Shown: positions 1-64,000 of the stretch, one piece after another
Position numbering within the stretch: the stretch's first letter is position 1
How the letters are laid out: each line of letters begins with the position of its first letter
Assembly: GCA_016198905.1 (NCBI GenBank)
Contig: JACQHR010000032.1
Coordinates: forward strand, 74,390-138,389
DNA: 64,000 nt
Origin: Candidatus Omnitrophota bacterium
Lineage (GTDB): Bacteria; Omnitrophota; Gorgyraeia; Aquiviventales; Aquiviventaceae
Direction: 5' to 3'
Made by a program: the position numbers and the translations under genes
The notes under the pieces: generated by a model
What the model saw: the letters and a program-made list of their open reading frames with translations, nothing else
Databases searched by the model: none
What the model was told of the DNA's origin: nothing

Positions 1-323
1 ACGAGACACTGGTGAACCCGCAGGCGGACCTGCGCCGCGTGACGGAACAACTCTTGAGCCGGTTCTGGCTTGAGCCGACGCGGACCGAAGCCGAGGCGTG
101 GGGTGCTTGCCCATGGGAAGACGGGCTCGGGGCATTGAGCTATTCCATGGCATTTGCGCGACGGTATCGATGGAGAGATAGCGCCAAGGCATGGCTCGCA
201 GGGGAGCTGCCCTCCCATCACCGCGGGGCATGGCCGCACGGATCGCTGGTGCTCACGCCACAACCCCTTCGTCTAGCCGTGCGCCTGGCAACGGTTCTGT
301 CCTTGCGGAAGCCGCATGATTAG
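1..323 (+). CDS. 3' end of a gene entering from upstream (function unknown, partial)
   Basis: Frame is open from the window edge to TAG 321-323. It overlaps the next ATG (316) by 8 nt, as in a coupled operon. No motif recognised. Confidence 0.4.
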   Translation, partial: ETLVNPQADLRRVTEQLLSRFWLEPTRTEAEAWGACPWEDGLGALSYSMAFARRYRWRDSAKAWLAGELPSHHRGAWPHGSLVLTPQPLRLAVRLATVLSLRKPHD

Positions 324-1269
324 CGTCGCGGTCTGTACCTATAACCGCAGCGAAAGTCTGCGCGATACGCTGCGCTCCCTAAGCGCGCAGGTGATGACCG
401 CAGACGATTCGTTGGAAGTGATCGTGGTCGATAACAACAGCACCGATCGCACTGCGGCAGTCGTGCGCGAGGAAGCAGCGCGGATGCGCTGGCCGCTGCG
501 CTACGTGGTAGAGCCTCGGCAGGGCATTGCCTTTGCTCGGAATCTGGGGCTGCAGACCGCGCGCGGACACTACGTCGCGTTTATCGATGATGATGCCATC
601 GCCGATCCGCGGTGGATCGAGTCGCTGTCGCGCGGGATCGCCGACACCGGCGCGGACTTGATCGGCGGGCGGATCGACCCGTGCTGGCTAGCACCGCGGC
701 CGACGTGGCTGACCACGGAGTTGTGCGGTCCGATCACTGCGTTTGACTGCGGTCCGCAGCGGCACCGGTGCACGACGCGGTGCTCGCACGCCTTTCTGAC
801 GACGAATGTCGCCCTCAGGCGCGCGGCGGTTGGCGCGTACGGCCTGTTTGATGTTTCGCTGGGGCGGCGCGGGACGCGCTGGGTCGGAGGCGAGGACTTT
901 GAGCTGTTTCGTCGATGGCTGCGGCAGGGCGCGGCGATCGTGTATGAACCCTCGGCGCTGGTGCAGCACAAGGTGAGTCCGGAGCGGGTGACCCCCGCTT
1001 TCTACCGTCGCTGGTTTGAGGATATCGGTTACACCCAGGCGCATCAGCTTGAGGCAAAGTGGCACCACCGGCTGAGCGTCATGCCCGCCTGGCGCTGGAA
1101 GGCGCTGGCCCTTGCCGGCGCCCGCTACGCGCTGGCTCAAACGCTGGGCGCGCACGGCGCGGACCGGCGGCTGTGCGCCGAGTTGTGGTGGCGGTTTGAG
1201 CGGAGCTTCCTGCTCGAACGGTTGGATCACTGGAGAAGGCGAAAGAACTGCCGCTTCTCACAGGCGTAG
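316..1269 (+). CDS. Glycosyltransferase family 2 (GT-A fold)
   Basis: N-terminal ISVAVCTYNR, VVDNNSTDRT and AFIDDDA (DxD), the typical GT2 signature order. Confidence 0.9.
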   Translation: MISVAVCTYNRSESLRDTLRSLSAQVMTADDSLEVIVVDNNSTDRTAAVVREEAARMRWPLRYVVEPRQGIAFARNLGLQTARGHYVAFIDDDAIADPRWIESLSRGIADTGADLIGGRIDPCWLAPRPTWLTTELCGPITAFDCGPQRHRCTTRCSHAFLTTNVALRRAAVGAYGLFDVSLGRRGTRWVGGEDFELFRRWLRQGAAIVYEPSALVQHKVSPERVTPAFYRRWFEDIGYTQAHQLEAKWHHRLSVMPAWRWKALALAGARYALAQTLGAHGADRRLCAELWWRFERSFLLERLDHWRRRKNCRFSQA

Positions 1270-1272
1270 ATT

Positions 1273-1781
1273 CGTTTCACGTTTCAGGTTTCACGTTTCA
1301 CGTGACGGACGATGACAACCGTACAGCGATTTGAACAATTGGAAGCTTGGCAGAGAGCACGGGAACTTGCCCAAGAGGTTTATGCGATCACAGGGAAGGG
1401 TTCCTTTGCAAAGGATTTTATCCTCAGAGACCAAATTCGGCGAGCTGCGGTTTCGGTTGTCGCGAATATCGCAGAGGGATTTGAGCGCAGCGGCCGAGGT
1501 GAGTTCATCCAATTTCTTGCCGTGGCCAAGGGTTCAGTCGGAGAGTTGAGGTCGCATGTATACATTGCTCACGATCAGGGGTATCTCAGCAAGGCCGAGT
1601 TTGAGCGGTTAAGCGATCTCGCCATCCGGACCGCACAGTTGGTAGGCGGGCTGATGAATTATCTGAGAGGGTCTAGCATTAAAGGCACCAAGTTCAAGAA
1701 GGTTGTCGGACTGAGTGTTGTTTCCACGCGAGGCGACTTTGCCCAACGTGAAACCTGAAACGTGAAACGCGAAACGAAACG
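1273..1781 (+). repeat. E1: heptamer-armed palindromic cassette carrying a four-helix-bundle gene
   Basis: Left arm 1274-1304 is GTTTCAC GTTTCAG GTTTCAC GTTTCAC GTG. Right arm 1747-1781 is CGTGAAAC CTGAAAC GTGAAAC GCGAAAC GAAACG. 1273-1295 is a perfect 23-nt reverse complement of 1747-1769. The cassette starts 4 nt after the upstream TAG and ends at the ATG of the next GT2. Confidence 0.9.
1312..1758 (+). CDS. Four-helix-bundle protein (23S rRNA intervening-sequence protein / S23p family, TIGR02436-like)
   Basis: FEQLEAWQRARELAQEVY...RDQIRRAAVSVVANIAEGFERSG..EFIQFLAVAKGSVGELRSH matches the family hallmark (W-Q-A...ANIAEG...A.GS..E). The stop TGA lies inside the right arm of E1. Confidence 0.85.
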   Translation: MTTVQRFEQLEAWQRARELAQEVYAITGKGSFAKDFILRDQIRRAAVSVVANIAEGFERSGRGEFIQFLAVAKGSVGELRSHVYIAHDQGYLSKAEFERLSDLAIRTAQLVGGLMNYLRGSSIKGTKFKKVVGLSVVSTRGDFAQRET

Positions 1782-2732
1782 ATGAGCATGCCTGCACGTC
1801 CACTAGTAAGCGTGGTCATTCCAACGTTCAACCGCGCGGCGATGCTGCGCGAGGCGCTGGAGAGCGTCTTCCACCAAACGGTCAAGAGCTTCGAGGTGAT
1901 CGTGGTGGACGACGGCTCCACGGATGACACGTCCCGCGTCGTGAAAAGCTTCGCGCACGGCATCGTCTATCTGCGGCAAGAAAACCAAGGGGTCGCGGCG
2001 GCGCGCAATAGCGGCATCAAGGCGGCGAAGGGCCGGTACATCGCCTTTCTGGACTCGGATGACCTGTGGCTGCCGCATAAGCTGGAGCGGCAGATCGACT
2101 ACCTGCGAGCGCATCCGGACGTCGGCCTGCTGTACGCGCGCATGTGGTCCTACCGCACGGAGACACCCCAGGAGCGCCGCCTGGATCCGCACGTGGTGGC
2201 GCGGACATTTGCGGATCTGGTCAACGGCCCCAATGCCATCACGACCTCGACGGTTATGATGAGACGCGAATGTGTGCAGGTCGTGGGCCTGTTCAACCCG
2301 GCGCTGCGCGGGACCGAGGATCACGAGTTTTGGCTGCGGGTCGCGAGGCGGTTTTCCATCGCGTTTCTTGATGAACCGCTGGCCGAATACCGGCGCCACG
2401 GCAAGAGCATCAATGGCGATCCCATCGGCCTGTACGACGCCTACCGGAGGCTCTATGAGATCATCTGGCGAGAGTACCGCCGGGAGTTGCGCGATCCTCG
2501 CGCCGCCGAGCGGCAACTCGCCAAGTTCGAGTACCTCTGCGGCACCACGGCGCTGAAGCGCGGCGACCGTCGACGGGCGCTGAAGCTCATCCGCACGGCC
2601 TTAGCCCGTGATGCGGCGCTGGGGCAGCAGTTCGTGAAGAAAGACACGCCCTGGCACGTGAAAGTCTGGCTGCCGATCAAGCCCTACGCGGCGTTGACGG
2701 TGAGCGCCCTGCAGACGCTTGGGAGGAACTAA
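1782..2732 (+). CDS. Glycosyltransferase family 2
   Basis: VSVVIPTFNR, VVDDGSTDDT, AFLDSDD. The ATG directly abuts E1's right arm. Confidence 0.9.
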   Translation: MSMPARPLVSVVIPTFNRAAMLREALESVFHQTVKSFEVIVVDDGSTDDTSRVVKSFAHGIVYLRQENQGVAAARNSGIKAAKGRYIAFLDSDDLWLPHKLERQIDYLRAHPDVGLLYARMWSYRTETPQERRLDPHVVARTFADLVNGPNAITTSTVMMRRECVQVVGLFNPALRGTEDHEFWLRVARRFSIAFLDEPLAEYRRHGKSINGDPIGLYDAYRRLYEIIWREYRRELRDPRAAERQLAKFEYLCGTTALKRGDRRRALKLIRTALARDAALGQQFVKKDTPWHVKVWLPIKPYAALTVSALQTLGRN

Positions 2733-2740
2733 AGAAGTGA

Positions 2741-3175
2741 CTACGAGAGGACAAACGCGGACAGCAAATACACAAACGGCAACGCGGCCATCCGTCGCTG
2801 CAGGCGCTCATCAGCCGTGACGAAGGGGATGCCGAGTTCCTGAGCGAGGGCTGCGAAGCTGGCATCGTAGAAGGACGCATCGTACGCGTCGGCGAGCTCG
2901 GAGGCGAGCATAGCTTGAGGCAAGGTCAACGGATGAATCGCAACGTTCAGGCTGAAGAACTCAGTAAGAATATCCAACGCGGTACGCCGAGGCATCGGCG
3001 GCCGCAGGTAACGCAGAGCATTTCCCAGTTCGTAGAGACTCAGTGTGGGGACGTGCAGCGTCCGCTTACCGCCGGCGTGTTCGAGCAGGAGTCGTTCGGC
3101 GCGCTGAAACTCAGGCTCCCGTGGCTTGACGTAGCACTTGAGGATGACCGAGGTGTCGACTACGACGTCTTCCAT
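2741..3175 (-). CDS. vapC: PIN-domain toxin VapC
   Basis: MEDVVVDTSVILK (N-terminal acidic D), later YDASF and a C-terminal TAD motif. Overlaps the upstream antitoxin gene by 16 nt. Confidence 0.85.
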   Translation of the reverse strand: MEDVVVDTSVILKCYVKPREPEFQRAERLLLEHAGGKRTLHVPTLSLYELGNALRYLRPPMPRRTALDILTEFFSLNVAIHPLTLPQAMLASELADAYDASFYDASFAALAQELGIPFVTADERLQRRMAALPFVYLLSAFVLS

Positions 3176-3441
3176 GCAGAGCCATACCGGGTGTCTCGCA
3201 GCCGGCGGATGAGCGAAGCGCTCGTCTGGCCTTTAGGCAACCGGAGGTTCGCCCCCAGGATTCGCTTCGCAGCTTGCTGCATGGCCTTTCGAGCGCTCGG
3301 CAGGGGTGGGGTCACCCGAATCGCGACATATGTGCGAATCGCCTCACGCACCAACTCGCTGCGGCTGCGATGTTCCGCGCGGGCCAAGGCATCAACATCG
3401 TGCAAGAAGTTCCGAGGCAACGACACCATCACTTTGCTCAT
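3160..3441 (-). CDS. vapB: Ribbon-helix-helix (CopG/VapB-type) antitoxin
   Basis: MSKVMVSLPRNFLHDVDALARAEHRSRSELVREAIRTYV is an RHH fold pattern. AGGAGG lies about 7 nt upstream of this internal ATG (the track ORF begins earlier, at 3534). Confidence 0.75.
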   Translation of the reverse strand: MSKVMVSLPRNFLHDVDALARAEHRSRSELVREAIRTYVAIRVTPPLPSARKAMQQAAKRILGANLRLPKGQTSASLIRRLRDTRYGSAWKTS

Positions 3442-3523
3442 GAGCAGGTCCTCCTGTGACTGGATCAAGCGTACCATGGCAGGCAATCCAAAGGCAATAC
3501 AAAAGACATACACGACGGCTCGG

Positions 3524-3586
3524 CTGCCGATCAAACCGTATGCGGCGTTGACGGTGAGCGCGCTACAGGCGATAGGGAAGAACTGA
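3524..3586 (+). repeat. Orphan 63-nt copy of the GT2 3' end (duplicate of 2670-2732)
   Basis: Encodes LPIKPYAALTVSALQAIGKN* versus LPIKPYAALTVSALQTLGRN* at 2670-2732. Differences are 5 synonymous codon changes, 3 conservative replacements and a stop-to-stop change. Confidence 0.85.
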
Positions 3587-3608
3587 AATGAGAATAGTGG
3601 AGAGCCAG

Positions 3609-3872
3609 TTACTGAAGAAACCGATAGACGTCCTTGCGCGGGCCGACTTTCAAGAGGACGACCGCTCGGTCACGATCGAGGATGTCGTACAGGACGCGGT
3701 AGGCCCCGACGCGGATGCGCCAGCACATGACGCGGCCCTTCAGCTTCTTGCATCCGGGAGGACGAGGGTCATAACGCAGGTGTTCGATCGCTTCCCGCAA
3801 GGCAGGGACCACATGCGTAGGCAGGTTGTCGAGCTCGCGCTCAACGCGGCGAGGAGTGTGGACGACCCACAT
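3609..3872 (-). CDS. RelE/ParE-family type II toxin
   Basis: 87 aa. The pattern ...KKLKGRVMCWRIRVGAYRVLYDILDRDRAVVLLKVGPRKDVY is typical of RelE/ParE. The gene directly abuts the antitoxin gene. Confidence 0.8.
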   Translation of the reverse strand: MWVVHTPRRVERELDNLPTHVVPALREAIEHLRYDPRPPGCKKLKGRVMCWRIRVGAYRVLYDILDRDRAVVLLKVGPRKDVYRFLQ

Positions 3873-4145
3873 TCAGCGGCGGGAGGGCCTCAGCGCTTTG
3901 GAGCGACCGGCACGATAGTCGCGTCGCGCCTCGGCAACTTCTTGTGCGAGCTCCTCATCCGTTTCATCCAGGCGGTCTTCCAGGTCGCTCATGAGCTGCT
4001 CGTACAGTTCCATCGACAGCAGCGCGGCGACTGCGCGTCCGCTCTTTGTGACAAAACACGGCACATGTTCTTTATGCAGCGACTTCAGCACACTCGAAAA
4101 GTGGCTGCGCACATCACTCGCAGGCAGAATTTTGATCGTCATCAC
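3873..4145 (-). CDS. Phd/YefM-family antitoxin
   Basis: 90 aa. MMTIKILPASDVRSHFSSVLKSL..EHVPCFVTKSGRAVAALLSMELYEQL is a Phd/YefM N-domain. AGGAGGTGAG RBS lies upstream on the minus strand. Confidence 0.8.
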   Translation of the reverse strand: MMTIKILPASDVRSHFSSVLKSLHKEHVPCFVTKSGRAVAALLSMELYEQLMSDLEDRLDETDEELAQEVAEARRDYRAGRSKALRPSRR

Positions 4146-4156
4146 GTCTCACCTCC

Positions 4157-4186
4157 TGTACAGAATATAGCACATGATACTGTGCA
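4157..4186 (-). promoter_or_regulatory. Possible operator/promoter palindrome of the Phd-RelE operon
   Basis: TGTACAG-N16-CTGTGCA imperfect inverted repeat in an AT-rich stretch just upstream of the antitoxin RBS. Confidence 0.3.
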
Positions 4187-4369
4187 ATTAAATGGCCTAT
4201 TTCTGAGGGACGCACGGCTGATTCATTGGGTGGTGACGCGCGACTCACGTATCCCGGAATCGTTTCGATCCCTCGACTCGCACCACCCCGCCTCGGCGGG
4301 GTGGGCTCGCTCGGGATTCCGCCCCACGGGCGAAGAGAAAGGGACCACGGGGTCTGCCCGTGGGGCTCC

Positions 4370-4717
4370 ATGAACGCGCTGTCAGACGCGCGGCCGTGGG
4401 GCCGATGGGAGATTCTCGCGACGGGCAGAGGCTGGCAAGTGAAGCGCCTGACGGTGAAGTCGGGCAAACGGTTGAGCCTGCAGTTTCATCGCCATCGCAG
4501 CGAGTACTGGGTGGTTGTCGCGGGACAGGGTCTGTTGACGCTGGGCAAGCGCACGATCCGGATCGCGCGCGGCTCAACGGCCCATATTCCGATCGGCATG
4601 GTGCATCGCGTGCAGAACACGGGACGCGAACTGTTGCAGATCATTGAAGTGCAGATGGGCCGTCGGATTGCCGAGCGCGACATCGTGCGGTTGGCCGACG
4701 ACTTCGGCCGAGTCTAA
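4370..4717 (+). CDS. Cupin-domain protein (phosphomannose-isomerase type II C-terminal-like)
   Basis: RPWGRWEIL...KRLTVKSGKRLSLQFHRHRSEYWVVV.G......H.IP.G..HR..N is the cupin/MPI motif. Internal ATG chosen at 4370; the region upstream is hairpin-rich non-coding sequence. Confidence 0.75.
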   Translation: MNALSDARPWGRWEILATGRGWQVKRLTVKSGKRLSLQFHRHRSEYWVVVAGQGLLTLGKRTIRIARGSTAHIPIGMVHRVQNTGRELLQIIEVQMGRRIAERDIVRLADDFGRV

Positions 4718-4871
4718 GGAGGCATAATGCGTTCTGGAAACTCATCTCGCGGCAAGGTAGGTCCCGTGTCCCCGGGACTCCCTTTGCTCGTTTCGAGCAG
4801 ACACTCAGAGGTCTGCTCGATCCAGAGAGGCAACCTTGATCGAGAACGACACAAATAGAGGAGGAACGAAC

Positions 4872-5665
4872 ATGTCATTCGTGAACAAGGTACGCGCAAC
4901 ACTACGGGTCGGCGGCACGACCATGTCCTACTTGACCTACAAAGCAATGACGCGTCCACAGGAAGCCAGAGCGTTCTTTCGGGACGTGGCCGATGCGGTG
5001 ACCGAATTTCCGACGCGCTCGCGGAAGCAATTGCGCACGCCAACATTGCCGTCCGTGTCGCTCGACCGCATCTGCCCGGATATCTCGTCGGTTCAGCTGA
5101 CTATTCGACCCCACATTCCTCGCGCGCACGAACTCACTGAGGCCGAATACCTCTCCATGGCCGCGCTGATCGCTTATTACCGTCCGCGCGCGATCTTTGA
5201 GATCGGGACGAATCGCGGTCGAACGACGCGGCTCATGGCTGAGGGAGCTCCCGCGTCGGCGAAAGTCTACACGCTTGATCTTCCGCCGGAGCGCATGAAC
5301 GAAAGCGGCTGTTTTCCGGAGGCGAATGGCGCGCTCATCGGGGAAGCGTTTCGGGATGCGCCCTGCCACACAAAGATCACTCAACTCTACGGTGATAGTC
5401 GGACGTTCGACTTTCGACCGTTCGCCGGAACGATGGATTTCATCTTCATTGACGGCGACCACAGCTATGAGGGCGTCAAGAGCGACACCGCGCATGCGTT
5501 CGAAATCATCTCTCGGGGGGGGTGATCATTTGGGATGACTACCATCCTGTGTATGGCCCCGGCGTGATGCAGTATCTTGAAGAGCTGGCGGCGACACTTC
5601 CGCTGCAGCACATTGGCAATTCGCGGTTTGTCTGGTATCGCGTCCCTGAGGGTCAGACGCCTTGA
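4872..5665 (+). pseudogene. Class I SAM-dependent methyltransferase, reading frame broken at a G8 run
   Basis: GGAGG RBS before ATG 4872. IFEIGTNRGRTT, VYTLDL and FIFIDGDHSY motifs. The frame stops at 5523-5525 right after G8 (5515-5522). The frame starting at 5522 continues VIIWDDYHPVYGPGVMQYLEEL...WYRVPEGQTP* to 5665. Confidence 0.7.
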
Positions 5666-5672
5666 AGCCAAG

Positions 5673-6986
5673 ATGAGCCACCCGACCGCTACCTCACAGC
5701 CGCACCGAACCGGACGACCGATCCGAGTGGGCTATTTTCTCCGAAGCACGGGATTCGGAGGAATGGAGCGGTATCTCATTGTCGTGTTACAGCGACTCGA
5801 TCGAAAGGCGATAGAGCCCATCCTATTCCTCCACACCACCAGTGATTCTCCGCGCGAGCAGTTGCTGCAGACCTTTGCCGACTTGCGCGTCCCAGTCTTC
5901 GAGATTGACCAACGAGGAGTACCGGTGATCGAAACGAACGGCCATGATCAGAGCCATCGCCGGAAAACGCCTCAAGCCGAAGCATCAGTGCAAACCGCTT
6001 CAGGCTTCGGATCGGCCATCACAGTTGCGAAGACGCTCTGGTGGTACTGGGCGTGCATTCGCCGGACGGCTCGCTCTCTTCGACCGCATCGTCTCGATGC
6101 GGTCCACTTTGTCGCTGGATGGTTTCCGTGCTTTGAGCTTGCGGTGCTCGGCAGCCAACTGGCAGGAATTCCTGTCCGGCTCGTCGACGTCATACAGGAA
6201 CCCTACGATTTGGCGTTGCTCGAACCAGAACGGCGATGGATCGTGCGTCTTGCGGGGCGCAGCGCCACGCACGTTCGCGCCATGAACCAGCAGATGCGCC
6301 GCCAACTCGAAACACAGTACGGCATTGCCGCGCGAAAAGTCCACGTGTTGAAAGGCGTCATTGATCTTGAGCGATTTTTCGAAAGCGACAACTCACCTGC
6401 AAGCGACGTGCGAACGTCGCTGGGATTGTCTCTGGATGCGCGCCTGGTAGCGACGTTAGGACGCTTGGGGGAATACAAAGGCAACGATCTCTTCTTGCAG
6501 GCGATTCAGGCGTTGCAGGAGCGGTTTCCCCAGGTGCACTACTTGATCATCGGAGACGGGCCGTTGCGTCACGAGCTACAGGCGCAAGCCAGTCAACTGG
6601 GCCTCAGCCGTCAGGTCCATTTTCTGGGATGGCACGACGACATTCCGCTTCTCTTGCGAGCCGCGGATCTTTTCGTGATGCCTTCGATGAAAGAAGGCGG
6701 GCCATACGTGGTGGTGGAAGCCATGGCATCCGGCACGCCTGTCATTGCCACCGATGTCGGGTTTGTCCGTGAGGTGATGCAGGAGAGGACGACGGGTCGA
6801 ATCGTGCGGTCTGGCAGCGTTGAAGATTTGGTTGCTGCGATGACGGACTTACTCGAGGCGGATCCATCTGTATTGAAACGCATGGGACTTGCTGCGCGGG
6901 AACATGTGCGCACCACGATCTTGCCAGAGCCGTGGTTTGAGCGCTTGCTGAGCATTTATAGCCGGATCACCCCGGGGGTTTCTTGA
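5673..6986 (+). CDS. Glycosyltransferase family 4 (GT-B)
   Basis: C-terminal MPSMKEGGPYVVVEAMASGTPVIATDVG (EX7E region). Start placed at internal ATG 5673 (MSHPTATS), 7 nt after the methyltransferase stop. Confidence 0.85.
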   Translation: MSHPTATSQPHRTGRPIRVGYFLRSTGFGGMERYLIVVLQRLDRKAIEPILFLHTTSDSPREQLLQTFADLRVPVFEIDQRGVPVIETNGHDQSHRRKTPQAEASVQTASGFGSAITVAKTLWWYWACIRRTARSLRPHRLDAVHFVAGWFPCFELAVLGSQLAGIPVRLVDVIQEPYDLALLEPERRWIVRLAGRSATHVRAMNQQMRRQLETQYGIAARKVHVLKGVIDLERFFESDNSPASDVRTSLGLSLDARLVATLGRLGEYKGNDLFLQAIQALQERFPQVHYLIIGDGPLRHELQAQASQLGLSRQVHFLGWHDDIPLLLRAADLFVMPSMKEGGPYVVVEAMASGTPVIATDVGFVREVMQERTTGRIVRSGSVEDLVAAMTDLLEADPSVLKRMGLAAREHVRTTILPEPWFERLLSIYSRITPGVS

Positions 6987-6987
6987 C

Positions 6988-7953
6988 ATGAAGCATTCGG
7001 CGATGCCCCAGGTGAGCGTCATCATCCCCGCCTATCGCTGCGGCCGGTATCTTGGTGCGGCGCTTGCGTCCGTGTTCGCCCAAACGTATCAGACACTTGA
7101 CGTGATCGTGGTCGATGGCTCACCGCAGGAGCACGAGGAGATCTTGAAGCCGTATGCAGATCGCATCCGGCGCATCGTCCGCGAGCCGAAGGGCGTGTCG
7201 GCGGCGCGCAACGTGGGGATTCGGGAAGCGCGGGGCGAGTTCATCGCGTTCCTCGACGGTGATGATACCTGGTTACCGCAGAAGCTCGAGCGGCAGATGG
7301 CGATCTTCGAGCGCTGGCCGGATATCGCCATCGTCTTTACACGCATTGAAGACATCGATGCGCAGGGATGCGCCAAACCGGCGGCGCGCGCCGTTCCTCA
7401 AGGGCCGCATCCGTTCGGCGACTGGATCACCGAGTGCGCAACACACGATCCATGCGTCAGCGTCGGGTCAATCCACCGGACGCTTTTGAAGAACAACTAC
7501 ATCCCGACGTCTTCCGTGCTTGCGCGCCGCGACGCGCTCATCGATGCGGGCCTATTCAACGAGCAGATTCCCGTGTGCGAAGACTACGACGTGTGGCTGC
7601 GCGTGACACGGCGGCATCCGGTGGCGTATCTCAACGACGTGACCGCGCAGTACCGCGTGCGGGAAGATGGGCTCTCCGGCTCAGAGGCGGTGCGCGTCTT
7701 CCGCTGGAAGGAATGGAATGCCCGCGTGCTCGAGGCGCAGTTGGGGACCGTCCCCAATGCTCTGAAACCGATGGTGACCGAAAAGCTCGTCACGCGCTAT
7801 CGGGATGCCGGCTGGTATTGCCTGCGGCACGGACAGATTCGGCAGGCCCGGCAGCTCTTCGGCCTGTCGCTGCGGTATCGGTGGCATCAGCCGAACGCGT
7901 TAGCGGGCTTTGTCGCCTCAACATTGATCCCATCGAAGGTGAACGGTTCATGA
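6988..7953 (+). CDS. Glycosyltransferase family 2
   Basis: VSVIIPAYRC, VVDGSPQEH, AFLDGDD. ATG lies 1 nt after the preceding stop. Confidence 0.9.
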   Translation: MKHSAMPQVSVIIPAYRCGRYLGAALASVFAQTYQTLDVIVVDGSPQEHEEILKPYADRIRRIVREPKGVSAARNVGIREARGEFIAFLDGDDTWLPQKLERQMAIFERWPDIAIVFTRIEDIDAQGCAKPAARAVPQGPHPFGDWITECATHDPCVSVGSIHRTLLKNNYIPTSSVLARRDALIDAGLFNEQIPVCEDYDVWLRVTRRHPVAYLNDVTAQYRVREDGLSGSEAVRVFRWKEWNARVLEAQLGTVPNALKPMVTEKLVTRYRDAGWYCLRHGQIRQARQLFGLSLRYRWHQPNALAGFVASTLIPSKVNGS

Positions 7954-8933
7954 GCGAGCCGATCGTGAGCGTCGTCATCGCCACGCGCAACCGGGCCGCG
8001 ATGCTTAAAGAGGCCATCGCCAGCGTCGGCGCGCAGACGTATCAGGATTGGGAGCTCATCGTGGTGGATGACGGCTCGACCGATCAGACGAAGCGGGTCG
8101 CGCAGCAAGCGGCGAAGGACGATCCGCGCGTCCACTATCTTCGGCAGCCGGCCAGAGGCGGCGTGTCGAAAGCGCGCAATGCCGGCATCCACGCGGCGCG
8201 CGGGCGCTACATTGCGTTTCTCGATGACGATGACCAATTCGTTGCGGAGAAGCTCGCGACTCAAGTGGTGCACCTCGACCGTTCGCCCGAGGTGGGCTTC
8301 GTCTACGCGCAGAGCGAATGGGTGGATCGCCGCGGGACTTCGTTGGGAGTTCAGCCGACGGCGCCAGTGACTGATCTCAAGGGGCTGGTGGAGCACTGCG
8401 CGATCCCCCTGCAAACCGTCATGTGTCGTCGGGAACTGATCGAGCGGGTGGGCGGCTTCGATGAGCGGCTGTCGATCGGCGAAGACTACGACTTGTGGCT
8501 GCGGCTGGCGCGCATCACCCGGTTTGAGTTCGTCGCGCGTCCGCTGGTGCGCTACGGGGTGCATGGCGCCAATACGTGCAACGACAGCATCCGGCTCTAC
8601 GAGCAGCGGGCGATCATCCTGGCGCGCGTGCCGCTCGACCGTGCGCGGGGAATCACGTGGTGGTTCAAGCGCCGGCGCCTGGCGATCAACGCGTATCGGC
8701 TGGCGAGGCTGCACCACGAGGCGCGCGCTTTCGCGCAGGCGTCGGCGCATTTTGCCCGCGCGGTCGTCTACGACCCGATGGTCGGCCTGGCCATGGCCGA
8801 GCCGCGCCCTCGGGGGCTGGCGCGCCTGTGGGTGTCGCTGAAACCCTATCTGGCGATCGTGCTGCTCCTGATCGGGGTCAGTCCCCAAGCACGAAAAGTA
8901 GCGAGATCACCCGATTGGGGTCTGACCCCATGA
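7950..8933 (+). CDS. Glycosyltransferase family 2
   Basis: VSVVIATRNR, VVDDGSTDQT, AFLDDDD. ATGA start/stop overlap with the preceding gene. The track ORF's long N-terminal extension (from 7368) overlaps the previous GT2 out of frame. Confidence 0.9.
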   Translation: MSEPIVSVVIATRNRAAMLKEAIASVGAQTYQDWELIVVDDGSTDQTKRVAQQAAKDDPRVHYLRQPARGGVSKARNAGIHAARGRYIAFLDDDDQFVAEKLATQVVHLDRSPEVGFVYAQSEWVDRRGTSLGVQPTAPVTDLKGLVEHCAIPLQTVMCRRELIERVGGFDERLSIGEDYDLWLRLARITRFEFVARPLVRYGVHGANTCNDSIRLYEQRAIILARVPLDRARGITWWFKRRRLAINAYRLARLHHEARAFAQASAHFARAVVYDPMVGLAMAEPRPRGLARLWVSLKPYLAIVLLLIGVSPQARKVARSPDWGLTP

Positions 8934-11464
8934 GGATTGTGATTGTGGCACCAGAGGTGTTTCCGGTTCCACCGATCCGAGGCGGGGCGGTGGAGACCGT
9001 CATCGAGGAAATCTCCGCGCAGTTCCGTGACCACAAGGTAACCATTCTCGGCATTGCCGACGCGTCACTGCCGGTGCAAGAGACGAAGGAGCATCGGACA
9101 TATCGCCGTTGGAAGCGCACGGTCATTGATCGACTCTTGCTCTCGACGTGGAAGCTGCCGTTCAAACAGAGCAACTCGCCGTGGTACTACTGGCCCTACC
9201 AGCATTGGATCGCCAGGCAGGTGCAACGGCTGCGTCCCGACGTCGTGTGGGTGCACAGCCGCATCCAATTTGCGCCGGCGATTCGCCGCGCCGCCCCTCA
9301 CGCGCGGATGATCGTCAGCGTCCATCAACTGAGCACGCTGCGCGATGAGCGCGTCTGGCAGCAAGCGCGCGTCGCGTGTTGTGATGTGATCGCCGGTGTC
9401 AGCCAATTCATGATCGAGGCCATCGCTGCGCGGTATCCATGGACGCAACCCAAGACGCACGTGCTCTCAAACGGCGTTGACGTGACAGCCTATCAGCCGT
9501 GGTGGGCGCAGTCGGCCAGGCGCGAGCGGATGCGCCGCGAGCAGGGCTGGGGTGACGCGCCGGTGATCTTGTATGCCGGGCGGCTCGTCGAGCAAAAGGG
9601 CGTGCATGTGCTCGCCGATGCTTTCAAACAACTGGTAAGGGGTGAGGGGCGGGAGACAGGGGGCGCGGGATCCAACACGAAACCAATGCTGGTCATTGCC
9701 GGCGGCCACACGTACTCCGATGGGACAGAAACCGACTATATCAGGCAGTTGAAGCGCACGCTTGAGCCGCTGGGATCGCAGGTCGTCTGGCTGGGGTATC
9801 AACCGTCGAGCGCGCTGGTGAGCCTGTACGCGGCCAGCGACGTCGTCGTCGTCCCATCAATCAATCCGGAAGCGTTTTCCATGGTCACGGTTGAAGCGAT
9901 GGCCTCGGGTCTGCCGGTCGTTGCCTTCGCGCACGGCGGCCCAGCGGAGATCATTCGCCACGGCATCGATGGGTTCTTGGTGCCGGTCTCCCGCGGCGCG
10001 GAGGGTCTGGCCGAGGCGCTGCAAGCGTGCGTCAGCAACACCACCCTGCGGGAAGCCATCGGCCGCGAGGCCAGACGGACGGTAGAGGAGCGCTTTACGT
10101 GGCAGCGTGTGGCAGAGAGCTTCCTCAAATTGACTCAGGGACAAGGGACAGGGGACAGGGGGCGAGGGAATGCCCTTCCTACGCCCCGCGCCCCGCGCCC
10201 CGCGCCCCAGACACGCGCCGTCCCTATTCTTATTGCTGAGTCAGGATCAGGCTACGGAGGCAGCGCGAAATACCTCAGCGAGCTGGTGTCGCTGCTGGAT
10301 CGGCGACGCTTCCACGCGCAGGTGGTGGCGGCTGAAGAGGGGCCGTTCATTCGCAAGGTCAAAGAGCAGGGAGTGCCAGTAGCACTGAGGCCAAGTTGGA
10401 GATTCGCTTGGGGGCAGGGGGCGGGAGACGAGGGGCGGGGGAAGGGCCAGCACACAGCACTCAGCACGAACGTGAAACATGAAACGCGAAACGTGAAACG
10501 AACGTCGCATGTCCGGTTCGCGCTGGTTGCTGCTACACAGCTTTTGATCATGGTTCCAGCAATTGCCCTCTGGTTGAAGTGGCGGAGGATCCGGCTGGTG
10601 CATCTGAATAACGAGATCCTCTCGCACGTGCCGCTGGCGCTCGGAGCGAAACTCGCCGGCTGCCGCGTGGTGTGCCACCTGCACGGCTGGCGTCCGTTCA
10701 CGAGGCTGGAGCGCGCTGTGGCCGGTGTCGTTGATGAGTTCGTCTGCATTTCGGAGGCTGGCGCGCGGTACTTCGAATCGCAACTGCCGCATCGCCGGGT
10801 GGCCGCGATTCCCAACGGTATTCTGCTCAATGGTCAGTTGGACGGCCTTGACGTGAAACGAGCGCAGGTCCGTCGGCAGTTGGGGATCCAGCCCCATGAC
10901 GCGGTCATCGCCATCATCGGGCGCTTGGTGCCGTGGAAAGGCCAGGCAGTGTTCTTGAAGGCGTTGGCGGATGTCAGCCAGCGACACCCGGACGTGGTCG
11001 GCCTCATCGTGGGGCACGATGCCTCGCCAGGGCAGAGCTATCTGACACAGTTACAGTCGACTGCGCGTGAGCACGGCCTCGCTGAGCGTGGGCGCGTGCA
11101 CTTTGTCCCGTGGCTCGAGGACGTGTGGGGCATTTATGCCGCGGCGGACATCATCGTGCACGCTTCGACGCAGCCGGAGCCGTTCGGACTCGTGCTCATT
11201 GAAGCGATGGCGGCGGGCAAGCTCGTGATTGCCACGCGATCCGGTGGAGTCGTCGATATCGTCACGGATGGCCGGACAGGACTGCTGGTTGAGCCGGGCG
11301 ATCCGGATGGGCTGGCGCGCGCCATCACGCAGGTGGTGACTGATCCTTCGCGCGCCGCTGCGCTGGCTGAGGCCGGCCGGCAGCGCGCGCGAGACGTGTT
11401 CACCATGGAGCGCAACGCGCAGGCAGTCGCGCAGGTCTATCAGCGGCTGATGGTGTGCCGATGA
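8930..11464 (+). CDS. Double GT4 glycosyltransferase (two complete GT-B modules joined through element E3)
   Basis: Module 1: MRIVIVAPEVFPVPPIRGGAVE...VVPSINPEAFSMVTVEAMASGLPVVAF. Module 2: ILIAESGSGYGGSAKY...ASTQPEPFGLVLIEAMAAGKLVIATRSGG. ATGA overlap at 8930. Contains E2, E3 and E4 in frame. Confidence 0.85.
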   Translation: MRIVIVAPEVFPVPPIRGGAVETVIEEISAQFRDHKVTILGIADASLPVQETKEHRTYRRWKRTVIDRLLLSTWKLPFKQSNSPWYYWPYQHWIARQVQRLRPDVVWVHSRIQFAPAIRRAAPHARMIVSVHQLSTLRDERVWQQARVACCDVIAGVSQFMIEAIAARYPWTQPKTHVLSNGVDVTAYQPWWAQSARRERMRREQGWGDAPVILYAGRLVEQKGVHVLADAFKQLVRGEGRETGGAGSNTKPMLVIAGGHTYSDGTETDYIRQLKRTLEPLGSQVVWLGYQPSSALVSLYAASDVVVVPSINPEAFSMVTVEAMASGLPVVAFAHGGPAEIIRHGIDGFLVPVSRGAEGLAEALQACVSNTTLREAIGREARRTVEERFTWQRVAESFLKLTQGQGTGDRGRGNALPTPRAPRPAPQTRAVPILIAESGSGYGGSAKYLSELVSLLDRRRFHAQVVAAEEGPFIRKVKEQGVPVALRPSWRFAWGQGAGDEGRGKGQHTALSTNVKHETRNVKRTSHVRFALVAATQLLIMVPAIALWLKWRRIRLVHLNNEILSHVPLALGAKLAGCRVVCHLHGWRPFTRLERAVAGVVDEFVCISEAGARYFESQLPHRRVAAIPNGILLNGQLDGLDVKRAQVRRQLGIQPHDAVIAIIGRLVPWKGQAVFLKALADVSQRHPDVVGLIVGHDASPGQSYLTQLQSTAREHGLAERGRVHFVPWLEDVWGIYAAADIIVHASTQPEPFGLVLIEAMAAGKLVIATRSGGVVDIVTDGRTGLLVEPGDPDGLARAITQVVTDPSRAAALAEAGRQRARDVFTMERNAQAVAQVYQRLMVCR
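9637..9669 (+). repeat. E2: solo G-rich arm inside GT4 module 1
   Basis: AAGGGGTGAGGGGCGGGAGACAGGGGGCGCGGGA matches the left-arm consensus and is translated in frame as RGEGRETGGAG. No C-rich partner follows. Confidence 0.8.
10136..10208 (+). repeat. E3: G-arm/C-arm palindromic element fusing two GT4 cistrons
   Basis: Left CAGGGACAAGGGACAGGGGACAGGGGGCGAGGG, loop AATGCCCTTCCTA, right CGCCCCG x3 + CGCCCC. Translated as GQGTGDRGRGNALPTPRAPRPAP with no stop. Confidence 0.85.
10410..10504 (+). repeat. E4: chimeric three-block heptamer element inside GT4 module 2
   Basis: G-arm GGGGGCAGGGGGCGGGAGACGAGGGGCGGGGGAAGGG, then CAGCACA CAGCACT CAGCACG, then AACGTGA AACATGA AACGCGA AACGTGA AACGAAC (the E1-type GTGAAAC arm). 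In frame as GQGAGDEGRGKGQHTALSTNVKHETRNVKRT. Confidence 0.85.
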
Positions 11465-12957
11465 GCGTCGTCAACCAAACCGCAGCCCGCGCAGGCGCAC
11501 GCGCCATACCCCCGCTGCACACCGTGGTCGACCGCCGCATCTGGACGTTTGTCGCGCTCATCGGATTCCTCGGCTGGCTCGTCATGAAGGAAATCACGCT
11601 GCCCTCCGGTCTCATGGCGGCTTGTGCGGGGCTGGGATTGCTCGGGCTGTTCATGGTCAGCGTCCAGCGGCCGGAGCTGTCGCTGTACGTGCTCGTGGCA
11701 TACCTGCCGTTCAGCCGGCTCCTCGTCGGAGATTTCGGCACCGAAGCGTACGCCTTCAACCTCACGAACATCCTGACGCTGTGGGTCCTTAGCGCCTATG
11801 TGCTGCGTTGCATGTCGCAAGGCCGGCAGCCCTTCCAATCCGCCCCGATGAGTCGCCTCGTCCTGGCGTTCTGCGCGCTGAGCGGATTCTCGCTGCTGCA
11901 GGGAGGCTTTGCGTACGGCTCCTGGTACTTCTGGCATTACCTCACTCCGCTGAAGCAGTGGCTGACGCCGATCTTCTTTTACTTTCTGGCGCTCTGGGTG
12001 GTGCGGGATCGGAAAGTTCTCAAGACGGTCGTGGTGCTCATGATGGTCGCCGTCACGGTGGTAGCGCTCATGGCGATCCGGGACTATCTGAACAACTCGG
12101 GCAGCAGCCTCGAGAAATCCCGGGTCGGCGGGATCGCCGAGCAGCCCAACACGCTGGGGGCGTTCTTCGTGTACTACATGTTCTTGTTCGCCGGCTTCTT
12201 CCTGACCTATCGCAAGAAGTTCAAGGTGTGGGGGCTGCTCGTTCCCTTTCTGCTGTGTTTCCGCGGCATCATGGTGACATTTTCCCGCGGGGCCTATTTC
12301 GGATTCGCCGCCGGCGGCCTCGGAGCGTGTTGGCACCGCAATAAGGCGCTGTTTGTGGTCGCCGCCGCGCTGTTATGGTTTGCCGTCATGAATCCCTGGA
12401 TGCTGCCGAAGGGGATTCGGTATCGGATGGGGCAAACCGTCGTCAGCCACGGCAGCGACAACGCACCGGGCGACGCGCCGATCGAGGATACCTTGGAAGC
12501 CAGCGCCGGAAACCGCGTGCGCATTTGGCGGGCGACCATCGAGATGATCAAGGACCATCCGTGGTGGGGGGTGGGCTACGGGGCGTTTCCCGCCTACATC
12601 GGGGTGTACACCGGCGGGCACTTCGAGGCGGTCGATGCCCATAACACGTATTTGCTCCTTGCCGCCGAGTTGGGGATCCCAATACTGGTCGTGTTCTGCG
12701 TGGTGATCCTCGTGGCGTGGTATCACACCAGGCGACTCTACCTGGGGACCCACGACTTCGCTATGAAGGCCATCACCCTAGGTTTCCTCGCCGGGCTGGA
12801 AGGGCTCATTGTGGTGAACATGTTCGGCTCGCGGATGGATGACCAGGCGGTCAGCAGCTACTTTTGGATCTTGTGCGGCCTCATCATGCGCGGCGTGTTG
12901 ATCGAGCGGGAAGAGATGTTGGGGGCATGGGGCGCGAGACGTGGGGCGAGGGCATAG
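11461..12957 (+). CDS. O-antigen ligase / Wzy-like polytopic membrane protein (paralog 1)
   Basis: About 10 or more hydrophobic segments. Central GIMVTFSRGAYFGFA and periplasmic-loop ...HNTYLLLAAELGI (Wzy_C-like). ATGA overlap with the upstream gene. The C-terminal tail LGAWGARRGARA is encoded by the E5 left arm. Confidence 0.8.
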   Translation: MSVVNQTAARAGARAIPPLHTVVDRRIWTFVALIGFLGWLVMKEITLPSGLMAACAGLGLLGLFMVSVQRPELSLYVLVAYLPFSRLLVGDFGTEAYAFNLTNILTLWVLSAYVLRCMSQGRQPFQSAPMSRLVLAFCALSGFSLLQGGFAYGSWYFWHYLTPLKQWLTPIFFYFLALWVVRDRKVLKTVVVLMMVAVTVVALMAIRDYLNNSGSSLEKSRVGGIAEQPNTLGAFFVYYMFLFAGFFLTYRKKFKVWGLLVPFLLCFRGIMVTFSRGAYFGFAAGGLGACWHRNKALFVVAAALLWFAVMNPWMLPKGIRYRMGQTVVSHGSDNAPGDAPIEDTLEASAGNRVRIWRATIEMIKDHPWWGVGYGAFPAYIGVYTGGHFEAVDAHNTYLLLAAELGIPILVVFCVVILVAWYHTRRLYLGTHDFAMKAITLGFLAGLEGLIVVNMFGSRMDDQAVSSYFWILCGLIMRGVLIEREEMLGAWGARRGARA

Positions 12958-12997
12958 TCATATGCCAACCATACCCCCACCCCCCGCCCCCCGCCCC
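12919..12997 (+). repeat. E5: palindromic element with upstream stop and downstream start codon in its loop
   Basis: Left TTGGGGGCATGGGGCGCGAGACGTGGGGCGAGGG, loop CATAGTCATATGCCAACCATA (TAG 12955-57, ATG 12962), right CCCCCACCCCCCGCCCCCCGCCCC. Confidence 0.85.
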
Positions 12998-14344
12998 ATA
13001 CTTGGTTGTATCTTGAGTCAATTCCCGCGATACGATGAGGCGTTCATTCTGCGCGAGCTTGTCGCGTTGTCGCAGGACTCGCCGCGGCTCGTGATCTTCT
13101 CGCTGCGTCCGTGCCGCGATCGCGTGATCCACGAGCAGGCGAAAGCCCTGCAGCCGCAGACAGTCTACGCGCCCTTCGTGTGGTCATGGCAGGTCTGGCG
13201 CAGCCACGCGCATGTCCTTCAGCACAATCTGAGAGGATATCTTCGCGCGCTTGGATGGATCATCAGCCGGCATTGGCGGCATCCGGTGATTCTGGTGAAG
13301 ACGCTGGCATTTTTCCCAAAGACCGTGCACTTCGCGAGGCTGGCCCAACAGCGGGGCGTCACGCATGTGCATGCGTTTTGGGCGACGTACCCGGCGGCGG
13401 CGGCGATGATCATGCGTGAGCTGACCGGCATCCCATTTAGCATGTCCGGCCACGCGCATGATATTCACACGATCAATCCGACGCTGACCGAGAAGATGCA
13501 GCATGCGCGCTTTGTCGTGACCTGCACGCAGGCGAATCGTGACTATTTGTTATCGTTAGTCAATAGTCATGGGGCAAGGGGCGGGAGACAGGGGGCAGGG
13601 ACAACCAAAACTATTGTGGAAGGTTTTTCCACGCCCCCCGTCCCCCGCCCCCCGTCCCATGTTATGGTGAGCTACCACGGCGTCGATCTTTCCCGCTTCG
13701 CCGCGCGGCCGAAGGATCACGGGCCGGTGTGCCGGATCCTCGCGGTGGGCAGCCTGTTGCCGTGCAAAGGGTATGAGACGCTGATTGAGGGCTGCACGCG
13801 GCTGCGTGAGCGCGGCGCGGCGTTTCACGTGACCATCGCCGGCGGCGGGCCGCTCGAACGCGCGCTGCGCCAGCGGATCGCGAAGCATGCGCTTACGCAG
13901 CAGGTGACGATGACGGGCTTTGTCAGCCAGGAAACGGTCGCAGCGCTCTATCAGCAAGCGCACCTCGTGATCCTGCCCTTGGTGTCCAAGATCCATTGGG
14001 GCATCCCGAACGTCCTGATCGAAGCGCTGGCTACGAAGACGCCGGTCATCTGCTGCGATCTGCCGTCGATGCGCGAGCTGGTGGTGCACGGCGAAAGCGG
14101 CTGGATCATCCCTGAGAACGACCCCAACGCGTTAGCGACTTCAATCGTGACGCTCTGGAAAGACGCCGCGTTGCGGCAGCGGATCGCCGACGCAGGGTAT
14201 CAGCGCGTGGTCGAGCGGTTTTCGCTGGAGGAAACTGGACGAAAGCTACGAGAGATCTTTAGTCAGGGGCAGGGGGCGGGAGACAGGGGGCAGGTGCAGA
14301 CCGATTTTCCCGCGCCCCGCGCCCCGCGCCCCAAAGTTCCTTAA
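12962..14344 (+). CDS. Glycosyltransferase family 4
   Basis: GT-B C-domain: ...ILPLVSKIHWGIPNVLIEALATKTPVICCDLPSMRELV. Start ATG lies in the E5 loop (alternative GTG 12941). Contains E6 in frame, and E7 forms its C-terminal tail. Confidence 0.8.
   Translation: MPTIPPPPAPRPILGCILSQFPRYDEAFILRELVALSQDSPRLVIFSLRPCRDRVIHEQAKALQPQTVYAPFVWSWQVWRSHAHVLQHNLRGYLRALGWIISRHWRHPVILVKTLAFFPKTVHFARLAQQRGVTHVHAFWATYPAAAAMIMRELTGIPFSMSGHAHDIHTINPTLTEKMQHARFVVTCTQANRDYLLSLVNSHGARGGRQGAGTTKTIVEGFSTPPVPRPPSHVMVSYHGVDLSRFAARPKDHGPVCRILAVGSLLPCKGYETLIEGCTRLRERGAAFHVTIAGGGPLERALRQRIAKHALTQQVTMTGFVSQETVAALYQQAHLVILPLVSKIHWGIPNVLIEALATKTPVICCDLPSMRELVVHGESGWIIPENDPNALATSIVTLWKDAALRQRIADAGYQRVVERFSLEETGRKLREIFSQGQGAGDRGQVQTDFPAPRAPRPKVP
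13568..13661 (+). repeat. E6: palindromic element in frame inside GT4
   Basis: Left CATGGGGCAAGGGGCGGGAGACAGGGGGCAGGG, 30-nt loop, right ACGCCCCCCGTCCCCCGCCCCCCGTCCCATG. Translated as HGARGGRQGAGTTKTIVEGFSTPPVPRPPSH. Confidence 0.85.
14264..14332 (+). repeat. E7: palindromic element forming the C-terminal tail of GT4
   Basis: Left CAGGGGCAGGGGGCGGGAGACAGGGGGCAGG, loop TGCAGACCGATTTTCC, right CGCGCCCCGCGCCCCGCGCCCC. Translated as GQGAGDRGQVQTDFPAPRAPRP, followed by the TAATG junction at 14342-14346. Confidence 0.85.
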
Positions 14345-15204
14345 TGGCCATTCTGCGCACAGTCCTCAGCGATATCACCTATCATGCGAGGCGATTGACA
14401 CCTGGCGATGGAGAAGGATTGCGCATCCTGATGTACCATCGCGTCACCGATGCGCATCCCGGGAATCGGCTGTGCGTGCCGGTGGCGCGGTTTGCGGATC
14501 AGATGCGGTGGCTGGCGGAGCAGGGGTACCGCACAATCTCATTCGCTGAGGCGGTGGAGTTAGTGAGGGGGCAGGGGGCAGGGGGCGGGAGACGGGGGAA
14601 TAGCCGACAAGCAGAATCTGCGGCATTCCCTCGCCCCGCGCCCCGCGCCCCGCGCCCCAAACTGATTGTCCTGACATTTGATGACGGCTTCGAGGATAAT
14701 TTTCTCTACGCCTATCGCGCGCTGGCGCAGTACGGCTTCACCGGCTGCTTCTTCGTGCCAAGTGCCTTTATCGCGTCCGGACAAACCGGGCATGAGGCGG
14801 TCGATCAACCGATGAGCTGGGCGCAATTGAGTGAGCTCGCACGGGAAGGCCACGAAGTAGGAGCGCATTCGATCAGCCACGCGAAGCTCACACACATTGA
14901 TCCGGTGCAGATGCGCGAGGAAGTGCGAGGATCGAAAGAAGCGATCGAGCAAGGACTGCAGCAGCCCGTGAGATTCTTCTGTTACCCGTCGGGTGACTAT
15001 AATGCGGCCGTGAAACAGGCGGTGCGCGACAGCGGCTACGACGGGGCGTGCACCGTGGAGCCGGGCGCGAACCGTTCCGGGGCTGATCCCTTTGCGTTGA
15101 CACGCACGGAGATCAGCGCGTTTGATTCGCTGTGGGATTTTGAGAAGAAGATCGCGGGCGCGTTTGATTGGATGCATCGCGTCGTCCAATGGACGAAACG
15201 ATGA
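14344..15204 (+). CDS. Polysaccharide deacetylase (CE4/NodB-type), paralog 1, with in-frame E8 insertion
   Basis: LTFDDGFEDN, GAHSISH and YPSGDYN motifs. TAATG 1-nt overlap with the upstream gene. Confidence 0.85.
   Translation: MAILRTVLSDITYHARRLTPGDGEGLRILMYHRVTDAHPGNRLCVPVARFADQMRWLAEQGYRTISFAEAVELVRGQGAGGGRRGNSRQAESAAFPRPAPRAPRPKLIVLTFDDGFEDNFLYAYRALAQYGFTGCFFVPSAFIASGQTGHEAVDQPMSWAQLSELAREGHEVGAHSISHAKLTHIDPVQMREEVRGSKEAIEQGLQQPVRFFCYPSGDYNAAVKQAVRDSGYDGACTVEPGANRSGADPFALTRTEISAFDSLWDFEKKIAGAFDWMHRVVQWTKR
14565..14658 (+). repeat. E8: palindromic element in frame inside the deacetylase
   Basis: Left GAGGGGGCAGGGGGCAGGGGGCGGGAGACGGGGG, loop AATAGCCGACAAGCAGAATCTGCGGCATT, right CCCTCGCCCCGCGCCCCGCGCCCCGCGCCCC. 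Translated as GQGAGGGRRGNSRQAESAAFPRPAPRAPRP. Confidence 0.9.
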
Positions 15205-16466
15205 TCAGACATCAGACCTCAGACATCAGACCACAGTCGGACTCAAGACCCAAGACCCAAGACCCAACAGGTGCATTTTCAGCCCCGAGTCTTGAGTCCC
15301 GAGTCTTGAGTCCCGAGTCTCGGGTCCCAGTGAAGGTCATATTCATCATTTGGTCGCTTGGATTAGGCGGCGCAGAACAGGTTGTGATCCGGTTAGCAGC
15401 CGGGCTTGATCGTCGCCGATTCGCGCCGATCATTTGCTGCATGAACGAGCCCGGGCCGTTTGCCACGCAAGCGATCAGCCGCGGCATCGAGGTGATTGCG
15501 CTGCATAAGCGCGGCGCGATCGATCTGGGCATGCTGATCAGGCTCACGCGCGTGATGCGGCAGCGTCGGCCCGGCATCGTGCACACGCATCTGTGGGGCG
15601 CCAGCTTCTGGGGGCGTCTCGCGGCGCGTCTGGCGCGCGTCCCGGTAGTCATCGTCCATGAGCACGGCATGCAGCCCTATCGCGGGGCCTTCCATTTTTT
15701 CTGCGATCGATGGTTAGCGCGGGTCACGTCGCGCATCCTGTTTGCCTCGCAGCACGTCCTGCAGATCTACCGGGCAAAGACGGCCGTCGCGGAATCCAAG
15801 TGCATGGTGATTCCGAATGGTGTCGCGGTGTTACGGCTGCCGGATCGAATCGCGGCTAGGCGCGCGCGCGGATGGTCGCCGGACGATCAAGTGATCCTCA
15901 GCGTCGGGCGGCTCTCGCCGGAAAAAGGCTATGAGGATTTGCTGAAGGCCTTCGCGCTCATCGCTTCCCGCGCGCCGCACGCGCGGCTGGTGCTCGTGGG
16001 AGATGGCGCGCAACGCGCGGCGCTTCAGACGCTGCAGGCGCAGTCAGGGCTCAATGGCCGCGTGACGTTTGCGGGCCGGCAAGAGGATGTCACGGGATGG
16101 CTGGCCGCGGCGGATCTCTACGTGCAGCCCTCGCATCGAGAAGGGCTGCCGCTGGCGGTGCTGGAGGCGATGGCCGCCGGCGTGCCGGTGGTGGCCACCG
16201 ACGTCGGCGATCTGCGCTACGTCATCACCGAGGGACGCACCGGCTACCTCGTGCCGGCCCGGCAGCCGGACACGCTGGCTGCGCGATTGGTCGACGTCCT
16301 GGAACATCCCGAGCAACAGCCGCGCATCGCCGAGGCCGCGCGAGCGCTCGTGCGCACGCGCTTCTCCGACGAACAGATGATCCGCGCCATTGAGCGCGTG
16401 TATGAGGACGAGCTGTCGTGTTGGGGCAAGGGGCAGGAGACGGGGGGCGGGGGAGGGAACCGCTGA
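15201..16466 (+). CDS. Glycosyltransferase family 4
   Basis: VKVIFIIWSLGLGGAEQVVIRLAAGL... and QPSHREGLPLAVLEAMAAGVPVVATDVGD. ATGA overlap at 15201. The first ~43 codons are E9 heptamer repeats, so the true start could be later (e.g. GTG 15331). Confidence 0.8.
   Translation: MIRHQTSDIRPQSDSRPKTQDPTGAFSAPSLESRVLSPESRVPVKVIFIIWSLGLGGAEQVVIRLAAGLDRRRFAPIICCMNEPGPFATQAISRGIEVIALHKRGAIDLGMLIRLTRVMRQRRPGIVHTHLWGASFWGRLAARLARVPVVIVHEHGMQPYRGAFHFFCDRWLARVTSRILFASQHVLQIYRAKTAVAESKCMVIPNGVAVLRLPDRIAARRARGWSPDDQVILSVGRLSPEKGYEDLLKAFALIASRAPHARLVLVGDGAQRAALQTLQAQSGLNGRVTFAGRQEDVTGWLAAADLYVQPSHREGLPLAVLEAMAAGVPVVATDVGDLRYVITEGRTGYLVPARQPDTLAARLVDVLEHPEQQPRIAEAARALVRTRFSDEQMIRAIERVYEDELSCWGKGQETGGGGGNR
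15205..15328 (+). repeat. E9: variant heptamer element (different unit sequences)
   Basis: TCAGACA TCAGACC TCAGACA TCAGACC; then ACTCAAG ACCCAAG ACCCAAG ACCC; loop GGTGCATTTTCAG; then GAGTCTT GAGTCCC GAGTCTT GAGTCCC GAGTCTC GGGTCCC. GGACTCAAGAC is complementary to GTCTTGAGTCC. Confidence 0.8.
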
Positions 16467-16495
16467 ATGCGGAACGCGGAGTGCGGAATCGAGGA
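16422..16495 (+). repeat. E10: G-rich arm followed by a TGCGGAA heptamer block (no C-arm)
   Basis: TGGGGCAAGGGGCAGGAGACGGGGGGCGGGGGAGGG ... TGCGGAA CGCGGAG TGCGGAA TCGAGGA. The GT4 stop TGA 16464-66 lies between the two blocks. Confidence 0.8.
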
Positions 16496-16540
16496 AGCAA
16501 TTGAGACCTAACGCGAAGCGAACGTCACGTTGGGGCGGCG

Positions 16541-18025
16541 ATGAGGAGTGACGCGGTCTTGCCGGCAGCGATGGTGAGGCGCCTGCTGCCCGAGGTGGAT
16601 GAGCGGGCGTGGATGTTCGTGCTCGCGATCGGCGCCTTCGCCGTGTTGGGGCTCAAAGAGATGCCGTTATCGGCACCCCTGGTCTTGGGTCTCTTCGCTG
16701 CCGGTGTGGTCGGGTTGATTGCGGCCGGCTGGCTGGGACCCGAAGCACCGCTGTACGCGCTCATCGCGTACTTGCCCTTCAGCGGGCTGCTGGCCGGTGG
16801 CGCGTCCATCCCGTTTCTCAACCTGACGAATTTGCTTATCCTACTCATCGTGGTCAGCCACATTTGGCGGCAGCGTCGGAATGAGCTGCAGGTCTTGACG
16901 TCTGCGCCGATGAATGCGGTCATCGCGCTTTTCGCCGCGCTGGCGGTTCTGTCGTGGATGCGCGCCGGATGGATGTATGGCGGCTGGTACGCGTCGACGC
17001 ATGCCGTGGCTCTCTTGCGTTGGCTGCGCCCGATGGCGTTCTACTTCGTGGCGCTGTGGGCCGTGCGGGATGCGCGCGCACTAAAGACCGTGCTTGCGCT
17101 CATCGCGGTGGCGGTGACGGTCGTCGCGCTGATGGCGCTGTGGGAGTATCTCGATCGCGCCGGCAGCACCATCGAGCGCTCGCGCGTGCAGGGAATCGCC
17201 GGCGAAGCCAACCGCATGGGGGCGTTCTTCGTGACGTACATGTTCCTGTTCCTTGGCTATTTCTTCGTGACACCGCTGCGTCGCTACGGGTGGCTGATGC
17301 TCGTGCCGTTTCTCTTGTGCGTGCGCGGCATCATGGTGACCTTCTCGCGCGGGGCGCATGTGGCGTTCGCTGCGGGGGTGCTCGTCGCTTGTTGGATGCG
17401 CAGCAAGTGGCTCTTCGTGGTTGCGGCCGCCGCCGCGGCATTCATCATCACGCATCCGGCCCTGCTGCCGGGAGGATTTCGCACCCGCATCGAGCAGACC
17501 ATTCGTCCTGGTCAGCGACTCGACCTGGACGCCGGCACCTCGCAGGAGCTCTCGCGGCAATTGGAGCCCAGCGTCGGGCGACGGGTTGAAGCATGGAACG
17601 GCGGCTTGGCGATGGTGCGCGCGCATCCCTGGGTTGGCGTCGGGTTCGGAGGATTCCGGCGGTTCATTCCCCACTACACGCAGGGCCGAGTGAGCTCCAT
17701 GGCGGCGCACAACACGTACCTGTGGCTGGCGTCGGAGATGGGCATCCCCACGCTGCTGGTGTTTCTGCTGTTTCTCGACCTGCTGGCGTACCACACGGTG
17801 TGGCTGTATCGGCACAGCCAGGATGTCTGGCTGCGGGCTCTTGGCCTTGGCGTGTTGGCCGGCGCCGCGGCGCTGTCTGTGGCCAACGGTTTCAGCGAGT
17901 GCCTCGATTCCTCCGAGGAGGTCGTGGGTTATTTCTGGATCCTCTGCGCGCTCGTCATGAGAGGCGTCCTGCTTGAAAAACAACAGGCTGGGGCAAGGGG
18001 CGTGAGACAGGGGGCGGGGGAATAG
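16541..18025 (+). CDS. O-antigen ligase / Wzy-like polytopic membrane protein (paralog 2)
   Basis: Collinear with 11461..12957 (e.g. GIMVTFSRGAHVAFAAG, AHNTYLWLASEMGIP). The tail GARGVRQGAGE is encoded by the E11 left arm. Confidence 0.8.
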   Translation: MRSDAVLPAAMVRRLLPEVDERAWMFVLAIGAFAVLGLKEMPLSAPLVLGLFAAGVVGLIAAGWLGPEAPLYALIAYLPFSGLLAGGASIPFLNLTNLLILLIVVSHIWRQRRNELQVLTSAPMNAVIALFAALAVLSWMRAGWMYGGWYASTHAVALLRWLRPMAFYFVALWAVRDARALKTVLALIAVAVTVVALMALWEYLDRAGSTIERSRVQGIAGEANRMGAFFVTYMFLFLGYFFVTPLRRYGWLMLVPFLLCVRGIMVTFSRGAHVAFAAGVLVACWMRSKWLFVVAAAAAAFIITHPALLPGGFRTRIEQTIRPGQRLDLDAGTSQELSRQLEPSVGRRVEAWNGGLAMVRAHPWVGVGFGGFRRFIPHYTQGRVSSMAAHNTYLWLASEMGIPTLLVFLLFLDLLAYHTVWLYRHSQDVWLRALGLGVLAGAAALSVANGFSECLDSSEEVVGYFWILCALVMRGVLLEKQQAGARGVRQGAGE

Positions 18026-18437
18026 CAATGCCTATGACGTCTGCAGCGATCACAACCTTCAAAGACCTTCGCGTCTGGCAGGAAGGCATCCAGTTGGTCA
18101 AGGAGATCTATGCCCTCTGCGTCAAATTGCCGAAGGAAGAACTCTACGGCTTAGCGAGTCAGATGAAGCGCGCGGCGGTGTCGGTTCCATCCAACGTAGC
18201 AGAAGGCCATGCTCGAAAACACCGCGCCGAGTACAGACAGTACGTGTATATTGCGATCGGCTCGCTTGCGGAACTCGAGACGCACGTGCTCATTGCTAAG
18301 GAGTTGAACTTGTCTAATGGTGATGAGCTGACCCCGGTCCTTACACGCATTGACCGTTTGCGAGGGATGTTGCTGACGCTCGGGAGACGACTCGGATGAC
18401 GCCGTCCCCTCGCCCCTCGCCCCTCGCCCCTCGCCCC
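17989..18437 (+). repeat. E11: G-arm/C-arm palindromic cassette carrying a second four-helix-bundle gene
   Basis: Left TGGGGCAAGGGGCGTGAGACAGGGGGCGGGGG (17989-18020). Right (CCCCTCG)x4 + CCCCA (18406-18437). About 25 of 32 positions are complementary by hand alignment. Confidence 0.9.
18028..18399 (+). CDS. Four-helix-bundle protein (23S rRNA intervening-sequence protein family), second, divergent copy
   Basis: FKDLRVWQEGIQLVKEIY...QMKRAAVSVPSNVAEGHARKH..EYRQYVYIAIGSLAELETH. Starts 2 nt after the ligase TAG and has an ATGA overlap with the next GT4. Confidence 0.85.
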   Translation: MPMTSAAITTFKDLRVWQEGIQLVKEIYALCVKLPKEELYGLASQMKRAAVSVPSNVAEGHARKHRAEYRQYVYIAIGSLAELETHVLIAKELNLSNGDELTPVLTRIDRLRGMLLTLGRRLG

Positions 18438-20717
18438 ATTCGCGTGATGTTCGTGATCTGGTCGCTCGGCCTCGGCGGAGCGGAGCAGGCGGTGATCCGG
18501 CTGGCCGCGGGCCTTCGGCGCGAAGGGTTCGAGCCGTTGATCTGCTGTCTCAACGAGCCGGGTCCCTTCGCTGTGCAAGCGCAGGCCGCCGGCGTGCCCG
18601 TCGTGGCGCTGCACAAACGGTGGCGCTATGACGCGCGCGTGCTCTGGCGCTTGATGCGGTTGATGCGGCAGTGGCATCCGGACGTCGTGCACACGCATCT
18701 GTGGGGCGGCAACGCGTGGGGGCGGACGGCGGCCTGGCTGGTGGGTGTTCCGGTCATCGTCACGAGCGAGCGGAATCTGGATCCTTGGAAACGCTGGTAC
18801 TATTTTGTGATCGACCGCGTGCTCGCAGCGCGGACCACGACGTTGCTGGCCGTCTCCGAGTCCGTGCGGGCGTTCTACGAGCAGCACGGGGTCGGCCGCG
18901 GCCGCTGGCAAGTCTGCTACAACGGCGTCGATATCGCCGACGTAACACCCCGGCAGCGAGGAGCCGTGTTCGCGCAACTGGGCGCGCAGCATGGCGAGCC
19001 GGTCGTCGGCTTCATCGGACGCTTGGCTTCGGCAAAGGCTCCGGATGTGTTCGTCGAGGCGGTCGCACAGGCGCGCCGAACACTCCCTTCGCTGAAAGCG
19101 CTCATCGTCGGCGACGGGCCGCTGCGCAGCGAGGTTGAAGCCTTGGCGCGTCGATTGGGATTGGATGGGCATCTCGTGGTGACCGGCGTGCGCGAGGATA
19201 TCCCGGAGCTGCTGGCGGGGATGGACGCGCTGATGGTGTCGTCCGAGCGCGAGGGGCTCTCCATGGCGATGTTGGAGGCCATGGCGGCAGGAGTCCCGGT
19301 TATCGCGACTCGAGTAGGAGGCACTCCTGAACTCATCGAGCCGGGGATGACCGGACTGCTTGCGCCTCCAGGCGCGCCCGACGCATTGGCGCGCCAGTTG
19401 GTGGCACTCCTGACCAATCCCGCGCACGCGCAGGCCATTCGCGATGCGGCCCGCGCGCGAGTGGCGAAGGATTTTTCCATGCAGCGCGTGGTGGCGACGC
19501 ATGCAGCAGTGTACCGCCGCGGCCTCAAGCAGGCCAACCGTGCAGGACTCAGTGATCGCGTCAAAGAGGCGGCGGCATCGCTTCCCATCGCTCACCGCGC
19601 TCGCCTCCGCGTCATGCATGTCATCGACGATCTCGGACTCGGAGGCGCGCAGCGGCAGCTCGTGGAGCTCGTCAAGGCGTTCCCGCGGGATCGCTATGAG
19701 CTGCACGTTGTGAGTCTCTCGACGACGAAGACGGACTACGCGGAGGCGCTCCACGCAGCGGAGATTCGCCTGACGCAAATCCCGCAGGCCGGCAAATGGG
19801 ATGGCCGTTGTTTTTCGACGCTCTCCACGCTGATCAAAACCGAGAAGCCTTCCATCGTCCACACGTGGCTCTTTACCGCCGACCTCTATGGCCGCATGGC
19901 GGCGTGGGTGGCGCATGTGCCGGTCATCATCAGCGCGGTGCGCAGTGTGGAGCCGGATAAGCCCGCGCACTACGTCGTGGTGGATCGCGTCCTGCGCAAC
20001 ATCACCAGTGCCTTCACCGTCAATGCGCGCGCGATTGGCGAGGTGCTGACGGCGCGCGAGCATGTGCCGACGGAGAAGATTCATACGATCTATAACGGGC
20101 TCGATCTGCGCGCCCTGGATCCATCCCGCGTGAATGGAGCGATTCGGCGCGCCATCGCCGTCGGCGCCGACGTCCCCCTGATCGGGATCGTCGGGCGTCT
20201 AGCGCCGGTGAAGGATCACGCCACGTTTCTGCGCGCGGCAGTGCGCGTGCATCGTGAAGCGCCACAGGCGCGGTTTCTCATCGTCGGCAACGGTTTGCTT
20301 CACGGCGAGCTCGAGCAGTTGAGCCAATCATTGGGCCTGAGCGATGTCGTTCGCTTTCTCGAGAGCCAATCCAACGTAGCCGAGGTGTTCGCCGCGCTCG
20401 ATGTCGTCGTCGTGTCCTCCCTCTATGAAGGCTGCTGCAACGTGATCCTCGAAGCGATGGCGATGGGCAAGCCCGTGATCGCCACAGCCGTCGGGGGCAA
20501 TCCTGAGCTCATCAGCGACGGGCAAACCGGGCTGCTCGTGCCCGTGGGCGATGATGCGAAGCTGGCCGAGGCGATGGTGAGCCTGCTGCGTGATCCGCAG
20601 CGCGCGCAGGCGATGGGCCGCTCGGGGCGAGCGCGCGTGGAGTGCGACTTCGCCATCGAGCGGATGGTCGTCGCAACCGATCGCGTCTATCAGAAACTGT
20701 TGAGTCGCGCCCCATGA
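18396..20717 (+). CDS. Double GT4 glycosyltransferase (natural tandem fusion, no element at the joint)
   Basis: Module 1: IRVMFVIWSLGLGGAEQAVIRLAAGL...SSEREGLSMAMLEAMAAGVPVIATRVGG. Module 2: LRVMHVIDDLGLGGAQRQL...SSLYEGCCNVILEAMAMGKPVIATAVGG. The N-terminal MTPSPRPSPLAPRP is the E11 right arm (alternative ATG 18447). Confidence 0.85.
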   Translation: MTPSPRPSPLAPRPIRVMFVIWSLGLGGAEQAVIRLAAGLRREGFEPLICCLNEPGPFAVQAQAAGVPVVALHKRWRYDARVLWRLMRLMRQWHPDVVHTHLWGGNAWGRTAAWLVGVPVIVTSERNLDPWKRWYYFVIDRVLAARTTTLLAVSESVRAFYEQHGVGRGRWQVCYNGVDIADVTPRQRGAVFAQLGAQHGEPVVGFIGRLASAKAPDVFVEAVAQARRTLPSLKALIVGDGPLRSEVEALARRLGLDGHLVVTGVREDIPELLAGMDALMVSSEREGLSMAMLEAMAAGVPVIATRVGGTPELIEPGMTGLLAPPGAPDALARQLVALLTNPAHAQAIRDAARARVAKDFSMQRVVATHAAVYRRGLKQANRAGLSDRVKEAAASLPIAHRARLRVMHVIDDLGLGGAQRQLVELVKAFPRDRYELHVVSLSTTKTDYAEALHAAEIRLTQIPQAGKWDGRCFSTLSTLIKTEKPSIVHTWLFTADLYGRMAAWVAHVPVIISAVRSVEPDKPAHYVVVDRVLRNITSAFTVNARAIGEVLTAREHVPTEKIHTIYNGLDLRALDPSRVNGAIRRAIAVGADVPLIGIVGRLAPVKDHATFLRAAVRVHREAPQARFLIVGNGLLHGELEQLSQSLGLSDVVRFLESQSNVAEVFAALDVVVVSSLYEGCCNVILEAMAMGKPVIATAVGGNPELISDGQTGLLVPVGDDAKLAEAMVSLLRDPQRAQAMGRSGRARVECDFAIERMVVATDRVYQKLLSRAP

Positions 20718-23700
20718 ACGTGATCAAACTTCTGAAACTGGCGTTTGTGGCCGCGCATGCCGGCGTCATCGGGCTGGTGATCCTCCGGGCGTGGAGCCTA
20801 AGCCTTGCCGAATCGCGCGCGGTCGCGGGGCGGTTTCTGCGCGTCGCCCTGACGCGGTTGCTCCTGGTCGTGATGGTGGAGCTCAGCCCGTATGTCTACG
20901 CCAGGTTCGTGGAGCCCAACATGGTGGTCGTCACGCGCCTGAGGGTGGCGCAGGATCAACTGGCGCACGCGTTGGGCGGTCGGCGCGTGGTGCAGATCAC
21001 CGATCTGCATATCACGACGATCGGCGCTCGCGAGCGGCGGCTCATCCAGCGCGTCAATCGGCAGCGCCCGGACTGGATTGTCATCACCGGCGATTTGATC
21101 AATGACGCCGCAGGCTGGCGCGCAGCCCTCGAGGTCATCGGCCGCCTGAAGGCGACGCAAGGGATTTGGGTCGTTCCCGGCAATACCGATAACGCGATCC
21201 TCAGCCCGGACTCGTTTGCCCAGGGCCTGGCCGGTGTCAACGCCAAGGTGCTGCGCAACAGCCGCATCCGAATGGCCGAGACCGACGCGTGGCTGGTAGG
21301 CGTCGACGATCCGGTGGAGCGCCGCGACAGCCTCGACGAAGCGCTCAAGGGAATGGATCGCAGCGCGCCACCTCCCATGATCCTGCTCGCCCACTCGCCG
21401 GACATCCTGGATGCTGCGGTTGCCGCGCGCATCCCGCTGGTGCTGGTGGGCCACACGCATGGAGGCCAGCTGGGTATTCCCTGGCTGCGCCGGTTGTCCT
21501 CCTACGCCGACCGCGGTCCCTACGTCGGCGGCGGACGCTATCACGTGGAGCAGACCACGATGTATGTCAACCGCGGCATCGGCTGGAAAGAAATCCCGCA
21601 CCGATTCCTTGCGCCGCCCGAAGTGCTGGTCATCGAGTTTAGACCGCAGGGAAAGCGAGCCGCACCGACGGCGGAGAGCCCGCCGGTTCGCGCGGAAGTC
21701 TGGCTGAGCGACTTCGAGCGCGATGGCGAAGAAGCGGTGCTGTGGAACGTGTTCAACGCATTCGCCACCCACAGCCGCGAGCACGCGAGCCACGGGCAGG
21801 CCTGCGCGAAGGTCACGCTGAAAGCCGGGTTCTCATCTTCCTACGCGTTGGAGGACGACTTTCTCACGCGCGATCCCGCGCGCCGCGACTGGACGCGCGA
21901 CGAAGCGCTCGCCTTCGATGTGTACAACGCGCAATCCGTTCCGGAGCCGCTGATCGTGCGGATCCGCGACGACGGAAAAGGCCTGTACGAGGAGACGATA
22001 ACCCTGCCAAGCCGAGTCCCGCACACGGTCACGCTGTCGCTCGCAGATCTGAGCCGCTCGCTTGATCTCTCGCGCGTCAGTGGGCTCGCGCTCTTGCGCA
22101 AAGACTCGACGCACGACGTCGTCCTGTACCTCGATGCGGTGCGGCTGCTGCCGCGGCGCGCGGGTGCGCCGGCTTCCGGCGTGTCGACGGGGGCGGCCAC
22201 CGAAGAGCCAAGTGCGCTTGAGGACGCCGCCGTCACCCCGCACATGTTGGGCCGCTGGCACTTCGAGCATGATCTCGTCTCGCGCTGGCGCGCGGCCGAT
22301 CCTGCCACAGGACGTTCGGTTGTGCGCGTGCCGCTTACCGTCGTCGGGCCGCAGATGCCGCTCTCCGTCGGGCAGCCGATCGCAGGCGGGATTCCATTTG
22401 CGATGGGGCAGTTGGCGGCGAACGCCGCAATCCGCGTGCATGACATGAACGGGGCCGTCTGGCCGGCGCAGACGCGGCCCTTGGCGGTGTGGGAAGACGG
22501 CAGCGTGAAATGGCTGCTCGTCACCGCCCAGGTGCCGATGACGGCGCGCAGCCGGCAGCTCTGGCTCGAATACGGCGAACCGGTTGCGGCCGACCCGGCC
22601 CCTCAGCCGCGCGTGCGTGTGGACGACACGCCGCAAGCCGTGACCGTCACGACCGGCCCGCTTCGCTTCACGGTCAGCCGGCGGCACTTTACGCTCTTTG
22701 ACTCAACCTTCGTCGACAGGAACCGCGATGGCGTGTTTGCGGAGGCGGAGCGGCTGGCCAGCGCCGGAGATTTGGTGCTGAAGCGCGGCGACACTGAATT
22801 TCGCAGCTCGCGCGACACGGTCTCTTACATGCTGCAGGTCGAAGAAGCCGGCCCTGTGCGCGCGACGCTGAAGGCCAGCGGGTGGTTCCGCGATGCGGCG
22901 GGCCGCGGATTCTGCCAGTTCACCGTGCGGCTGCAGGCCTTCGCCGGGCTGCCGCAGGTGCGGGTGTACCACACCTTCATCTATACCGGCTATCCGGCGA
23001 ACCTCTACAACCCCAACTACGAGGGCATCAAGCTGCCGGCCAACGAGACGATCCAGGACATCAGCCTCGAGCTGCCGGTCACACTCGGCGCCACGACGCA
23101 GCTGATCACCGCGGATGAGCAAGGCCTGGTGACCGCGCCGCTTACCAACCCGACGAGCATCTCGCAGCTGGCGCACGACGCGTATCAGATTCGGCAGCAA
23201 GGTGCGGCATCACCGCTGCGCGCCGGCGCGCACCATGAGGGCTGGCTGCTCATGCAGGATAGCAACGCCGGAGTCATGGTAGGTGTGCGCGACGCCTGGC
23301 AGCAGTATCCCAAGGCGTTCGAGGTTGACGCAGCGTCGCGTCGGCTGATCGTGCGCCTGTGGCCGTCATCGGCGGGAGACTTGAACTTGGAGACCGGAGC
23401 CGACGCGTACGGGCCGGATGCGGTCGCGCGCGGCAGCGCCTTCGGATTGGCGAAAACGCATGAGCTGTGGGTCGGGTTTCTCGGAGCGGTGATCGACGGC
23501 TCGACGGCCCGCGCGCTGGCCGGGTTGTGGCAAGAACCCTGGTTGCTGTCGGCGCATCCGGCGTGGGTCCAGGATACCGACGCGCTCGGCACCGTCGGTC
23601 CAGCAGAGATGGATCGGTTTCCCGAGCAGGAAGCGATGCTCGAGGACGTCTTCGGCTGGGCAAAGCGGCAGCCGCAGCGCTTCGACTGGTACGGGATGCT

Positions 23701-26383
23701 CGACTATGGCGATACGCGGACGTGGTATCGCAAGGACGCTTACGACAAATCCTACGACGACTGGGGCTGGCACCCGGAGGGCCGCTGGGGCTGGCACAAC
23801 TGCGAGGCGGTGGGCAGCCACGGGGGCGCGCTGATGAGCTTCCTGCGGACGCAGGAGCTCAAGTACTTCCGCTTCGGCGAGGCGAAGGCGCGCCACGTGA
23901 TGGACGTCGACACCGTCCACTACGATACGATTGCCAACGACTCGCGGCTTTCGCGCAAGCTCTCGGATGAGTTCTCGAAGGTCGGCTCCATGCACCGCCA
24001 CAACGCCTATCACTGGGGCGGGCGCAACGAGGAGGCCACGCACACGAACGTCGCCGGGCTGCTCCTCTACTACTATCTCACCGGCTATGAGCGCGCGCTG
24101 GATGTCGCGAAGGAAGCCGGCGGCTTCATGCTGTTTGATCCGGTGACCTACACCAAGCATCCGGACATCGCCCCCTCGCGCGCGATCGGCAACGTGCTCT
24201 GGAACGATACACTCCTCTTTGAAGCCACCGGCGAGCGGCGCTACCGCACCGCGGCCGAGCGGTGGGTGCGCGTGCTGCTCAAAGGCCAGCAGAAAGACGG
24301 CACGTGGCTGGAGACGTACAATCCGCGCAACGGCACCTGGTACGGCGATGTCAAGACGAACTACCTCTGCTACCACGTGCTGCCGGCGCTCATCGCCTAC
24401 CACCGCCTGACCGGCAACCCGGCCGTCGCCCAGGCGATTGTGATGGGCACCAATGCGATGATCGCCAAGGAGCCGTACCTGCAGTTCTTCGACGCGCTGG
24501 CCTACAGCTTTCTCATCACGGGCAAGGGCGAGTACGTTGATGAAGGGCTGCGGCGAGCGATGGCGCTGTATCGGTCGCAGCGGCGCGATGAAGATCCGGC
24601 GTTCAACGGCACCGTTTTTGAGAAGGCAACCTATGACCGTGTGGGGCCGATCCTGTATTCCGTGCCGTTTGCCATCGGCGCGATGGACGCGACGGATTTT
24701 CCAACGCTGGAGCAGTCCTTCCAACCCCCATCACGACCAACGAGCACGCCTCCTCGCTCGACACAGACCAGTCAGCAGGCTTCCCCCACAGCCACCGCGC
24801 AGACCGGCGCATCCTATGAAGTGCTTGTCGTCCCGTCGATGGAAAAAGTGTTTCCTCAGGATCAGCGGCCGGCGAGCGCGCACAGCAATCCGGCGGTGCT
24901 GGCACTCGCCCGCAACGAATATGAGTCCGTCCAGCTCGTGCTACGAGCCAGCGCCCCGCTGGAACAGGTGACGGTTGAGACGCACGATCTGACGCGCACC
25001 GACGGCACGGGTGTCATTCCTCGTGACGCGCTGACGTGGTTTCCGGTCGGGTTTGTGAAGACGAGGCAGCCGGACTATGACGTCTCGCGCGTGGGCTGGT
25101 GGCCTGATCCGTTGCTCGATCCAACACCGTTTGCCGTCCAGGCAGGATGGTGGCAGCCGATGTGGCTGACGGTGTACGCAGCCCCCGGCACGCCTGCAGG
25201 AGAGTACACGGGCACCGTGACGATCCGGCCAGGCAATGCGCCGCCCAAAGACGTCGAGGTGAAGGTGCGGGTGTGGGATTTCGACTTGCCGGCGACCCCG
25301 ACGCTCAAAAGCGCGTTTGACGTCTATCCGGCGAGAATCGACAGCGCCTACCGCCAATTCTTTCCGCAGTGGTGGCCGCGCGTGCAGGGACGGACCGCGC
25401 AGCTGACGCAGTGGATCGATGACGACCTCCTTCGCCATCGTCTGGCACCGATGCTCAACGCGGATCTCCAGCGGCCCGAGACGATGAGCGAGCTGCGGCG
25501 CCTGCGCGCGAAGGGGCTGAGCGCATTCGCCATCGGTCGCTACAGCGGCAGCTTCGACAACAACTGGCCCACGGACGGCACGCAGCTCGAGCAGCTCCAA
25601 CCCGTGTACCGGGCGTATGGCTACCAGCTGCGCGACGCCAAGCTGATCGATCGGCACTACATCTATACGTACGATGAACCGGCGCCGGGGCTGCCGCATG
25701 TCGCCGCAGTCGCGCACATGGTGCACGACGCGGATCCGCAACTGAAGAACCTGGTAACACTCGGCGCGCCGATGGATGTGACAGCGCTCGCCGGGTGGTT
25801 GAAGGACATCGATATCGTCTGCCTGCGCAACGTGATCGCGCAGTCGGAATCGATCCGCGCCCTGCAGCAGATGGGCAAAGAAGTCTGGCTCTACGTCTCC
25901 GGGCCGAAGCCGCCGTATCCGACGCTGGTGATCGATTATCCGTCGCTGGCCTATCGCATCCTGCCGTGGATGTGCTGGAAGTACGGCATCCGCGGACTGC
26001 TCTATTGGAGCGTCAATTACTGGACGACGAACCCGTACGAGCAGCCGATGAATACGCCGTGGCAACAAAACGGCAACGGCTCGTTGTACTATCCAGGACC
26101 CGAGGGCCCGCGCCCGTCGCTGCGGCTGGAAGTGCTGCGCGATGGGATGGAGGACTACGAGTATCTGTCCCGGTTGCGCGAGTTGATCCAATCAGCGAAG
26201 GCCGGCGGGCGCATCGATGCCGCGACGTTGGCCCGGGCGGAACAGTTGGTGAACGTGAATGACGGGTTCGTGGAGTCGCTGCGCGTCTACTCGAATGATC
26301 CCGCGGTGCTGTTGGCGCAGCGTCAGGCGATTGCAGAGATGATCGAGAAGCTCCAAAACATACTGAAGGGGCAAGGGGCATGA
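20714..26383 (+). CDS. Giant membrane-anchored multidomain protein: metallophosphoesterase + polysaccharide lyase/hydrolase-like region + DUF4091-like domain
   Basis: Two N-terminal hydrophobic helices. Phosphoesterase motifs: QITDLHIT, ITGDLIND, VPGNTDN, LLAHSPD, GHTHGGQ. A long beta/alpha-toroid-like middle region (tentatively PcRGLX/YetA-like). P/S/T/Q linker (PPSRPTSTPPRSTQTSQQASPTATAQ). C-terminal WWPDPL...LLYWSVNYW (DUF4091/GH123-like). ATGA overlap at the start. Stop lies inside the E12 left arm. Confidence 0.7.
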   Translation: MNVIKLLKLAFVAAHAGVIGLVILRAWSLSLAESRAVAGRFLRVALTRLLLVVMVELSPYVYARFVEPNMVVVTRLRVAQDQLAHALGGRRVVQITDLHITTIGARERRLIQRVNRQRPDWIVITGDLINDAAGWRAALEVIGRLKATQGIWVVPGNTDNAILSPDSFAQGLAGVNAKVLRNSRIRMAETDAWLVGVDDPVERRDSLDEALKGMDRSAPPPMILLAHSPDILDAAVAARIPLVLVGHTHGGQLGIPWLRRLSSYADRGPYVGGGRYHVEQTTMYVNRGIGWKEIPHRFLAPPEVLVIEFRPQGKRAAPTAESPPVRAEVWLSDFERDGEEAVLWNVFNAFATHSREHASHGQACAKVTLKAGFSSSYALEDDFLTRDPARRDWTRDEALAFDVYNAQSVPEPLIVRIRDDGKGLYEETITLPSRVPHTVTLSLADLSRSLDLSRVSGLALLRKDSTHDVVLYLDAVRLLPRRAGAPASGVSTGAATEEPSALEDAAVTPHMLGRWHFEHDLVSRWRAADPATGRSVVRVPLTVVGPQMPLSVGQPIAGGIPFAMGQLAANAAIRVHDMNGAVWPAQTRPLAVWEDGSVKWLLVTAQVPMTARSRQLWLEYGEPVAADPAPQPRVRVDDTPQAVTVTTGPLRFTVSRRHFTLFDSTFVDRNRDGVFAEAERLASAGDLVLKRGDTEFRSSRDTVSYMLQVEEAGPVRATLKASGWFRDAAGRGFCQFTVRLQAFAGLPQVRVYHTFIYTGYPANLYNPNYEGIKLPANETIQDISLELPVTLGATTQLITADEQGLVTAPLTNPTSISQLAHDAYQIRQQGAASPLRAGAHHEGWLLMQDSNAGVMVGVRDAWQQYPKAFEVDAASRRLIVRLWPSSAGDLNLETGADAYGPDAVARGSAFGLAKTHELWVGFLGAVIDGSTARALAGLWQEPWLLSAHPAWVQDTDALGTVGPAEMDRFPEQEAMLEDVFGWAKRQPQRFDWYGMLDYGDTRTWYRKDAYDKSYDDWGWHPEGRWGWHNCEAVGSHGGALMSFLRTQELKYFRFGEAKARHVMDVDTVHYDTIANDSRLSRKLSDEFSKVGSMHRHNAYHWGGRNEEATHTNVAGLLLYYYLTGYERALDVAKEAGGFMLFDPVTYTKHPDIAPSRAIGNVLWNDTLLFEATGERRYRTAAERWVRVLLKGQQKDGTWLETYNPRNGTWYGDVKTNYLCYHVLPALIAYHRLTGNPAVAQAIVMGTNAMIAKEPYLQFFDALAYSFLITGKGEYVDEGLRRAMALYRSQRRDEDPAFNGTVFEKATYDRVGPILYSVPFAIGAMDATDFPTLEQSFQPPSRPTSTPPRSTQTSQQASPTATAQTGASYEVLVVPSMEKVFPQDQRPASAHSNPAVLALARNEYESVQLVLRASAPLEQVTVETHDLTRTDGTGVIPRDALTWFPVGFVKTRQPDYDVSRVGWWPDPLLDPTPFAVQAGWWQPMWLTVYAAPGTPAGEYTGTVTIRPGNAPPKDVEVKVRVWDFDLPATPTLKSAFDVYPARIDSAYRQFFPQWWPRVQGRTAQLTQWIDDDLLRHRLAPMLNADLQRPETMSELRRLRAKGLSAFAIGRYSGSFDNNWPTDGTQLEQLQPVYRAYGYQLRDAKLIDRHYIYTYDEPAPGLPHVAAVAHMVHDADPQLKNLVTLGAPMDVTALAGWLKDIDIVCLRNVIAQSESIRALQQMGKEVWLYVSGPKPPYPTLVIDYPSLAYRILPWMCWKYGIRGLLYWSVNYWTTNPYEQPMNTPWQQNGNGSLYYPGPEGPRPSLRLEVLRDGMEDYEYLSRLRELIQSAKAGGRIDAATLARAEQLVNVNDGFVESLRVYSNDPAVLLAQRQAIAEMIEKLQNILKGQGA

Positions 26384-26456
26384 GACGCGGGGCAGGAAAA
26401 ACCAAATTTGGTATTGAGGATTTTCCCACGCCCCGTGCCCCCGTCTCCCGCCCCTT
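26366..26456 (+). repeat. E12: palindromic element at the giant-protein / deacetylase junction
   Basis: Left AAGGGGCAAGGGGCATGAGACGCGGGGCAGG. The loop has a GGAAAA...TTTTCC clamp and an internal CCAAATTTGG palindrome. Right CACGCCCCGTGCCCCCGTCTCCCGCCCCTT. Confidence 0.85.
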
Positions 26457-26476
26457 AGTCTAGAGGAGTCTAATCG

Positions 26477-27265
26477 ATGCGCATTGTAGCGCTAACCTTT
26501 CACGATATTGTTCCTAACGGCAACGACGCCGCGATCAAGAGCGATGAGTTCTACCGCATCACCACGAGTGAATTCGAGAAGCTCCTCTCACAGTTGCGCA
26601 AGCTCGGCTATCAAACGGTCAGCTCCCGCACGTTTCGCGCCTGGCAGCAAGGCTCAGGCACGCTGCCCGAGCGCACCGTCGTCCTCACGTTCGATGACGG
26701 CCACGCGAATCATTTCGAGCTCGTCGCGCCGTTGCTGGTGCGATATCGATTCACCGGCACGTTCTTCGTCACGAGCGGATTCATCGGCACACCCGGCTAT
26801 ATGAATTGGGAGCAGCTGCGCAAGCTCGTGTTCCTCGGCATGGAGATCGGCTCGCATGGCGCCACCCATCGGCCGCTGACGCAACTAGCTCGCGCGGCAG
26901 TGGTCGACGAGCTTGCGTCATCGAAGACGCTCTTGGAGCAGCGGCTGGGCATTCCGGTTCAGGCGATGGCAGCACCCGGCGGGTTCTGGAATCACACCAT
27001 AGCCGATGCGTCCAAAGAGGCGGGCTACGAGGCGGTGTGGGTCTCGACGATCGGCACGAACGGCAAGGAGACGAGCCCGCTGGCGTTGCGCCGCGTCGTC
27101 GTGCGGCAGCCGTTTTCCGTCGAGCGGATCGTGGCGATGGTCGAGGGCTGGCAACCGGCCTTCTGGTGGGCGGCGAATCAACAATTGCTCATTCGGCTGC
27201 TCAAGCGCGTCCTCGGCGTCTATTGGTACGAACAACTCAAGCGCCGCCTCGTTCCCAATGCCTAG
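26477..27265 (+). CDS. Polysaccharide deacetylase (CE4/NodB-type), paralog 2, without element insertion
   Basis: LTFDDGHANH, GSHGATH and APGGFWN motifs. Confidence 0.85.
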   Translation: MRIVALTFHDIVPNGNDAAIKSDEFYRITTSEFEKLLSQLRKLGYQTVSSRTFRAWQQGSGTLPERTVVLTFDDGHANHFELVAPLLVRYRFTGTFFVTSGFIGTPGYMNWEQLRKLVFLGMEIGSHGATHRPLTQLARAAVVDELASSKTLLEQRLGIPVQAMAAPGGFWNHTIADASKEAGYEAVWVSTIGTNGKETSPLALRRVVVRQPFSVERIVAMVEGWQPAFWWAANQQLLIRLLKRVLGVYWYEQLKRRLVPNA

Positions 27266-27341
27266 AGGGAGCGTGGGGCGTGGGGCGTGGGGCGTGGGAA
27301 AACCGCTTTTCCCTCGCCCCCCATCTCCTGTCCCTTGCCCC
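27266..27341 (+). repeat. E13: palindromic element at the deacetylase / GT2 junction
   Basis: Left AGGGA + (GCGTGGG)x4. Inner clamp GGGAAAA-CCGC-TTTTCCC (27296-27313). Right CTCGCCCCCCATCTCCTGTCCCTTGCCCC, which is close to the reverse complement of the E10-type G-arm. Confidence 0.85.
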
Positions 27342-27349
27342 AATCTGTG

Positions 27350-28483
27350 ATGATCTTCATGTGTTGGTTGTCGCTTGCCACCCTAAGTTACATCTACGCG
27401 GGCTATCCGCTCCTCGTCTGGCTGCTCGCGCATCTCTTTGGACGCGAGCCGCAGCGTCGGGAAATCACGCCGACGGTGTCGCTGCTCATTCCCGCCTATA
27501 ACGAGGACGCGCACCTCGAGCGCAAGCTGCGCAACAGCCTCGCGCTCGACTACCCCAAACATCTTCTTGAGATCACCGTCGCCAGCGACGGCTCGACCGA
27601 CCGGACCGATGCGATCGCGCAGTCCTTTCACGCGCAGGGCGTGGCACTCATGCGCATGCCCTCCAACGTCGGCAAATCCGCGATGCTCAACGCGGTCGTG
27701 CCGCATCTGCGCGGCGAGATCGTGGTCTTTTCCGACGCGTCAGGCGATCTGGAACCGGATGCGCTGCGGCGGCTCTTACGAAATTTTGCCGATCCGCGCG
27801 TGGGCTGCGTCTCCGGGCTGTATCGTCTGCGCGCGACGGGTAGCGATCTGCGCGGAGAAGGCGAAGGGCTGTATTGGACGTATGAGACGTTCATCAAAGA
27901 GCAGGAAAGCCGGCTGCATTCGATTCTCGGCGCGCACGGGGCGTTCTACGCGATCCGCGCCGCGCTGTTTCAGCCGCTGCGCGATGGTGCGATCAACGAC
28001 GACTATTTAATTCCCATGCAGGTCGTCGCCCAGGGTTATCGAGCGGTGTACGAGCCCGAAGCCAAAGCGTGGGAACACGAGACCGCGTCGGTTGAGAGCG
28101 AGTTTGCCCGTCGACGGCGCATCGCGGCCGGAAACTGCCAGCAAATCGTCGAACTGCGGCGTCTCTTTCATCCTCGCTATGGATGGGTGGCGTTGACGTT
28201 TTTCTCACACAAAGTGCTGCGCACGCTCGCACCACTCTTCATGATCACGCTGCTCCTCTCCAGTGCGTGGCTGCCGCGGCCATGGGCGACGCTGATGCTC
28301 GGACTACAGGCCGTGTTCTACGGCAGCGCGTGGATCGGCTACATCTGTCAGCGACGCGGCCATGCCGTGAAGTGGCTTTCACCGTCGCTCTACTTCTGCC
28401 TGGGCAACCTCGCCATGCTCGCCGGAGTGCTCGCCTACTGCCTCGCTCCCCAGCACGTCGTCTGGGGACGTCCTCGCTCGTAA
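27350..28483 (+). CDS. Membrane-bound glycosyltransferase family 2 (processive synthase-like)
   Basis: N-terminal TM, VSLLIPAYNED, VASDGSTDRT, VFSDAS and RRRIAAG (QxxRW-position variant), then C-terminal TM helices. Start at internal ATG 27350, just after E13. Confidence 0.8.
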   Translation: MIFMCWLSLATLSYIYAGYPLLVWLLAHLFGREPQRREITPTVSLLIPAYNEDAHLERKLRNSLALDYPKHLLEITVASDGSTDRTDAIAQSFHAQGVALMRMPSNVGKSAMLNAVVPHLRGEIVVFSDASGDLEPDALRRLLRNFADPRVGCVSGLYRLRATGSDLRGEGEGLYWTYETFIKEQESRLHSILGAHGAFYAIRAALFQPLRDGAINDDYLIPMQVVAQGYRAVYEPEAKAWEHETASVESEFARRRRIAAGNCQQIVELRRLFHPRYGWVALTFFSHKVLRTLAPLFMITLLLSSAWLPRPWATLMLGLQAVFYGSAWIGYICQRRGHAVKWLSPSLYFCLGNLAMLAGVLAYCLAPQHVVWGRPRS

Positions 28484-28679
28484 CGCACCGTCGAACCTTT
28501 CGATTGTTCCAAGCTCCGCTGCGCGCCCGACCGCCATCTAGCCAATCGATCTGCTGAACTTGTTTGTGTGACTGGATATTAGGTACACTCTTCTTAGTTG
28601 TGGTAACTCTCTGTATAAACTACCACTCACAAAAATCCACAGAATCGAAGCAGAAGATGGCTTTCCTTGGAGGGCAGGG

Positions 28680-31313
28680 ATGAGCGTACGCCGCCGATCG
28701 CTCGGCTGGACGATCGCATTAGTTGCAGTGCTCGTGGCGCCTCGCTGTGTAGTCGGTGTCGCGGCGGACGACACTCGACTTTCCGCCAAACAGGAGATCG
28801 CTTTCGAGGCTTCTGGATTAGCAGGACCCGATGAATCAGCAGATGAAAGCGACCGTCGGGGCATGCATCAGTGGTTTCTCGAGCAGCGGCTCGGCACCGA
28901 GGAAATTTTCCCAGAGAACTACCGCCTCAATGTATATCAGCAGGCAGCAGCATCCTTTGGCCCCCAACTCCAAGATCACTTCGCAGCTCTCACGAGGAGC
29001 GCCGCGGTTGCCACAGCACCCCGAGCTGTACCCGTTTACGCCAACAGCCGGCTTGCATGGCGGGCGATCGGACCAAGCCCAGAATATCGTTATTATGACG
29101 GGTTGCCGGTCGCCAACACCGGGCGCGTCGATGCCATCGCGGTGCATCCCAGAGATACGCAGACCATCTACCTTGGCGCCCACACTGGCGGCGTCTGGAA
29201 GACGACGAATGGCGGTTCAACGTGGACACCGCTCACGGATGAGATGCCGGATTTGAACGTCAACGCACTCGCCGTGGACCCGCAGAGCCCTGAGACGATC
29301 TACTGGGGCCTTGGGGATGATTTCGTACGGGTGGCGGGCCTGAAACTGCTCAAGTCCATCAATGGAGGATTGACCTGGTCGTACCTGCCGCTGGCGTTCA
29401 GCCCCTATGCGAATGTTACTAAGATCCAAGTGCATCCCCGGAAGAGCGACGTCGTGTATGTAGCGGCTGATGGCATCTACAAGACGGAGGATAGCGGTAT
29501 GAGTTGGACGCGAATCCTCGCAGCCTCAAGCGTACACGATATCTGCACTTTCGCGCTCCATCCGCGTTTTCCCAGAATCCTCTATGCGGGTTGTCCCCAC
29601 CAAGGGTTCTTCCGCTCCTCGAATGGTGGCGCCTCCTGGACGCCTCTGACCCAGTTGCCCAGTACTAATCTCGGAATCATCTACGGGATCGATTTCTCCC
29701 CGTCAACACCTAGCGTCATCTATATCTTCGCAAGTGCGTTCTATCCCGGCATCGAACATGGCTGGTACCGCTCTACGGACGATGGGGTCACATGGAGTGT
29801 ACGCAAGTTCCCAACAGCCACGGCGTGCGGAGTACTGAACGGTGAGGGATACGCGGCCATTGCCGTGCATCCTGCATCCCCGGATCGAGTGTATGTTGCC
29901 GGCGCGCCGCTCTGCCTGACGACAGACGGAGGTGAAACCTGGACATCCCTGAACAAGTTGCAGCAACCACCTCCAATGATCCACGCGGATGTCAGAGCAC
30001 TCACTGTGGATTCACGCACTGGACGCGTCTACATTGGTACCGATGGAGGCCCTTGGCGATCCGACGAAGCAGGAGCGGCGTTCAGCCACCTCAATAACTC
30101 TCCTCTGCAAATTGCGCAGTTTTACACGTTGGGGCTGAGCGAAGCAAGACCCTCTCAGATATTCGGAGGAACGCAGGACAATGGTAACATCTATGTCGAT
30201 CGTCGAGCTGGGCTGCGGGGGGAGGGCTTCAATGGCGCCGATGGAGGCTTCGTTGTTGTTGACCCTGACGAGTCTGATATCGTCTATGCTGAGAGTCAGA
30301 ATGGCGCCGGCCTCAGCCAGTGCAACTTACAGATACCGCGCGGAGCCTCTCGATGCCAGTTGTTTAGGACAGGTATCGGGGAGTACGGCGCCTGGATGCA
30401 GCCACTCATCATGAGCCCGTTCGATCGTGAGACGTTGTATACAGCCACATCGTATGTGTACCAGCGAAGGCCTGGCGCAACTTCTTGGTACCCCATCAGC
30501 TCAAAGTTCGGGTCATCGCCGGTCACCTGGCTGGCTGCAGATCCGACAGATCCAGCGATTCTCTACGCTATCCAGGGAAGATCTGTATTCCGGAAAACAT
30601 CGGGTTCGGACTGGACGAACATTCGTCCAGAAACAGTTGGAGGCTATCGCGCCGCCACGAGCCTTGTGGTCAATCCGAGAGACCCCAGGACACTGTATCT
30701 GACCATCTCCGGGTTCATCAGTAGGGGTTCCACGACGACTCCCGGGCACGTGTTCAAGAGTCGCGATCGAGGAGCAACGTGGGAAGACATTACCGGCAAT
30801 CTGCCCGACATGCCGGTGAATACGTTGCTACTGCACCCAGATGACCCAGCACAGCTCCTCGTGGGGACAGACTTTGGGGTCTTCGTGACGACGAACGGGG
30901 GACAAGCCTGGCAAAAGTCGCGGGGGATCCCCAACGTGATCGTCACCGCGCTGGGCCTGACGAAGGACCGATATGTCACAGCGGCGACGTTCGGCCGAGG
31001 ACTGTTCAGTGCGCCGCTAGTCGATCTTCATAGCCCACCCCTGGTGAGCCTCGTCATCAATCCGTTGCAGGGTGGCGACCAAGTCCAGGGAGTCGTTACG
31101 ATACGGGCGGACATCGACAGTACGCTGCGGATCCGGCGGACCCAATTTTGGCTCGACGGGAAACGGATGGCGACCGTCAGGAAGGCTCCGTACACGTGGA
31201 CATGGGACACGTCAACGGCCGCCCGCGGGCCACACACGATAGAGGCCAGAGCCTATGAGGTCGATGGCGACCAAGGAAAAGCTTCAAGAAAGGTGATAGT
31301 CATTGGACCCTAA
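28680..31313 (+). CDS. Secreted BNR/Asp-box repeat beta-propeller protein with C-terminal Ig-like domain
   Basis: Signal peptide MSVRRRSLGWTIALVAVLVAP. At least 8 Asp-box motifs (NGGSTWTP, NGGLTWSY, DSGMSWTR, NGGASWTP, DDGVTWSV, DGGETWTS, DRGATWED, NGGQAWQK). The C-terminal Ig-like segment resembles the one in the next protein. Confidence 0.8.
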   Translation: MSVRRRSLGWTIALVAVLVAPRCVVGVAADDTRLSAKQEIAFEASGLAGPDESADESDRRGMHQWFLEQRLGTEEIFPENYRLNVYQQAAASFGPQLQDHFAALTRSAAVATAPRAVPVYANSRLAWRAIGPSPEYRYYDGLPVANTGRVDAIAVHPRDTQTIYLGAHTGGVWKTTNGGSTWTPLTDEMPDLNVNALAVDPQSPETIYWGLGDDFVRVAGLKLLKSINGGLTWSYLPLAFSPYANVTKIQVHPRKSDVVYVAADGIYKTEDSGMSWTRILAASSVHDICTFALHPRFPRILYAGCPHQGFFRSSNGGASWTPLTQLPSTNLGIIYGIDFSPSTPSVIYIFASAFYPGIEHGWYRSTDDGVTWSVRKFPTATACGVLNGEGYAAIAVHPASPDRVYVAGAPLCLTTDGGETWTSLNKLQQPPPMIHADVRALTVDSRTGRVYIGTDGGPWRSDEAGAAFSHLNNSPLQIAQFYTLGLSEARPSQIFGGTQDNGNIYVDRRAGLRGEGFNGADGGFVVVDPDESDIVYAESQNGAGLSQCNLQIPRGASRCQLFRTGIGEYGAWMQPLIMSPFDRETLYTATSYVYQRRPGATSWYPISSKFGSSPVTWLAADPTDPAILYAIQGRSVFRKTSGSDWTNIRPETVGGYRAATSLVVNPRDPRTLYLTISGFISRGSTTTPGHVFKSRDRGATWEDITGNLPDMPVNTLLLHPDDPAQLLVGTDFGVFVTTNGGQAWQKSRGIPNVIVTALGLTKDRYVTAATFGRGLFSAPLVDLHSPPLVSLVINPLQGGDQVQGVVTIRADIDSTLRIRRTQFWLDGKRMATVRKAPYTWTWDTSTAARGPHTIEARAYEVDGDQGKASRKVIVIGP

Positions 31314-31663
31314 GACTATTTGATCTATCGCAAGAACGGACGTATCAGGATTTGACGACGCAGACTGGCCTCACGTTACGTTTCCTCCAGAAGGAAATCC
31401 CTTCCTCGCAGCGATCCAGCCCGCACGCAGCCAGCTCAACTATCCGGTAGCAGCGCTAGCAACACCGTACGACTTTAGTTAAGGACAGCACAACCGTCCA
31501 TCGGTCTTCTCAGCGCGTCAACGGCTCAGGTATACTTCAGGTGATTTCCAATTCAAAAGGCCAGTACGGCCCCCACGGATATAACGGTGGGGCAGGCCGC
31601 GGACGCTGACTGAACTGAATCGCGCCGCAGTATCGCGCGAGACGCAGACTTCAGATACAGAGA

Positions 31664-31698
31664 GCCGGGCTACCGATTACGGTAGCTCGGCATTTTTT
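31664..31698 (+). terminator. Rho-independent terminator
   Basis: 12-bp stem GCCGGGCTACCG / CGGTAGCTCGGC (one G-U pair), ATTA tetraloop, then ATTTTTTG. Confidence 0.7.
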
Positions 31699-31769
31699 GT
31701 TGCGCGGCATCACATGCAAATGTAGCGGCACCTTCCGGGCATGCCGGCGGGTCAGAGAAGGGGGCGCAG

Positions 31770-33872
31770 ATGAGGATGAGCGGCGCAAGGGTGGCGGTGG
31801 GGATCGTGATGGCGCTGACCATGATGTGCGGGATCTGCCTGGTGTCCGACGTGCGGGCAGGAGAGAGTCGCGCGCGAGGACGGTGGCAGATGCCGGATGT
31901 GGTTCTGGATGATGGAGACCTCGCGGCACCTCAACCGATTTTGGAGATCCATCTGAAGTATCGCGCGGAAGACACACCGGTGTTGCACATCAAGCGGATG
32001 GCGATCAAGCGCGGGTACGCCCCACAGGTCGAGCCGCTCGAGAGCGGCTACGCGCTCTCGCTGCACGCTGCCGACGGGAGCGTGCTCTCGAGCCTGACGT
32101 TCCAGATTCCCAATCGGGTGTTCGATCCGCCGCCGGAATCCGGGACGTTTGCGGATGGCGCGCCGGTCATCCTGCGCGCGATGGAGTTTTCGCTGACGGT
32201 GCCTTGGATCGCCGAGGCCATCGAGCTGCGTATCGCCGATCCGGAGGGGCAGGTCATCATCACCGAGTCGCTGCAGGGCATTCCCGTGAAAGCCGCTCGC
32301 CCGAACTTTCATTCCATCCGGCACGCGCCTGCGCCGCGGACGCCAAACGCCGTTCCCTCGCTGCCGAAGAAGCACGATCGTGGAGCTTCGCTGTTTGATT
32401 GGTTGATGGAGACGGCGGAGGCGGCGACGACGGATGGCACGGCGCTGGACATCACGTTCGTCGGCGATAAGTACACGGCGACCGATCTGCCGATTTTTCA
32501 ACAGGATGTCGATCGTGCGATCGCGCACCTCATCACGTACGAGCCGTACGCCTCGCGGGCGGATCAGGTCTTCTTCCACCGCGTGGATAACGCGACGGTC
32601 GATTTAGGCTGTCTTCACAGCGCGACGACGAATCGGCTCATCACCTGCAATACCTCGACGGTGACGACGGTGGTCAACGACGCCGGATCTCCGTATGATA
32701 AGATCATCGTGCTGGTGAACGATGGCGCGTACGGCGGATCGGGCGGATCGATTGCGGTCTCCTACAACGGCGGCAGCATGCCGGAAGTGGTGACCCACGA
32801 GTTCGGCCATACCCTTGGTGGATTACTGGACGAGTACAATCTGTACTCCACGAATGGCACCACAAGCAGCCAGACGTACGCGAACTGCTTTGCCGGCACG
32901 CCGCCCGCGGCGGACTGGAACGGTCTTGTAGACCCGAGTGCGTATGCGACGGGGTGCAAGTATCCGAATTGGTTTCGCTCCTCCCCATGCAGTATCATGT
33001 TGAGCCTCGGCTGCCCGTACTTTAATGCGGTGTCGCAGCGGCAGCTCAACGCGAAGCTCGACCTGTTCGCAGGCCGCACAGTCCCCACGGTGACGTTGAC
33101 GGCATCCCCATCGATGATCGGCCTGAGCGGTGCGGCCACGCTGACGTGGTCGGCGAGCCACGTGACCGAATGTCATGCCACGGATGGATGGAGCGGGACG
33201 CAGCCTTTGAGCGGATCCCAGACGGTCACGCTGAGTGCTACGACGAAATTCGGACTCACTTGCAGCAACGCGCTCGGCTCAGCCTCGCAGCAAGTGACCG
33301 TGACCGTGGATGCGCAAGCGCCGAGTGTCGCCATCAGCGCTCCGGCCAATGGGGCGACGATACAAGGCACAGTTACCGTTGCCGCAACCGCCACGGATAA
33401 TCGCGGGGTGGACCGTGTGGACTTTTATCGTGACGGCGGGCTGATCGGCTCGGATAACAACGCGCCGTTTAGCCTGCTCTGGGATACGACGCAGGACGCG
33501 GTGGGCAGCCACGCCTTAGTCGCGCAGGCCACCGACGTGGCGGGCAATGTGGCCGCATCGGCACCGACGACGGTGACGGTCCAGCGCAACAGCGATACAG
33601 AAGCCCCGCAAGTGACCATCCTGACGCCGATCGACGGCAGCGTCGTGTCCAGTGTGATCAAGGTGTCCTCGAGGGCGACGGATAACGTCAAGGTCGTGCG
33701 GTTGGAGCTCTACATTGACGGGGTGCTAAGAACTTCTCGCACGAAAGGCGTCCTTAACATAACATGGAATGTCAGAAGCCATTTAGTAGCTCCCGGTCCG
33801 CACACGATTACGGCGTTGGCTACCGATGCGGCGGGCAACGTTGGACAGACGATGGTCACCATCATCAAATAA
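31770..33872 (+). CDS. Secreted peptidase-M64-like metalloprotein with tandem C-terminal Ig-like domains
   Basis: Signal peptide MRMSGARVAVGIVMALTMMCGICLVSDVRA. VTHEFGHTLGGLLDEY (HExxH...DEY, M64-type). Repeated Ig-like modules (..ISAPANGATIQGTVTVAATATDNRGVDRVDFY.. and ..ILTPIDGSVVSSVIKVSSRATDNVKVVRLELY..). Confidence 0.7.
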   Translation: MRMSGARVAVGIVMALTMMCGICLVSDVRAGESRARGRWQMPDVVLDDGDLAAPQPILEIHLKYRAEDTPVLHIKRMAIKRGYAPQVEPLESGYALSLHAADGSVLSSLTFQIPNRVFDPPPESGTFADGAPVILRAMEFSLTVPWIAEAIELRIADPEGQVIITESLQGIPVKAARPNFHSIRHAPAPRTPNAVPSLPKKHDRGASLFDWLMETAEAATTDGTALDITFVGDKYTATDLPIFQQDVDRAIAHLITYEPYASRADQVFFHRVDNATVDLGCLHSATTNRLITCNTSTVTTVVNDAGSPYDKIIVLVNDGAYGGSGGSIAVSYNGGSMPEVVTHEFGHTLGGLLDEYNLYSTNGTTSSQTYANCFAGTPPAADWNGLVDPSAYATGCKYPNWFRSSPCSIMLSLGCPYFNAVSQRQLNAKLDLFAGRTVPTVTLTASPSMIGLSGAATLTWSASHVTECHATDGWSGTQPLSGSQTVTLSATTKFGLTCSNALGSASQQVTVTVDAQAPSVAISAPANGATIQGTVTVAATATDNRGVDRVDFYRDGGLIGSDNNAPFSLLWDTTQDAVGSHALVAQATDVAGNVAASAPTTVTVQRNSDTEAPQVTILTPIDGSVVSSVIKVSSRATDNVKVVRLELYIDGVLRTSRTKGVLNITWNVRSHLVAPGPHTITALATDAAGNVGQTMVTIIK

Positions 33873-33885
33873 TGATTCTGGGGAC

Positions 33886-34353
33886 ATGATCCACCGTATC
33901 AGTCGAGTGATTGCAACAGCCTGCGGCGTGGGGTATGCGCCGCAGGCTCCTGGAACGGTGGCCAGCCTCCTGGCGCTGCTGCTGTGGTACTGGCTGCAGC
34001 CCTCCGTGTGGATCCAGGGCATCGCAGCCGTTTTCGTGATGCTCATCGGGGGCTGGGCTGCGGGAGACTGCGCCAAACAGCAGCATGACCCGGATCCTTC
34101 CTGCGTCGTGGTTGATGAGGTGGCCGGCATGTGGCTTGCCCTCATCGGCCTTCCCAGGCATCTCGTGATTGTCCTAATCGCGTTCATCTTGTTCCGTGCC
34201 CTGGATATCATCAAAATCCCACCGATCAGACAGCTCGAACGCCTCCCAGGCGGGCTTGGGATTATGTTGGACGATGTCGCCGCTGGATTGTGCGCTCGAA
34301 GCTTGGTTGCCGTTCTCATGCCCGTCATTCTCAGCTCACCCGCAATACGTTAA
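33886..34353 (+). CDS. pgpA: Phosphatidylglycerophosphatase A
   Basis: GVGYAPQAPGTVASL, VVVDEVAGMW, FRALDIIKIPPIRQLERLPGGLGIMLDDVAAG. Confidence 0.85.
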   Translation: MIHRISRVIATACGVGYAPQAPGTVASLLALLLWYWLQPSVWIQGIAAVFVMLIGGWAAGDCAKQQHDPDPSCVVVDEVAGMWLALIGLPRHLVIVLIAFILFRALDIIKIPPIRQLERLPGGLGIMLDDVAAGLCARSLVAVLMPVILSSPAIR

Positions 34354-34576
34354 GTCCTACCAGCAAAGTCTAAACCGAGTCGCTCCAATTCACCGTTCCA
34401 ACAAAAGAGCGCGCACCACAACAACCTGTTGCGACAAGCCTACGCTTTCCACATCGTAAACGGGTTGCGAGGCATTCTTAAAAATACGCAGGCGCACCAA
34501 GAGCATAAAAACTCCGTAACCTATTGAAAATACAGTAGATAGTTGAAAGTGAGAAATCGGTGGTCAGTTGTCAGTC

Positions 34577-34592
34577 TGGCACAGGACATGCT
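34577..34592 (+). promoter_or_regulatory. Sigma-54 (-24/-12) promoter candidate
   Basis: TGGCACaggacATGCT has GG and GC with canonical spacing (consensus TGGCAC-N5-TTGCW). It lies in an AT-rich 300-nt intergenic region, 69 nt upstream of ATG 34661. Confidence 0.65.
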
Positions 34593-34660
34593 TATTAAGT
34601 TACATGTTCGGTGGGAACTTTCATTAAAGACTGATTAAAAGAGTAGAGATAAGTGAGGAT

Positions 34661-35362
34661 ATGAGTGTCTTGGTGGCAAGGTTGATGAGCGTGAGAGAAG
34701 AGCTTGCACTTGAGCTACAACGCTTCACGCTGCTGTGGCGCTATCAGCACCACGTGCCCCCATTTACGCTGTGGTGGCGCTTGGTGCTCAAGCGCATCTT
34801 TGATGCCGCCTCAGCGCTTGTTGGTGTGCTCCTTGTCAGCCCGGTCATGGCTCTGATCGCGCTGGCGGTCAAATTGGAATCTAAGGGTGCTGTGATTTAT
34901 GCGCAAGAACGCGTCGGGCGGTTTGGCCAGACGTTCAAGATGTACAAATTTCGCTCCATGCGCATCGATGCCGAATTGAGCGGCCCTGTGTGGGCATCGG
35001 CCGAGCATGATCCTCGCCTCACGCGCCTCGGCGGCTTCCTTCGCCACACGCATCTCGATGAACTTCCCCAACTCTTCAACGTCATCAAAGGCGACATGAG
35101 CTTGGTAGGGCCGCGTCCTGAGCGGCCCTATTTTGTTGAGTCGCTCAACCGAGAGATTGCTCGCTACGACGAGCGGCTCCTGATCAAGCCGGGCATGACA
35201 GGCCTCGCCCAGGTCCACTATCGCTACGACCAAACGATCGCAGACGTCGAGAAGAAGCTTCGCTACGACTTGCTCTACGTCAAGCGCATGTGCCTCATGC
35301 TGGACGCGCGAATTCTCGCGTGGACATTGCTCGTGGTGGTGAGTGGACGAGGCATTCGGTAA
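34661..35362 (+). CDS. Polyprenyl-phosphate sugar-1-phosphate transferase (bacterial sugar transferase, EpsL/WbaP C-domain type)
   Basis: KRIFDAASALVGVLLVSPV, YKFRSM, DELPQLFNVIKGDMSLVGPRPERP. Confidence 0.9.
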   Translation: MSVLVARLMSVREELALELQRFTLLWRYQHHVPPFTLWWRLVLKRIFDAASALVGVLLVSPVMALIALAVKLESKGAVIYAQERVGRFGQTFKMYKFRSMRIDAELSGPVWASAEHDPRLTRLGGFLRHTHLDELPQLFNVIKGDMSLVGPRPERPYFVESLNREIARYDERLLIKPGMTGLAQVHYRYDQTIADVEKKLRYDLLYVKRMCLMLDARILAWTLLVVVSGRGIR

Positions 35363-35413
35363 ATGTGGAAACAAGGGTTGGTGAGTTTCATGTCACAACA
35401 CAAGGAGGGGTTG

Positions 35414-36343
35414 ATGAAGCGGTACGCAGTAGCAGTGATTGGAATCCTGCTGAGCCTCGGAGTCGTGGCGACTCCAGCGTCAGCAGCGGTTTTTGTCGCC
35501 GGTGCGGACAACCAGGTTTTCTTCGTGAACTTCGAGAACCTCTATGACTCCACAGGAAAGTGGCTCAACCCGTTTACGGCACCTGTCCCGGGACAGATCT
35601 TGTCCGGGATCATTGGGTTGAACGGTCTTCGTGTCAACAATGTCGACTCCGACTTCGATGACACGACGTTTCAGTTGAGCGGTGTCTTCGCGCAGGAAAT
35701 CGTGTCGATTGACGCCATGACTGGCACGTTAACACTTGGCGTTCCGACAGTGACCACCTACTACAAGGACTTGGACTTGAGTGGTGGGATCACCGCAGGG
35801 GATGACGTGTATAGCACGGGTCTTGCTCCGGGGTCTGAAATGTTCGCCTTCTACCTGCAGCAGAGCCCGGATCCTGTTACCACACTCGAATCCGACGGTA
35901 CGATGCTGGACGACGTGACCAAGGCGACGGACGGTAGCCTATTCCTGACCCTCGGATTCACCGACCCAGGTGCTGGTGTGGACCCTGGATACGCGTTCAC
36001 GGCCTTATTTCCGCCTCCCCTGTTTCCGGCCGGGCTGTCTTTTGCCGGTTTGAACTTGATCCAGAACAACTCAGGGTTCACCTTTGCGGGACTGGACAAC
36101 CCATTTGAGAACGTCTTCAATGGGACCCTTCAGCAGGTTGTGTACCAGACGTCATTTAACCTGAACCCGCCTGGTTTGAACAACCCGAATCCTGATCCAG
36201 GAACTTCGCCCTGGGAGTTCATCAGCAATGACCCGGCACTGATCCACCCTGACACTGTCATTCCTGAGCCGTCCTCGATGTGGTTGCTCGGGATGGGTCT
36301 GGGTAGCTTCGGCGTGTTCCGCCGCAAGAAGTTCTTGGTGTAA
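35414..36343 (+). CDS. PEP-CTERM sorting-domain secreted protein
   Basis: AAGGAGGGG RBS. Signal peptide MKRYAVAVIGILLSLGVVATPASA. C-terminus VIPEPSSMWLLGMGLGSFGVFRRKKFLV (PEP motif + TM + basic tail). Confidence 0.9.
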   Translation: MKRYAVAVIGILLSLGVVATPASAAVFVAGADNQVFFVNFENLYDSTGKWLNPFTAPVPGQILSGIIGLNGLRVNNVDSDFDDTTFQLSGVFAQEIVSIDAMTGTLTLGVPTVTTYYKDLDLSGGITAGDDVYSTGLAPGSEMFAFYLQQSPDPVTTLESDGTMLDDVTKATDGSLFLTLGFTDPGAGVDPGYAFTALFPPPLFPAGLSFAGLNLIQNNSGFTFAGLDNPFENVFNGTLQQVVYQTSFNLNPPGLNNPNPDPGTSPWEFISNDPALIHPDTVIPEPSSMWLLGMGLGSFGVFRRKKFLV

Positions 36344-36377
36344 GACCGTTCGACAAGTGCTTCACCAACCCCTCAAC

Positions 36378-36417
36378 AACACCGCCTCTCTGGGCAGAGA
36401 GGCGGTGTTGTTTGTGT
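36378..36417 (+). terminator. Rho-independent terminator
   Basis: 14-bp perfect stem AACACCGCCTCTCT / AGAGAGGCGGTGTT, GGGC loop, then GTTTGTGTG. Confidence 0.7.
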
Positions 36418-36631
36418 GCCCAGCATGTGGACATGACGAGGAGGTGCAAGTCCTCTGAGGGAGCAGGTCGCAGCGACCTCAAGCGAACCGCAAGGCGACG
36501 ACCGTGAGGTCGGCGCTGAAAGAAGCGGGGAGCGAAGCCGCGCGTCGACGAACAGGAACCGGATACGAGGCGAAGCCGGCCAGCGAATTCTGGGGACAAT
36601 ACGGAATTCTGTTTTGGGGCGGTCGCTTGAG

Positions 36632-37192
36632 CTAGGGACGTGAACGGAAACAGGCGTTGAGGAAGTCCAACAGCTCCGGCTGAGCGAAGGCCTTCGACAA
36701 CTCGCGGACAGTGCGCGTGAGATATCGGCGGTCAAGCCGCGGTCCCTGGTGGCGGACAACCGCTCGCACGTCTTCGCGGTCTTTGGGGCGATTGGAAATG
36801 ATCTTATGGATGATGAGATCCTCGGGGCGGCAGACGCGTACCTGGTGACCGGCGACCTGCTCGAGGGTCGCGCGGGCAATGGCTTTGTGTTCGTAGGGCA
36901 GTGTCGCCCATACCAAGTCGATGCGCACGCCCCCGCGGGTTTCCACTGGCAAGACGTGAGTATCACGAAGGAAGTCGAGCGGCTTCCGAGGAACGATGCG
37001 GAACGCCCGGCGGAGGTCCTGGATCAACGCCGGCCACGCCGTCTCCTCCACTAGCAGGGCAGCATCGACGTCCAGCGTCGCTCGCGGCTCACCCCACACC
37101 AGATTGGCAACGCCCCCGATCACCATGTAGGGCACGCGGTGCTCTTCGAGGAATCTCGCGAGCGCACCCACCGCCTGCTCCAGGGCATTCAT
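36632..37192 (-). CDS. Nucleotidyltransferase-fold protein (putative toxin partner of the RHH protein)
   Basis: YMVIGGVANLVWGEPRATLDVDAALLV fits the minimal NTase pattern G[GS]-x9-13-DxD. ATGA overlap with the upstream RHH gene. Confidence 0.55.
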   Translation of the reverse strand: MNALEQAVGALARFLEEHRVPYMVIGGVANLVWGEPRATLDVDAALLVEETAWPALIQDLRRAFRIVPRKPLDFLRDTHVLPVETRGGVRIDLVWATLPYEHKAIARATLEQVAGHQVRVCRPEDLIIHKIISNRPKDREDVRAVVRHQGPRLDRRYLTRTVRELSKAFAQPELLDFLNACFRSRP

Positions 37193-37491
37193 AGATCGAG
37201 GCCTTGAAGGCGCTCGTGGGTCTTCCGTACACCCCTGAACATCCGGCGGAGCTCGGCTTCGGTGGGCTGGCGGGTCGCCGCACGCTGTCGGTATACATCG
37301 GCCAGCTCCCCTACGCGCGCGAGGCGCTCAGACGCGCCTGCGGCAATCGGCCGGTCACGTTGGATGAGATACAGGCGCAGCGCCTCCCGCACCAGCTCGC
37401 TTTTGGTCCGGTGTTCCTCATCGGCCAACTGCGCCGCCAGCCGGCTCAATTCCGGTGGCATCGAGATCGTCCAGGTCCGCGTCGCCCGCAT
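37189..37491 (-). CDS. Ribbon-helix-helix (CopG-family) DNA-binding protein, putative antitoxin
   Basis: WTISMPPELSRLAAQLADEEHRTKSELVREALRLYL is an RHH pattern. Confidence 0.7.
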   Translation of the reverse strand: MRATRTWTISMPPELSRLAAQLADEEHRTKSELVREALRLYLIQRDRPIAAGASERLARVGELADVYRQRAATRQPTEAELRRMFRGVRKTHERLQGLDL

Positions 37492-37518
37492 GTACCCTCC
37501 ACCTATTGATGTATTACT

Positions 37519-37539
37519 TTATCTTACTAAGTAAGATAA
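37519..37539 (-). promoter_or_regulatory. Perfect palindrome, candidate RHH operator
   Basis: TTATCTTAC-TAA-GTAAGATAA lies 28 nt upstream of the RHH start on the minus strand, in AT-rich sequence. Confidence 0.4.
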
Positions 37540-37604
37540 CATATTTCCTCCTCCCCGTCAACGAAATCGACAGAAGGCTCAGAGGGGTGAAGGAAAAATA
37601 CAAC

Positions 37605-38948
37605 TTAGAAGAAGTAGGCGAGTTCGGTGTAGAGGCGGCTGTTGTCGTTGAAGCGGCCGAACAGCCCTGAGGAATTGCCCTGAAAGACATCCGCACCAAC
37701 CCGCACTTGCAGGCTGTTGGTGGCTTTCCAGGTGAGTTGTGGCCGGTAGAGCAGATCCTCTTTGCCAATGCCGGCGATAAGCAGGATCTCCGGCTCAAGC
37801 TTGCCATCCAGCAGGTCGGTCTTGAGCCGCATGGAGAGATGCGTGCGCAGGGCTTCCTCATTCGCCAGAAACCCCTCAAAGTTGCCGATGACGCGCTGCA
37901 TGAGCTGTACGTTGGCCTCGATGTGGCCAAACGACCGGTCCACCCCGAGCAGATAATCGACGACCGGTCGATGGACCACGCCATCAGGATCTTGCGTATC
38001 AAACGTGGAGAAAAAAGCGTGCGGGTTGACCACGAGCTCGCCCTTGAGCACAATGTCCTCCAAGTCCTTCGAGAAGCTCACTCCTAAGAAGTTCGCCCGC
38101 CGATACTCCGGGGCAAACGTGTAGACCCCGCCGTTAATCGTCCGAAAGAGCACCGGGAACTTGTCCCACGTATAAAAGTAAAATGCGCTCACATCCCACC
38201 CATCCAACAAGTAGCCGACCCGCCCCCCAACTTCGCTATTGCTGAAGCTCGCAGGCGGTTTCGAGGGATCGGTGAATGAGGCCGAGCGGCCTTCCGGGAC
38301 GGGCAGCGGGAAGACGAACTCCGAACCACTGACGCCGAGCTTGTGAAACGCGCGCACCGGCAGCCACACGAATTCACCGTGCGCGTTGCCCTCGGAGGCC
38401 TCGACATCAAGGGCCCACTGCGGGATGCGAATCAAATCAAAATCCGGCAGGACGTACTCTCGCAGATTTTTCGCGTTGACGACGTCGGCGAAAAACAAGC
38501 CCACCGCATCGCCCCACACGATCTGCTGCTTGCCAAGCCGCACATCGAAGGGGCCGTTCGAGTAGTCCAGATACGTTTCGCGGATCTCTCCGACGAGCTG
38601 TTGGCTATGCTTGGCGGGGCTCGAGAAGTTATCCGTCGCCGCGTACACCGGATCGTAGTACGCGCGCTGGGTGGCTCGGTAGCTTAACGCGTCGGTGAGA
38701 TGGCCGCGTTCGGTGAGGAGCACGCCATTTCTGGTTTTGGTGAATTCGCGTGGATGTCCGACACGGTAGGCGGTTTCTTGGAAGAGTTTGCCGCTCAGTC
38801 CCAACCGCTGTTTGATGGAGATGAGCGTCGAAGCGATTACGGCCTCGCGCGGCGATGGTGCTCTCGTCGTCTCATCCGCAGGCTCGGCAAAGGCGGCCAC
38901 TGAACCGAAGACTAACGAGCACACAAGCCACCACGGAGTCGCACACAT
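37605..38948 (-). CDS. Outer-membrane beta-barrel protein (unknown family)
   Basis: Signal peptide MCATPWWLVCSLVFGSVAAFA. Alternating-hydrophobicity strands. C-terminal ...LYTELAYFF (terminal Phe, an OMP signature). Confidence 0.6.
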   Translation of the reverse strand: MCATPWWLVCSLVFGSVAAFAEPADETTRAPSPREAVIASTLISIKQRLGLSGKLFQETAYRVGHPREFTKTRNGVLLTERGHLTDALSYRATQRAYYDPVYAATDNFSSPAKHSQQLVGEIRETYLDYSNGPFDVRLGKQQIVWGDAVGLFFADVVNAKNLREYVLPDFDLIRIPQWALDVEASEGNAHGEFVWLPVRAFHKLGVSGSEFVFPLPVPEGRSASFTDPSKPPASFSNSEVGGRVGYLLDGWDVSAFYFYTWDKFPVLFRTINGGVYTFAPEYRRANFLGVSFSKDLEDIVLKGELVVNPHAFFSTFDTQDPDGVVHRPVVDYLLGVDRSFGHIEANVQLMQRVIGNFEGFLANEEALRTHLSMRLKTDLLDGKLEPEILLIAGIGKEDLLYRPQLTWKATNSLQVRVGADVFQGNSSGLFGRFNDNSRLYTELAYFF

Positions 38949-38957
38949 GCGCCTATC

Positions 38958-39725
38958 TTACTCCATAAACTTCTTCATGTAATCCTTTGTGAAGTATTTC
39001 TCGGGCAGCGGGGTCACCGTCATCTGATCATACGTGATCGTGGAGCGCTGATCCTTCACCGTCGCGTCATGCATGACGAGTTGTGAGGGCCGCAGCATCC
39101 CGCCCAGCAGCCGGTAGTCTTCATAGGAACAGGTTTTGAGGAGGCGTCCAGACACGGCGTAAAACTCCGCGCGAGCAGGCGCAAACGTGTCGTGGTCCAC
39201 CCACAGCACGACTCGGGCATACGTGACATCCGGTGCCTTCGCTTTCAAGTCGAGCACGTCGTAGGTGCGATCCTCGAGGCGCTCTTGCTTCGTGAGCGCG
39301 GGAGTGTAGTCCCCGGAGAAATTAGCCCGCGCGATGTCGCCGTTTGCCACGTCGCCCATCAGCCGTTCACGCAACGAAATGCGCAGGGGTTTCGAAATCG
39401 TCGGGAGAAAGACCCACAGATCCTTGCCGCGCATGAGCATGACGCGCCCCGTATCGATCGGAGGGCTCAGGGTTTGCACGACGGCGCGGTCGCGCCCCTT
39501 CACGAGCACGCGGTACGTGGCCGTCGTCGACGAGCCGTGCGGCTTCACGCTCGTGATGGTCGCCATCACGATGTAGTCCATCTGGGGATTTCTCACCTCG
39601 TCGGCTTTCTCGAGAATCGCCTCAGCGGTGAGGGACGGCTCCTCGGCGGCGACGGGAGAGACGGCACGAGCGCACAGGAGCGTGATCGCGACGCTCGCGA
39701 AGAGCTCACGCATGACGCAGCGCAT
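38958..39725 (-). CDS. LolA-like outer-membrane lipoprotein-sorting / lipid-carrier protein
   Basis: Signal peptide, then ILEKADEVRNPQMDY..., LMRGKDLWVFLP and ISLRERLMG, as in the LolA-like (DUF4367/LolA_like) family. Confidence 0.6.
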   Translation of the reverse strand: MRCVMRELFASVAITLLCARAVSPVAAEEPSLTAEAILEKADEVRNPQMDYIVMATITSVKPHGSSTTATYRVLVKGRDRAVVQTLSPPIDTGRVMLMRGKDLWVFLPTISKPLRISLRERLMGDVANGDIARANFSGDYTPALTKQERLEDRTYDVLDLKAKAPDVTYARVVLWVDHDTFAPARAEFYAVSGRLLKTCSYEDYRLLGGMLRPSQLVMHDATVKDQRSTITYDQMTVTPLPEKYFTKDYMKKFME

Positions 39726-40968
39726 CGGCCACGCTCAGGCGCGAGGCCTGATAGGCCGGGAAGAACGAGGAGATGAGCGACGTGATGAGCGAGAGGACGA
39801 AGGAAAAGACGAGCACCGACGGCACGATGACCGGCTCCGAGATCCACGACATCGACGCCCCCGGCGGAGGCGGCATCGGGATGCCGACGTGCCGGATGAG
39901 CAGCGTGATCGCCGTCCCAATGGCGATCCCCAGGCACCCGCCGATCAAGCCTAACGTCGCGCCCTCCAACAGGAAGAGCTGCCACACTCCTTGGCGTGTG
40001 GTGCCCAGCGCCATGATCGTGCCGATCTCGCTCGTGCGCTCCACGACCGCCATGTTCATCGTGTTGTAGATGCTGAGGATGACAATGGTCGCGACGACCG
40101 CCTTGAGGATCAAGAACATCCGCCAGAGAAACGCCTTCGACTTGCCGTACTCGTCATTCAATTCCTGCCACGCTTTGACTTCGAGCGATAGGTGGCGTTG
40201 GACGAAGAGCTCTCTGAGGGTCAGCTTGACGCGATCGGTATCCGACGTGCGTCGGAGCATCACCACGAGCGACTGCACCGACTCGGTTTGCAGCAGCTGC
40301 TGCGTGGTGCCAAGGGGCAGACGCACGGCGTAATCGTCAAACGCTTTGGACGTGGTATAAAAGATACCCGCCACCGTCGCATCGATGGCGTTGATGGAGC
40401 CTGCAATGGTGTGCGAGACGAGGATGAGTCCATCGCCGGGTTTCGCGTCGATACCTTTGGCGAGCCCTCGGCCGAGGATGATGTGATACGGCTCATTCGC
40501 GTTGAGCGGCTCGCCGGATTCGATGATCGCGCCACCCAGTAGGGCCACGTTGCGCCCGGCCGCGGAGCGGTCGGTCAGACGGACCGAGGGCTCGTAGTCC
40601 GGCTCGACCCCCTGCCCAAAACACGAGACCGTATTCTCGCCCGTGCTCAACAGTCCGGAAAACTGCAGCCGGCGCGCAACCGAAACCACCCCAGGGACCT
40701 TCTTGACCAGCGCGATGATATCATCCGGATGATCGATGAGATAAGAGAACGGACGGGCGCTGCCTTTGTCGAAGAATCCCCGCGTGTAAATTTGTAGGTG
40801 CCCGGTGTGCGCCTTGATGTAGCTTTCCTGCATGCGGTACAGGATGTCCTCAAAGAATCCGCCGACGAAGATGATCGCCGTGCAGCCAAAGGCGATTGCC
40901 GCGAGCGTGATCACCGAGCGCGTGCGGTGCCTGAAGACGTTGCGGATCGCCAGACGCAGGGTGATCAT
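39706..40968 (-). CDS. ABC transporter permease, FtsX/MacB/LolCE type
   Basis: N-terminal TM, a ~230-aa periplasmic domain, and a C-terminal FtsX 3-TM bundle (VERTSEIGTIMALGTTRQGVWQLFLLEG). Confidence 0.85.
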   Translation of the reverse strand: MITLRLAIRNVFRHRTRSVITLAAIAFGCTAIIFVGGFFEDILYRMQESYIKAHTGHLQIYTRGFFDKGSARPFSYLIDHPDDIIALVKKVPGVVSVARRLQFSGLLSTGENTVSCFGQGVEPDYEPSVRLTDRSAAGRNVALLGGAIIESGEPLNANEPYHIILGRGLAKGIDAKPGDGLILVSHTIAGSINAIDATVAGIFYTTSKAFDDYAVRLPLGTTQQLLQTESVQSLVVMLRRTSDTDRVKLTLRELFVQRHLSLEVKAWQELNDEYGKSKAFLWRMFLILKAVVATIVILSIYNTMNMAVVERTSEIGTIMALGTTRQGVWQLFLLEGATLGLIGGCLGIAIGTAITLLIRHVGIPMPPPPGASMSWISEPVIVPSVLVFSFVLSLITSLISSFFPAYQASRLSVADALRHA

Positions 40969-41645
40969 GCGGCACGCGCGAGTTGGCCGTCGGAGAGCAT
41001 GACGATGCGGTTGGCCATCTGCATGACTTTTTGGTCATGCGTCGAGAAGATAAACGTGGTGCCTCGTTGCTGGTTGATGGATTTCATCAGCGCCAGGATG
41101 TCCTGGCCGGTCTTGTGGTCGAGGTTGGCGGTGGGTTCGTCAGCGAGAATGATCAGCGGTTGGGTCACGATGGCGCGGGCAATGGCCACGCGCTGGCGCT
41201 GGCCGCCGCTCAACTCTAAGGGTTTGTGGCGCTCGAACGTGGCAAGTCCGACGCTGGCGAGCGCTTCTTGGGCGTGTCGGCGTCGTTCGCGCGACGAGAT
41301 ATCGCGCGTCGCTAAGGGATACTCGACGTTTTCGAGTGCCGTGAGGACCGGCAACAGGTTGAAATTTTGGAAGATGAACCCAAGCTTGACGGCGCGGATG
41401 ACGGCGAGCTCATCCGAGGAGCGCGTGGCGATGTCGACCTGGTCGATTCGCACCGTGCCGGACGTTGGCATCTCGATGCAGCCGATGAGATTCAACAGCG
41501 TCGTTTTGCCACTACCTGAGGGGCCAGCAATGGCGAGAAATTCGCCGCGTTTGACGACGAGGTCCACGCCTTTCAGGGCAGGCACCCGGACCTTCCCGAG
41601 CCAGTATTCCTTGGCGGCTTGCGCGACTTCAACGAGCGGCGTCAA
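40965..41645 (-). CDS. ABC transporter ATP-binding protein, LolD/MacB type
   Basis: GPSGSGKTTLLN (Walker A), LSGGQRQRVAIARA (signature), ILADEPTANLD (Walker B). ATGA overlap with the permease gene. Confidence 0.9.
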   Translation of the reverse strand: MTPLVEVAQAAKEYWLGKVRVPALKGVDLVVKRGEFLAIAGPSGSGKTTLLNLIGCIEMPTSGTVRIDQVDIATRSSDELAVIRAVKLGFIFQNFNLLPVLTALENVEYPLATRDISSRERRRHAQEALASVGLATFERHKPLELSGGQRQRVAIARAIVTQPLIILADEPTANLDHKTGQDILALMKSINQQRGTTFIFSTHDQKVMQMANRIVMLSDGQLARAA

Positions 41646-41662
41646 CAGATTCCACCCATGTG

Positions 41663-42736
41663 TTAGCTCTCCAGACTCAAAACGTCTTCAACCGGCCGAC
41701 GGGGCGTGCGCGCCGTCGGGGGTGCCGCGAATCCAATCCTAAACAGCATGATCGGTGTGCGGTGCGCGAGCGCAGGAAACACCCTCGCCAATTGCGCTCC
41801 TGTGTCTTCGACGAGCGCGCGATGACGGGGCGAGAGCCCTTGACCCTCCGCAAGCCGGCAGCGCAAGAGCAAGCAGATCATGCCGGTGATGGGTTGAAAC
41901 GCGAGTCCTTGCAACGTCGACGTCAGCCACAACCGCTCGAGCACTTCACCGGCGTGGACAAAATCCTCCGGCCGCTGCCCCTCCACCGTCAACAGCCCAA
42001 GCGCGGCAGAGCGTTGATACGTCCGTTGCGTGCGAAGCGGCAGCAAGCGCGTGACACCGCACGCCGCAAGCGTGTGCGCGACAGGCCACGAGCCGAGCAG
42101 GTGAAAGCCCGGCCGCTCAACGGGATGGAGTTCGAGTGATCCGATGGGCATGCCGTCGCCGCTTCCTTGCGGCGTCCATCGCAGCCATCGGTAGAGACCA
42201 TCATGCAGCGCGCGATTCTCGAAGAGAATTTGGTCGTTGCGGGCAGCCAGCGCGGCGGCAGTTCGTTTAGCTTGATTAGTCTCAACGAGCTCGAGCGACG
42301 TGCCAGGGCCGTTGCGGGCGATCGCCAGCAGTGCATCGCGAAGGGCTGCGGTGAGCGGCGTGCGCTGATACGGCCGCCGATTCGCGCAACGCGCTTCCAG
42401 GGCTGACATCAGAGGATCATGGTGCGGCGTCATAGGCTGAAACGAGATGCGTGCGGCATGAGACTCTCCATGTCCACGAGGGAACAGCTCCGCAGAAACG
42501 TCATACCCGCGAGACCGGGCCACGAGGCGCATGTTGGTGATGGTCGCCCCCAACGCGATCCATGAGGCGGTATGCTGCACGTCGTAGAGAGACTCGGCTC
42601 GCTCATAGACCAACATGAGATCAAGCTCCCGCTCGTTCCAGACGAAACGCCACGGCTGACAATTATCGCCCGAGGGAGCGAGCAGGCCCGCGCGGACGAT
42701 CTGCGCGACGATGCTGCGTTCAAGGTGAGGCGCCAT
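41663..42736 (-). CDS. Nitroreductase-family protein (double-length)
   Basis: IVRAGLLAPSGDNCQPWRFVW is the nitroreductase N-terminal signature. At 357 aa it suggests a duplicated or extended fold. Confidence 0.65.
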   Translation of the reverse strand: MAPHLERSIVAQIVRAGLLAPSGDNCQPWRFVWNERELDLMLVYERAESLYDVQHTASWIALGATITNMRLVARSRGYDVSAELFPRGHGESHAARISFQPMTPHHDPLMSALEARCANRRPYQRTPLTAALRDALLAIARNGPGTSLELVETNQAKRTAAALAARNDQILFENRALHDGLYRWLRWTPQGSGDGMPIGSLELHPVERPGFHLLGSWPVAHTLAACGVTRLLPLRTQRTYQRSAALGLLTVEGQRPEDFVHAGEVLERLWLTSTLQGLAFQPITGMICLLLRCRLAEGQGLSPRHRALVEDTGAQLARVFPALAHRTPIMLFRIGFAAPPTARTPRRPVEDVLSLES

Positions 42737-43613
42737 GCCCGAACGTGCGCCGGATATACCACAGTTTCAATTGCTGCCACGGATGACGATTGCCGCCCCA
42801 CAGGGTGCCGATACGATAGCGCAACCGATAAGGATCAAATTGGGCGTAGCGAGGCACGCCCAGCGGCGCGCGGCGTTTGAGGATCAGGTTCATGACCTCT
42901 GCGGCGACGACGCCGGCGCACAAGTTGATCGCGATGCTCGAGGAGGGGCCGCGATGTTCTTTCAAGTTGACGCTGGCGGGATCGAGGTAGGGCAGGTGCA
43001 ATGCGGCGGGTGCAAGGCCGACCGCAAAGCGCGCCAGTTGCTCAAACGCGCTCATCGAATCATCGATGGCCATGAACCGATCAAAGCTTGGGCCATCAGG
43101 CATGAAGACCAACAAGGCTGCGCTGAATCCCATCGGCCCGCATGTCACGATGGGAAGACGCTTGGCGTGCGCGCGCTGAAAGAGCAGCCGCCGCGCCTCT
43201 ATGCAGAAGAAATCCAGTCCATCGACGACGACGTCGCATCCTGTGAGAAACTCGTCGATGTTGTTGGCATGAATGCCCTCAGGGAAGCTTCGGATCGATG
43301 CGGCGGGGTTGATGGTCTTAGCCATGTCTGCCATCACCGTGGTCTTCGGTTGCCCGATGGTCTGGAGCGTTGCGCCGGGCTGTCGGTTGAAGTTTCTGAG
43401 CTCGAACGTGTCGTGATCCGCAATCGTGAAACGCTCGAACCCTAGGCGAGTTAACGCGAGGAGATGGGCCCCGCCAACGCCACCCATGCCAGGAATGGCG
43501 ACGGTGGCTTGCCGGAGCCGTTGTTGTTCGTCAGAGGTGAGGAGGCCACGATTCGCCGCAAAGGCTTCTTCATAACTGAACGGTGCAGTCATCGGCATTG
43601 GAACAGGTGCCAT
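42720..43613 (-). CDS. ThiF/MoeB/HesA-family E1-like adenylyltransferase
   Basis: VAIPGMGGVGGAHLLALTRLGFERFTIADHDTFELRNFNRQ (GxGxxG Rossmann + NxNRQ). Confidence 0.85.
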   Translation of the reverse strand: MAPVPMPMTAPFSYEEAFAANRGLLTSDEQQRLRQATVAIPGMGGVGGAHLLALTRLGFERFTIADHDTFELRNFNRQPGATLQTIGQPKTTVMADMAKTINPAASIRSFPEGIHANNIDEFLTGCDVVVDGLDFFCIEARRLLFQRAHAKRLPIVTCGPMGFSAALLVFMPDGPSFDRFMAIDDSMSAFEQLARFAVGLAPAALHLPYLDPASVNLKEHRGPSSSIAINLCAGVVAAEVMNLILKRRAPLGVPRYAQFDPYRLRYRIGTLWGGNRHPWQQLKLWYIRRTFGHGASP

Positions 43614-43671
43614 TATAGCACAGCACCGTGGCGCACATGGCGACGAGAGCGACCGGAAAGGCGCGAAGGAC

Positions 43672-44559
43672 TTACGACTGCGGAAGCATCAATCCAAACT
43701 GGGGCGGGCTGGTGTGCGCAGCATTGAGGATATCCGCGAACGGATATGTGGGATAGCAGCTTTTGATGTGCGCCAGTTCAGTCGGGCTGGCCGAGGCGAA
43801 GACAGGCAGCGTATGAACGAACAGCGTTTCCAAGTCGCTTGGTGAAAACTTCAGCTTCTCTGCGAACGGGGCCGGTGAAGGTTTCTTGCCATAAAAGAGT
43901 TGGTAGGCCGCATGCGAGGCGGCGTGCTGCTCAGTGTCCCGGATGTTCAGGTGTCTGGCCACGGAAGGATTGCTGTTGGCGGCCGTATATGTTTTAAGCC
44001 CCCCCAATGGTTGGAGCTGGAGAAATTCGTAAAGAATCTGATGCTTCGGGTTGAAGCATGCAACCAGTTCATCAGTCGGGGTCGAGCTACGGAGATAGTC
44101 GAACATGATTTTGAACAATCTCAGCGTGAAGAGCAGCTTCTTCGCGTGGAATAGGGTGAATACCTTTTGGCCGAAGAGCCGGCCATCTAAGGCCAGCATG
44201 GACACTTCAGCCACCCGAAGGCCTTGACGACGTAGTACGTCTACCTCGGTCTTGTACGCCTCATCCATGGGTAAGCCTAGAGGGGAATCTTCGACGACGG
44301 AGACCGTTCCAATAATACCCAAGCGACGGTGCACGGCAATGAAGGTCGCCGTTGTGGGAAGCGCATGGTACAAAGACAGCTTCAGCCGCGCAGGATTCGG
44401 TTTGACGTAGTTGCGTTTCAGGTACTCGGTATAGACAAGCTGACTGGCAATCTTGAACTCCTCAACGGTTTTCACGATGCGGAACTCGACCGGACGAAGA
44501 AATTGAGGGACCGTGTCATAGAGTCGGCCAAGCAGTGAAATCGAAGGACCGGTGGTCAT
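43672..44559 (-). CDS. N-acyl amino acid synthase-like acyltransferase (FeeM/NasY-like; PEP-CTERM/exosortase-associated type)
   Basis: FRIVKTVEEFKIASQLVYTEYLKRNYV...GTVSVVEDSPLGLPMDE...VAEVSMLAL resembles the LuxI-like GNAT N-acyl amino acid synthases. Assignment is from pattern memory only. Confidence 0.55.
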   Translation of the reverse strand: MTTGPSISLLGRLYDTVPQFLRPVEFRIVKTVEEFKIASQLVYTEYLKRNYVKPNPARLKLSLYHALPTTATFIAVHRRLGIIGTVSVVEDSPLGLPMDEAYKTEVDVLRRQGLRVAEVSMLALDGRLFGQKVFTLFHAKKLLFTLRLFKIMFDYLRSSTPTDELVACFNPKHQILYEFLQLQPLGGLKTYTAANSNPSVARHLNIRDTEQHAASHAAYQLFYGKKPSPAPFAEKLKFSPSDLETLFVHTLPVFASASPTELAHIKSCYPTYPFADILNAAHTSPPQFGLMLPQS

Positions 44560-44561
44560 AA

Positions 44562-44990
44562 TTACTGCAAATACCTCTTCAGCAGCTCTGCCGCAACGAA
44601 ATGGCAGTACTGAGCAAAGGTTGTTTCATTGCGGGCAGGAGAAAATGTCACCCCGACGGCGTAGTCTTTACCTCCACGCTTCTGACGACACCAACCGATC
44701 TGCCCAAAGAGCATGAGCGGTTCAGGTCGATCCAGCATGGCGAGGACAATCTGACACGGACTGGCCACAGCGATCATTTGTGAGATGGAGAACTCGATGC
44801 CAGCGCCACTGATCGTCATTGTCTTGCTGGAGCCGGTAATCTGTTCATCGCCGGATCGAATAGTGTAGGACAATGTGAGGGTGAGCGGCAGGCGTTCCGC
44901 TGCTCGCTGATCGACGGACAAGACATGCATTTCCGTCGCGTCCTGCCGAATGGCGACGTCATGCTGCACTGTGGTTTCTCGTTTCCGCAT
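44562..44990 (-). CDS. PilZ-domain (c-di-GMP-binding) protein
   Basis: QRAAER (RxxxR) followed by TISGAGIEF (D/N-x-S-x-x-G-like). 142 aa. First gene of the minus-strand operon. Confidence 0.65.
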   Translation of the reverse strand: MRKRETTVQHDVAIRQDATEMHVLSVDQRAAERLPLTLTLSYTIRSGDEQITGSSKTMTISGAGIEFSISQMIAVASPCQIVLAMLDRPEPLMLFGQIGWCRQKRGGKDYAVGVTFSPARNETTFAQYCHFVAAELLKRYLQ

Positions 44991-45344
44991 TCAGCACTCG
45001 CTCGGTTCGTTAATCTGTTTAAACAACCAGACGAACTATACCATATAGAGCACGATATTATCAAGATTTCAACTACTTAAATAATCATTACACTTTTGAT
45101 GTATCTTTTTGAAATTCAGAGTGTTGTTTTATGTACGTTTCGATGGCTCATTTCACCACTCTACACGTTGTAACTGCCCTGATTTTTGGACACTATGTCT
45201 AAAAAAGCAGACATCGGTATGATGTTCTGGATTTGTGGTACAGCGCATAGTGTTTATATAGGTATTTTTATAGTTATTTATCGTAACATATTTAACAGTA
45301 GCATGTTATGAGCAGTACGGATAATGTAGCCACTTACTAGGAGT

Positions 45345-45360
45345 TGGTACAGAACCTGCT
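45345..45360 (+). promoter_or_regulatory. Sigma-54 (-24/-12) promoter candidate
   Basis: TGGTACagaacCTGCT has GG-N10-GC spacing. It lies in a 430-nt AT-rich divergent intergenic region, 65 nt upstream of ATG 45425. Confidence 0.6.
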
Positions 45361-45424
45361 CTTAATCTCTCTCAAATAATTGGAATTTCCTTGGCCTAAA
45401 TAGCCTAAGGAGGAAAGACAAGGC

Positions 45425-45892
45425 ATGCGAAACACATCTCGGTGTCTGCTCATTGGATTGGCGATCTCCGTACAACTTCTAACATCAGGTTGTGGGAGCG
45501 GTATCGGGGGGTTCTCCAGCCTTTTTGGCGCGAAGGCGTTCGCGGATCTGCTGGATTCCTTAAACGGCGGCTCAGGGGGGTCCGGTTCCGAAGGAGATCT
45601 GAACATCGCATCCATCACGCAGAACTTTTTTGGGAGCGACAGCGGGGTGTTCAATGAGCTCTACGATGAGTTGGGAGATTGGGATGATGAGGATCTCTCT
45701 TCATTGTTTGGAGACTCTGGCCATCCGGGAAGCGGTAATGGTAATAATGAGGGTTCGACGTCAACAACGGTCGTCGAGCAACAAGTTGCCAGACTGCACA
45801 ACCCTGAACCAGCCAGCCTCGCCTTGTTCGGCAGCGGCTTAACGGGTGTCGCCTGCCTTCGACGGCGCAAGACGCGCAAGACATCGTCCTGA
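45425..45892 (+). CDS. Small acidic PEP-CTERM protein with lipoprotein-type signal peptide
   Basis: N-terminus MRNTSRCLLIGLAISVQLLTSGCGSG (Cys after the hydrophobic core). C-terminus NPEPASLALFGSGLTGVACLRRRKTRKTSS. Confidence 0.85.
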   Translation: MRNTSRCLLIGLAISVQLLTSGCGSGIGGFSSLFGAKAFADLLDSLNGGSGGSGSEGDLNIASITQNFFGSDSGVFNELYDELGDWDDEDLSSLFGDSGHPGSGNGNNEGSTSTTVVEQQVARLHNPEPASLALFGSGLTGVACLRRRKTRKTSS

Positions 45893-46004
45893 CGATCGTT
45901 CACACGGTGCAGGGCGCGCGCGTGACTGCGCGTTTTGCAAGAGGTCCTGAAGCGCCCCATACTGATTCATCGCGGTCCACGTAACTCCAGACACGAGGAG
46001 CACC

Positions 46005-46904
46005 ATGCGAGCACTCTTACTGGCAGTTCGCGAGACAGCACAATTGTTTGGCAGGCAGCGCATATTATGGCTGCCATTTGTGTGTGTGACATTCGTTGAA
46101 GCGCTCTTCGTAGGACTTGTGTGGCTTGCCCCGCACGCCCCGTTTTCCGACGTCCTAGCTCCCCCGATCCGATTCTTTTTTGGAGATCGCGTCCTGCATT
46201 ATCCGGCCCATCTGTGGTTTCTCTACCATGTGACCCGACATGCCTACATCGCCGCCACGGTGCTCGTCGGAGCATTTATGACCGGGGTCGCCTGCGCCAT
46301 GGTCGGTCAGATCCACACCGGAGCGATGTTGTCGTTTCGTGACGTGCTCGTTAATCGGCAAGTGCATTACGGCCGCATGCTGCTGGTATGGATCATCAGC
46401 TGGGGAATCGCGACGAGCATCGCGGAAGGATCAGCCCGCGTTGCGCCGAAAAGCCTTCTGGGACTGCTCGTTGTCGTCGGCATTACCGTGGTACTTCAGG
46501 CGTTGTTTGTCTACGCGATTCCTGCGGCGGTGTTTCAGCGCGCAAAGTGGTGGAAAGCCCTGCTCTCCAGCGTGCGAGAAACAGCCCGATATCCTCTCAG
46601 CACCTTAGCTGTTGTGACGCCTCCCACGCTTCTTGTGATTGGGCTCGCAGTCCTCGTGCCGCCCGTGAAAGTGGCGGAATGGATGGGACGCACGCAGCCC
46701 GAATGGGCGGTGGCTTGCGTGGCAGTTCGGCTCATCGTGTGGATGGTGGCCGATGCGCTATTGACCGTCGCGACGGCACACCTGTGGTGGACGCATCGAG
46801 CGGTTTCGCGTGCCGCGAATCCCGCGGTTCAGGTCGCTACAGCGCGTCATCCGCACAAAGCGGCGCAGCAGCCACCAACGCAGAAACACCCTCTTGTCGC
46901 CTAA
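46005..46904 (+). CDS. Polytopic membrane protein, unknown function
   Basis: About 6 hydrophobic segments and no recognised motif. It precedes the TPR lipoprotein and the exosortase. Confidence 0.5.
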   Translation: MRALLLAVRETAQLFGRQRILWLPFVCVTFVEALFVGLVWLAPHAPFSDVLAPPIRFFFGDRVLHYPAHLWFLYHVTRHAYIAATVLVGAFMTGVACAMVGQIHTGAMLSFRDVLVNRQVHYGRMLLVWIISWGIATSIAEGSARVAPKSLLGLLVVVGITVVLQALFVYAIPAAVFQRAKWWKALLSSVRETARYPLSTLAVVTPPTLLVIGLAVLVPPVKVAEWMGRTQPEWAVACVAVRLIVWMVADALLTVATAHLWWTHRAVSRAANPAVQVATARHPHKAAQQPPTQKHPLVA

Positions 46905-46944
46905 CGCGTCACATCGATCACACAAACCTGCAGCGGAGTTGGTG

Positions 46945-47907
46945 ATGTTGAGAATGAGTAGAACACGCACGAGCGACACGAACGTGCGATTCTGCGTTGT
47001 TTCATGCGCCTCGATCCTGTCTGCAGTGGTCATCCTGACTGGTTGTAGCGCCAACTACAACGGCGAGCGCCTCTTTTGGAAGGCGCAACAATTGCAAGCG
47101 GCTATTATCAAGGATCCTGCCAAAGCGTCGCCTGCGCAGTTTGCTACCGCGGTGAATGCGTTTGACCAGGTTATCCAGAAGGTGCCAGGGACGATGTGGG
47201 CGGCGCGAGCCCAGGTATCCATCGGGTCACTGTACGCGATGGAGCGACAGTATGAGAAAGCGAGAGCGGCCTATGCGCTCGTCCTCCAAAATTACAATCA
47301 ATATAAGCAGTTCTGCTTGGCGGCCCGTTTGGCGACAGCGAGAACGTATGAACTGGAGCAAAATGGACCGGAAGCGATCGCGGTCTACAAGGATATCTCC
47401 GAGTACTACCCCTGGAGCGTGCCCGGGCTAGAATCCCCGCTGCATATCGCCCGGATGTATGAGCAGCGCAAGGATACCGAAGCAGCGACACAGGCCTACC
47501 AGCGCGCGGTCCGTATGTATACCAGGCTCCTTCCAGATGCGCCGACTCCTGAATTGACGATGCAGATCAAAGGGTATCTGACCTTGGCCTACCAGCGGCT
47601 CGGCCAGTGGGAGGACGCAGTGAATTTGCTCCAGGAACTTGCTGCGGTCAAGAGCGGCGTCAACAAACCGCTTGTGCTGCTCACGTTGGCGTCAATCTAT
47701 CAAACGAAGCTCAAAGAGACGCAGAAAGCTCAAACTGTGTACACACAGCTCGTTCAGGAGTTTCCAACGAATCCATTTGCGAAAGCCGCGAAAGCGCAGC
47801 TCGAACAGTTGGGCGCTCCGGTGCCGGAGACCGCTGCGGAGACGTCTGCGGTCCAGACACCAGCGATTCCGGCCACACCTGTGAAGGGGCCGGCTGGAGG
47901 CCGATAA
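46945..47907 (+). CDS. TPR-repeat lipoprotein
   Basis: Lipobox AVVILTGC. Repeated A-x-Y..A/L helical-pair patterns (e.g. AQVSIGSLYAMERQYEKARAAYALVLQNY). Start placed at internal ATG 46945. Confidence 0.7.
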   Translation: MLRMSRTRTSDTNVRFCVVSCASILSAVVILTGCSANYNGERLFWKAQQLQAAIIKDPAKASPAQFATAVNAFDQVIQKVPGTMWAARAQVSIGSLYAMERQYEKARAAYALVLQNYNQYKQFCLAARLATARTYELEQNGPEAIAVYKDISEYYPWSVPGLESPLHIARMYEQRKDTEAATQAYQRAVRMYTRLLPDAPTPELTMQIKGYLTLAYQRLGQWEDAVNLLQELAAVKSGVNKPLVLLTLASIYQTKLKETQKAQTVYTQLVQEFPTNPFAKAAKAQLEQLGAPVPETAAETSAVQTPAIPATPVKGPAGGR

Positions 47908-47910
47908 CGC

Positions 47911-48789
47911 ATGGGAGTTTTGCCTCGTTCAATCCAACCCACCTCTCGCCAGCTGATATTTAGTCTCTTTTACGCGGCCTGCTTCATGGCGCTCTTCTGG
48001 CCGACATTTACCTGGCTGGCCGAGCGGTTTGATGCCCACGACTCCTTCTATTCGCACGGCTGGCTCATTCCATTTGCCAGCGCGTGGCTGATTTGGCAGC
48101 GTCGCGTTCAATGGGAGGCGTGTCCCCGAGCCGCCAGCTATCGCGGGTTAGCGCTGCTCGCACCGTCACTCCTCATCCATCTCGTGGCGACGCGGCTTGA
48201 CCTGCATTTCGCATCGGGATTTGCGATGTTGGGCGCGATCTGGGGACTGGTGTGGACGTGTTGGGGTTGGCGGATGTTATGGACCTTGCGGTTTCCGATG
48301 CTGTTTCTCCTCTTCATGGTGCCGCTGCCAGGCGTCTTGCTCATTTCCATCAGCTTCAAGATGAAAATGATGGCGGCGACTCTCGCGACTCACGCGCTGC
48401 ACCTTATGCAGATTCCCGCGGAACGAGCCGGCTCAACCATCAACGTCCCCGGAGTCTCGGTCGTGGTCGATGATACCTGCAGCGGCCTCCGCTCGCTCAT
48501 CAGCCTGATCGCGCTGTCGGTGTTTTGGACGTCGTGTATGCCGGCCGCCTCGCGTCAGTGGCAGAAGCTGGCCATCGTGGCCGCGTCGATACCTATTGCG
48601 TTGGCGGCGAACATGGTGCGGATTCTTGCTCTGGTCTTGCTTGCGGCCATCTACGGATCGCACGCCGCTGAAGGCTACTTGCACTACGGCTCTGGGATTG
48701 TGGTGTTTGTCGTCGCACTGGCCATCCTCGCGTGGATGACCCGATGGATTCAACAATGGTCACGTCCCTCACTCGGCCTCAACCAATAG
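47911..48789 (+). CDS. Exosortase (EpsH/Xrt family)
   Basis: W..D..FYSHGWLIPF, VVDDTCSGLRSLISL (catalytic Cys context), ANMVRI and HYGSG. 8 or more TM segments. Confidence 0.9.
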   Translation: MGVLPRSIQPTSRQLIFSLFYAACFMALFWPTFTWLAERFDAHDSFYSHGWLIPFASAWLIWQRRVQWEACPRAASYRGLALLAPSLLIHLVATRLDLHFASGFAMLGAIWGLVWTCWGWRMLWTLRFPMLFLLFMVPLPGVLLISISFKMKMMAATLATHALHLMQIPAERAGSTINVPGVSVVVDDTCSGLRSLISLIALSVFWTSCMPAASRQWQKLAIVAASIPIALAANMVRILALVLLAAIYGSHAAEGYLHYGSGIVVFVVALAILAWMTRWIQQWSRPSLGLNQ

Positions 48790-49379
48790 CCCTTCTCTTC
48801 TTGGCGGCTTCCGCAGGCTTGCTGTGGACGGGGCAGCACCATGCCTCGCGCCCTGTGATGGCGCGCGAACCCATGCCCACGACGCTGGGAACATGGACCT
48901 CGACACCCATCCCGGTGGATCGGCGCGCGATCGACATTCTGGAAACAGAAGACGTCGAGCTGCTGGAGTATAAGCAAGCTCAGGAGCCTCCAGTGTGGCT
49001 GGCGCATGTGGGCGGCTTCGGGAACCGAGCCGCGTTTCACCCGCCGGAACTCTGCTATGTTGGAAGCCATTTCGAGGTGTTGGAACGCGGACCGATCACG
49101 GTCACCGCCAATGGCCAGTCGCGCCGACTGATGCGGCTGGTGATCGGGCAGGAAAAGGCGCGGTTCGAGGCGTGGTACTGGTTTACCGCCAATGGCCGCG
49201 TGACGCCCAACTACTATCAGCAGCAACTCTGGCTGCTCTTGGATGCGCTCTACAGCAAGCCCATGGGCGGGACGCTCATGCGCATTTCGACGGCTTTTGA
49301 TGACCCTGCGCGGTCACACCAGCGCTTGCTGGCATTTCTGACGGCTTGGGAGACCAGGCATCAACCGACGACACCATAA
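48732..49379 (+). CDS. EpsI-family exosortase-associated protein
   Basis: N-terminal TM and FHPPELCYVGSHFE (the conserved H-x-P-x-x-C of EpsI). Overlaps the exosortase 3' end. Start is ambiguous (48732, 48744 or 48756). Confidence 0.75.
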   Translation: MDDPMDSTMVTSLTRPQPIALLFLAASAGLLWTGQHHASRPVMAREPMPTTLGTWTSTPIPVDRRAIDILETEDVELLEYKQAQEPPVWLAHVGGFGNRAAFHPPELCYVGSHFEVLERGPITVTANGQSRRLMRLVIGQEKARFEAWYWFTANGRVTPNYYQQQLWLLLDALYSKPMGGTLMRISTAFDDPARSHQRLLAFLTAWETRHQPTTP

Positions 49380-49385
49380 CCGCCC

Positions 49386-50585
49386 ATGGCACAACGCTTA
49401 TTGACCCAACCGATCCCCGCTCCGCTTGACGCTCTGAGGAGAGCATGGTATCCTACCAAGTTCCAGACCTCCCCTCGTCGTCAAAAACCAACTGGTGTTC
49501 GGATGGTTCCATCGAATCGACATAGTGATGAGTGGGCACAGCTCTTCGATGTGGCGCCATGCGGATTGGTGTTGATTGATAACCACGCCGTGATTCAGTT
49601 ATTCAACCCAACCGCATTTCGGCTACTTGGTCTCGAGGATCAAGACGTCATTGGGCAATCATTGCTTGACGTGCTGCCGACCTGGAAAGACACTCCGTTC
49701 TACGCCAGCCTTCCGTCGTTCTTCGGTGCTCAATCCACGTTTGAGTGCATGGAGTTCGACATTCCGAGCCCCAACAACAAACGTCTGCGCGTCTCCGCGG
49801 CATTTGTCCCGAACGGCTCCGAGCATGCTCGCGGGGTCTTGCTGACCATTACCGAGAGCGCCGATGTGGCCAGCCTTGAGCAACGGCTGCACCGGGCTGA
49901 GTACCAGGCATCAATCGGCAAGCTCGCACGCGGCATTGCGCATGAGCTGAACAGCCCGCTCGACGGCGTACTGCGCTACACGCACTTGGCCCTGGAACAC
50001 CTGACCGAAGATTCGCCGGTGCGCGAGTATCTGGTCCATGTCAAGGAAGGATTGGATCGTATGGTGCGCGCGGTTCGCGCCTTCCTTGAGTTCTCCCGCC
50101 AAGTCACCACCCCGGTCAATCGCCTCGCGAATCTCAACCAATTGGTTGATGATGCGCTCCTCTTAGTCCAACATCGCGCCAAGTTCCAGCAGATTCGGGT
50201 CGTCAAGCGGCTGGATGACGGGCTGCCGGCTGTCCTCGATGGAGGGCTGCAGCACGCCATTGTGAATCTCATCAAGAACGCCTTTGATGCCATGCCGCGA
50301 GGGGGCACGCTTACGATTACGACGCGGGCGACGAATGAGCATGTGCATGTCGATGTCGAGGACACCGGGTCCGGCATTCCCGAAGAAATCCGCCCCAGAA
50401 TTTTCGAGCCGTTTTTCTCCACCAAACCGATTCATCAGGGCAGCGGGTTGGGATTGATCATCGCCAAGGAAGTGTTGGAGCGTTCGGGCGGCAGCATCGA
50501 ATTTACCAGCCAATCCGGCGTGGGCACGACCTTCCGCGTGCACGTGCCCATCGCCCCCATTGAGGCCAAGCCGCATGGATCGTAG
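49386..50585 (+). CDS. Soluble PAS sensor histidine kinase
   Basis: PAS-like LFDVAPCGLVLIDNHAVIQLFNPTAFRLLG. H-box ARGIAHELNSPL. N/G boxes NLIKNAFDAM, DTGSGIPEEI, GSGLGL. Alternative start at 49503. Confidence 0.85.
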   Translation: MAQRLLTQPIPAPLDALRRAWYPTKFQTSPRRQKPTGVRMVPSNRHSDEWAQLFDVAPCGLVLIDNHAVIQLFNPTAFRLLGLEDQDVIGQSLLDVLPTWKDTPFYASLPSFFGAQSTFECMEFDIPSPNNKRLRVSAAFVPNGSEHARGVLLTITESADVASLEQRLHRAEYQASIGKLARGIAHELNSPLDGVLRYTHLALEHLTEDSPVREYLVHVKEGLDRMVRAVRAFLEFSRQVTTPVNRLANLNQLVDDALLLVQHRAKFQQIRVVKRLDDGLPAVLDGGLQHAIVNLIKNAFDAMPRGGTLTITTRATNEHVHVDVEDTGSGIPEEIRPRIFEPFFSTKPIHQGSGLGLIIAKEVLERSGGSIEFTSQSGVGTTFRVHVPIAPIEAKPHGS

Positions 50586-51975
50586 CCGCATCCTCGTCGT
50601 CGACGATGATCCGCTGATTCGCGGCTCGCTCTATGAGATGCTGCGCGGGCGGCGCTTCGACGTCGAGATGGCTTCAGATGGCGCGGAGGCGATGGAACAT
50701 CTACAGCGACGGACGTTCCACCTCGTCATTACGGACTGGAAGATGCCGCAAGTCGACGGCGTGAGCCTGCTCAACCACATCAAATCGAAATATCCCGAGG
50801 TCAACGTCGTGCTCATCACCGGTTTTGGCAACATCAACTCCGCGGTCGAAGCGATTCGCCAGGGTGCCTTTGATTATCTGACCAAACCGATTCAGCCCGA
50901 GGAGCTCGAGGCGACGATCCAGCGGGCCCTGAGCGAATACATCGCCCCCCCCGAGACGATCGATGATCCCTTCGCGGGTGTCATCGGGCAACATCCGACG
51001 ATGCAGAAGCTGTTCGCGATGATCCAGTCGGTGGCCGCCAGTCCGGCGACCGTGCTGCTTGAAGGCGAAAGCGGCACAGGCAAGCGCGTGATCGCGCAGG
51101 CCATCCACCGGGCGGATGCGAAGCGGCGCAGCCACCCCTTCGTCGAAATCAGCTGTGGGGCGCTGCCCGAGACGTTGCTCGAAAGCGAACTCTTCGGTCA
51201 CATCCGCGGCTCCTTCACCGGGGCGATTCGCGATAAGCAGGGCCGCTTTGAGCTGGCCGACGGCGGCACGATCCTCCTCGATGAAATCGACGCGTTCAGC
51301 TCGGCGTTGCAGGTGAAGCTCCTGCGCGTCATCCAGGAACGCTTGTATGAGCGCGTGGGTGATACGCGCACGATGCGCGTCGATGTGCGGATCATCGCGG
51401 CGACCAACCGCCGGCTCCTTGACCTCGTCAAGCAAGGTAAATTCCGCGAAGATCTCTATTATCGGCTCAATGTGATCCCCATGCGCTTGCCGTCGCTGAG
51501 GGAGCGTCGCAGCGACCTGCCGTTATTGGTCGATCACTTCATTGCGCGCAGCTCGCGGGCGATGGGCAAAACGATCAGCGGCGTGACGGACGAAGCGATG
51601 AACGTCTTTATGGAGTACCAGTGGCCGGGCAATATCCGCCAGCTCGAGAACGTGCTTGAGCGCGCGGTGATTCTGGCAAAACGTGCGCGGCTCGACGTTG
51701 ACGATCTTCCGGAAGAATTGCGTTTTCGTTCCGATGCGACCTCCATGGCGATTGACGACCAGGAAGAAGGCGCCAAAGAGGCGGAGGGTGCCTTCTCGAA
51801 AGACGACAGTGTGCAGTTGAAAGACGCCCTGAAGATGCCAGAGCGGGAACTCATCCTCAAAGTGCTGGCCGAAGTCCGATGGAACCGCTCCGAAGCCGCC
51901 AAGCGGTTGGGGATCCATCGGTCAACGCTCTACCACAAAATCCGACAACTCGGGATCCAAACTTCTTCGTCGTAA
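50575..51975 (+). CDS. Sigma-54-dependent response regulator (NtrC family; PrsR-like)
   Basis: Receiver ILVVDDDP...VITDWKMP. AAA+ domain GESGTGKRVIAQAIH, ESELFGHIRGSFTGA, LLDEID. C-terminal HTH AAKRLGIHRSTLYHKIRQLGI. Overlaps the kinase stop. Confidence 0.9.
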   Translation: MDRSRILVVDDDPLIRGSLYEMLRGRRFDVEMASDGAEAMEHLQRRTFHLVITDWKMPQVDGVSLLNHIKSKYPEVNVVLITGFGNINSAVEAIRQGAFDYLTKPIQPEELEATIQRALSEYIAPPETIDDPFAGVIGQHPTMQKLFAMIQSVAASPATVLLEGESGTGKRVIAQAIHRADAKRRSHPFVEISCGALPETLLESELFGHIRGSFTGAIRDKQGRFELADGGTILLDEIDAFSSALQVKLLRVIQERLYERVGDTRTMRVDVRIIAATNRRLLDLVKQGKFREDLYYRLNVIPMRLPSLRERRSDLPLLVDHFIARSSRAMGKTISGVTDEAMNVFMEYQWPGNIRQLENVLERAVILAKRARLDVDDLPEELRFRSDATSMAIDDQEEGAKEAEGAFSKDDSVQLKDALKMPERELILKVLAEVRWNRSEAAKRLGIHRSTLYHKIRQLGIQTSSS

Positions 51976-52040
51976 CTGCACGGGACGCCAAGTCCGTGAC
52001 GTTGTAATCTACAGCTCATGTCTGAGTCTTGGGACGGGTG

Positions 52041-53093
52041 ATGCAGATCCCTAAGGCACCCGTGCTTTCCCTGCCAGAACTGGTCGAGCCGCTCAAGTGG
52101 CAACGCCTCCAAGATCATTTTGCCAACGTGCTTGGCATGATGTTGCGGACGGTGAGTCCCACACATGCGCTGCTGGCCAGCCCAAGTTGGCCTTCCAGCT
52201 TCGATGCGGAGCGGGCCATCCGCTTGCTGCGCATCGGTGATGAGCTGGAGCAGCTCTTGCCGATCGGCGCGGCACCGCTGAGCATCTCAAGCCTGACGAC
52301 CCCCTTGGGCATTACGTATGCGGCGGTGCCCATTCGTCCGACTCCCGACTCCATCACCTCCTACATCGTGGTCGGCCCGGTCATCGTCGGTCCGAGGGAA
52401 GATGAGATCAAGTTCTTCGAGCGGGTGACCGCGATGGGGATGGACGCGGCGTCTATATGGTCAGCGCTTCTCTCCCTGAAGCTGTACACGTTCGCCAGCA
52501 TCCGTTCAGCCTTGAACCTTCTTGAAGAAGTCGGCTCTTCGATCGTTGAGCTGGCCTATCAGGCGAAGCAAATCTCGAGCCTGTTCCCACCCACCAGCCG
52601 CATTAACCAAGCGGTGGTGGCGCATCATACGGATCATATCGTGCGCTCCCTGTTGGAGGCGGCGACCCTCGCGACCAAGGCCGATGGTGGGTCGGTGATG
52701 ATGTATGATGCGCGCAGCAGCGCCTTTCAACTCAAAGCGGCCCAAGGGCTCAGCCGTGAGATCGTGGAGGGGTTGCGCGTCAAGCGCGGCGAGGGGATTG
52801 CGGGGTTAGTGGCCACGCAGCGGAACATCATGCTGATCGACGATCAGATCAGCGATGAACGCATCAAGCGCCGCATGACGCGTCCTGACGTGGTGTCCTC
52901 GATCGTCGCACCCATCAGCTTAGATGCGAAGCACGATCCGATCGGCGTGTTGAGCCTGCGCACGACGAGTGCCCAGCGACGGTTTACACAGGAGCACGTC
53001 GAAGTGCTGCGACCGCTTCTGGATTTGGCCTGCTTAGCCCTCAACAGTCTCGGGACGTTCTTTGCCGAGGCGCAAACCCCGCTGCCTTCCTAG
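52041..53093 (+). CDS. GAF-domain protein with PocR-like N-terminal region
   Basis: N-terminus WQRLQDHFANVLGMMLRTVSP (PocR-like). C-terminal GAF: ADGGSVMMYD...GEGIAGLVATQRNIMLIDD...VSSIVAPI...IGVLSLR. Confidence 0.65.
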   Translation: MQIPKAPVLSLPELVEPLKWQRLQDHFANVLGMMLRTVSPTHALLASPSWPSSFDAERAIRLLRIGDELEQLLPIGAAPLSISSLTTPLGITYAAVPIRPTPDSITSYIVVGPVIVGPREDEIKFFERVTAMGMDAASIWSALLSLKLYTFASIRSALNLLEEVGSSIVELAYQAKQISSLFPPTSRINQAVVAHHTDHIVRSLLEAATLATKADGGSVMMYDARSSAFQLKAAQGLSREIVEGLRVKRGEGIAGLVATQRNIMLIDDQISDERIKRRMTRPDVVSSIVAPISLDAKHDPIGVLSLRTTSAQRRFTQEHVEVLRPLLDLACLALNSLGTFFAEAQTPLPS

Positions 53094-53129
53094 AGCCCAT
53101 CCCACCTAAGATTGCCGTGTCTGGAGAAA

Positions 53130-54536
53130 TTACAGGCGGTGCTTGCGCAGGTGCGCAGGAAGGATTTTCAGGGCGGTGCGGTACTTGGCGACGGTGCGCC
53201 GCGCAACGATGATGCTGCGCTGGGCCATCTCTTTGACCAGCGCTTCGTCGCTTAAGGGGGCGTGGGGATCTTCCTCACCGATGAGCCGCTGCATTTCCGC
53301 CTTGATCTTCTCGTCGGAGATGGCTCCGTTATCAGCGTGCTGGGGCACATTGCTGGCGAAGAGTTGTTCCAAGCGGTAGATCCCATACGGAGTATCGATG
53401 GTCTTGCCGGCGATGGCGCGGCTCACGGTTGATGGATGCCGGCCGATGAGGTGCGCGACTTGCGCCTGTGTGAGCGGCGTGATCGCTTTCGACCCCTGCT
53501 CCAAGAAGTCACGCTGGAGGCTGATGAGGCAGCGGCCGATCGAGAGCAGGGTGGCGTTGCGCTCATCGATCGCCTTAATCAACCAGCTGGCCTTGCGGAA
53601 CTTCTGGGCGAGGAACTCCTTGGCGTCGTCCGGGGTGGCGGGGTCTTTGAGCATCCGGTAATAGGTGCGGCTGACGGTGACGCGCGGCATGTGATGGTCG
53701 TTGAGCTCGACGTCGTAATGCTTTTCTCGGTGGTGGACCACCAGGTCTGGGACGACGGATGGCGACACATCCCCTGAAAAAATACGTCCCGGTCTCGGGT
53801 TCAAAGCTTTCAGCGCCTCAAGCGCGTGGGTGACCTGCTCAAGGGAGGATCGGGTCACTTTGGCCAGCGCGCTCAGCCGTCGCTCGGCAAAGAGCGGGAA
53901 ATGGTCCTTGAGGATGCGGTAGGCGAGGCTCTCTGTGGCACCCTCTTGTTCGAGCTGAATCATGAGGCATTCCCGCAGGTCCCGCGCTCCAACACCCGGA
54001 GGGTCGAATTGTTGGATGATCGTCAACACGGCCTCCAGCTGTGCCGGAGTGGCTCCGGCGGCTGTGGAGAGCTCTTCCAGGGGGCTGTCGAGGTAGCCGT
54101 TTTCGTCCAAACGGGTGATCAGCAGCTCTCCTAGGCGGCGTTCCTCATCCGCCATGGATTGGCATCCAAGTTGGAGTTGGAGTGATTCGTGGAGTGACTG
54201 GGGGGTCACCAGCCGTTGGTCCATCATCCGATCGCGCCGCTCATCTTCATCCGTCGGATCCTCGGATTCGCCTGCCAGCTGCCAATGTGACATCCAATCC
54301 TCATCCAACCCATTGGTGGGAGCCTCCTCGGTGCCGTTGGTTTGAGGCTCCTCAGCTGAGGCAGCCGCCTCATCGTTTTGGGATTCTTCGATCTCGAGGA
54401 GGGGATTTTCTTCACACTGCTGTTCGAGGAATGCCTGGAGCTCGAGGAGGGGCATATGGAGCACTTCCAGCGCCAACGTCACGTTCGGCGCCAGCATGAG
54501 CCGTTGTTGCGTTGTTTGCTTGGCTTGTAGGGCCAT
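53130..54536 (-). CDS. rpoN: RNA polymerase sigma-54 factor
   Basis: N-terminus LQAKQTTQQRLMLAP..L....L, acidic region, HTH, and RpoN box ARRTVAKYR near the C-terminus. Confidence 0.95.
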   Translation of the reverse strand: MALQAKQTTQQRLMLAPNVTLALEVLHMPLLELQAFLEQQCEENPLLEIEESQNDEAAASAEEPQTNGTEEAPTNGLDEDWMSHWQLAGESEDPTDEDERRDRMMDQRLVTPQSLHESLQLQLGCQSMADEERRLGELLITRLDENGYLDSPLEELSTAAGATPAQLEAVLTIIQQFDPPGVGARDLRECLMIQLEQEGATESLAYRILKDHFPLFAERRLSALAKVTRSSLEQVTHALEALKALNPRPGRIFSGDVSPSVVPDLVVHHREKHYDVELNDHHMPRVTVSRTYYRMLKDPATPDDAKEFLAQKFRKASWLIKAIDERNATLLSIGRCLISLQRDFLEQGSKAITPLTQAQVAHLIGRHPSTVSRAIAGKTIDTPYGIYRLEQLFASNVPQHADNGAISDEKIKAEMQRLIGEEDPHAPLSDEALVKEMAQRSIIVARRTVAKYRTALKILPAHLRKHRL

Positions 54537-54820
54537 TATGTGTCGGGAAGGTACGATATTTCAGAATTGTAACCATCATAGCACATTTCATGCCAATCGG
54601 CAAATGGCTCGTTGTGGCGGCTCTGGAGTCGTTCAGAGCCAGCCCCGAGCGTTAACTCCTCTTCCGATAACGAGATCGCGCTTGATTTCGAAGAAGAGAT
54701 AGGCTAACGTAGACCCACTTTCCGTGGCACCCATCCGGACAACGGGTGGTGAAACGATGCGTTGCGACCTTCAGGCCAAGCAACGGCGTCCGTCACGCAA
54801 GCCAACGATAAGGAGGGTGG

Positions 54821-55372
54821 ATGCGTTACGCGTACCATCGACAGGTCGCAGGGGTTGTCTGCGGCGCGCTGCTCGGCGTGGGACTGGGCGTGTCAGGAAC
54901 GGGAGCGCAGGCGTGGGCTGAGGAGACACCAAAGGCGGCAGTCCAAAACAACATGGATGTCGGGCTGGAATACACCTTAACCGTGGATGGCGCGGTGGTC
55001 GACACCACCGAGGGCAAGCCGGCGTTTCACTACATCCAGGGAAAAGGCCAGATCATCCCGGGGCTTGAGCGGCAATTGGTCGGCCTCCATATTGGGGATG
55101 CCAAAGAGATTACCGTGACGCCGGAGGAAGGCTACGGGAAGTTTGATCCGGCTGCCATCGTCGAGGTGCCCAAAGAGCAGCTCCCCAAGGACATGACGCC
55201 CGCGGTCGGAATGGCGCTGCGAGGGGTCAATCCAGACGGCAAGAACTTTCGAGCGATGGTGCATGAGGTGAAGGAGAAGACCGTGGTCCTTGACCTTAAT
55301 CACCCCTTGGCCGGCAAGACCCTCAACTTCAAGGTAAAAGTGGTCGGCATCGCGCCAGCGTCGGCCTCATAA
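54821..55372 (+). CDS. FKBP-type peptidyl-prolyl cis-trans isomerase (SlyD-like) with signal peptide
   Basis: YIQGKGQIIPGLERQLVGLHIGDAKEITVTPEEGYG ... DLNHPLAGKTLNFKVKVVGI. Confidence 0.85.
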   Translation: MRYAYHRQVAGVVCGALLGVGLGVSGTGAQAWAEETPKAAVQNNMDVGLEYTLTVDGAVVDTTEGKPAFHYIQGKGQIIPGLERQLVGLHIGDAKEITVTPEEGYGKFDPAAIVEVPKEQLPKDMTPAVGMALRGVNPDGKNFRAMVHEVKEKTVVLDLNHPLAGKTLNFKVKVVGIAPASAS

Positions 55373-55399
55373 TTCCTTCCGACTTCCGGGGCCTCCAGG

Positions 55400-56017
55400 A
55401 TGCTGACGGCGCACTGTAAGCAGGGATGGGAGCGTTTCTTCAGGCCCCTTGCGAATATCCTCGTACGCCTCGGTGTGTCTCCGACCGTTCTGACACTCGC
55501 CTGTCCTCTCCTGACGGCGTTGGTATGCGCGTGGTTGATCCGTACGCGCGCCGTCCTGCCGTTTAGCCTGATCATGGTCCTGGTGAGCGCGTTGGATATG
55601 CTCGATGGCGCCGTGGCCCGCGCAAGCGGCCGGGTGACACGGTTCGGAGCCTATCTGGATGCGGTGGCCGACCGGTACGTCGACGCGATCGTCGCCTTCT
55701 CGGTGGCGTGGGTGACCGGCTACTGGCTGCTGACGATGTTGGTGCTGGTTGGCTCGCTACTCGTCAGCTACACCAAGGCGCGCGCGGCCATGGAAGTGCC
55801 CATCACCAACCTCGAGTGGCCGGACCTCATGGAGCGTACCGAACGCATCCTGCTCTTCCTAGCGGGTCTTGCGGCAAGCCGACTGGTGCCGTGGAAGCCG
55901 CTGGGCCACGATCTGTTCTGGTGGACGCTCGTCCTTCTGATTATCCTGATCCACCTGACCGTCATTCAACGCATCCTCCGCGCACGCCGCTTTATCCTTC
56001 AACGCAGCTCCTCGTAA
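55400..56017 (+). CDS. CDP-alcohol phosphatidyltransferase family protein
   Basis: DMLDGAVARASGRVTRFGAYLDAVADRYVD = D-G-x2-A-R-x8-G-x3-D-x3-D. Multiple TM helices. Confidence 0.9.
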   Translation: MLTAHCKQGWERFFRPLANILVRLGVSPTVLTLACPLLTALVCAWLIRTRAVLPFSLIMVLVSALDMLDGAVARASGRVTRFGAYLDAVADRYVDAIVAFSVAWVTGYWLLTMLVLVGSLLVSYTKARAAMEVPITNLEWPDLMERTERILLFLAGLAASRLVPWKPLGHDLFWWTLVLLIILIHLTVIQRILRARRFILQRSSS

Positions 56018-56070
56018 GCGCCATACCACCGCAGATAGCAAGGCCCGTTCCAAGTCACTGATGAAGCATG

Positions 56071-57495
56071 TTACTTACTTGGAGTTGTTGTCGGGGAGGA
56101 TGCTGGAGCGGGAGTTGGGGAAGGCGAGACGGACTGCAATTGATCGAGCGTGGTGGCGAGCAGCTCTGTCACGGTCTGAGGGAGCCTCACGATCGCGGCG
56201 CGTCCCTCAATACGTCCATAGCGATCGCTCGATTGACCCAATGTTCTTCCGACCGTGAGGCGTTGCGGCGTTTCCTGAGCGACGGTCCACACCGCGATCG
56301 TGTTTGTTGCAGGTGCCAGTTCGTAGTGCGCCAGGTCACCCGGCGTTTCATCAACGAATCCGACAAGGCGTAATCCGAGAATACGCGCCAACCACTCCTC
56401 CACTTTTTTAGTCTCCAGCAGGGTGGCTGACCCAGGGACTTTCCATTGACCGTCGCTTCGCTCGATCGTCCAACTCACACCATCGCGCATGACGTCCACT
56501 TTGGTGACGTTGCCTGCGGCGGCGTGAAAACAGGTTGTCGCGCGCAGCTCGTTCGGGTCCTTCACGATCGCTTCCAGATTAGCAGCAGCTATTGCGTAGA
56601 GAAACGGCTCATCGCTGCGTTTGGCGTACAGGAGTGTGGCGTGATCCGGCAGCGGCTGGCCAAAGAAGACCGTGATCGGCTCTGCTGTGTTGTCGCCCTG
56701 GCGCACGGCCACCTCGGCCTTCGGATGATCAAAGCCCCACATCGCGAGCTGCTCCACCTGCGGGGCATCGCTGACAAACTGCTCGATCTCCACTTCAGCG
56801 AATGCGTTGAGGAGATTATTCGTCGCCGCTCGATCGGCGAGATCCGAAATGAGCGGGGCTCCGGGAATCGACACGTGCCAGTCCTCTCCATGGTGGCTCA
56901 GCGTGTACGTCGCCGTAGCACTCGTGACACTGACGTCCTGCGCGGCGAATGGGGTAAAGGGCAGCAGGAGATGGTCGCGATACGCCTCGAGGGGCTGGTT
57001 CGCGTGGTCAAAGAGCGTCGAAGACACCACGAAGATCTCCGGCCGATTGTGCACCTGCGCGTACCGCCCGCCCGCAACGGGGGTTGCATTACCGAAGAGT
57101 ACGGTGGTGTCGCCCTCCGCCGTCGTGATGCGCAGCGATCCTGCGGCGGGTGCCAGCCCGAAGAGCTCGGGGTTGAGCGGTTGGTGCGGCGTCCCCACCA
57201 GCACGCGTGAGGCGGTCAGCGGCGAGAGCCGATCCAAGAGGTCGCTCACCACGTTGGCGTCAGCCCGGACATGGTTGGGCGCCAGGCGCCAGCCGGTGTG
57301 GTCGCGGGTGAGCGTGGTCTTCACTTGCGGCAGATCGAGGACGAGTTGCGTGACGCGCTCCGGGGGAATATCGAACACCTGCCGTGCGCGCCGTTCACGG
57401 TCTTCGGGAAGCGGCTGCTTGATTTCGTAGAGCGAAATATACGCGCCGACGCCAACGGTCGCCACGAGCAAGACGAGCGTCGTTTTCCAGCGCAT
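56071..57495 (-). CDS. DUF4340-like periplasmic protein (GldG-ABC system accessory)
   Basis: N-terminal anchor MRWKTTLVLLVATVGVGAYI. Position immediately downstream of a GldG-type gene. Family call rests on context and overall pattern. Confidence 0.55.
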   Translation of the reverse strand: MRWKTTLVLLVATVGVGAYISLYEIKQPLPEDRERRARQVFDIPPERVTQLVLDLPQVKTTLTRDHTGWRLAPNHVRADANVVSDLLDRLSPLTASRVLVGTPHQPLNPELFGLAPAAGSLRITTAEGDTTVLFGNATPVAGGRYAQVHNRPEIFVVSSTLFDHANQPLEAYRDHLLLPFTPFAAQDVSVTSATATYTLSHHGEDWHVSIPGAPLISDLADRAATNNLLNAFAEVEIEQFVSDAPQVEQLAMWGFDHPKAEVAVRQGDNTAEPITVFFGQPLPDHATLLYAKRSDEPFLYAIAAANLEAIVKDPNELRATTCFHAAAGNVTKVDVMRDGVSWTIERSDGQWKVPGSATLLETKKVEEWLARILGLRLVGFVDETPGDLAHYELAPATNTIAVWTVAQETPQRLTVGRTLGQSSDRYGRIEGRAAIVRLPQTVTELLATTLDQLQSVSPSPTPAPASSPTTTPSK

Positions 57496-57507
57496 GCAGC
57501 TTGAGCG

Positions 57508-58953
57508 TTATCGGCGACGGAGCCACCACAGGGCAGCCCCGGCCACGCCGCAGAGAAGCGGCATCACCAAGAGGCTGGCCCAGAAAAATCGGCCAAGCTG
57601 CGCGCCGGTCAGGTTGAGGCGGATGGTCTCGAGGGGTTTGGCCCCGATCCCGATCAATTGTTCCTGTTCGATCAGCCAGTAGGTAGCACCCAGCACGAAA
57701 TCTCGATTGCCGGCGCTCGGCAGCTGCTCGTTGCCCACAAAATCCGAGTCACCAATGACGACGAGGCGGGTGCGGATCGGCGCGGCTCGCTCCACCGCCA
57801 CCGCGATCGAAACCGGCCCCTTCACGTCTTTCCCCTCGTCATATTGGAACCTCTTCACCGACGTGGTGGTTTCTCCCCATCCCTCTGGCGAGGTCAAGGC
57901 AAGCGGCGTGATCGTCAGCCACGCCGGGGCAGGCTGAATGGGACGGACAGAGCGGGTCAGCGGGAACAGCGTCATGAGGGTTTGCATCTTCTGCACCATG
58001 GGGTGCTTGGTGTACGTCGTGACGAACAGGTTGGCCGCAGACACAAAGGGCAGCTGCCGTGCGGGATCGACGACGATGTCCATGCCTAAGTCGACGCCCC
58101 ATTTTGCGAGGAATCCATCAAGCCCGGTTTGCACGAGGGGGTCGATCATGACGAGTAACCGCCCGCCCTGTTCCACATAAGACTCCAACACGAGCAGTTC
58201 CTGTTCCGTGAAGCGGCGCGTGGGGCCTGCGATGACGACGAGTTTGACGTTCGGATCGATCGTGGGATGTTCAAGCAGTGTCGTCGGCTGCACCGACAGG
58301 TGTTGCTGTTCCAGGTATTTCTTCACATGGCTCAAGCCGACCGGGTCGTCCGCTTCAAGCGATTTCTCGCCGTGGCCTTGGGTCATCCAGACCAGCGGGG
58401 CTTCGGCTTGCGTGACGCTGAGGATCGCGGAAGAAAACGCGTCTTCGCCTTTGAAGGCTTTGACGTGCGGCTGGCCCATCGTGCCCATCGTGCTGTAGTC
58501 GTACTCAGCCAGGTCGGTGTCTGAGAGGTACTTGTGGGCTGTTCCGGATTGGAAAATGATCCGGTTCAGGGCATTCGGGTCGTTGGGGTCGCCCGCGTTG
58601 ATTTGGAACTCCTGCACGAGCTGTTGCGCGCGGGCCACGTCACGCTGGGGATCCACGTACTCGACCTTCACCTTCGGACTCACGCGCTCATATTCGTCCA
58701 GCTGATCATGGATGAGGTCATAGAGGCGCTGGTTCGGCTGGTAGAACACGATGACGGACACCGGATCCTTGAGCGATCGAAGCAGCTGGAGGGTGCGGTC
58801 CGACACGGCCGTGATTTTGTGTTTGGTGAAATCCCAGCGCGCGTAGCGGCGGCTGGCAATAAAATTGACCATGATGAACAAGACGCCCATCAGGATGATC
58901 GTCGTGACGAGGTTGGCGGAGCGCACCAGCCGGCGCCACATCACGAGCGCCAC
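57508..58953 (-). CDS. GldG-like ABC-2 transporter auxiliary protein
   Basis: N- and C-terminal TM anchors flank a large periplasmic domain, with ...VVIGDSDFVGNEQL... near the C-terminus. Overlaps the upstream permease gene. Confidence 0.7.
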   Translation of the reverse strand: MALVMWRRLVRSANLVTTIILMGVLFIMVNFIASRRYARWDFTKHKITAVSDRTLQLLRSLKDPVSVIVFYQPNQRLYDLIHDQLDEYERVSPKVKVEYVDPQRDVARAQQLVQEFQINAGDPNDPNALNRIIFQSGTAHKYLSDTDLAEYDYSTMGTMGQPHVKAFKGEDAFSSAILSVTQAEAPLVWMTQGHGEKSLEADDPVGLSHVKKYLEQQHLSVQPTTLLEHPTIDPNVKLVVIAGPTRRFTEQELLVLESYVEQGGRLLVMIDPLVQTGLDGFLAKWGVDLGMDIVVDPARQLPFVSAANLFVTTYTKHPMVQKMQTLMTLFPLTRSVRPIQPAPAWLTITPLALTSPEGWGETTTSVKRFQYDEGKDVKGPVSIAVAVERAAPIRTRLVVIGDSDFVGNEQLPSAGNRDFVLGATYWLIEQEQLIGIGAKPLETIRLNLTGAQLGRFFWASLLVMPLLCGVAGAALWWLRRR

Positions 58954-59687
58954 CGCGGGCTGTTGATGACGCGGCCGGTCAGAAACAGACAGATCGCCGT
59001 GAGGGTGGTGTAGAGCACCATCGGCCGCGTGTCGAGGATGCCCTTGGAGAAGTCGTTGAGATGCTCAAGCAGCGAGAGGTAGCGGATCGTCTTGCTCGTT
59101 TCCGGATCGCGGATGAACCACTCAAAGATGCCAAGCGAGAAGAGCAATAAGAGGGTGACGAAAGACAGGATCGCAGCGACCACTTGATTGCGCGTCAGGC
59201 TCGAAGCGAGCACGCCGATGGCAATCAACACGGCCCCCAACATCCAGGCGCCGAGATAGCCGGTGAGCACCGGGCCCCAGTCGAACGCGGTCAACTGTCG
59301 CAGGCCGATGAAATAGACGACGGTCAGCCCCCAGAGAATGACGTAGGCCAGCCACGCGCCAAGAAACTTCGAGAGGACCACTTGCATGTCCGTGACGGGC
59401 GCGGTGAGCAAGAGCTCGATGGAGCCGGTGCGTTTCTCTTCGCTGAACGTGCGCATCGTCAGAAACGGCGCGGTAATCAGAATGGAAATCGAGTAAAAGA
59501 ACGTCGGCCCGAAGAACGCTTGCGCGATGGAAATCGACACGTCCGCCGCAGGATCATTGAGCGCCGTGATGAGCAACCCGAACACGTAGCCTTGGAGCAG
59601 GAGAAAGAGCGCGCCGACCACGTAGGCGACCGGCGAGTACCAGAACGACTTCAACTCTCGCGAGGTGAGGGCAAGGAGATTCTGCAT
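58941..59687 (-). CDS. ABC-2 type transporter permease
   Basis: 6 hydrophobic segments. EEKRTGSIELLLTAPV motif, typical of GldF/ABC-2 permeases. Confidence 0.8.
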   Translation of the reverse strand: MQNLLALTSRELKSFWYSPVAYVVGALFLLLQGYVFGLLITALNDPAADVSISIAQAFFGPTFFYSISILITAPFLTMRTFSEEKRTGSIELLLTAPVTDMQVVLSKFLGAWLAYVILWGLTVVYFIGLRQLTAFDWGPVLTGYLGAWMLGAVLIAIGVLASSLTRNQVVAAILSFVTLLLLFSLGIFEWFIRDPETSKTIRYLSLLEHLNDFSKGILDTRPMVLYTTLTAICLFLTGRVINSPRWRS

Positions 59688-59693
59688 GGCGCG

Positions 59694-60644
59694 TTACGCG
59701 TCTTGCTCTTTGGTCGTCAGATGGATGAACACGTCTTCCAGCGAGGCCTGCGTTTGTGCCAGCTCGCGCAGGACCCATTGCCGCTCCACGGCCAGCCGAA
59801 AGATCGCTTCGCGCACGTCCGCGCCGGCCGCGGTTGCTAACTCAAAGGCCGCGACGCCGTCCACCTGACCGTGTGAGGTGACGCGCGCCACACCCGGCAC
59901 GCGCCGCAACGCCTCTTCAATGGCACGCGCCTCGCCGCGCAGCTGGACGCGGACAAGCGGAATACCGTGCATGCGCTGGCGCAGATTTGCGGGCGTATCG
60001 ACGGCCACGATCCGTCCCTTATCGATGATCGCTACGCGCCGGCACGTCATTTCCACTTCCGGCAGGATGTGCGTCGAAAGCAGAATCGTCGTGGTGCGCC
60101 CGAGGGCGGTGATGAGCTCGCGCGTTTGCCGGATCTGATGAGGATCGAGTCCGACCGTCGGTTCATCGAGGATCAGAATGCGGGGTTGGCTAATGAGACA
60201 GTCCGCGAGCGCGACACGTTGGCGATAGCCTTTGGAGAGGCGGCCGATCAGCTGGCGCCTGACATCCATCAAGCCGCACTGGGCCAAAGCCGTGTCGATT
60301 CGCGTCCGGCGATGGCTGCGAACTACCCCTTTGATGGCCGCGCGGTAACTGAGATATTCCTGGATGCGCAGCTCGGGGTAGAGCGCGATGGTCTCCGGCA
60401 TGTACCCGATGCGCCGCCGCACCTCGACCGGGCGTTCGGTCGCGTCCAGGTCTTCGATGCGCACCGTGCCGCTCGTCGGCGCGATCATGCCGGTCAGGAT
60501 GCGCAGGGCCGTGGTCTTGCCCGCGCCGTTGGGTCCCAGGAAGCCCATGATTTCGCCGGACTCGACGGCGAGGGAGATGTCCGACAGCGCCGTGACCGTG
60601 TCGTATCGTTTCGTCAGATTGGAGATCGCAATAGCTGTCGTCAT
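59694..60644 (-). CDS. ABC transporter ATP-binding protein (ABC-2/GldA type)
   Basis: GFLGPNGAGKTT, LSKGYRQRVALA, ILILDEPTVGLD. Confidence 0.9.
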   Translation of the reverse strand: MTTAIAISNLTKRYDTVTALSDISLAVESGEIMGFLGPNGAGKTTALRILTGMIAPTSGTVRIEDLDATERPVEVRRRIGYMPETIALYPELRIQEYLSYRAAIKGVVRSHRRTRIDTALAQCGLMDVRRQLIGRLSKGYRQRVALADCLISQPRILILDEPTVGLDPHQIRQTRELITALGRTTTILLSTHILPEVEMTCRRVAIIDKGRIVAVDTPANLRQRMHGIPLVRVQLRGEARAIEEALRRVPGVARVTSHGQVDGVAAFELATAAGADVREAIFRLAVERQWVLRELAQTQASLEDVFIHLTTKEQDA

Positions 60645-60719
60645 GAATGATTCTTGTAGTTCTAGCGAGATGAGGGGTGCTTGTCAAGGGGATGCTTTTG
60701 GAGTAGCATACCCACTGAT

Positions 60720-61088
60720 ATGTCTCACCGAGCATTTCTCGTCGCTAGCGTCATGGTCCTCAGCGGTTGCGCCGCGATGCCTCCGGCGCAAGTCGGCCAG
60801 ACCGCAGGAACGGTTGTGGGAGCCGTGCTGGCACCCGGAATCGGAGCCCCCATCGGGTCTATGATCGGCTTGGTCACGGGCCTGTTGGTCCAAGGCCAGA
60901 TTGATAAGGTGACCGAGAAGAAGGAGCGCCAGCAGCTCGGGGATCAGTTGGCGTCAGGGCCGAACCCTCCAGCAGCTCCTGAGATGAGTGCCTCATCCCA
61001 AGGCACGCCGACCCGCGTGTGGGTGGATGAGTCGGTACGCGACGGGCGGATGGTGGCCGGCCACTTCGACGTCCGGTATCTTCCATAA
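60720..61088 (+). CDS. Small lipoprotein with glycine-zipper segment
   Basis: Lipobox VMVLSGC. GAVLAPGIGAPIGSMIGLVTGLLV glycine zipper. Confidence 0.6.
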   Translation: MSHRAFLVASVMVLSGCAAMPPAQVGQTAGTVVGAVLAPGIGAPIGSMIGLVTGLLVQGQIDKVTEKKERQQLGDQLASGPNPPAAPEMSASSQGTPTRVWVDESVRDGRMVAGHFDVRYLP

Positions 61089-61177
61089 GACAGTCTCGAC
61101 GCGACGGTGTAGATCTCGTCCACCTCTGGTCAGGTTAACGGCCGAGGTGGACTCTTACTCTCTGCAAGGACGCTCAC

Positions 61178-62803
61178 ATGGCGGATGCCACGCAACCCAG
61201 CGACACGTTGAGTACCGTTCTTGGCCAATGTTGCGCCCGGTACCGCAACGCGCTGCTGCTCAAGAGCGGGATCGTGATGGCGCTGGCGGGCGGCTGTCTT
61301 GCCCTGCTGGCGTGGCACCTCTCCTACTGGCGCGTGCCAGCGGCGTGGCGGATGGGCACGGCTGCCACCCTAATGGCGCTGGTGAGTGCGGGAGTGGGGT
61401 GGTGGATGCATCGCCGCTGGGTGTCTTCGCACGCGACGGCGGCATACGTCGATCACGCATTAGGGCTGCAACAGCGGCTGACGACGGCCGCCGAGTTCGC
61501 GCAGGCCCCGCAGCCGCCGCTCCTCTATGGGTTGTTGGTGGAGGACATGCAGCAGCGGTGGACGGCGAACGATCTGCGAGTCCCTCGACTTGTTGATCGC
61601 GCGACGATCGCCATAGCGGCACTGCTCGTGCTGCTCTTGTTGTGGCCGCATGGCGGAAAGACCGCGCTCCAGTTCGCGCAGCTGCCTCGTCCCGCGACAC
61701 CTCCGCCGCGGCCCGATCTCCTAGTCCCTCCGCAACAGAACCCGCAGGACCAGCAACGCACAGGCGCTGCGCAACAGTCCTCGCCATCCGCCTCCAGTCA
61801 ATCGCAGCAGTCCTCCGGCGATGGCTCCGCATCGCCACAGCCTCAACAGGGCGGCATCGGACAACCGCAACCCTCCTCAATAGAACAGTCCTTGGGCGCG
61901 CAGCAGAATCAAGCGCAGAATGGATCCCCCTCACACGCCAGCGGCCAACAGATCCCGCAACCAAATCAAGGCAACCAGCCACAGGGGACGACACGACCGT
62001 CACCGGAGGGCACCTCGCCCGAGCAGTCCGGTCAGTCGCAGCGAGGGGCGCAGCAGATGAATTCAGCCCAGCAGCCATCGAAGCAGGGACAATCTACGCA
62101 AGGCCAGCAACAAGCGGGACAACAAGGACAGCAGGGCCCCTCCGGCACGACGCAAGCGAATGCGCAATCAGCAGGACAGAGCGGCCAGCAGGGGACGAAC
62201 CAGAGCCGGCAATCCGCGGGACAGCAAGGGCAAGGCCAATCACCGCAGTCGAGTGCGACGCGTCAGAGCGCGTCCACGCAAGGCAAAGGCGCGCAACAGA
62301 GCAATGTGGAAGGCGGTCAACAGAGCGCGCAAGCCGCCTCTATGGCGCAGCAGCAATCCGGATCAGGCGCCGGACAGTCGTCCGTCGGACAAGATGCGCT
62401 GAAGGCGGATATTCAGCAGCTGCTCAAGGAAGTCTCCGGAGAATTGAAACAACTCCAAACGCAGATGGATGCCGCGCAGCACCAGCCGCAGATCGGGACC
62501 GGCACCGATCCCAATCTCTACGACGCCCCGACGCCGGTGGATGTAACGACGGGTTCGTCTATGCCCGTCCAATTGCAGACCGATCAAGCCACGACGAAAA
62601 CGCCGCGACCAGGCAGCGGTGTTGGCCGGCCCTCGGGCGAGGTGTCGGCGGCCACTCCTCAAGCGAAGGCGGAAGCGGCGCAACTGTCCGACCAGCCGCT
62701 CGAAGAAACACCCGTGCCTCGCGAGGCGGTGCCGCCCGAGTATCGGCCCATTTTTGATCGCTTGCATCAGCAGACCACGCAACCCAGCGAGCAGACACAA
62801 TGA
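61178..62803 (+). CDS. Membrane protein with a very long Gln/Ser/Gly-rich low-complexity region (DUF4175-like, MoxR-operon associated)
   Basis: 3 N-terminal TM segments, a Q/S/G/P-rich stretch of about 230 aa or more, a coiled segment (DALKADIQQLLKEVSGELKQLQTQMD), and C-terminal VPPEYRPIFDRL. Confidence 0.6.
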   Translation: MADATQPSDTLSTVLGQCCARYRNALLLKSGIVMALAGGCLALLAWHLSYWRVPAAWRMGTAATLMALVSAGVGWWMHRRWVSSHATAAYVDHALGLQQRLTTAAEFAQAPQPPLLYGLLVEDMQQRWTANDLRVPRLVDRATIAIAALLVLLLLWPHGGKTALQFAQLPRPATPPPRPDLLVPPQQNPQDQQRTGAAQQSSPSASSQSQQSSGDGSASPQPQQGGIGQPQPSSIEQSLGAQQNQAQNGSPSHASGQQIPQPNQGNQPQGTTRPSPEGTSPEQSGQSQRGAQQMNSAQQPSKQGQSTQGQQQAGQQGQQGPSGTTQANAQSAGQSGQQGTNQSRQSAGQQGQGQSPQSSATRQSASTQGKGAQQSNVEGGQQSAQAASMAQQQSGSGAGQSSVGQDALKADIQQLLKEVSGELKQLQTQMDAAQHQPQIGTGTDPNLYDAPTPVDVTTGSSMPVQLQTDQATTKTPRPGSGVGRPSGEVSAATPQAKAEAAQLSDQPLEETPVPREAVPPEYRPIFDRLHQQTTQPSEQTQ

Positions 62804-63813
62804 CCCCATTGGCGCTACACCCGGATGAATTTCGCAACACCTTCAACGCGCTGCGCGAGGAGCTCGGCCGTATGATCGTCGGACAACAGGACGTGACCGA
62901 ACGGCTGTTGATCGCGTTCTTCGCCGGCGGGCACGTGCTGCTGGAGGGCGTGCCGGGATTGGGCAAAACGCTGCTGGCGAAATCCTTCGCCCAGGCGCTG
63001 GGCCTCTCGTTCAAGCGGATTCAATGCACGCCCGACCTCATGCCCGCCGACATCCTCGGCACGCAGCTGGTGGTGGATAAGGCGGGGCATAAGATCTTCG
63101 AGTTCGCGAAAGGGCCGATCTTTACGCACATCCTGCTCACGGATGAAATCAACCGGGCGACCCCCAAGACGCAATCAGCACTCCTAGAGGCCATGGAAGA
63201 GCATCAAGTCAGCGTGGCCGGCACGACGTTTACCTTGGACGAACCTTTCTTCGTGATGGCGACGCAAAACCCGATTGAAATGGAAGGCACGTTTCCGCTG
63301 CCCGAGGCCCAATTGGACCGCTTCCTCTTTAAGATTTTTGTCGGCTATCCGTCGCCGGCGGAGCTGTCGCAAATCATCCGGCAGACGACGATCGCCGAGC
63401 GCGTGGAAATCCGCACGGTGCTGCCGCACGATCACGCGCAAGAGTGGATCGTCAACGCGCGACGATTGGTGCGCGAAGTCTTGGTGGCCACGCCGGTGGA
63501 AGAATATGTGGTGCAACTCGTGACCGCCACGCGACCGACGGATCACGGCGCGTCGGACCCGGCCAGCCGCTACTTGCGCTACGGGGCCTCGCCGCGCGGC
63601 GCGCAGGCGATCTTGATGGGGGCAAAAGTCATGGCACTCATCAACGGGAGAGTCAACGTGAGCTTCGAGGACGTGGACCGGATGCTCGTGCCCGCGCTCA
63701 ATCACCGCGTGGTGCTCTCCTTTGAAGCGGAGGCGGATAAACGCACCTCGACGGAGATTTTGGAAGAAATCACCGGACCGCTTCGCAAAAGCGCGTCGGA
63801 CGCGCGCGCGTAA
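62800..63813 (+). CDS. MoxR-family AAA+ ATPase
   Basis: LLEGVPGLGKT (Walker A), ILLTDEINRATPKTQSALLEAMEE (Walker B), ATQNPIEMEGTFPLPEAQLDRF. ATGA overlap with the upstream gene. Confidence 0.95.
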   Translation: MTPLALHPDEFRNTFNALREELGRMIVGQQDVTERLLIAFFAGGHVLLEGVPGLGKTLLAKSFAQALGLSFKRIQCTPDLMPADILGTQLVVDKAGHKIFEFAKGPIFTHILLTDEINRATPKTQSALLEAMEEHQVSVAGTTFTLDEPFFVMATQNPIEMEGTFPLPEAQLDRFLFKIFVGYPSPAELSQIIRQTTIAERVEIRTVLPHDHAQEWIVNARRLVREVLVATPVEEYVVQLVTATRPTDHGASDPASRYLRYGASPRGAQAILMGAKVMALINGRVNVSFEDVDRMLVPALNHRVVLSFEAEADKRTSTEILEEITGPLRKSASDARA

Positions 63814-63832
63814 CCCCTCCGCGTCCACGCCC

Positions 63833-64000
63833 ATGCCGGCCATCGAGTGGTTGACCCCGCAATTCATCAGCCGACTCGAAGCGTTGCAGCTGTCCGTCAA
63901 GTGGGTCCGAGCCGGCAACAAGCTCGGCGGTCGCTTCCCGATCAATCGGCGCGGCTCGTCCATCGAGTTCGCGGATTATGCCGAGTACGCCGCCGGCGAC
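63833..64000 (+). CDS. DUF58-family protein (partial, runs off the window)
   Basis: My translation gives MPAIEWLTPQFISRLEALQLSVKWVRAGNKLGGRFPINRRGSSIEFADYAEYAAGD, which has the G.....G...EF...R.Y..GD pattern of DUF58 that follows MoxR genes. Confidence 0.7.
   Translation, partial: MPAIEWLTPQFISRLEALQLSVKWVRAGNKLGGRFPINRRGSSIEFADYAEYAAGD

Follow-up and report, generated by a model that had tools for sequence, protein, structure and literature searches.

The combination of a synthase for N-acyl amino acids (NAS), a ThiF-like enzyme and a flavoenzyme (FDO) is a characterised pathway to acyl-oxazolones and N-acyl-2,3-dehydro-amino acids (10.1101/2020.06.11.147165; PMC10404671; PMC12856293; PMC12479983). 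The functions of TyzC and TrzS are known (PMC10404671, PMC12856293), and the TrzS/Rv1355c family acts on N-acyl-tryptophan (PMC12856293). NAS-PilZ fusion enzymes, published in 2016, produce N-acyl-tyrosine (PMC4897644). In Mtb, trzAS lies beside genes of c-di-GMP turnover (PMC12856293) and the tyz genes adjoin mmpL9 (PMC10404671). A link between NAS and exosortase was published in 2011, and a Methylomonas knockout of an exosortase-associated NAS loses a polysaccharide band (PMC11072679). On the export side, the DUF1302 family has been modelled as an 18-strand barrel paired with the LolA-like DUF1329 (PMC13499233), and DUF1302, LolA-like and RND proteins together make up a known efflux architecture for hydrophobic compounds (AmeABCD, PMC6394551; PMC13499233). 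The first-pass annotation of the DNA studied here had described the product and partners of its acyltransferase as undefined; with the pathway experimentally characterised and the fusion in print, that statement is outdated.

The locus is a minus-strand cluster of eight ORFs at 37605-44990 of the window, the whole stretch of 64,000 nucleotides that was analysed, which comes from the metagenome-assembled genome of a groundwater Omnitrophota bacterium. The operon and its divergent neighbourhood contain the following features:

37605..38948, minus strand: DUF1302-family outer-membrane protein, 447 aa, predicted beta-barrel (PF06980, E 1e-13)
38958..39725, minus strand: LolA-like periplasmic protein, predicted lipid chaperone (PF17131 / TP_0789-like, E 4e-44)
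39706..40968, minus strand: type VII ABC permease (PF12704, MacB_PCD, E 4e-18; PF02687, FtsX, E 3e-15)
40965..41645, minus strand: ABC ATPase of the MacB/LolD/DevA group, TTG start (PF00005, E 3.5e-34)
41663..42736, minus strand: double nitroreductase-fold flavoenzyme, FDO (Rv1355c (TrzS) family model, 217 bits)
42720..43613, minus strand: ThiF-like ATP-dependent adenylating enzyme, predicted oxazolone-forming cyclase (PF00899, E 2e-45)
43672..44559, minus strand: FeeM-like NAS (PF21926, E 4e-29)
44562..44990, minus strand: PilZ-domain protein, 142 aa, predicted c-di-GMP receptor (PF07238, 33.3 bits, cut-off 22.5)
45035..45064, minus strand: candidate sigma-70-type promoter of the operon (TTGATA, 18 nt, TG-TATAGT; consensus match only)
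45345..45360, plus strand: sigma-54-type promoter-like element, TGGTAC-N5-CTGCT, 65 nt 5' of the PEP-CTERM gene
45425..45892, plus strand: PEP-CTERM protein gene, divergent from the operon and first of the exosortase block (PF07589, E 4e-5)
47911-48789: EpsH (Exosortase_EpsH, E 1e-63)

All eight genes listed by the first-pass annotation are present where it had placed them, and its account of their spacing, gaps of 2-58 nt or overlaps, is matched by the distances between the longest ORFs. From PilZ to DUF1302 these are 2 nt, 58 nt, a 17-nt overlap, 17 nt, a 4-nt overlap, a 20-nt overlap and 9 nt, the 4-nt overlap being the ATGA at 40965-40968 in which the ATPase stop meets the permease ATG. 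Terminator-like sites inside the cluster show no excess (7, with 7.2 expected from shuffles). The divergent intergenic region upstream of PilZ is 434 nt long and AT-rich (35-46% GC), and the candidate sigma-70 site, 45 nt 5' of the PilZ ATG, has the top score (10/12, extended -10) in a scan of 37000-45500. The reported AT-richness of the PilZ and acyltransferase genes is moderate (GC 0.548 and 0.541, with the remaining six genes at 0.59-0.64 and the window at 0.613), and GC3 climbs stepwise across the cluster, from 0.62-0.65 through 0.70 to 0.75-0.82.

Homology and structure prediction establish all eight family identities, with intact catalytic motifs. The NAS family profile matches FeeM (PDB 2G0B, E 8e-31), the AF2 model of the protein (pLDDT 90.9) has FeeM as its top Foldseek matches (TM 0.79-0.87), and the invariant E118 falls on the catalytic Glu of FeeM (Glu95/E103A in PMC4897644). 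Profile and fold thus assign the acyltransferase strongly to FeeM/NAS, as first proposed; the two models suggested for confirming it do not recognise the protein in profile searches, TIGR03694 giving no match even at E<=10 and PF13444 none at E<=0.01. The ThiF-like protein, whose true start is possibly Met8 (43592), scores 367.7 bits with NF006077/PRK08223, above the equivalog cut-off of 266; two fusion models, PRK14851 (329 bits) and PRK14852 (264 bits), also align with it through their ThiF parts. Compared with TcdA and ThiF, it keeps the Gly-rich loop, NxxRQ, Lys90 and Asp131, and its sequence contains no CxxC zinc motifs. Among PDB entries its nearest relatives are TcdA, the t6A cyclodehydratase, which is ATP-dependent and oxazolone-forming (PMC12596934). 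PF00881 covers only the N-terminal part of FDO. The Rv1355c-family model aligns with FDO over model positions 372-719, which are its FDO part; PRK14851 gives 194 bits, the Acg-family model aligns full-length at 173 bits, under its cut-off of 199, and the Acg structure 2YMV is matched at E 3e-16. The 989-position NCBIfam model PRK14852 aligns in turn with NAS (31-201), ThiF (313-588) and FDO (617-800), and since one model spans all three, these domains are fused in other organisms.

The ATPase has intact motifs when read from the translation (Walker A GPSGSGKT, signature LSGGQ, Walker B ILADEPT), and its best NCBIfam scores, for LolD (220 bits), DarD (212), DevA (209) and MacB (202), are all under the cut-offs. 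The permease consists of TM1, a MacB-like periplasmic core domain and a three-helix FtsX C-terminal domain; only one permease gene is present, implying a homodimer. The labels 'LolD-type' and 'LolCE-type' fit the ABC ATPase and FtsX permease families and are too specific in naming Lol, both proteins scoring well short of the equivalog cut-offs for Lol (220 against 308 for the ATPase, 103 against 362 for the permease with lolCE TIGR02212). Judged from sequence, the two form a type VII ABC system that is MacB/Lol-like and no LolCDE orthologue. The LolA-like protein carries a signal peptide (…SPVAA/EE) and over residues 31-252 matches the solved LolA-superfamily protein NE2245 (3BUU, E 3e-66). 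The DUF1302 protein scores 51.6 bits with PF06980 (cut-off 23.2) at partial coverage; it has a signal peptide (…AAFA/EP) and a C-terminal Phe, F447, that is invariant in 20 homologues, 18 of which match DUF1302.

PilZ and NAS form a translationally coupled pair, the PilZ stop codon lying immediately before the NAS ATG. Among 34 non-redundant loci with an NAS of at least 35% identity, 31 have a PilZ gene directly 5' of NAS, and in these pairs the first c-di-GMP motif, RxxxR (RAAER here), is invariant. The second motif reads TISGAG, with Thr where the family consensus [DN]-x-S-G-x-G has Asp or Asn; we counted this against our best explanation. In the divergent direction, the PEP-CTERM gene is followed by genes for a membrane protein, a TPR protein, EpsH, EpsI (DUF3485/EpsI, E 2.5e-26), a PAS kinase, a sigma-54 response regulator and PocR-GAF. 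The sigma-54-type site differs from the strict consensus at two positions and was consequently missed by a one-mismatch scan. TGGTAY-N5-YTGCT stands at the same position and orientation in the matching intergenic region of eight related loci (L001, L006, L008, L009, L010, L012, L013 and L016). The window also has genes for RpoN and for a response regulator that depends on sigma-54.

Comparative genomics establishes that the operon genes are co-conserved among related genomes, which the first-pass annotation had set as a check. L007, L011 and L056 share the eight-gene order, as does L010 as far as its contig end, which is more than chance; those of these contigs that could be identified are Omnitrophota. 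More widely, of 31 loci with a PilZ-NAS pair, 16 have LolA-like and/or DUF1302 genes adjoining it. These genes stay while the inner-membrane pump varies: it is ABC+FtsX in the window, L002, L003, L021, L033, L036 and L039, and MMPL/RND in L016 and L038 and also in L063, L067 and L068; in L017, MMPL and ThiF are present and no LolA-like or DUF1302 gene was detected. A Pirellulales locus has the order NAS-NAS-MacB-ABC-MFP-FDO-ThiF, interleaved with an OEP gene (a MacAB-TolC-type pump). Tailoring enzymes interchange between loci, either ThiF+FDO or B12-radical-SAM with an AMP-ligase, and L016, L031, L032 and L034 keep ThiF and lack FDO, so desaturation of what ThiF makes is not obligatory in every case. 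An exporter is not universal: in the sample of 80 metagenome loci anchored on ThiF, LolA-like or DUF1302 genes turn up in only nine and a pump of any kind in 14. A gene with a strict PEP-CTERM motif occurs in 33 of the 80.

We think it fairly probable that the operon is a self-contained module that makes an N-acyl amino-acid-derived lipid and places it in the cell envelope, wired to the PEP-CTERM/exosortase/EPS programme. Profiles, fold and co-conservation support the original proposal of a pathway that makes, modifies and exports such a lipid, with a link to the exosortase system and a c-di-GMP receptor at its head. In the scheme that we infer, from amino acid and acyl chain through the order of cyclisation and desaturation to export, destination and PilZ regulation, the FeeM-type synthase would take a fatty acyl group from acyl-ACP or acyl-CoA and attach it to an amino acid at the amino group; all characterised systems suggest, by analogy, that this amino acid is most likely Tyr, Phe or Trp. 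The ThiF-like enzyme would adenylate the free carboxylate, the amide oxygen closing a 5(4H)-oxazolone ring, and FDO would take off the C-alpha/C-beta hydrogens to give an unsaturated acyl-oxazolone; hydrolysis of this product may yield an N-acyl-2,3-dehydro-amino acid, the stieleriacines being an example. The uncharged lipid would enter the inner membrane, and synteny suggests that the homodimeric ABC transporter pulls it out on the periplasmic side; the LolA-like chaperone would ferry it through the periplasm to the DUF1302 barrel, the predicted site of insertion or release at the outer membrane. PilZ, coupled to the synthase, would render synthesis c-di-GMP-responsive.

The export genes could instead carry another cargo (a different lipid of the envelope, a matrix component linked to lipid or hydrophobic compounds generally), neighbouring NAS-ThiF-FDO only through a shared exosortase/EPS island, with the acyl-oxazolone staying cell-associated or leaving unaided. 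We consider this unlikely, although the LolA-like family exceeds the NAS clade roughly tenfold (1306 relatives at E<=1e-10 against 129 matches), GC3 of 0.75-0.82 in the export genes against 0.62-0.70 in the biosynthetic genes suggests separate origins, and tyrazolones came mainly from cell pellets of Mtb and Rhodococcus (PMC10404671). The module also occurs beside a patatin-like lipase gene and without ThiF in L052, and in L051 and L053 it has no NAS gene within 9 kb, so its cargo could be broader or different; the latter two loci nevertheless retain ThiF+FDO, so that the module tracks the pathway and not the island. The pairing moreover recurs in several phyla in three architectures (same-strand operon, convergent operon, MMPL replacing ABC), the ABC gene of the window follows the FDO stop without a terminator signal, and the Pirellulales MacB-type pump sits between the NAS and FDO/ThiF genes.

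Two further readings were weighed. The carboxylate on which ThiF and FDO act might belong to a peptide or protein (RiPP-like, or a PEP-CTERM C-terminus), and NAS would make a separate lipid: nearly all characterised ThiF-like enzymes target proteins, peptides or tRNA (PMC12596934), azolines in RiPPs are oxidised by nitroreductase-fold dehydrogenases (10.1101/2020.06.11.147165), 28 of the 80 metagenome loci have a PEP-CTERM gene no more than 3 kb from ThiF or FDO, and some ThiF+FDO loci lack a nearby NAS gene. We find this quite improbable given the triple-fusion model with all three enzymes on one polypeptide, the closeness of FDO to a family with an N-acyl-tryptophan substrate, and a ThiF without zinc-binding cysteines or other partner-protein features. 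The operon, too, has no small precursor-peptide ORF, YcaO or ThiS/MoaD-like gene, ThiF and FDO lack signal peptides whereas PEP-CTERM processing takes place at the membrane or in the periplasm, and the adjacent PEP-CTERM proteins are not one conserved family. That the last four genes are a housekeeping Lol lipoprotein-sorting pathway merely abutting the biosynthetic cluster is very hard to credit, despite the top NCBIfam names of ATPase (LolD) and permease (LolCE) and the public label 'outer membrane lipoprotein-sorting protein' for the LolA-like protein. Besides the low equivalog scores, the carrier is PF17131 and no canonical LolA, LolB is absent, the partner is a DUF1302 barrel, and the module is missing from the loci of many related genomes; an essential lipoprotein pathway could not have its pump replaced by MMPL, as happens in relatives that keep LolA-like and DUF1302.

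We found no description in the literature of the conserved, coupled PilZ-NAS gene pair, of a LolA-like and DUF1302 pair travelling with NAS genes while the pump is swapped, or of the interchange of tailoring enzymes. The characterised relatives of the NAS+ThiF+FDO set are OxzAB, TyzACB, TrzAS and the stieleriacine-type clusters. Among these, TyzC is O2-dependent, which we counted against lipid synthesis and export as proposed here for a groundwater Omnitrophota host. Relative to these systems, the chemistry is already known, and the new part is the regulatory and export wiring only.

The eight minus-strand ORFs that the first-pass annotation placed across 37605-44990 are confirmed by ORF calling, and profile searches gave each of them a significant family assignment. 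The short gaps and overlaps described between them are also present. In gene order, the first two junctions are gaps of 2 and 58 nt; ThiF then overlaps FDO by 17 nt, FDO and the ATPase are 17 nt apart, ATPase and permease overlap by 4 nt (the ATGA at 40965-40968), permease and LolA-like carrier by 20 nt, and a gap of 9 nt precedes the DUF1302 gene. The window derives from an Omnitrophota (Candidatus Omnitrophica) metagenome-assembled genome.

Genes of the operon, in gene order
44562-44990, minus strand: PilZ protein (PF07238)
43672-44559, minus strand: NAS (synthase of N-acyl amino acids), FeeM (PF21926)
42720-43613, minus strand: ThiF-like protein (PF00899; PRK08223 equivalog)
41663-42736, minus strand: 357-aa nitroreductase-fold flavoenzyme (FDO), aligned at full length with the Acg-family model and scoring best on the FDO half of the Rv1355c-family model
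40965-41645, minus strand: ABC ATPase (PF00005)
39706-40968, minus strand: permease with MacB_PCD and FtsX domains
38958-39725, minus strand: LolA-like carrier (PF17131)
37605-38948, minus strand: DUF1302 protein (PF06980)

The products of three consecutive genes, NAS, ThiF and FDO, fit an acyl-oxazolone pathway and are predicted from their sequences to convert an N-acyl aromatic amino acid into an unsaturated oxazolone. It had been assumed that the product and partners of the acyltransferase were undefined, a premise that does not stand, since the published OxzAB, TyzACB and TrzAS systems already define the trio. OxzAB pairs an N-acyltransferase of the FeeM/AHL-synthase fold with a ThiF-nitroreductase di-domain enzyme and yields tyrazolones and phenazolones (10.1101/2020.06.11.147165). 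In Mycobacterium tuberculosis, TyzA N-acylates Tyr or Phe, TyzC, a flavin-dependent oxidase of the nitroreductase superfamily, carries out an O2-dependent desaturation, and TyzB, a ThiF homologue, performs an ATP-dependent cyclization (PMC10404671); TrzA/TrzS (Rv1356c/Rv1355c) produce N-acyl tryptazolones (PMC12856293). For stieleriacines, thalassotalic acids and kyonggic acids, the same NAS-ThiF-nitroreductase trio has been put forward (PMC12479983). The chemistry of the pathway is thus already known, and most of the novelty first claimed for the operon has already been published. The fusion models PRK14851 and PRK14852 align with the three proteins in order, and because the 989-position NCBIfam model PRK14852 aligns with each in turn, we conclude that NAS, ThiF and FDO exist elsewhere as one fused polypeptide.

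The NAS protein (100% identical to NCBI protein HY352_05335) matches PF21926 with 101.9 bits (cut-off 27), and its family profile, A1, matches FeeM 2G0B at E 8e-31. For the AF2 model (pLDDT 90.9), the top six PDB matches found by Foldseek are FeeM chains (E 2e-13, target TM 0.79-0.87), with LasI and MesI ranked lower. All 54 homologues compared keep E118, which is aligned with the Glu in the 'LAEV' motif of FeeM; a catalytic role is described for Glu95 of FeeM and Glu103 of Nas354 (PMC4897644). Sequence and model fit a FeeM-type synthase whose predicted products are long-chain N-acyl amino acids. The acyltransferase had been expected to fall into TIGR03694 or PF13444. The only NCBIfam match, even at E ≤ 10, was PRK14852, and PF13444 gave no match at E ≤ 0.01; for lack of a profile match we reject this identity. 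By its profile assignments, NAS is a FeeM-type enzyme of a separate, PilZ-paired clade, apart from TIGR03694.

NAS also carries a conserved, helical C-terminal extension of about 85 residues (residues ~211-295, encoded by 43672-43926; pLDDT 92-98) that FeeM does not have, with Y269 invariant and P270 near-invariant. It occupies the position at which the published NAS-PilZ fusions have a ~80-residue 'linker of unknown fold' (PMC4897644), and it might be a PilZ docking site.

ThiF scores 367.7 bits against NF006077/PRK08223 (cut-off 266), its residues 9-290 covering model positions 2-284 of 296. We inspected its Gly-rich loop, Arg, Lys and Mg-binding Asp (the equivalent of TrzS D217): the adenylation residues are intact, with GMGGVGG, NFNRQ, K90 and D131 aligning with TcdA and ThiF and invariant in 46 homologues. 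The zinc cysteines of protein-activating ThiF/MoeB are absent. The nearest solved relatives are TcdA structures, TcdA being an ATP-dependent oxazolone-forming cyclodehydratase (PMC12596934), and the closest sequences after those of other Omnitrophota are planctomycetal (50-56% identity). FDO, which was compared with family models only, scores best, at 217 bits, against the FDO part of the Rv1355c/TrzS-family model; its 173 bits against the Acg-family (FDO-B) model lie under the cut-off of 199.

The PilZ protein matches PF07238 with 33.3 bits (cut-off 22.5). Its RxxxR motif reads RAAER, with both Arg invariant in 33 homologues, and its second motif reads T-I-S-G-A-G, with Thr at the first position where relatives have the canonical D/N-x-S-G-x-G. 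We regard it as a predicted c-di-GMP receptor, and synteny suggests that it may regulate the operon. Published NAS-PilZ fusions make N-acyl-tyrosine (PMC4897644); the link to such fusions rests on that work, because we found none among the longer NAS homologues scanned. The trzAS genes of M. tuberculosis adjoin c-di-GMP turnover genes (PMC12856293).

The best-scoring sigma-70-like site in the region lies 45 nt upstream of PilZ, and internal terminator-like hairpins in the operon are no more numerous than expected from shuffled sequence. The 434-nt AT-rich leader gave no Rfam match to a riboswitch, for c-di-GMP or otherwise, at E ≤ 1. The sigma-54-type element reported 5' of the divergent PEP-CTERM gene is present as TGGTAC-N5-CTGCT at 45345-45360, two positions off consensus, and recurs in the same place and orientation in eight related loci. 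A strict consensus scan with one mismatch missed it; it was found by a relaxed GG-N10-GC search and by its conservation in relatives.

The four remaining genes encode a putative exporter. The Walker A, Walker B and signature motifs of the ATPase are intact. The single permease gene encodes MacB periplasmic core and FtsX domains (PF12704 and PF02687), which, together with the PF00005 ATPase, identify a MacB-type (type VII) ABC transporter. Type VII transporters take their substrates from the periplasmic side, and in our view a neutral oxazolone could plausibly reach the periplasmic leaflet unaided. The LolD- and LolCE-type names first given to these proteins are too specific: an ATPase, an FtsX permease and a LolA-like carrier are present, but the scores against TIGR02211 (LolD; 220 bits, cut-off 307.75) and TIGR02212 (LolCE; 103 bits, cut-off 362.45) are too low for Lol orthology. 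As ATPase and permease lie under the equivalog cut-offs of LolD, LolCE and MacB, we reject LolCDE orthology. Family searches of the eight ORFs found no membrane fusion protein (MFP), TolC-like OEP or LolB in the operon.

The LolA-like carrier, which has a signal peptide, belongs to PF17131 (150.9 bits, cut-off 30) and not to the canonical LolA family, and matches the solved LolA-superfamily protein NE2245 (3BUU) with 226 bits (E 3.4e-66). The DUF1302 protein matches PF06980 with 51.6 bits (cut-off 23.2) over only model positions 98-405 of 541; it has a signal-peptide-like N-terminal hydrophobic segment ending AFA-EP, and its C-terminal Phe is invariant in homologues. A profile search found no PDB relatives, the single-sequence AF2 model (pLDDT 30.6) is too low in confidence to show the fold, and we know of no solved DUF1302 structure. 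A published model of the family is an 18-strand barrel, for which binding to a LolA-like DUF1329 partner is predicted, and by analogy our protein is probably a beta-barrel (PMC13499233). Systems of DUF1302, LolA-like and RND proteins have been tied to monoterpene efflux and fatty-ester phenotypes (PMC6394551; 10.1101/2020.07.04.188060). Synteny suggests that the exporter would carry the NAS product.

The operon stands in an exosortase island comprising two PEP-CTERM genes, EpsH, EpsI, a PAS histidine kinase, a sigma-54-dependent response regulator, a PocR-GAF protein, rpoN and a Bac_transf priming transferase; EpsH, EpsI, both PEP-CTERM genes, a PrsK/PrsR-like pair and rpoN all lie within 10 kb. 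Several other features of the surroundings deserve a record.

Flanking features of the window
46005-46904, plus strand: 299-aa membrane protein
46810-47907, plus strand: TPR protein, GTG start
37189-37491, minus strand: ribbon-helix-helix antitoxin
36632-37192, minus strand: AbiEii/DUF2204-type nucleotidyltransferase, overlapping the antitoxin gene by 4 nt
36498-36612, plus strand: group II intron domain D1-D4 fragment (RF02001, 44 bits, above the gathering score)
35363-36343: PEP-CTERM gene
20642-33872, plus strand: three large secreted-type proteins, upstream of EPS genes

The longest ORFs of the membrane and TPR proteins overlap by 95 nt, so that the TPR protein probably starts further downstream; the two genes stand in the same order beside EpsH in relatives. 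The toxin-antitoxin pair sits in a GC-rich patch (0.64-0.68) directly downstream of the DUF1302 gene and has its own sigma-70-like site (37561-37533). The intron fragment, the only Rfam match across the 64-kb window, lies between this pair and the PEP-CTERM gene at 35363-36343 and has no evident intron-encoded protein ORF. Pair and fragment look like a mobile-element insertion separating the operon from the next PEP-CTERM gene. The secreted-type proteins are of 1913 aa (metallophosphatase, PcRGLX-like and GH123 domains), 877 aa (BNR/sortilin-repeat) and 700 aa (M64-peptidase-like and Big_7 domains), and polysaccharide deacetylase and GT2 genes are found among them.

A NAS-anchored survey of assemblies and GTDB genomes gave 47 non-redundant loci. 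Of the 34 loci with a NAS of 35% identity or more to ours, 31 have a PilZ gene immediately upstream of it; they come from Omnitrophota, from Planctomycetota including Scalindua, and from a bin carrying the label Patescibacteria, and the sole Elusimicrobiota locus (L024) has no PilZ gene. In 16 of the 31, a LolA-like gene, a DUF1302 gene or both stand with the PilZ-NAS pair. The complete arrangement of the window also occurs in L007 and L011, each with NAS duplicated, and in L056, and is incomplete at a contig end in L010; the co-conservation on which the original proposal depended is therefore found, in the same gene order, in other genomes. PilZ-NAS stands alone in L001, L012 and L013. Four loci (L002, L003, L021 and L033) have an AMP-ligase and a B12-radical-SAM enzyme instead of ThiF and FDO, in one operon with the same ABC-FtsX-LolA-like-DUF1302 genes. 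This replacement set (e.g. L003:14882-17951) belongs to low-GC Omnitrophota, with an AMP-ligase/carrier-protein gene adjoining PilZ-NAS; it may offer an anaerobic route in place of the O2-dependent FDO chemistry, or may serve C-methylation.

The pump is exchanged as well. In L016 and L038, ThiF, LolA-like and DUF1302 genes occur with an MMPL/RND pump in place of the ABC transporter and without FDO; in L017, an MMPL pump and ThiF are present, and no LolA-like or DUF1302 gene was detected. The MMPL/RND genes replacing ATPase and permease beside ThiF are L016:13898-16279, L017:2873-5197 and L038:4238-6502, and mmpL9 beside the M. tuberculosis tyz genes is a parallel (PMC10404671). A look-up anchored on the LolA-like protein showed a large family (1306 matches). 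Two loci, L051:7111-13408 and L053:7102-13392, contain a block of ABC-FtsX-LolA-like-DUF1302-ThiF and, convergent to it, FDO; each stands between two PEP-CTERM genes and has no NAS gene within 9 kb, and both blocks also adjoin GAF-kinase and sigma-54 regulator genes. One exporter block (L052) has a patatin gene and no ThiF, and in a Pirellulales MAG (L054) the genes are interleaved as NAS-NAS-MacB-ABC-MFP-FDO-ThiF, with an OEP gene adjoining.

Gene content of the 80 loci in a ThiF-anchored metagenome scan
NAS: 30/80 loci
FDO: 28/80 loci
PilZ: 2/80 loci
Any pump: 14/80 loci
LolA-like or DUF1302: 9/80 loci
ORF with strict PEP-CTERM motif: 33/80 loci
PEP-CTERM ORF within 3 kb of ThiF or FDO: 28/80 loci

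Among ThiF-anchored loci of at least 7 kb, 27 of 48 have a PEP-CTERM ORF. Over all ORFs of all FeeM- and ThiF-anchored loci, the PEP-CTERM regular expression gave 78 matches, against 0-2 in shuffled C-termini. A single conserved PEP-CTERM partner family beside ThiF/FDO was considered and rejected: the neighbours form many small groups, none of which is matched by the two PEP-CTERM proteins of the window. From these neighborhoods, the general core is NAS, ThiF and FDO beside PEP-CTERM genes, to which only certain lineages have added PilZ and the LolA-like/DUF1302 exporter.

The higher AT content noted for the PilZ and NAS genes is real (GC 0.54-0.55 versus 0.59-0.64 in the other operon genes), and GC3 climbs along the operon in three steps that match its three functional modules. 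These steps are consistent with an operon assembled from three modules, with Omnitrophota as the source where one was identified. A ThiF homologue 54% identical to ours (L055:8001-8855) has a phage-like context on a 239-kb contig, close to genes for DNA polymerase III alpha and an RNA ligase and to numerous small ORFs lacking annotation. In a close relative, a transposase (HTH_38/rve; L006:14188-15087) follows FDO at the place of the exporter, which suggests loss of the export module or its displacement through an IS element.

Taken together, family assignments, pathway homology and synteny support the proposal that the operon would make, modify and export an N-acyl amino acid-like molecule. 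On the simplest reading, a surface-active or signalling acyl lipid would be made in response to c-di-GMP, as one element of a matrix programme. A bolder reading, which we consider unlikely, is that the acyl-oxazolone is no end product but a reactive, membrane-permeant acyl donor or Michael acceptor, which the LolA-like/DUF1302 route would deliver to the outer membrane to lipidate or tether covalently exosortase-processed PEP-CTERM proteins or exopolysaccharide, its supply gated by c-di-GMP via PilZ. If true, the acyl donor would be the long-sought chemical link of NAS to PEP-CTERM/exosortase sorting and the first cargo for the 'dark' envelope proteins DUF1302 and PF17131.

We found no published description of a conserved split PilZ-NAS pair, of a LolA-like/DUF1302 conduit with interchangeable inner-membrane pump on this pathway, of the swap between ThiF/FDO and radical-SAM tailoring, or of a quantitative ThiF-PEP-CTERM association. 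Which physiological role bacterial acyl-oxazolones and N-acyl-dehydro-amino acids play, and where in the cell they go, are stated open questions (PMC10404671; PMC12856293; PMC12479983), and the operon touches a further one, why NAS genes accompany exosortase systems. It and its relatives place a second-messenger input, three biosynthetic enzymes and a full inner-to-outer-membrane route on one predicted transcript beside PEP-CTERM genes. This arrangement predicts synthesis that depends on c-di-GMP, a LolA-like carrier that binds lipid and a product in the outer membrane, and suggests a defined cargo for DUF1302 and PF17131, two large families of no known function.

OxzAB, TyzACB and TrzAS have the same three families adjacent (FeeM/AHL-synthase-fold N-acyltransferase, ThiF-like ATP-dependent cyclase and nitroreductase-fold FDO); in tyz, ThiF and FDO are separate genes, as in the window, and the M. 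tuberculosis loci adjoin a lipid transporter (mmpL9) or c-di-GMP turnover genes (PMC10404671; PMC12856293). The window differs in its Omnitrophota origin, in joining the trio with PilZ and a four-gene envelope exporter in one operon within an exosortase locus, and in the ~85-residue helical extension of its NAS. The clusters for stieleriacines, for thalassotalic acids and for kyonggic acids found in Planctomycetota and Proteobacteria likewise combine a NasY-type NAS with ThiF and nitroreductase, and that of Stieleria contains a PEP-CTERM gene and adjoins EPS genes (PMC7293339; PMC12479983). These clusters have at most a MacAB-MFP-OEP pump and methyltransferases, with neither PilZ nor a LolA-like/DUF1302 pair, and free acids, not oxazolones, were isolated. 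Clustering of NAS genes with exosortase systems is attributed to Craig, Cherry & Brady (2011) in PMC7293339. The TIGR03694 synthases, including ExoAT of Methylomonas LW13, are long-chain NAS inside a PEP-CTERM/exosortase/EPS locus like ours (PMC11072679), whereas our enzyme has no TIGR03694 match; a mutant in the exosortase-associated NAS of Methylomonas loses a polysaccharide band and is affected in matrix formation (PMC11072679).

Nas343 and Nas354, from a biofilm metagenome, share a ~80-residue region of unknown fold after the NAS domain and produce N-acyl-tyrosine (PMC4897644); their PilZ is a C-terminal domain, whereas that of the window is a separate, upstream, translationally coupled gene. 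With LolCDE-LolA-LolB and MacAB-TolC the exporter shares an ATPase and FtsX/MacB_PCD permease acting on periplasmic-leaflet substrates and a LolA-fold carrier, but it has a predicted DUF1302 barrel as outer-membrane partner, a single permease and no MFP, TolC or LolB. Also related in design are AmeABCD of Castellaniella and PP_0765/0766 of Pseudomonas putida, which combine DUF1302, a LolA-superfamily protein and an inner-membrane pump and are implicated in the handling of hydrophobic compounds or lipids (PMC6394551; 10.1101/2020.07.04.188060; PMC13499233). In the window, the carrier belongs to PF17131 rather than DUF1329 and the pump is of ABC type (MMPL in some relatives), and, as it is encoded within an operon of defined biosynthetic function, a concrete cargo can be suggested for the module.
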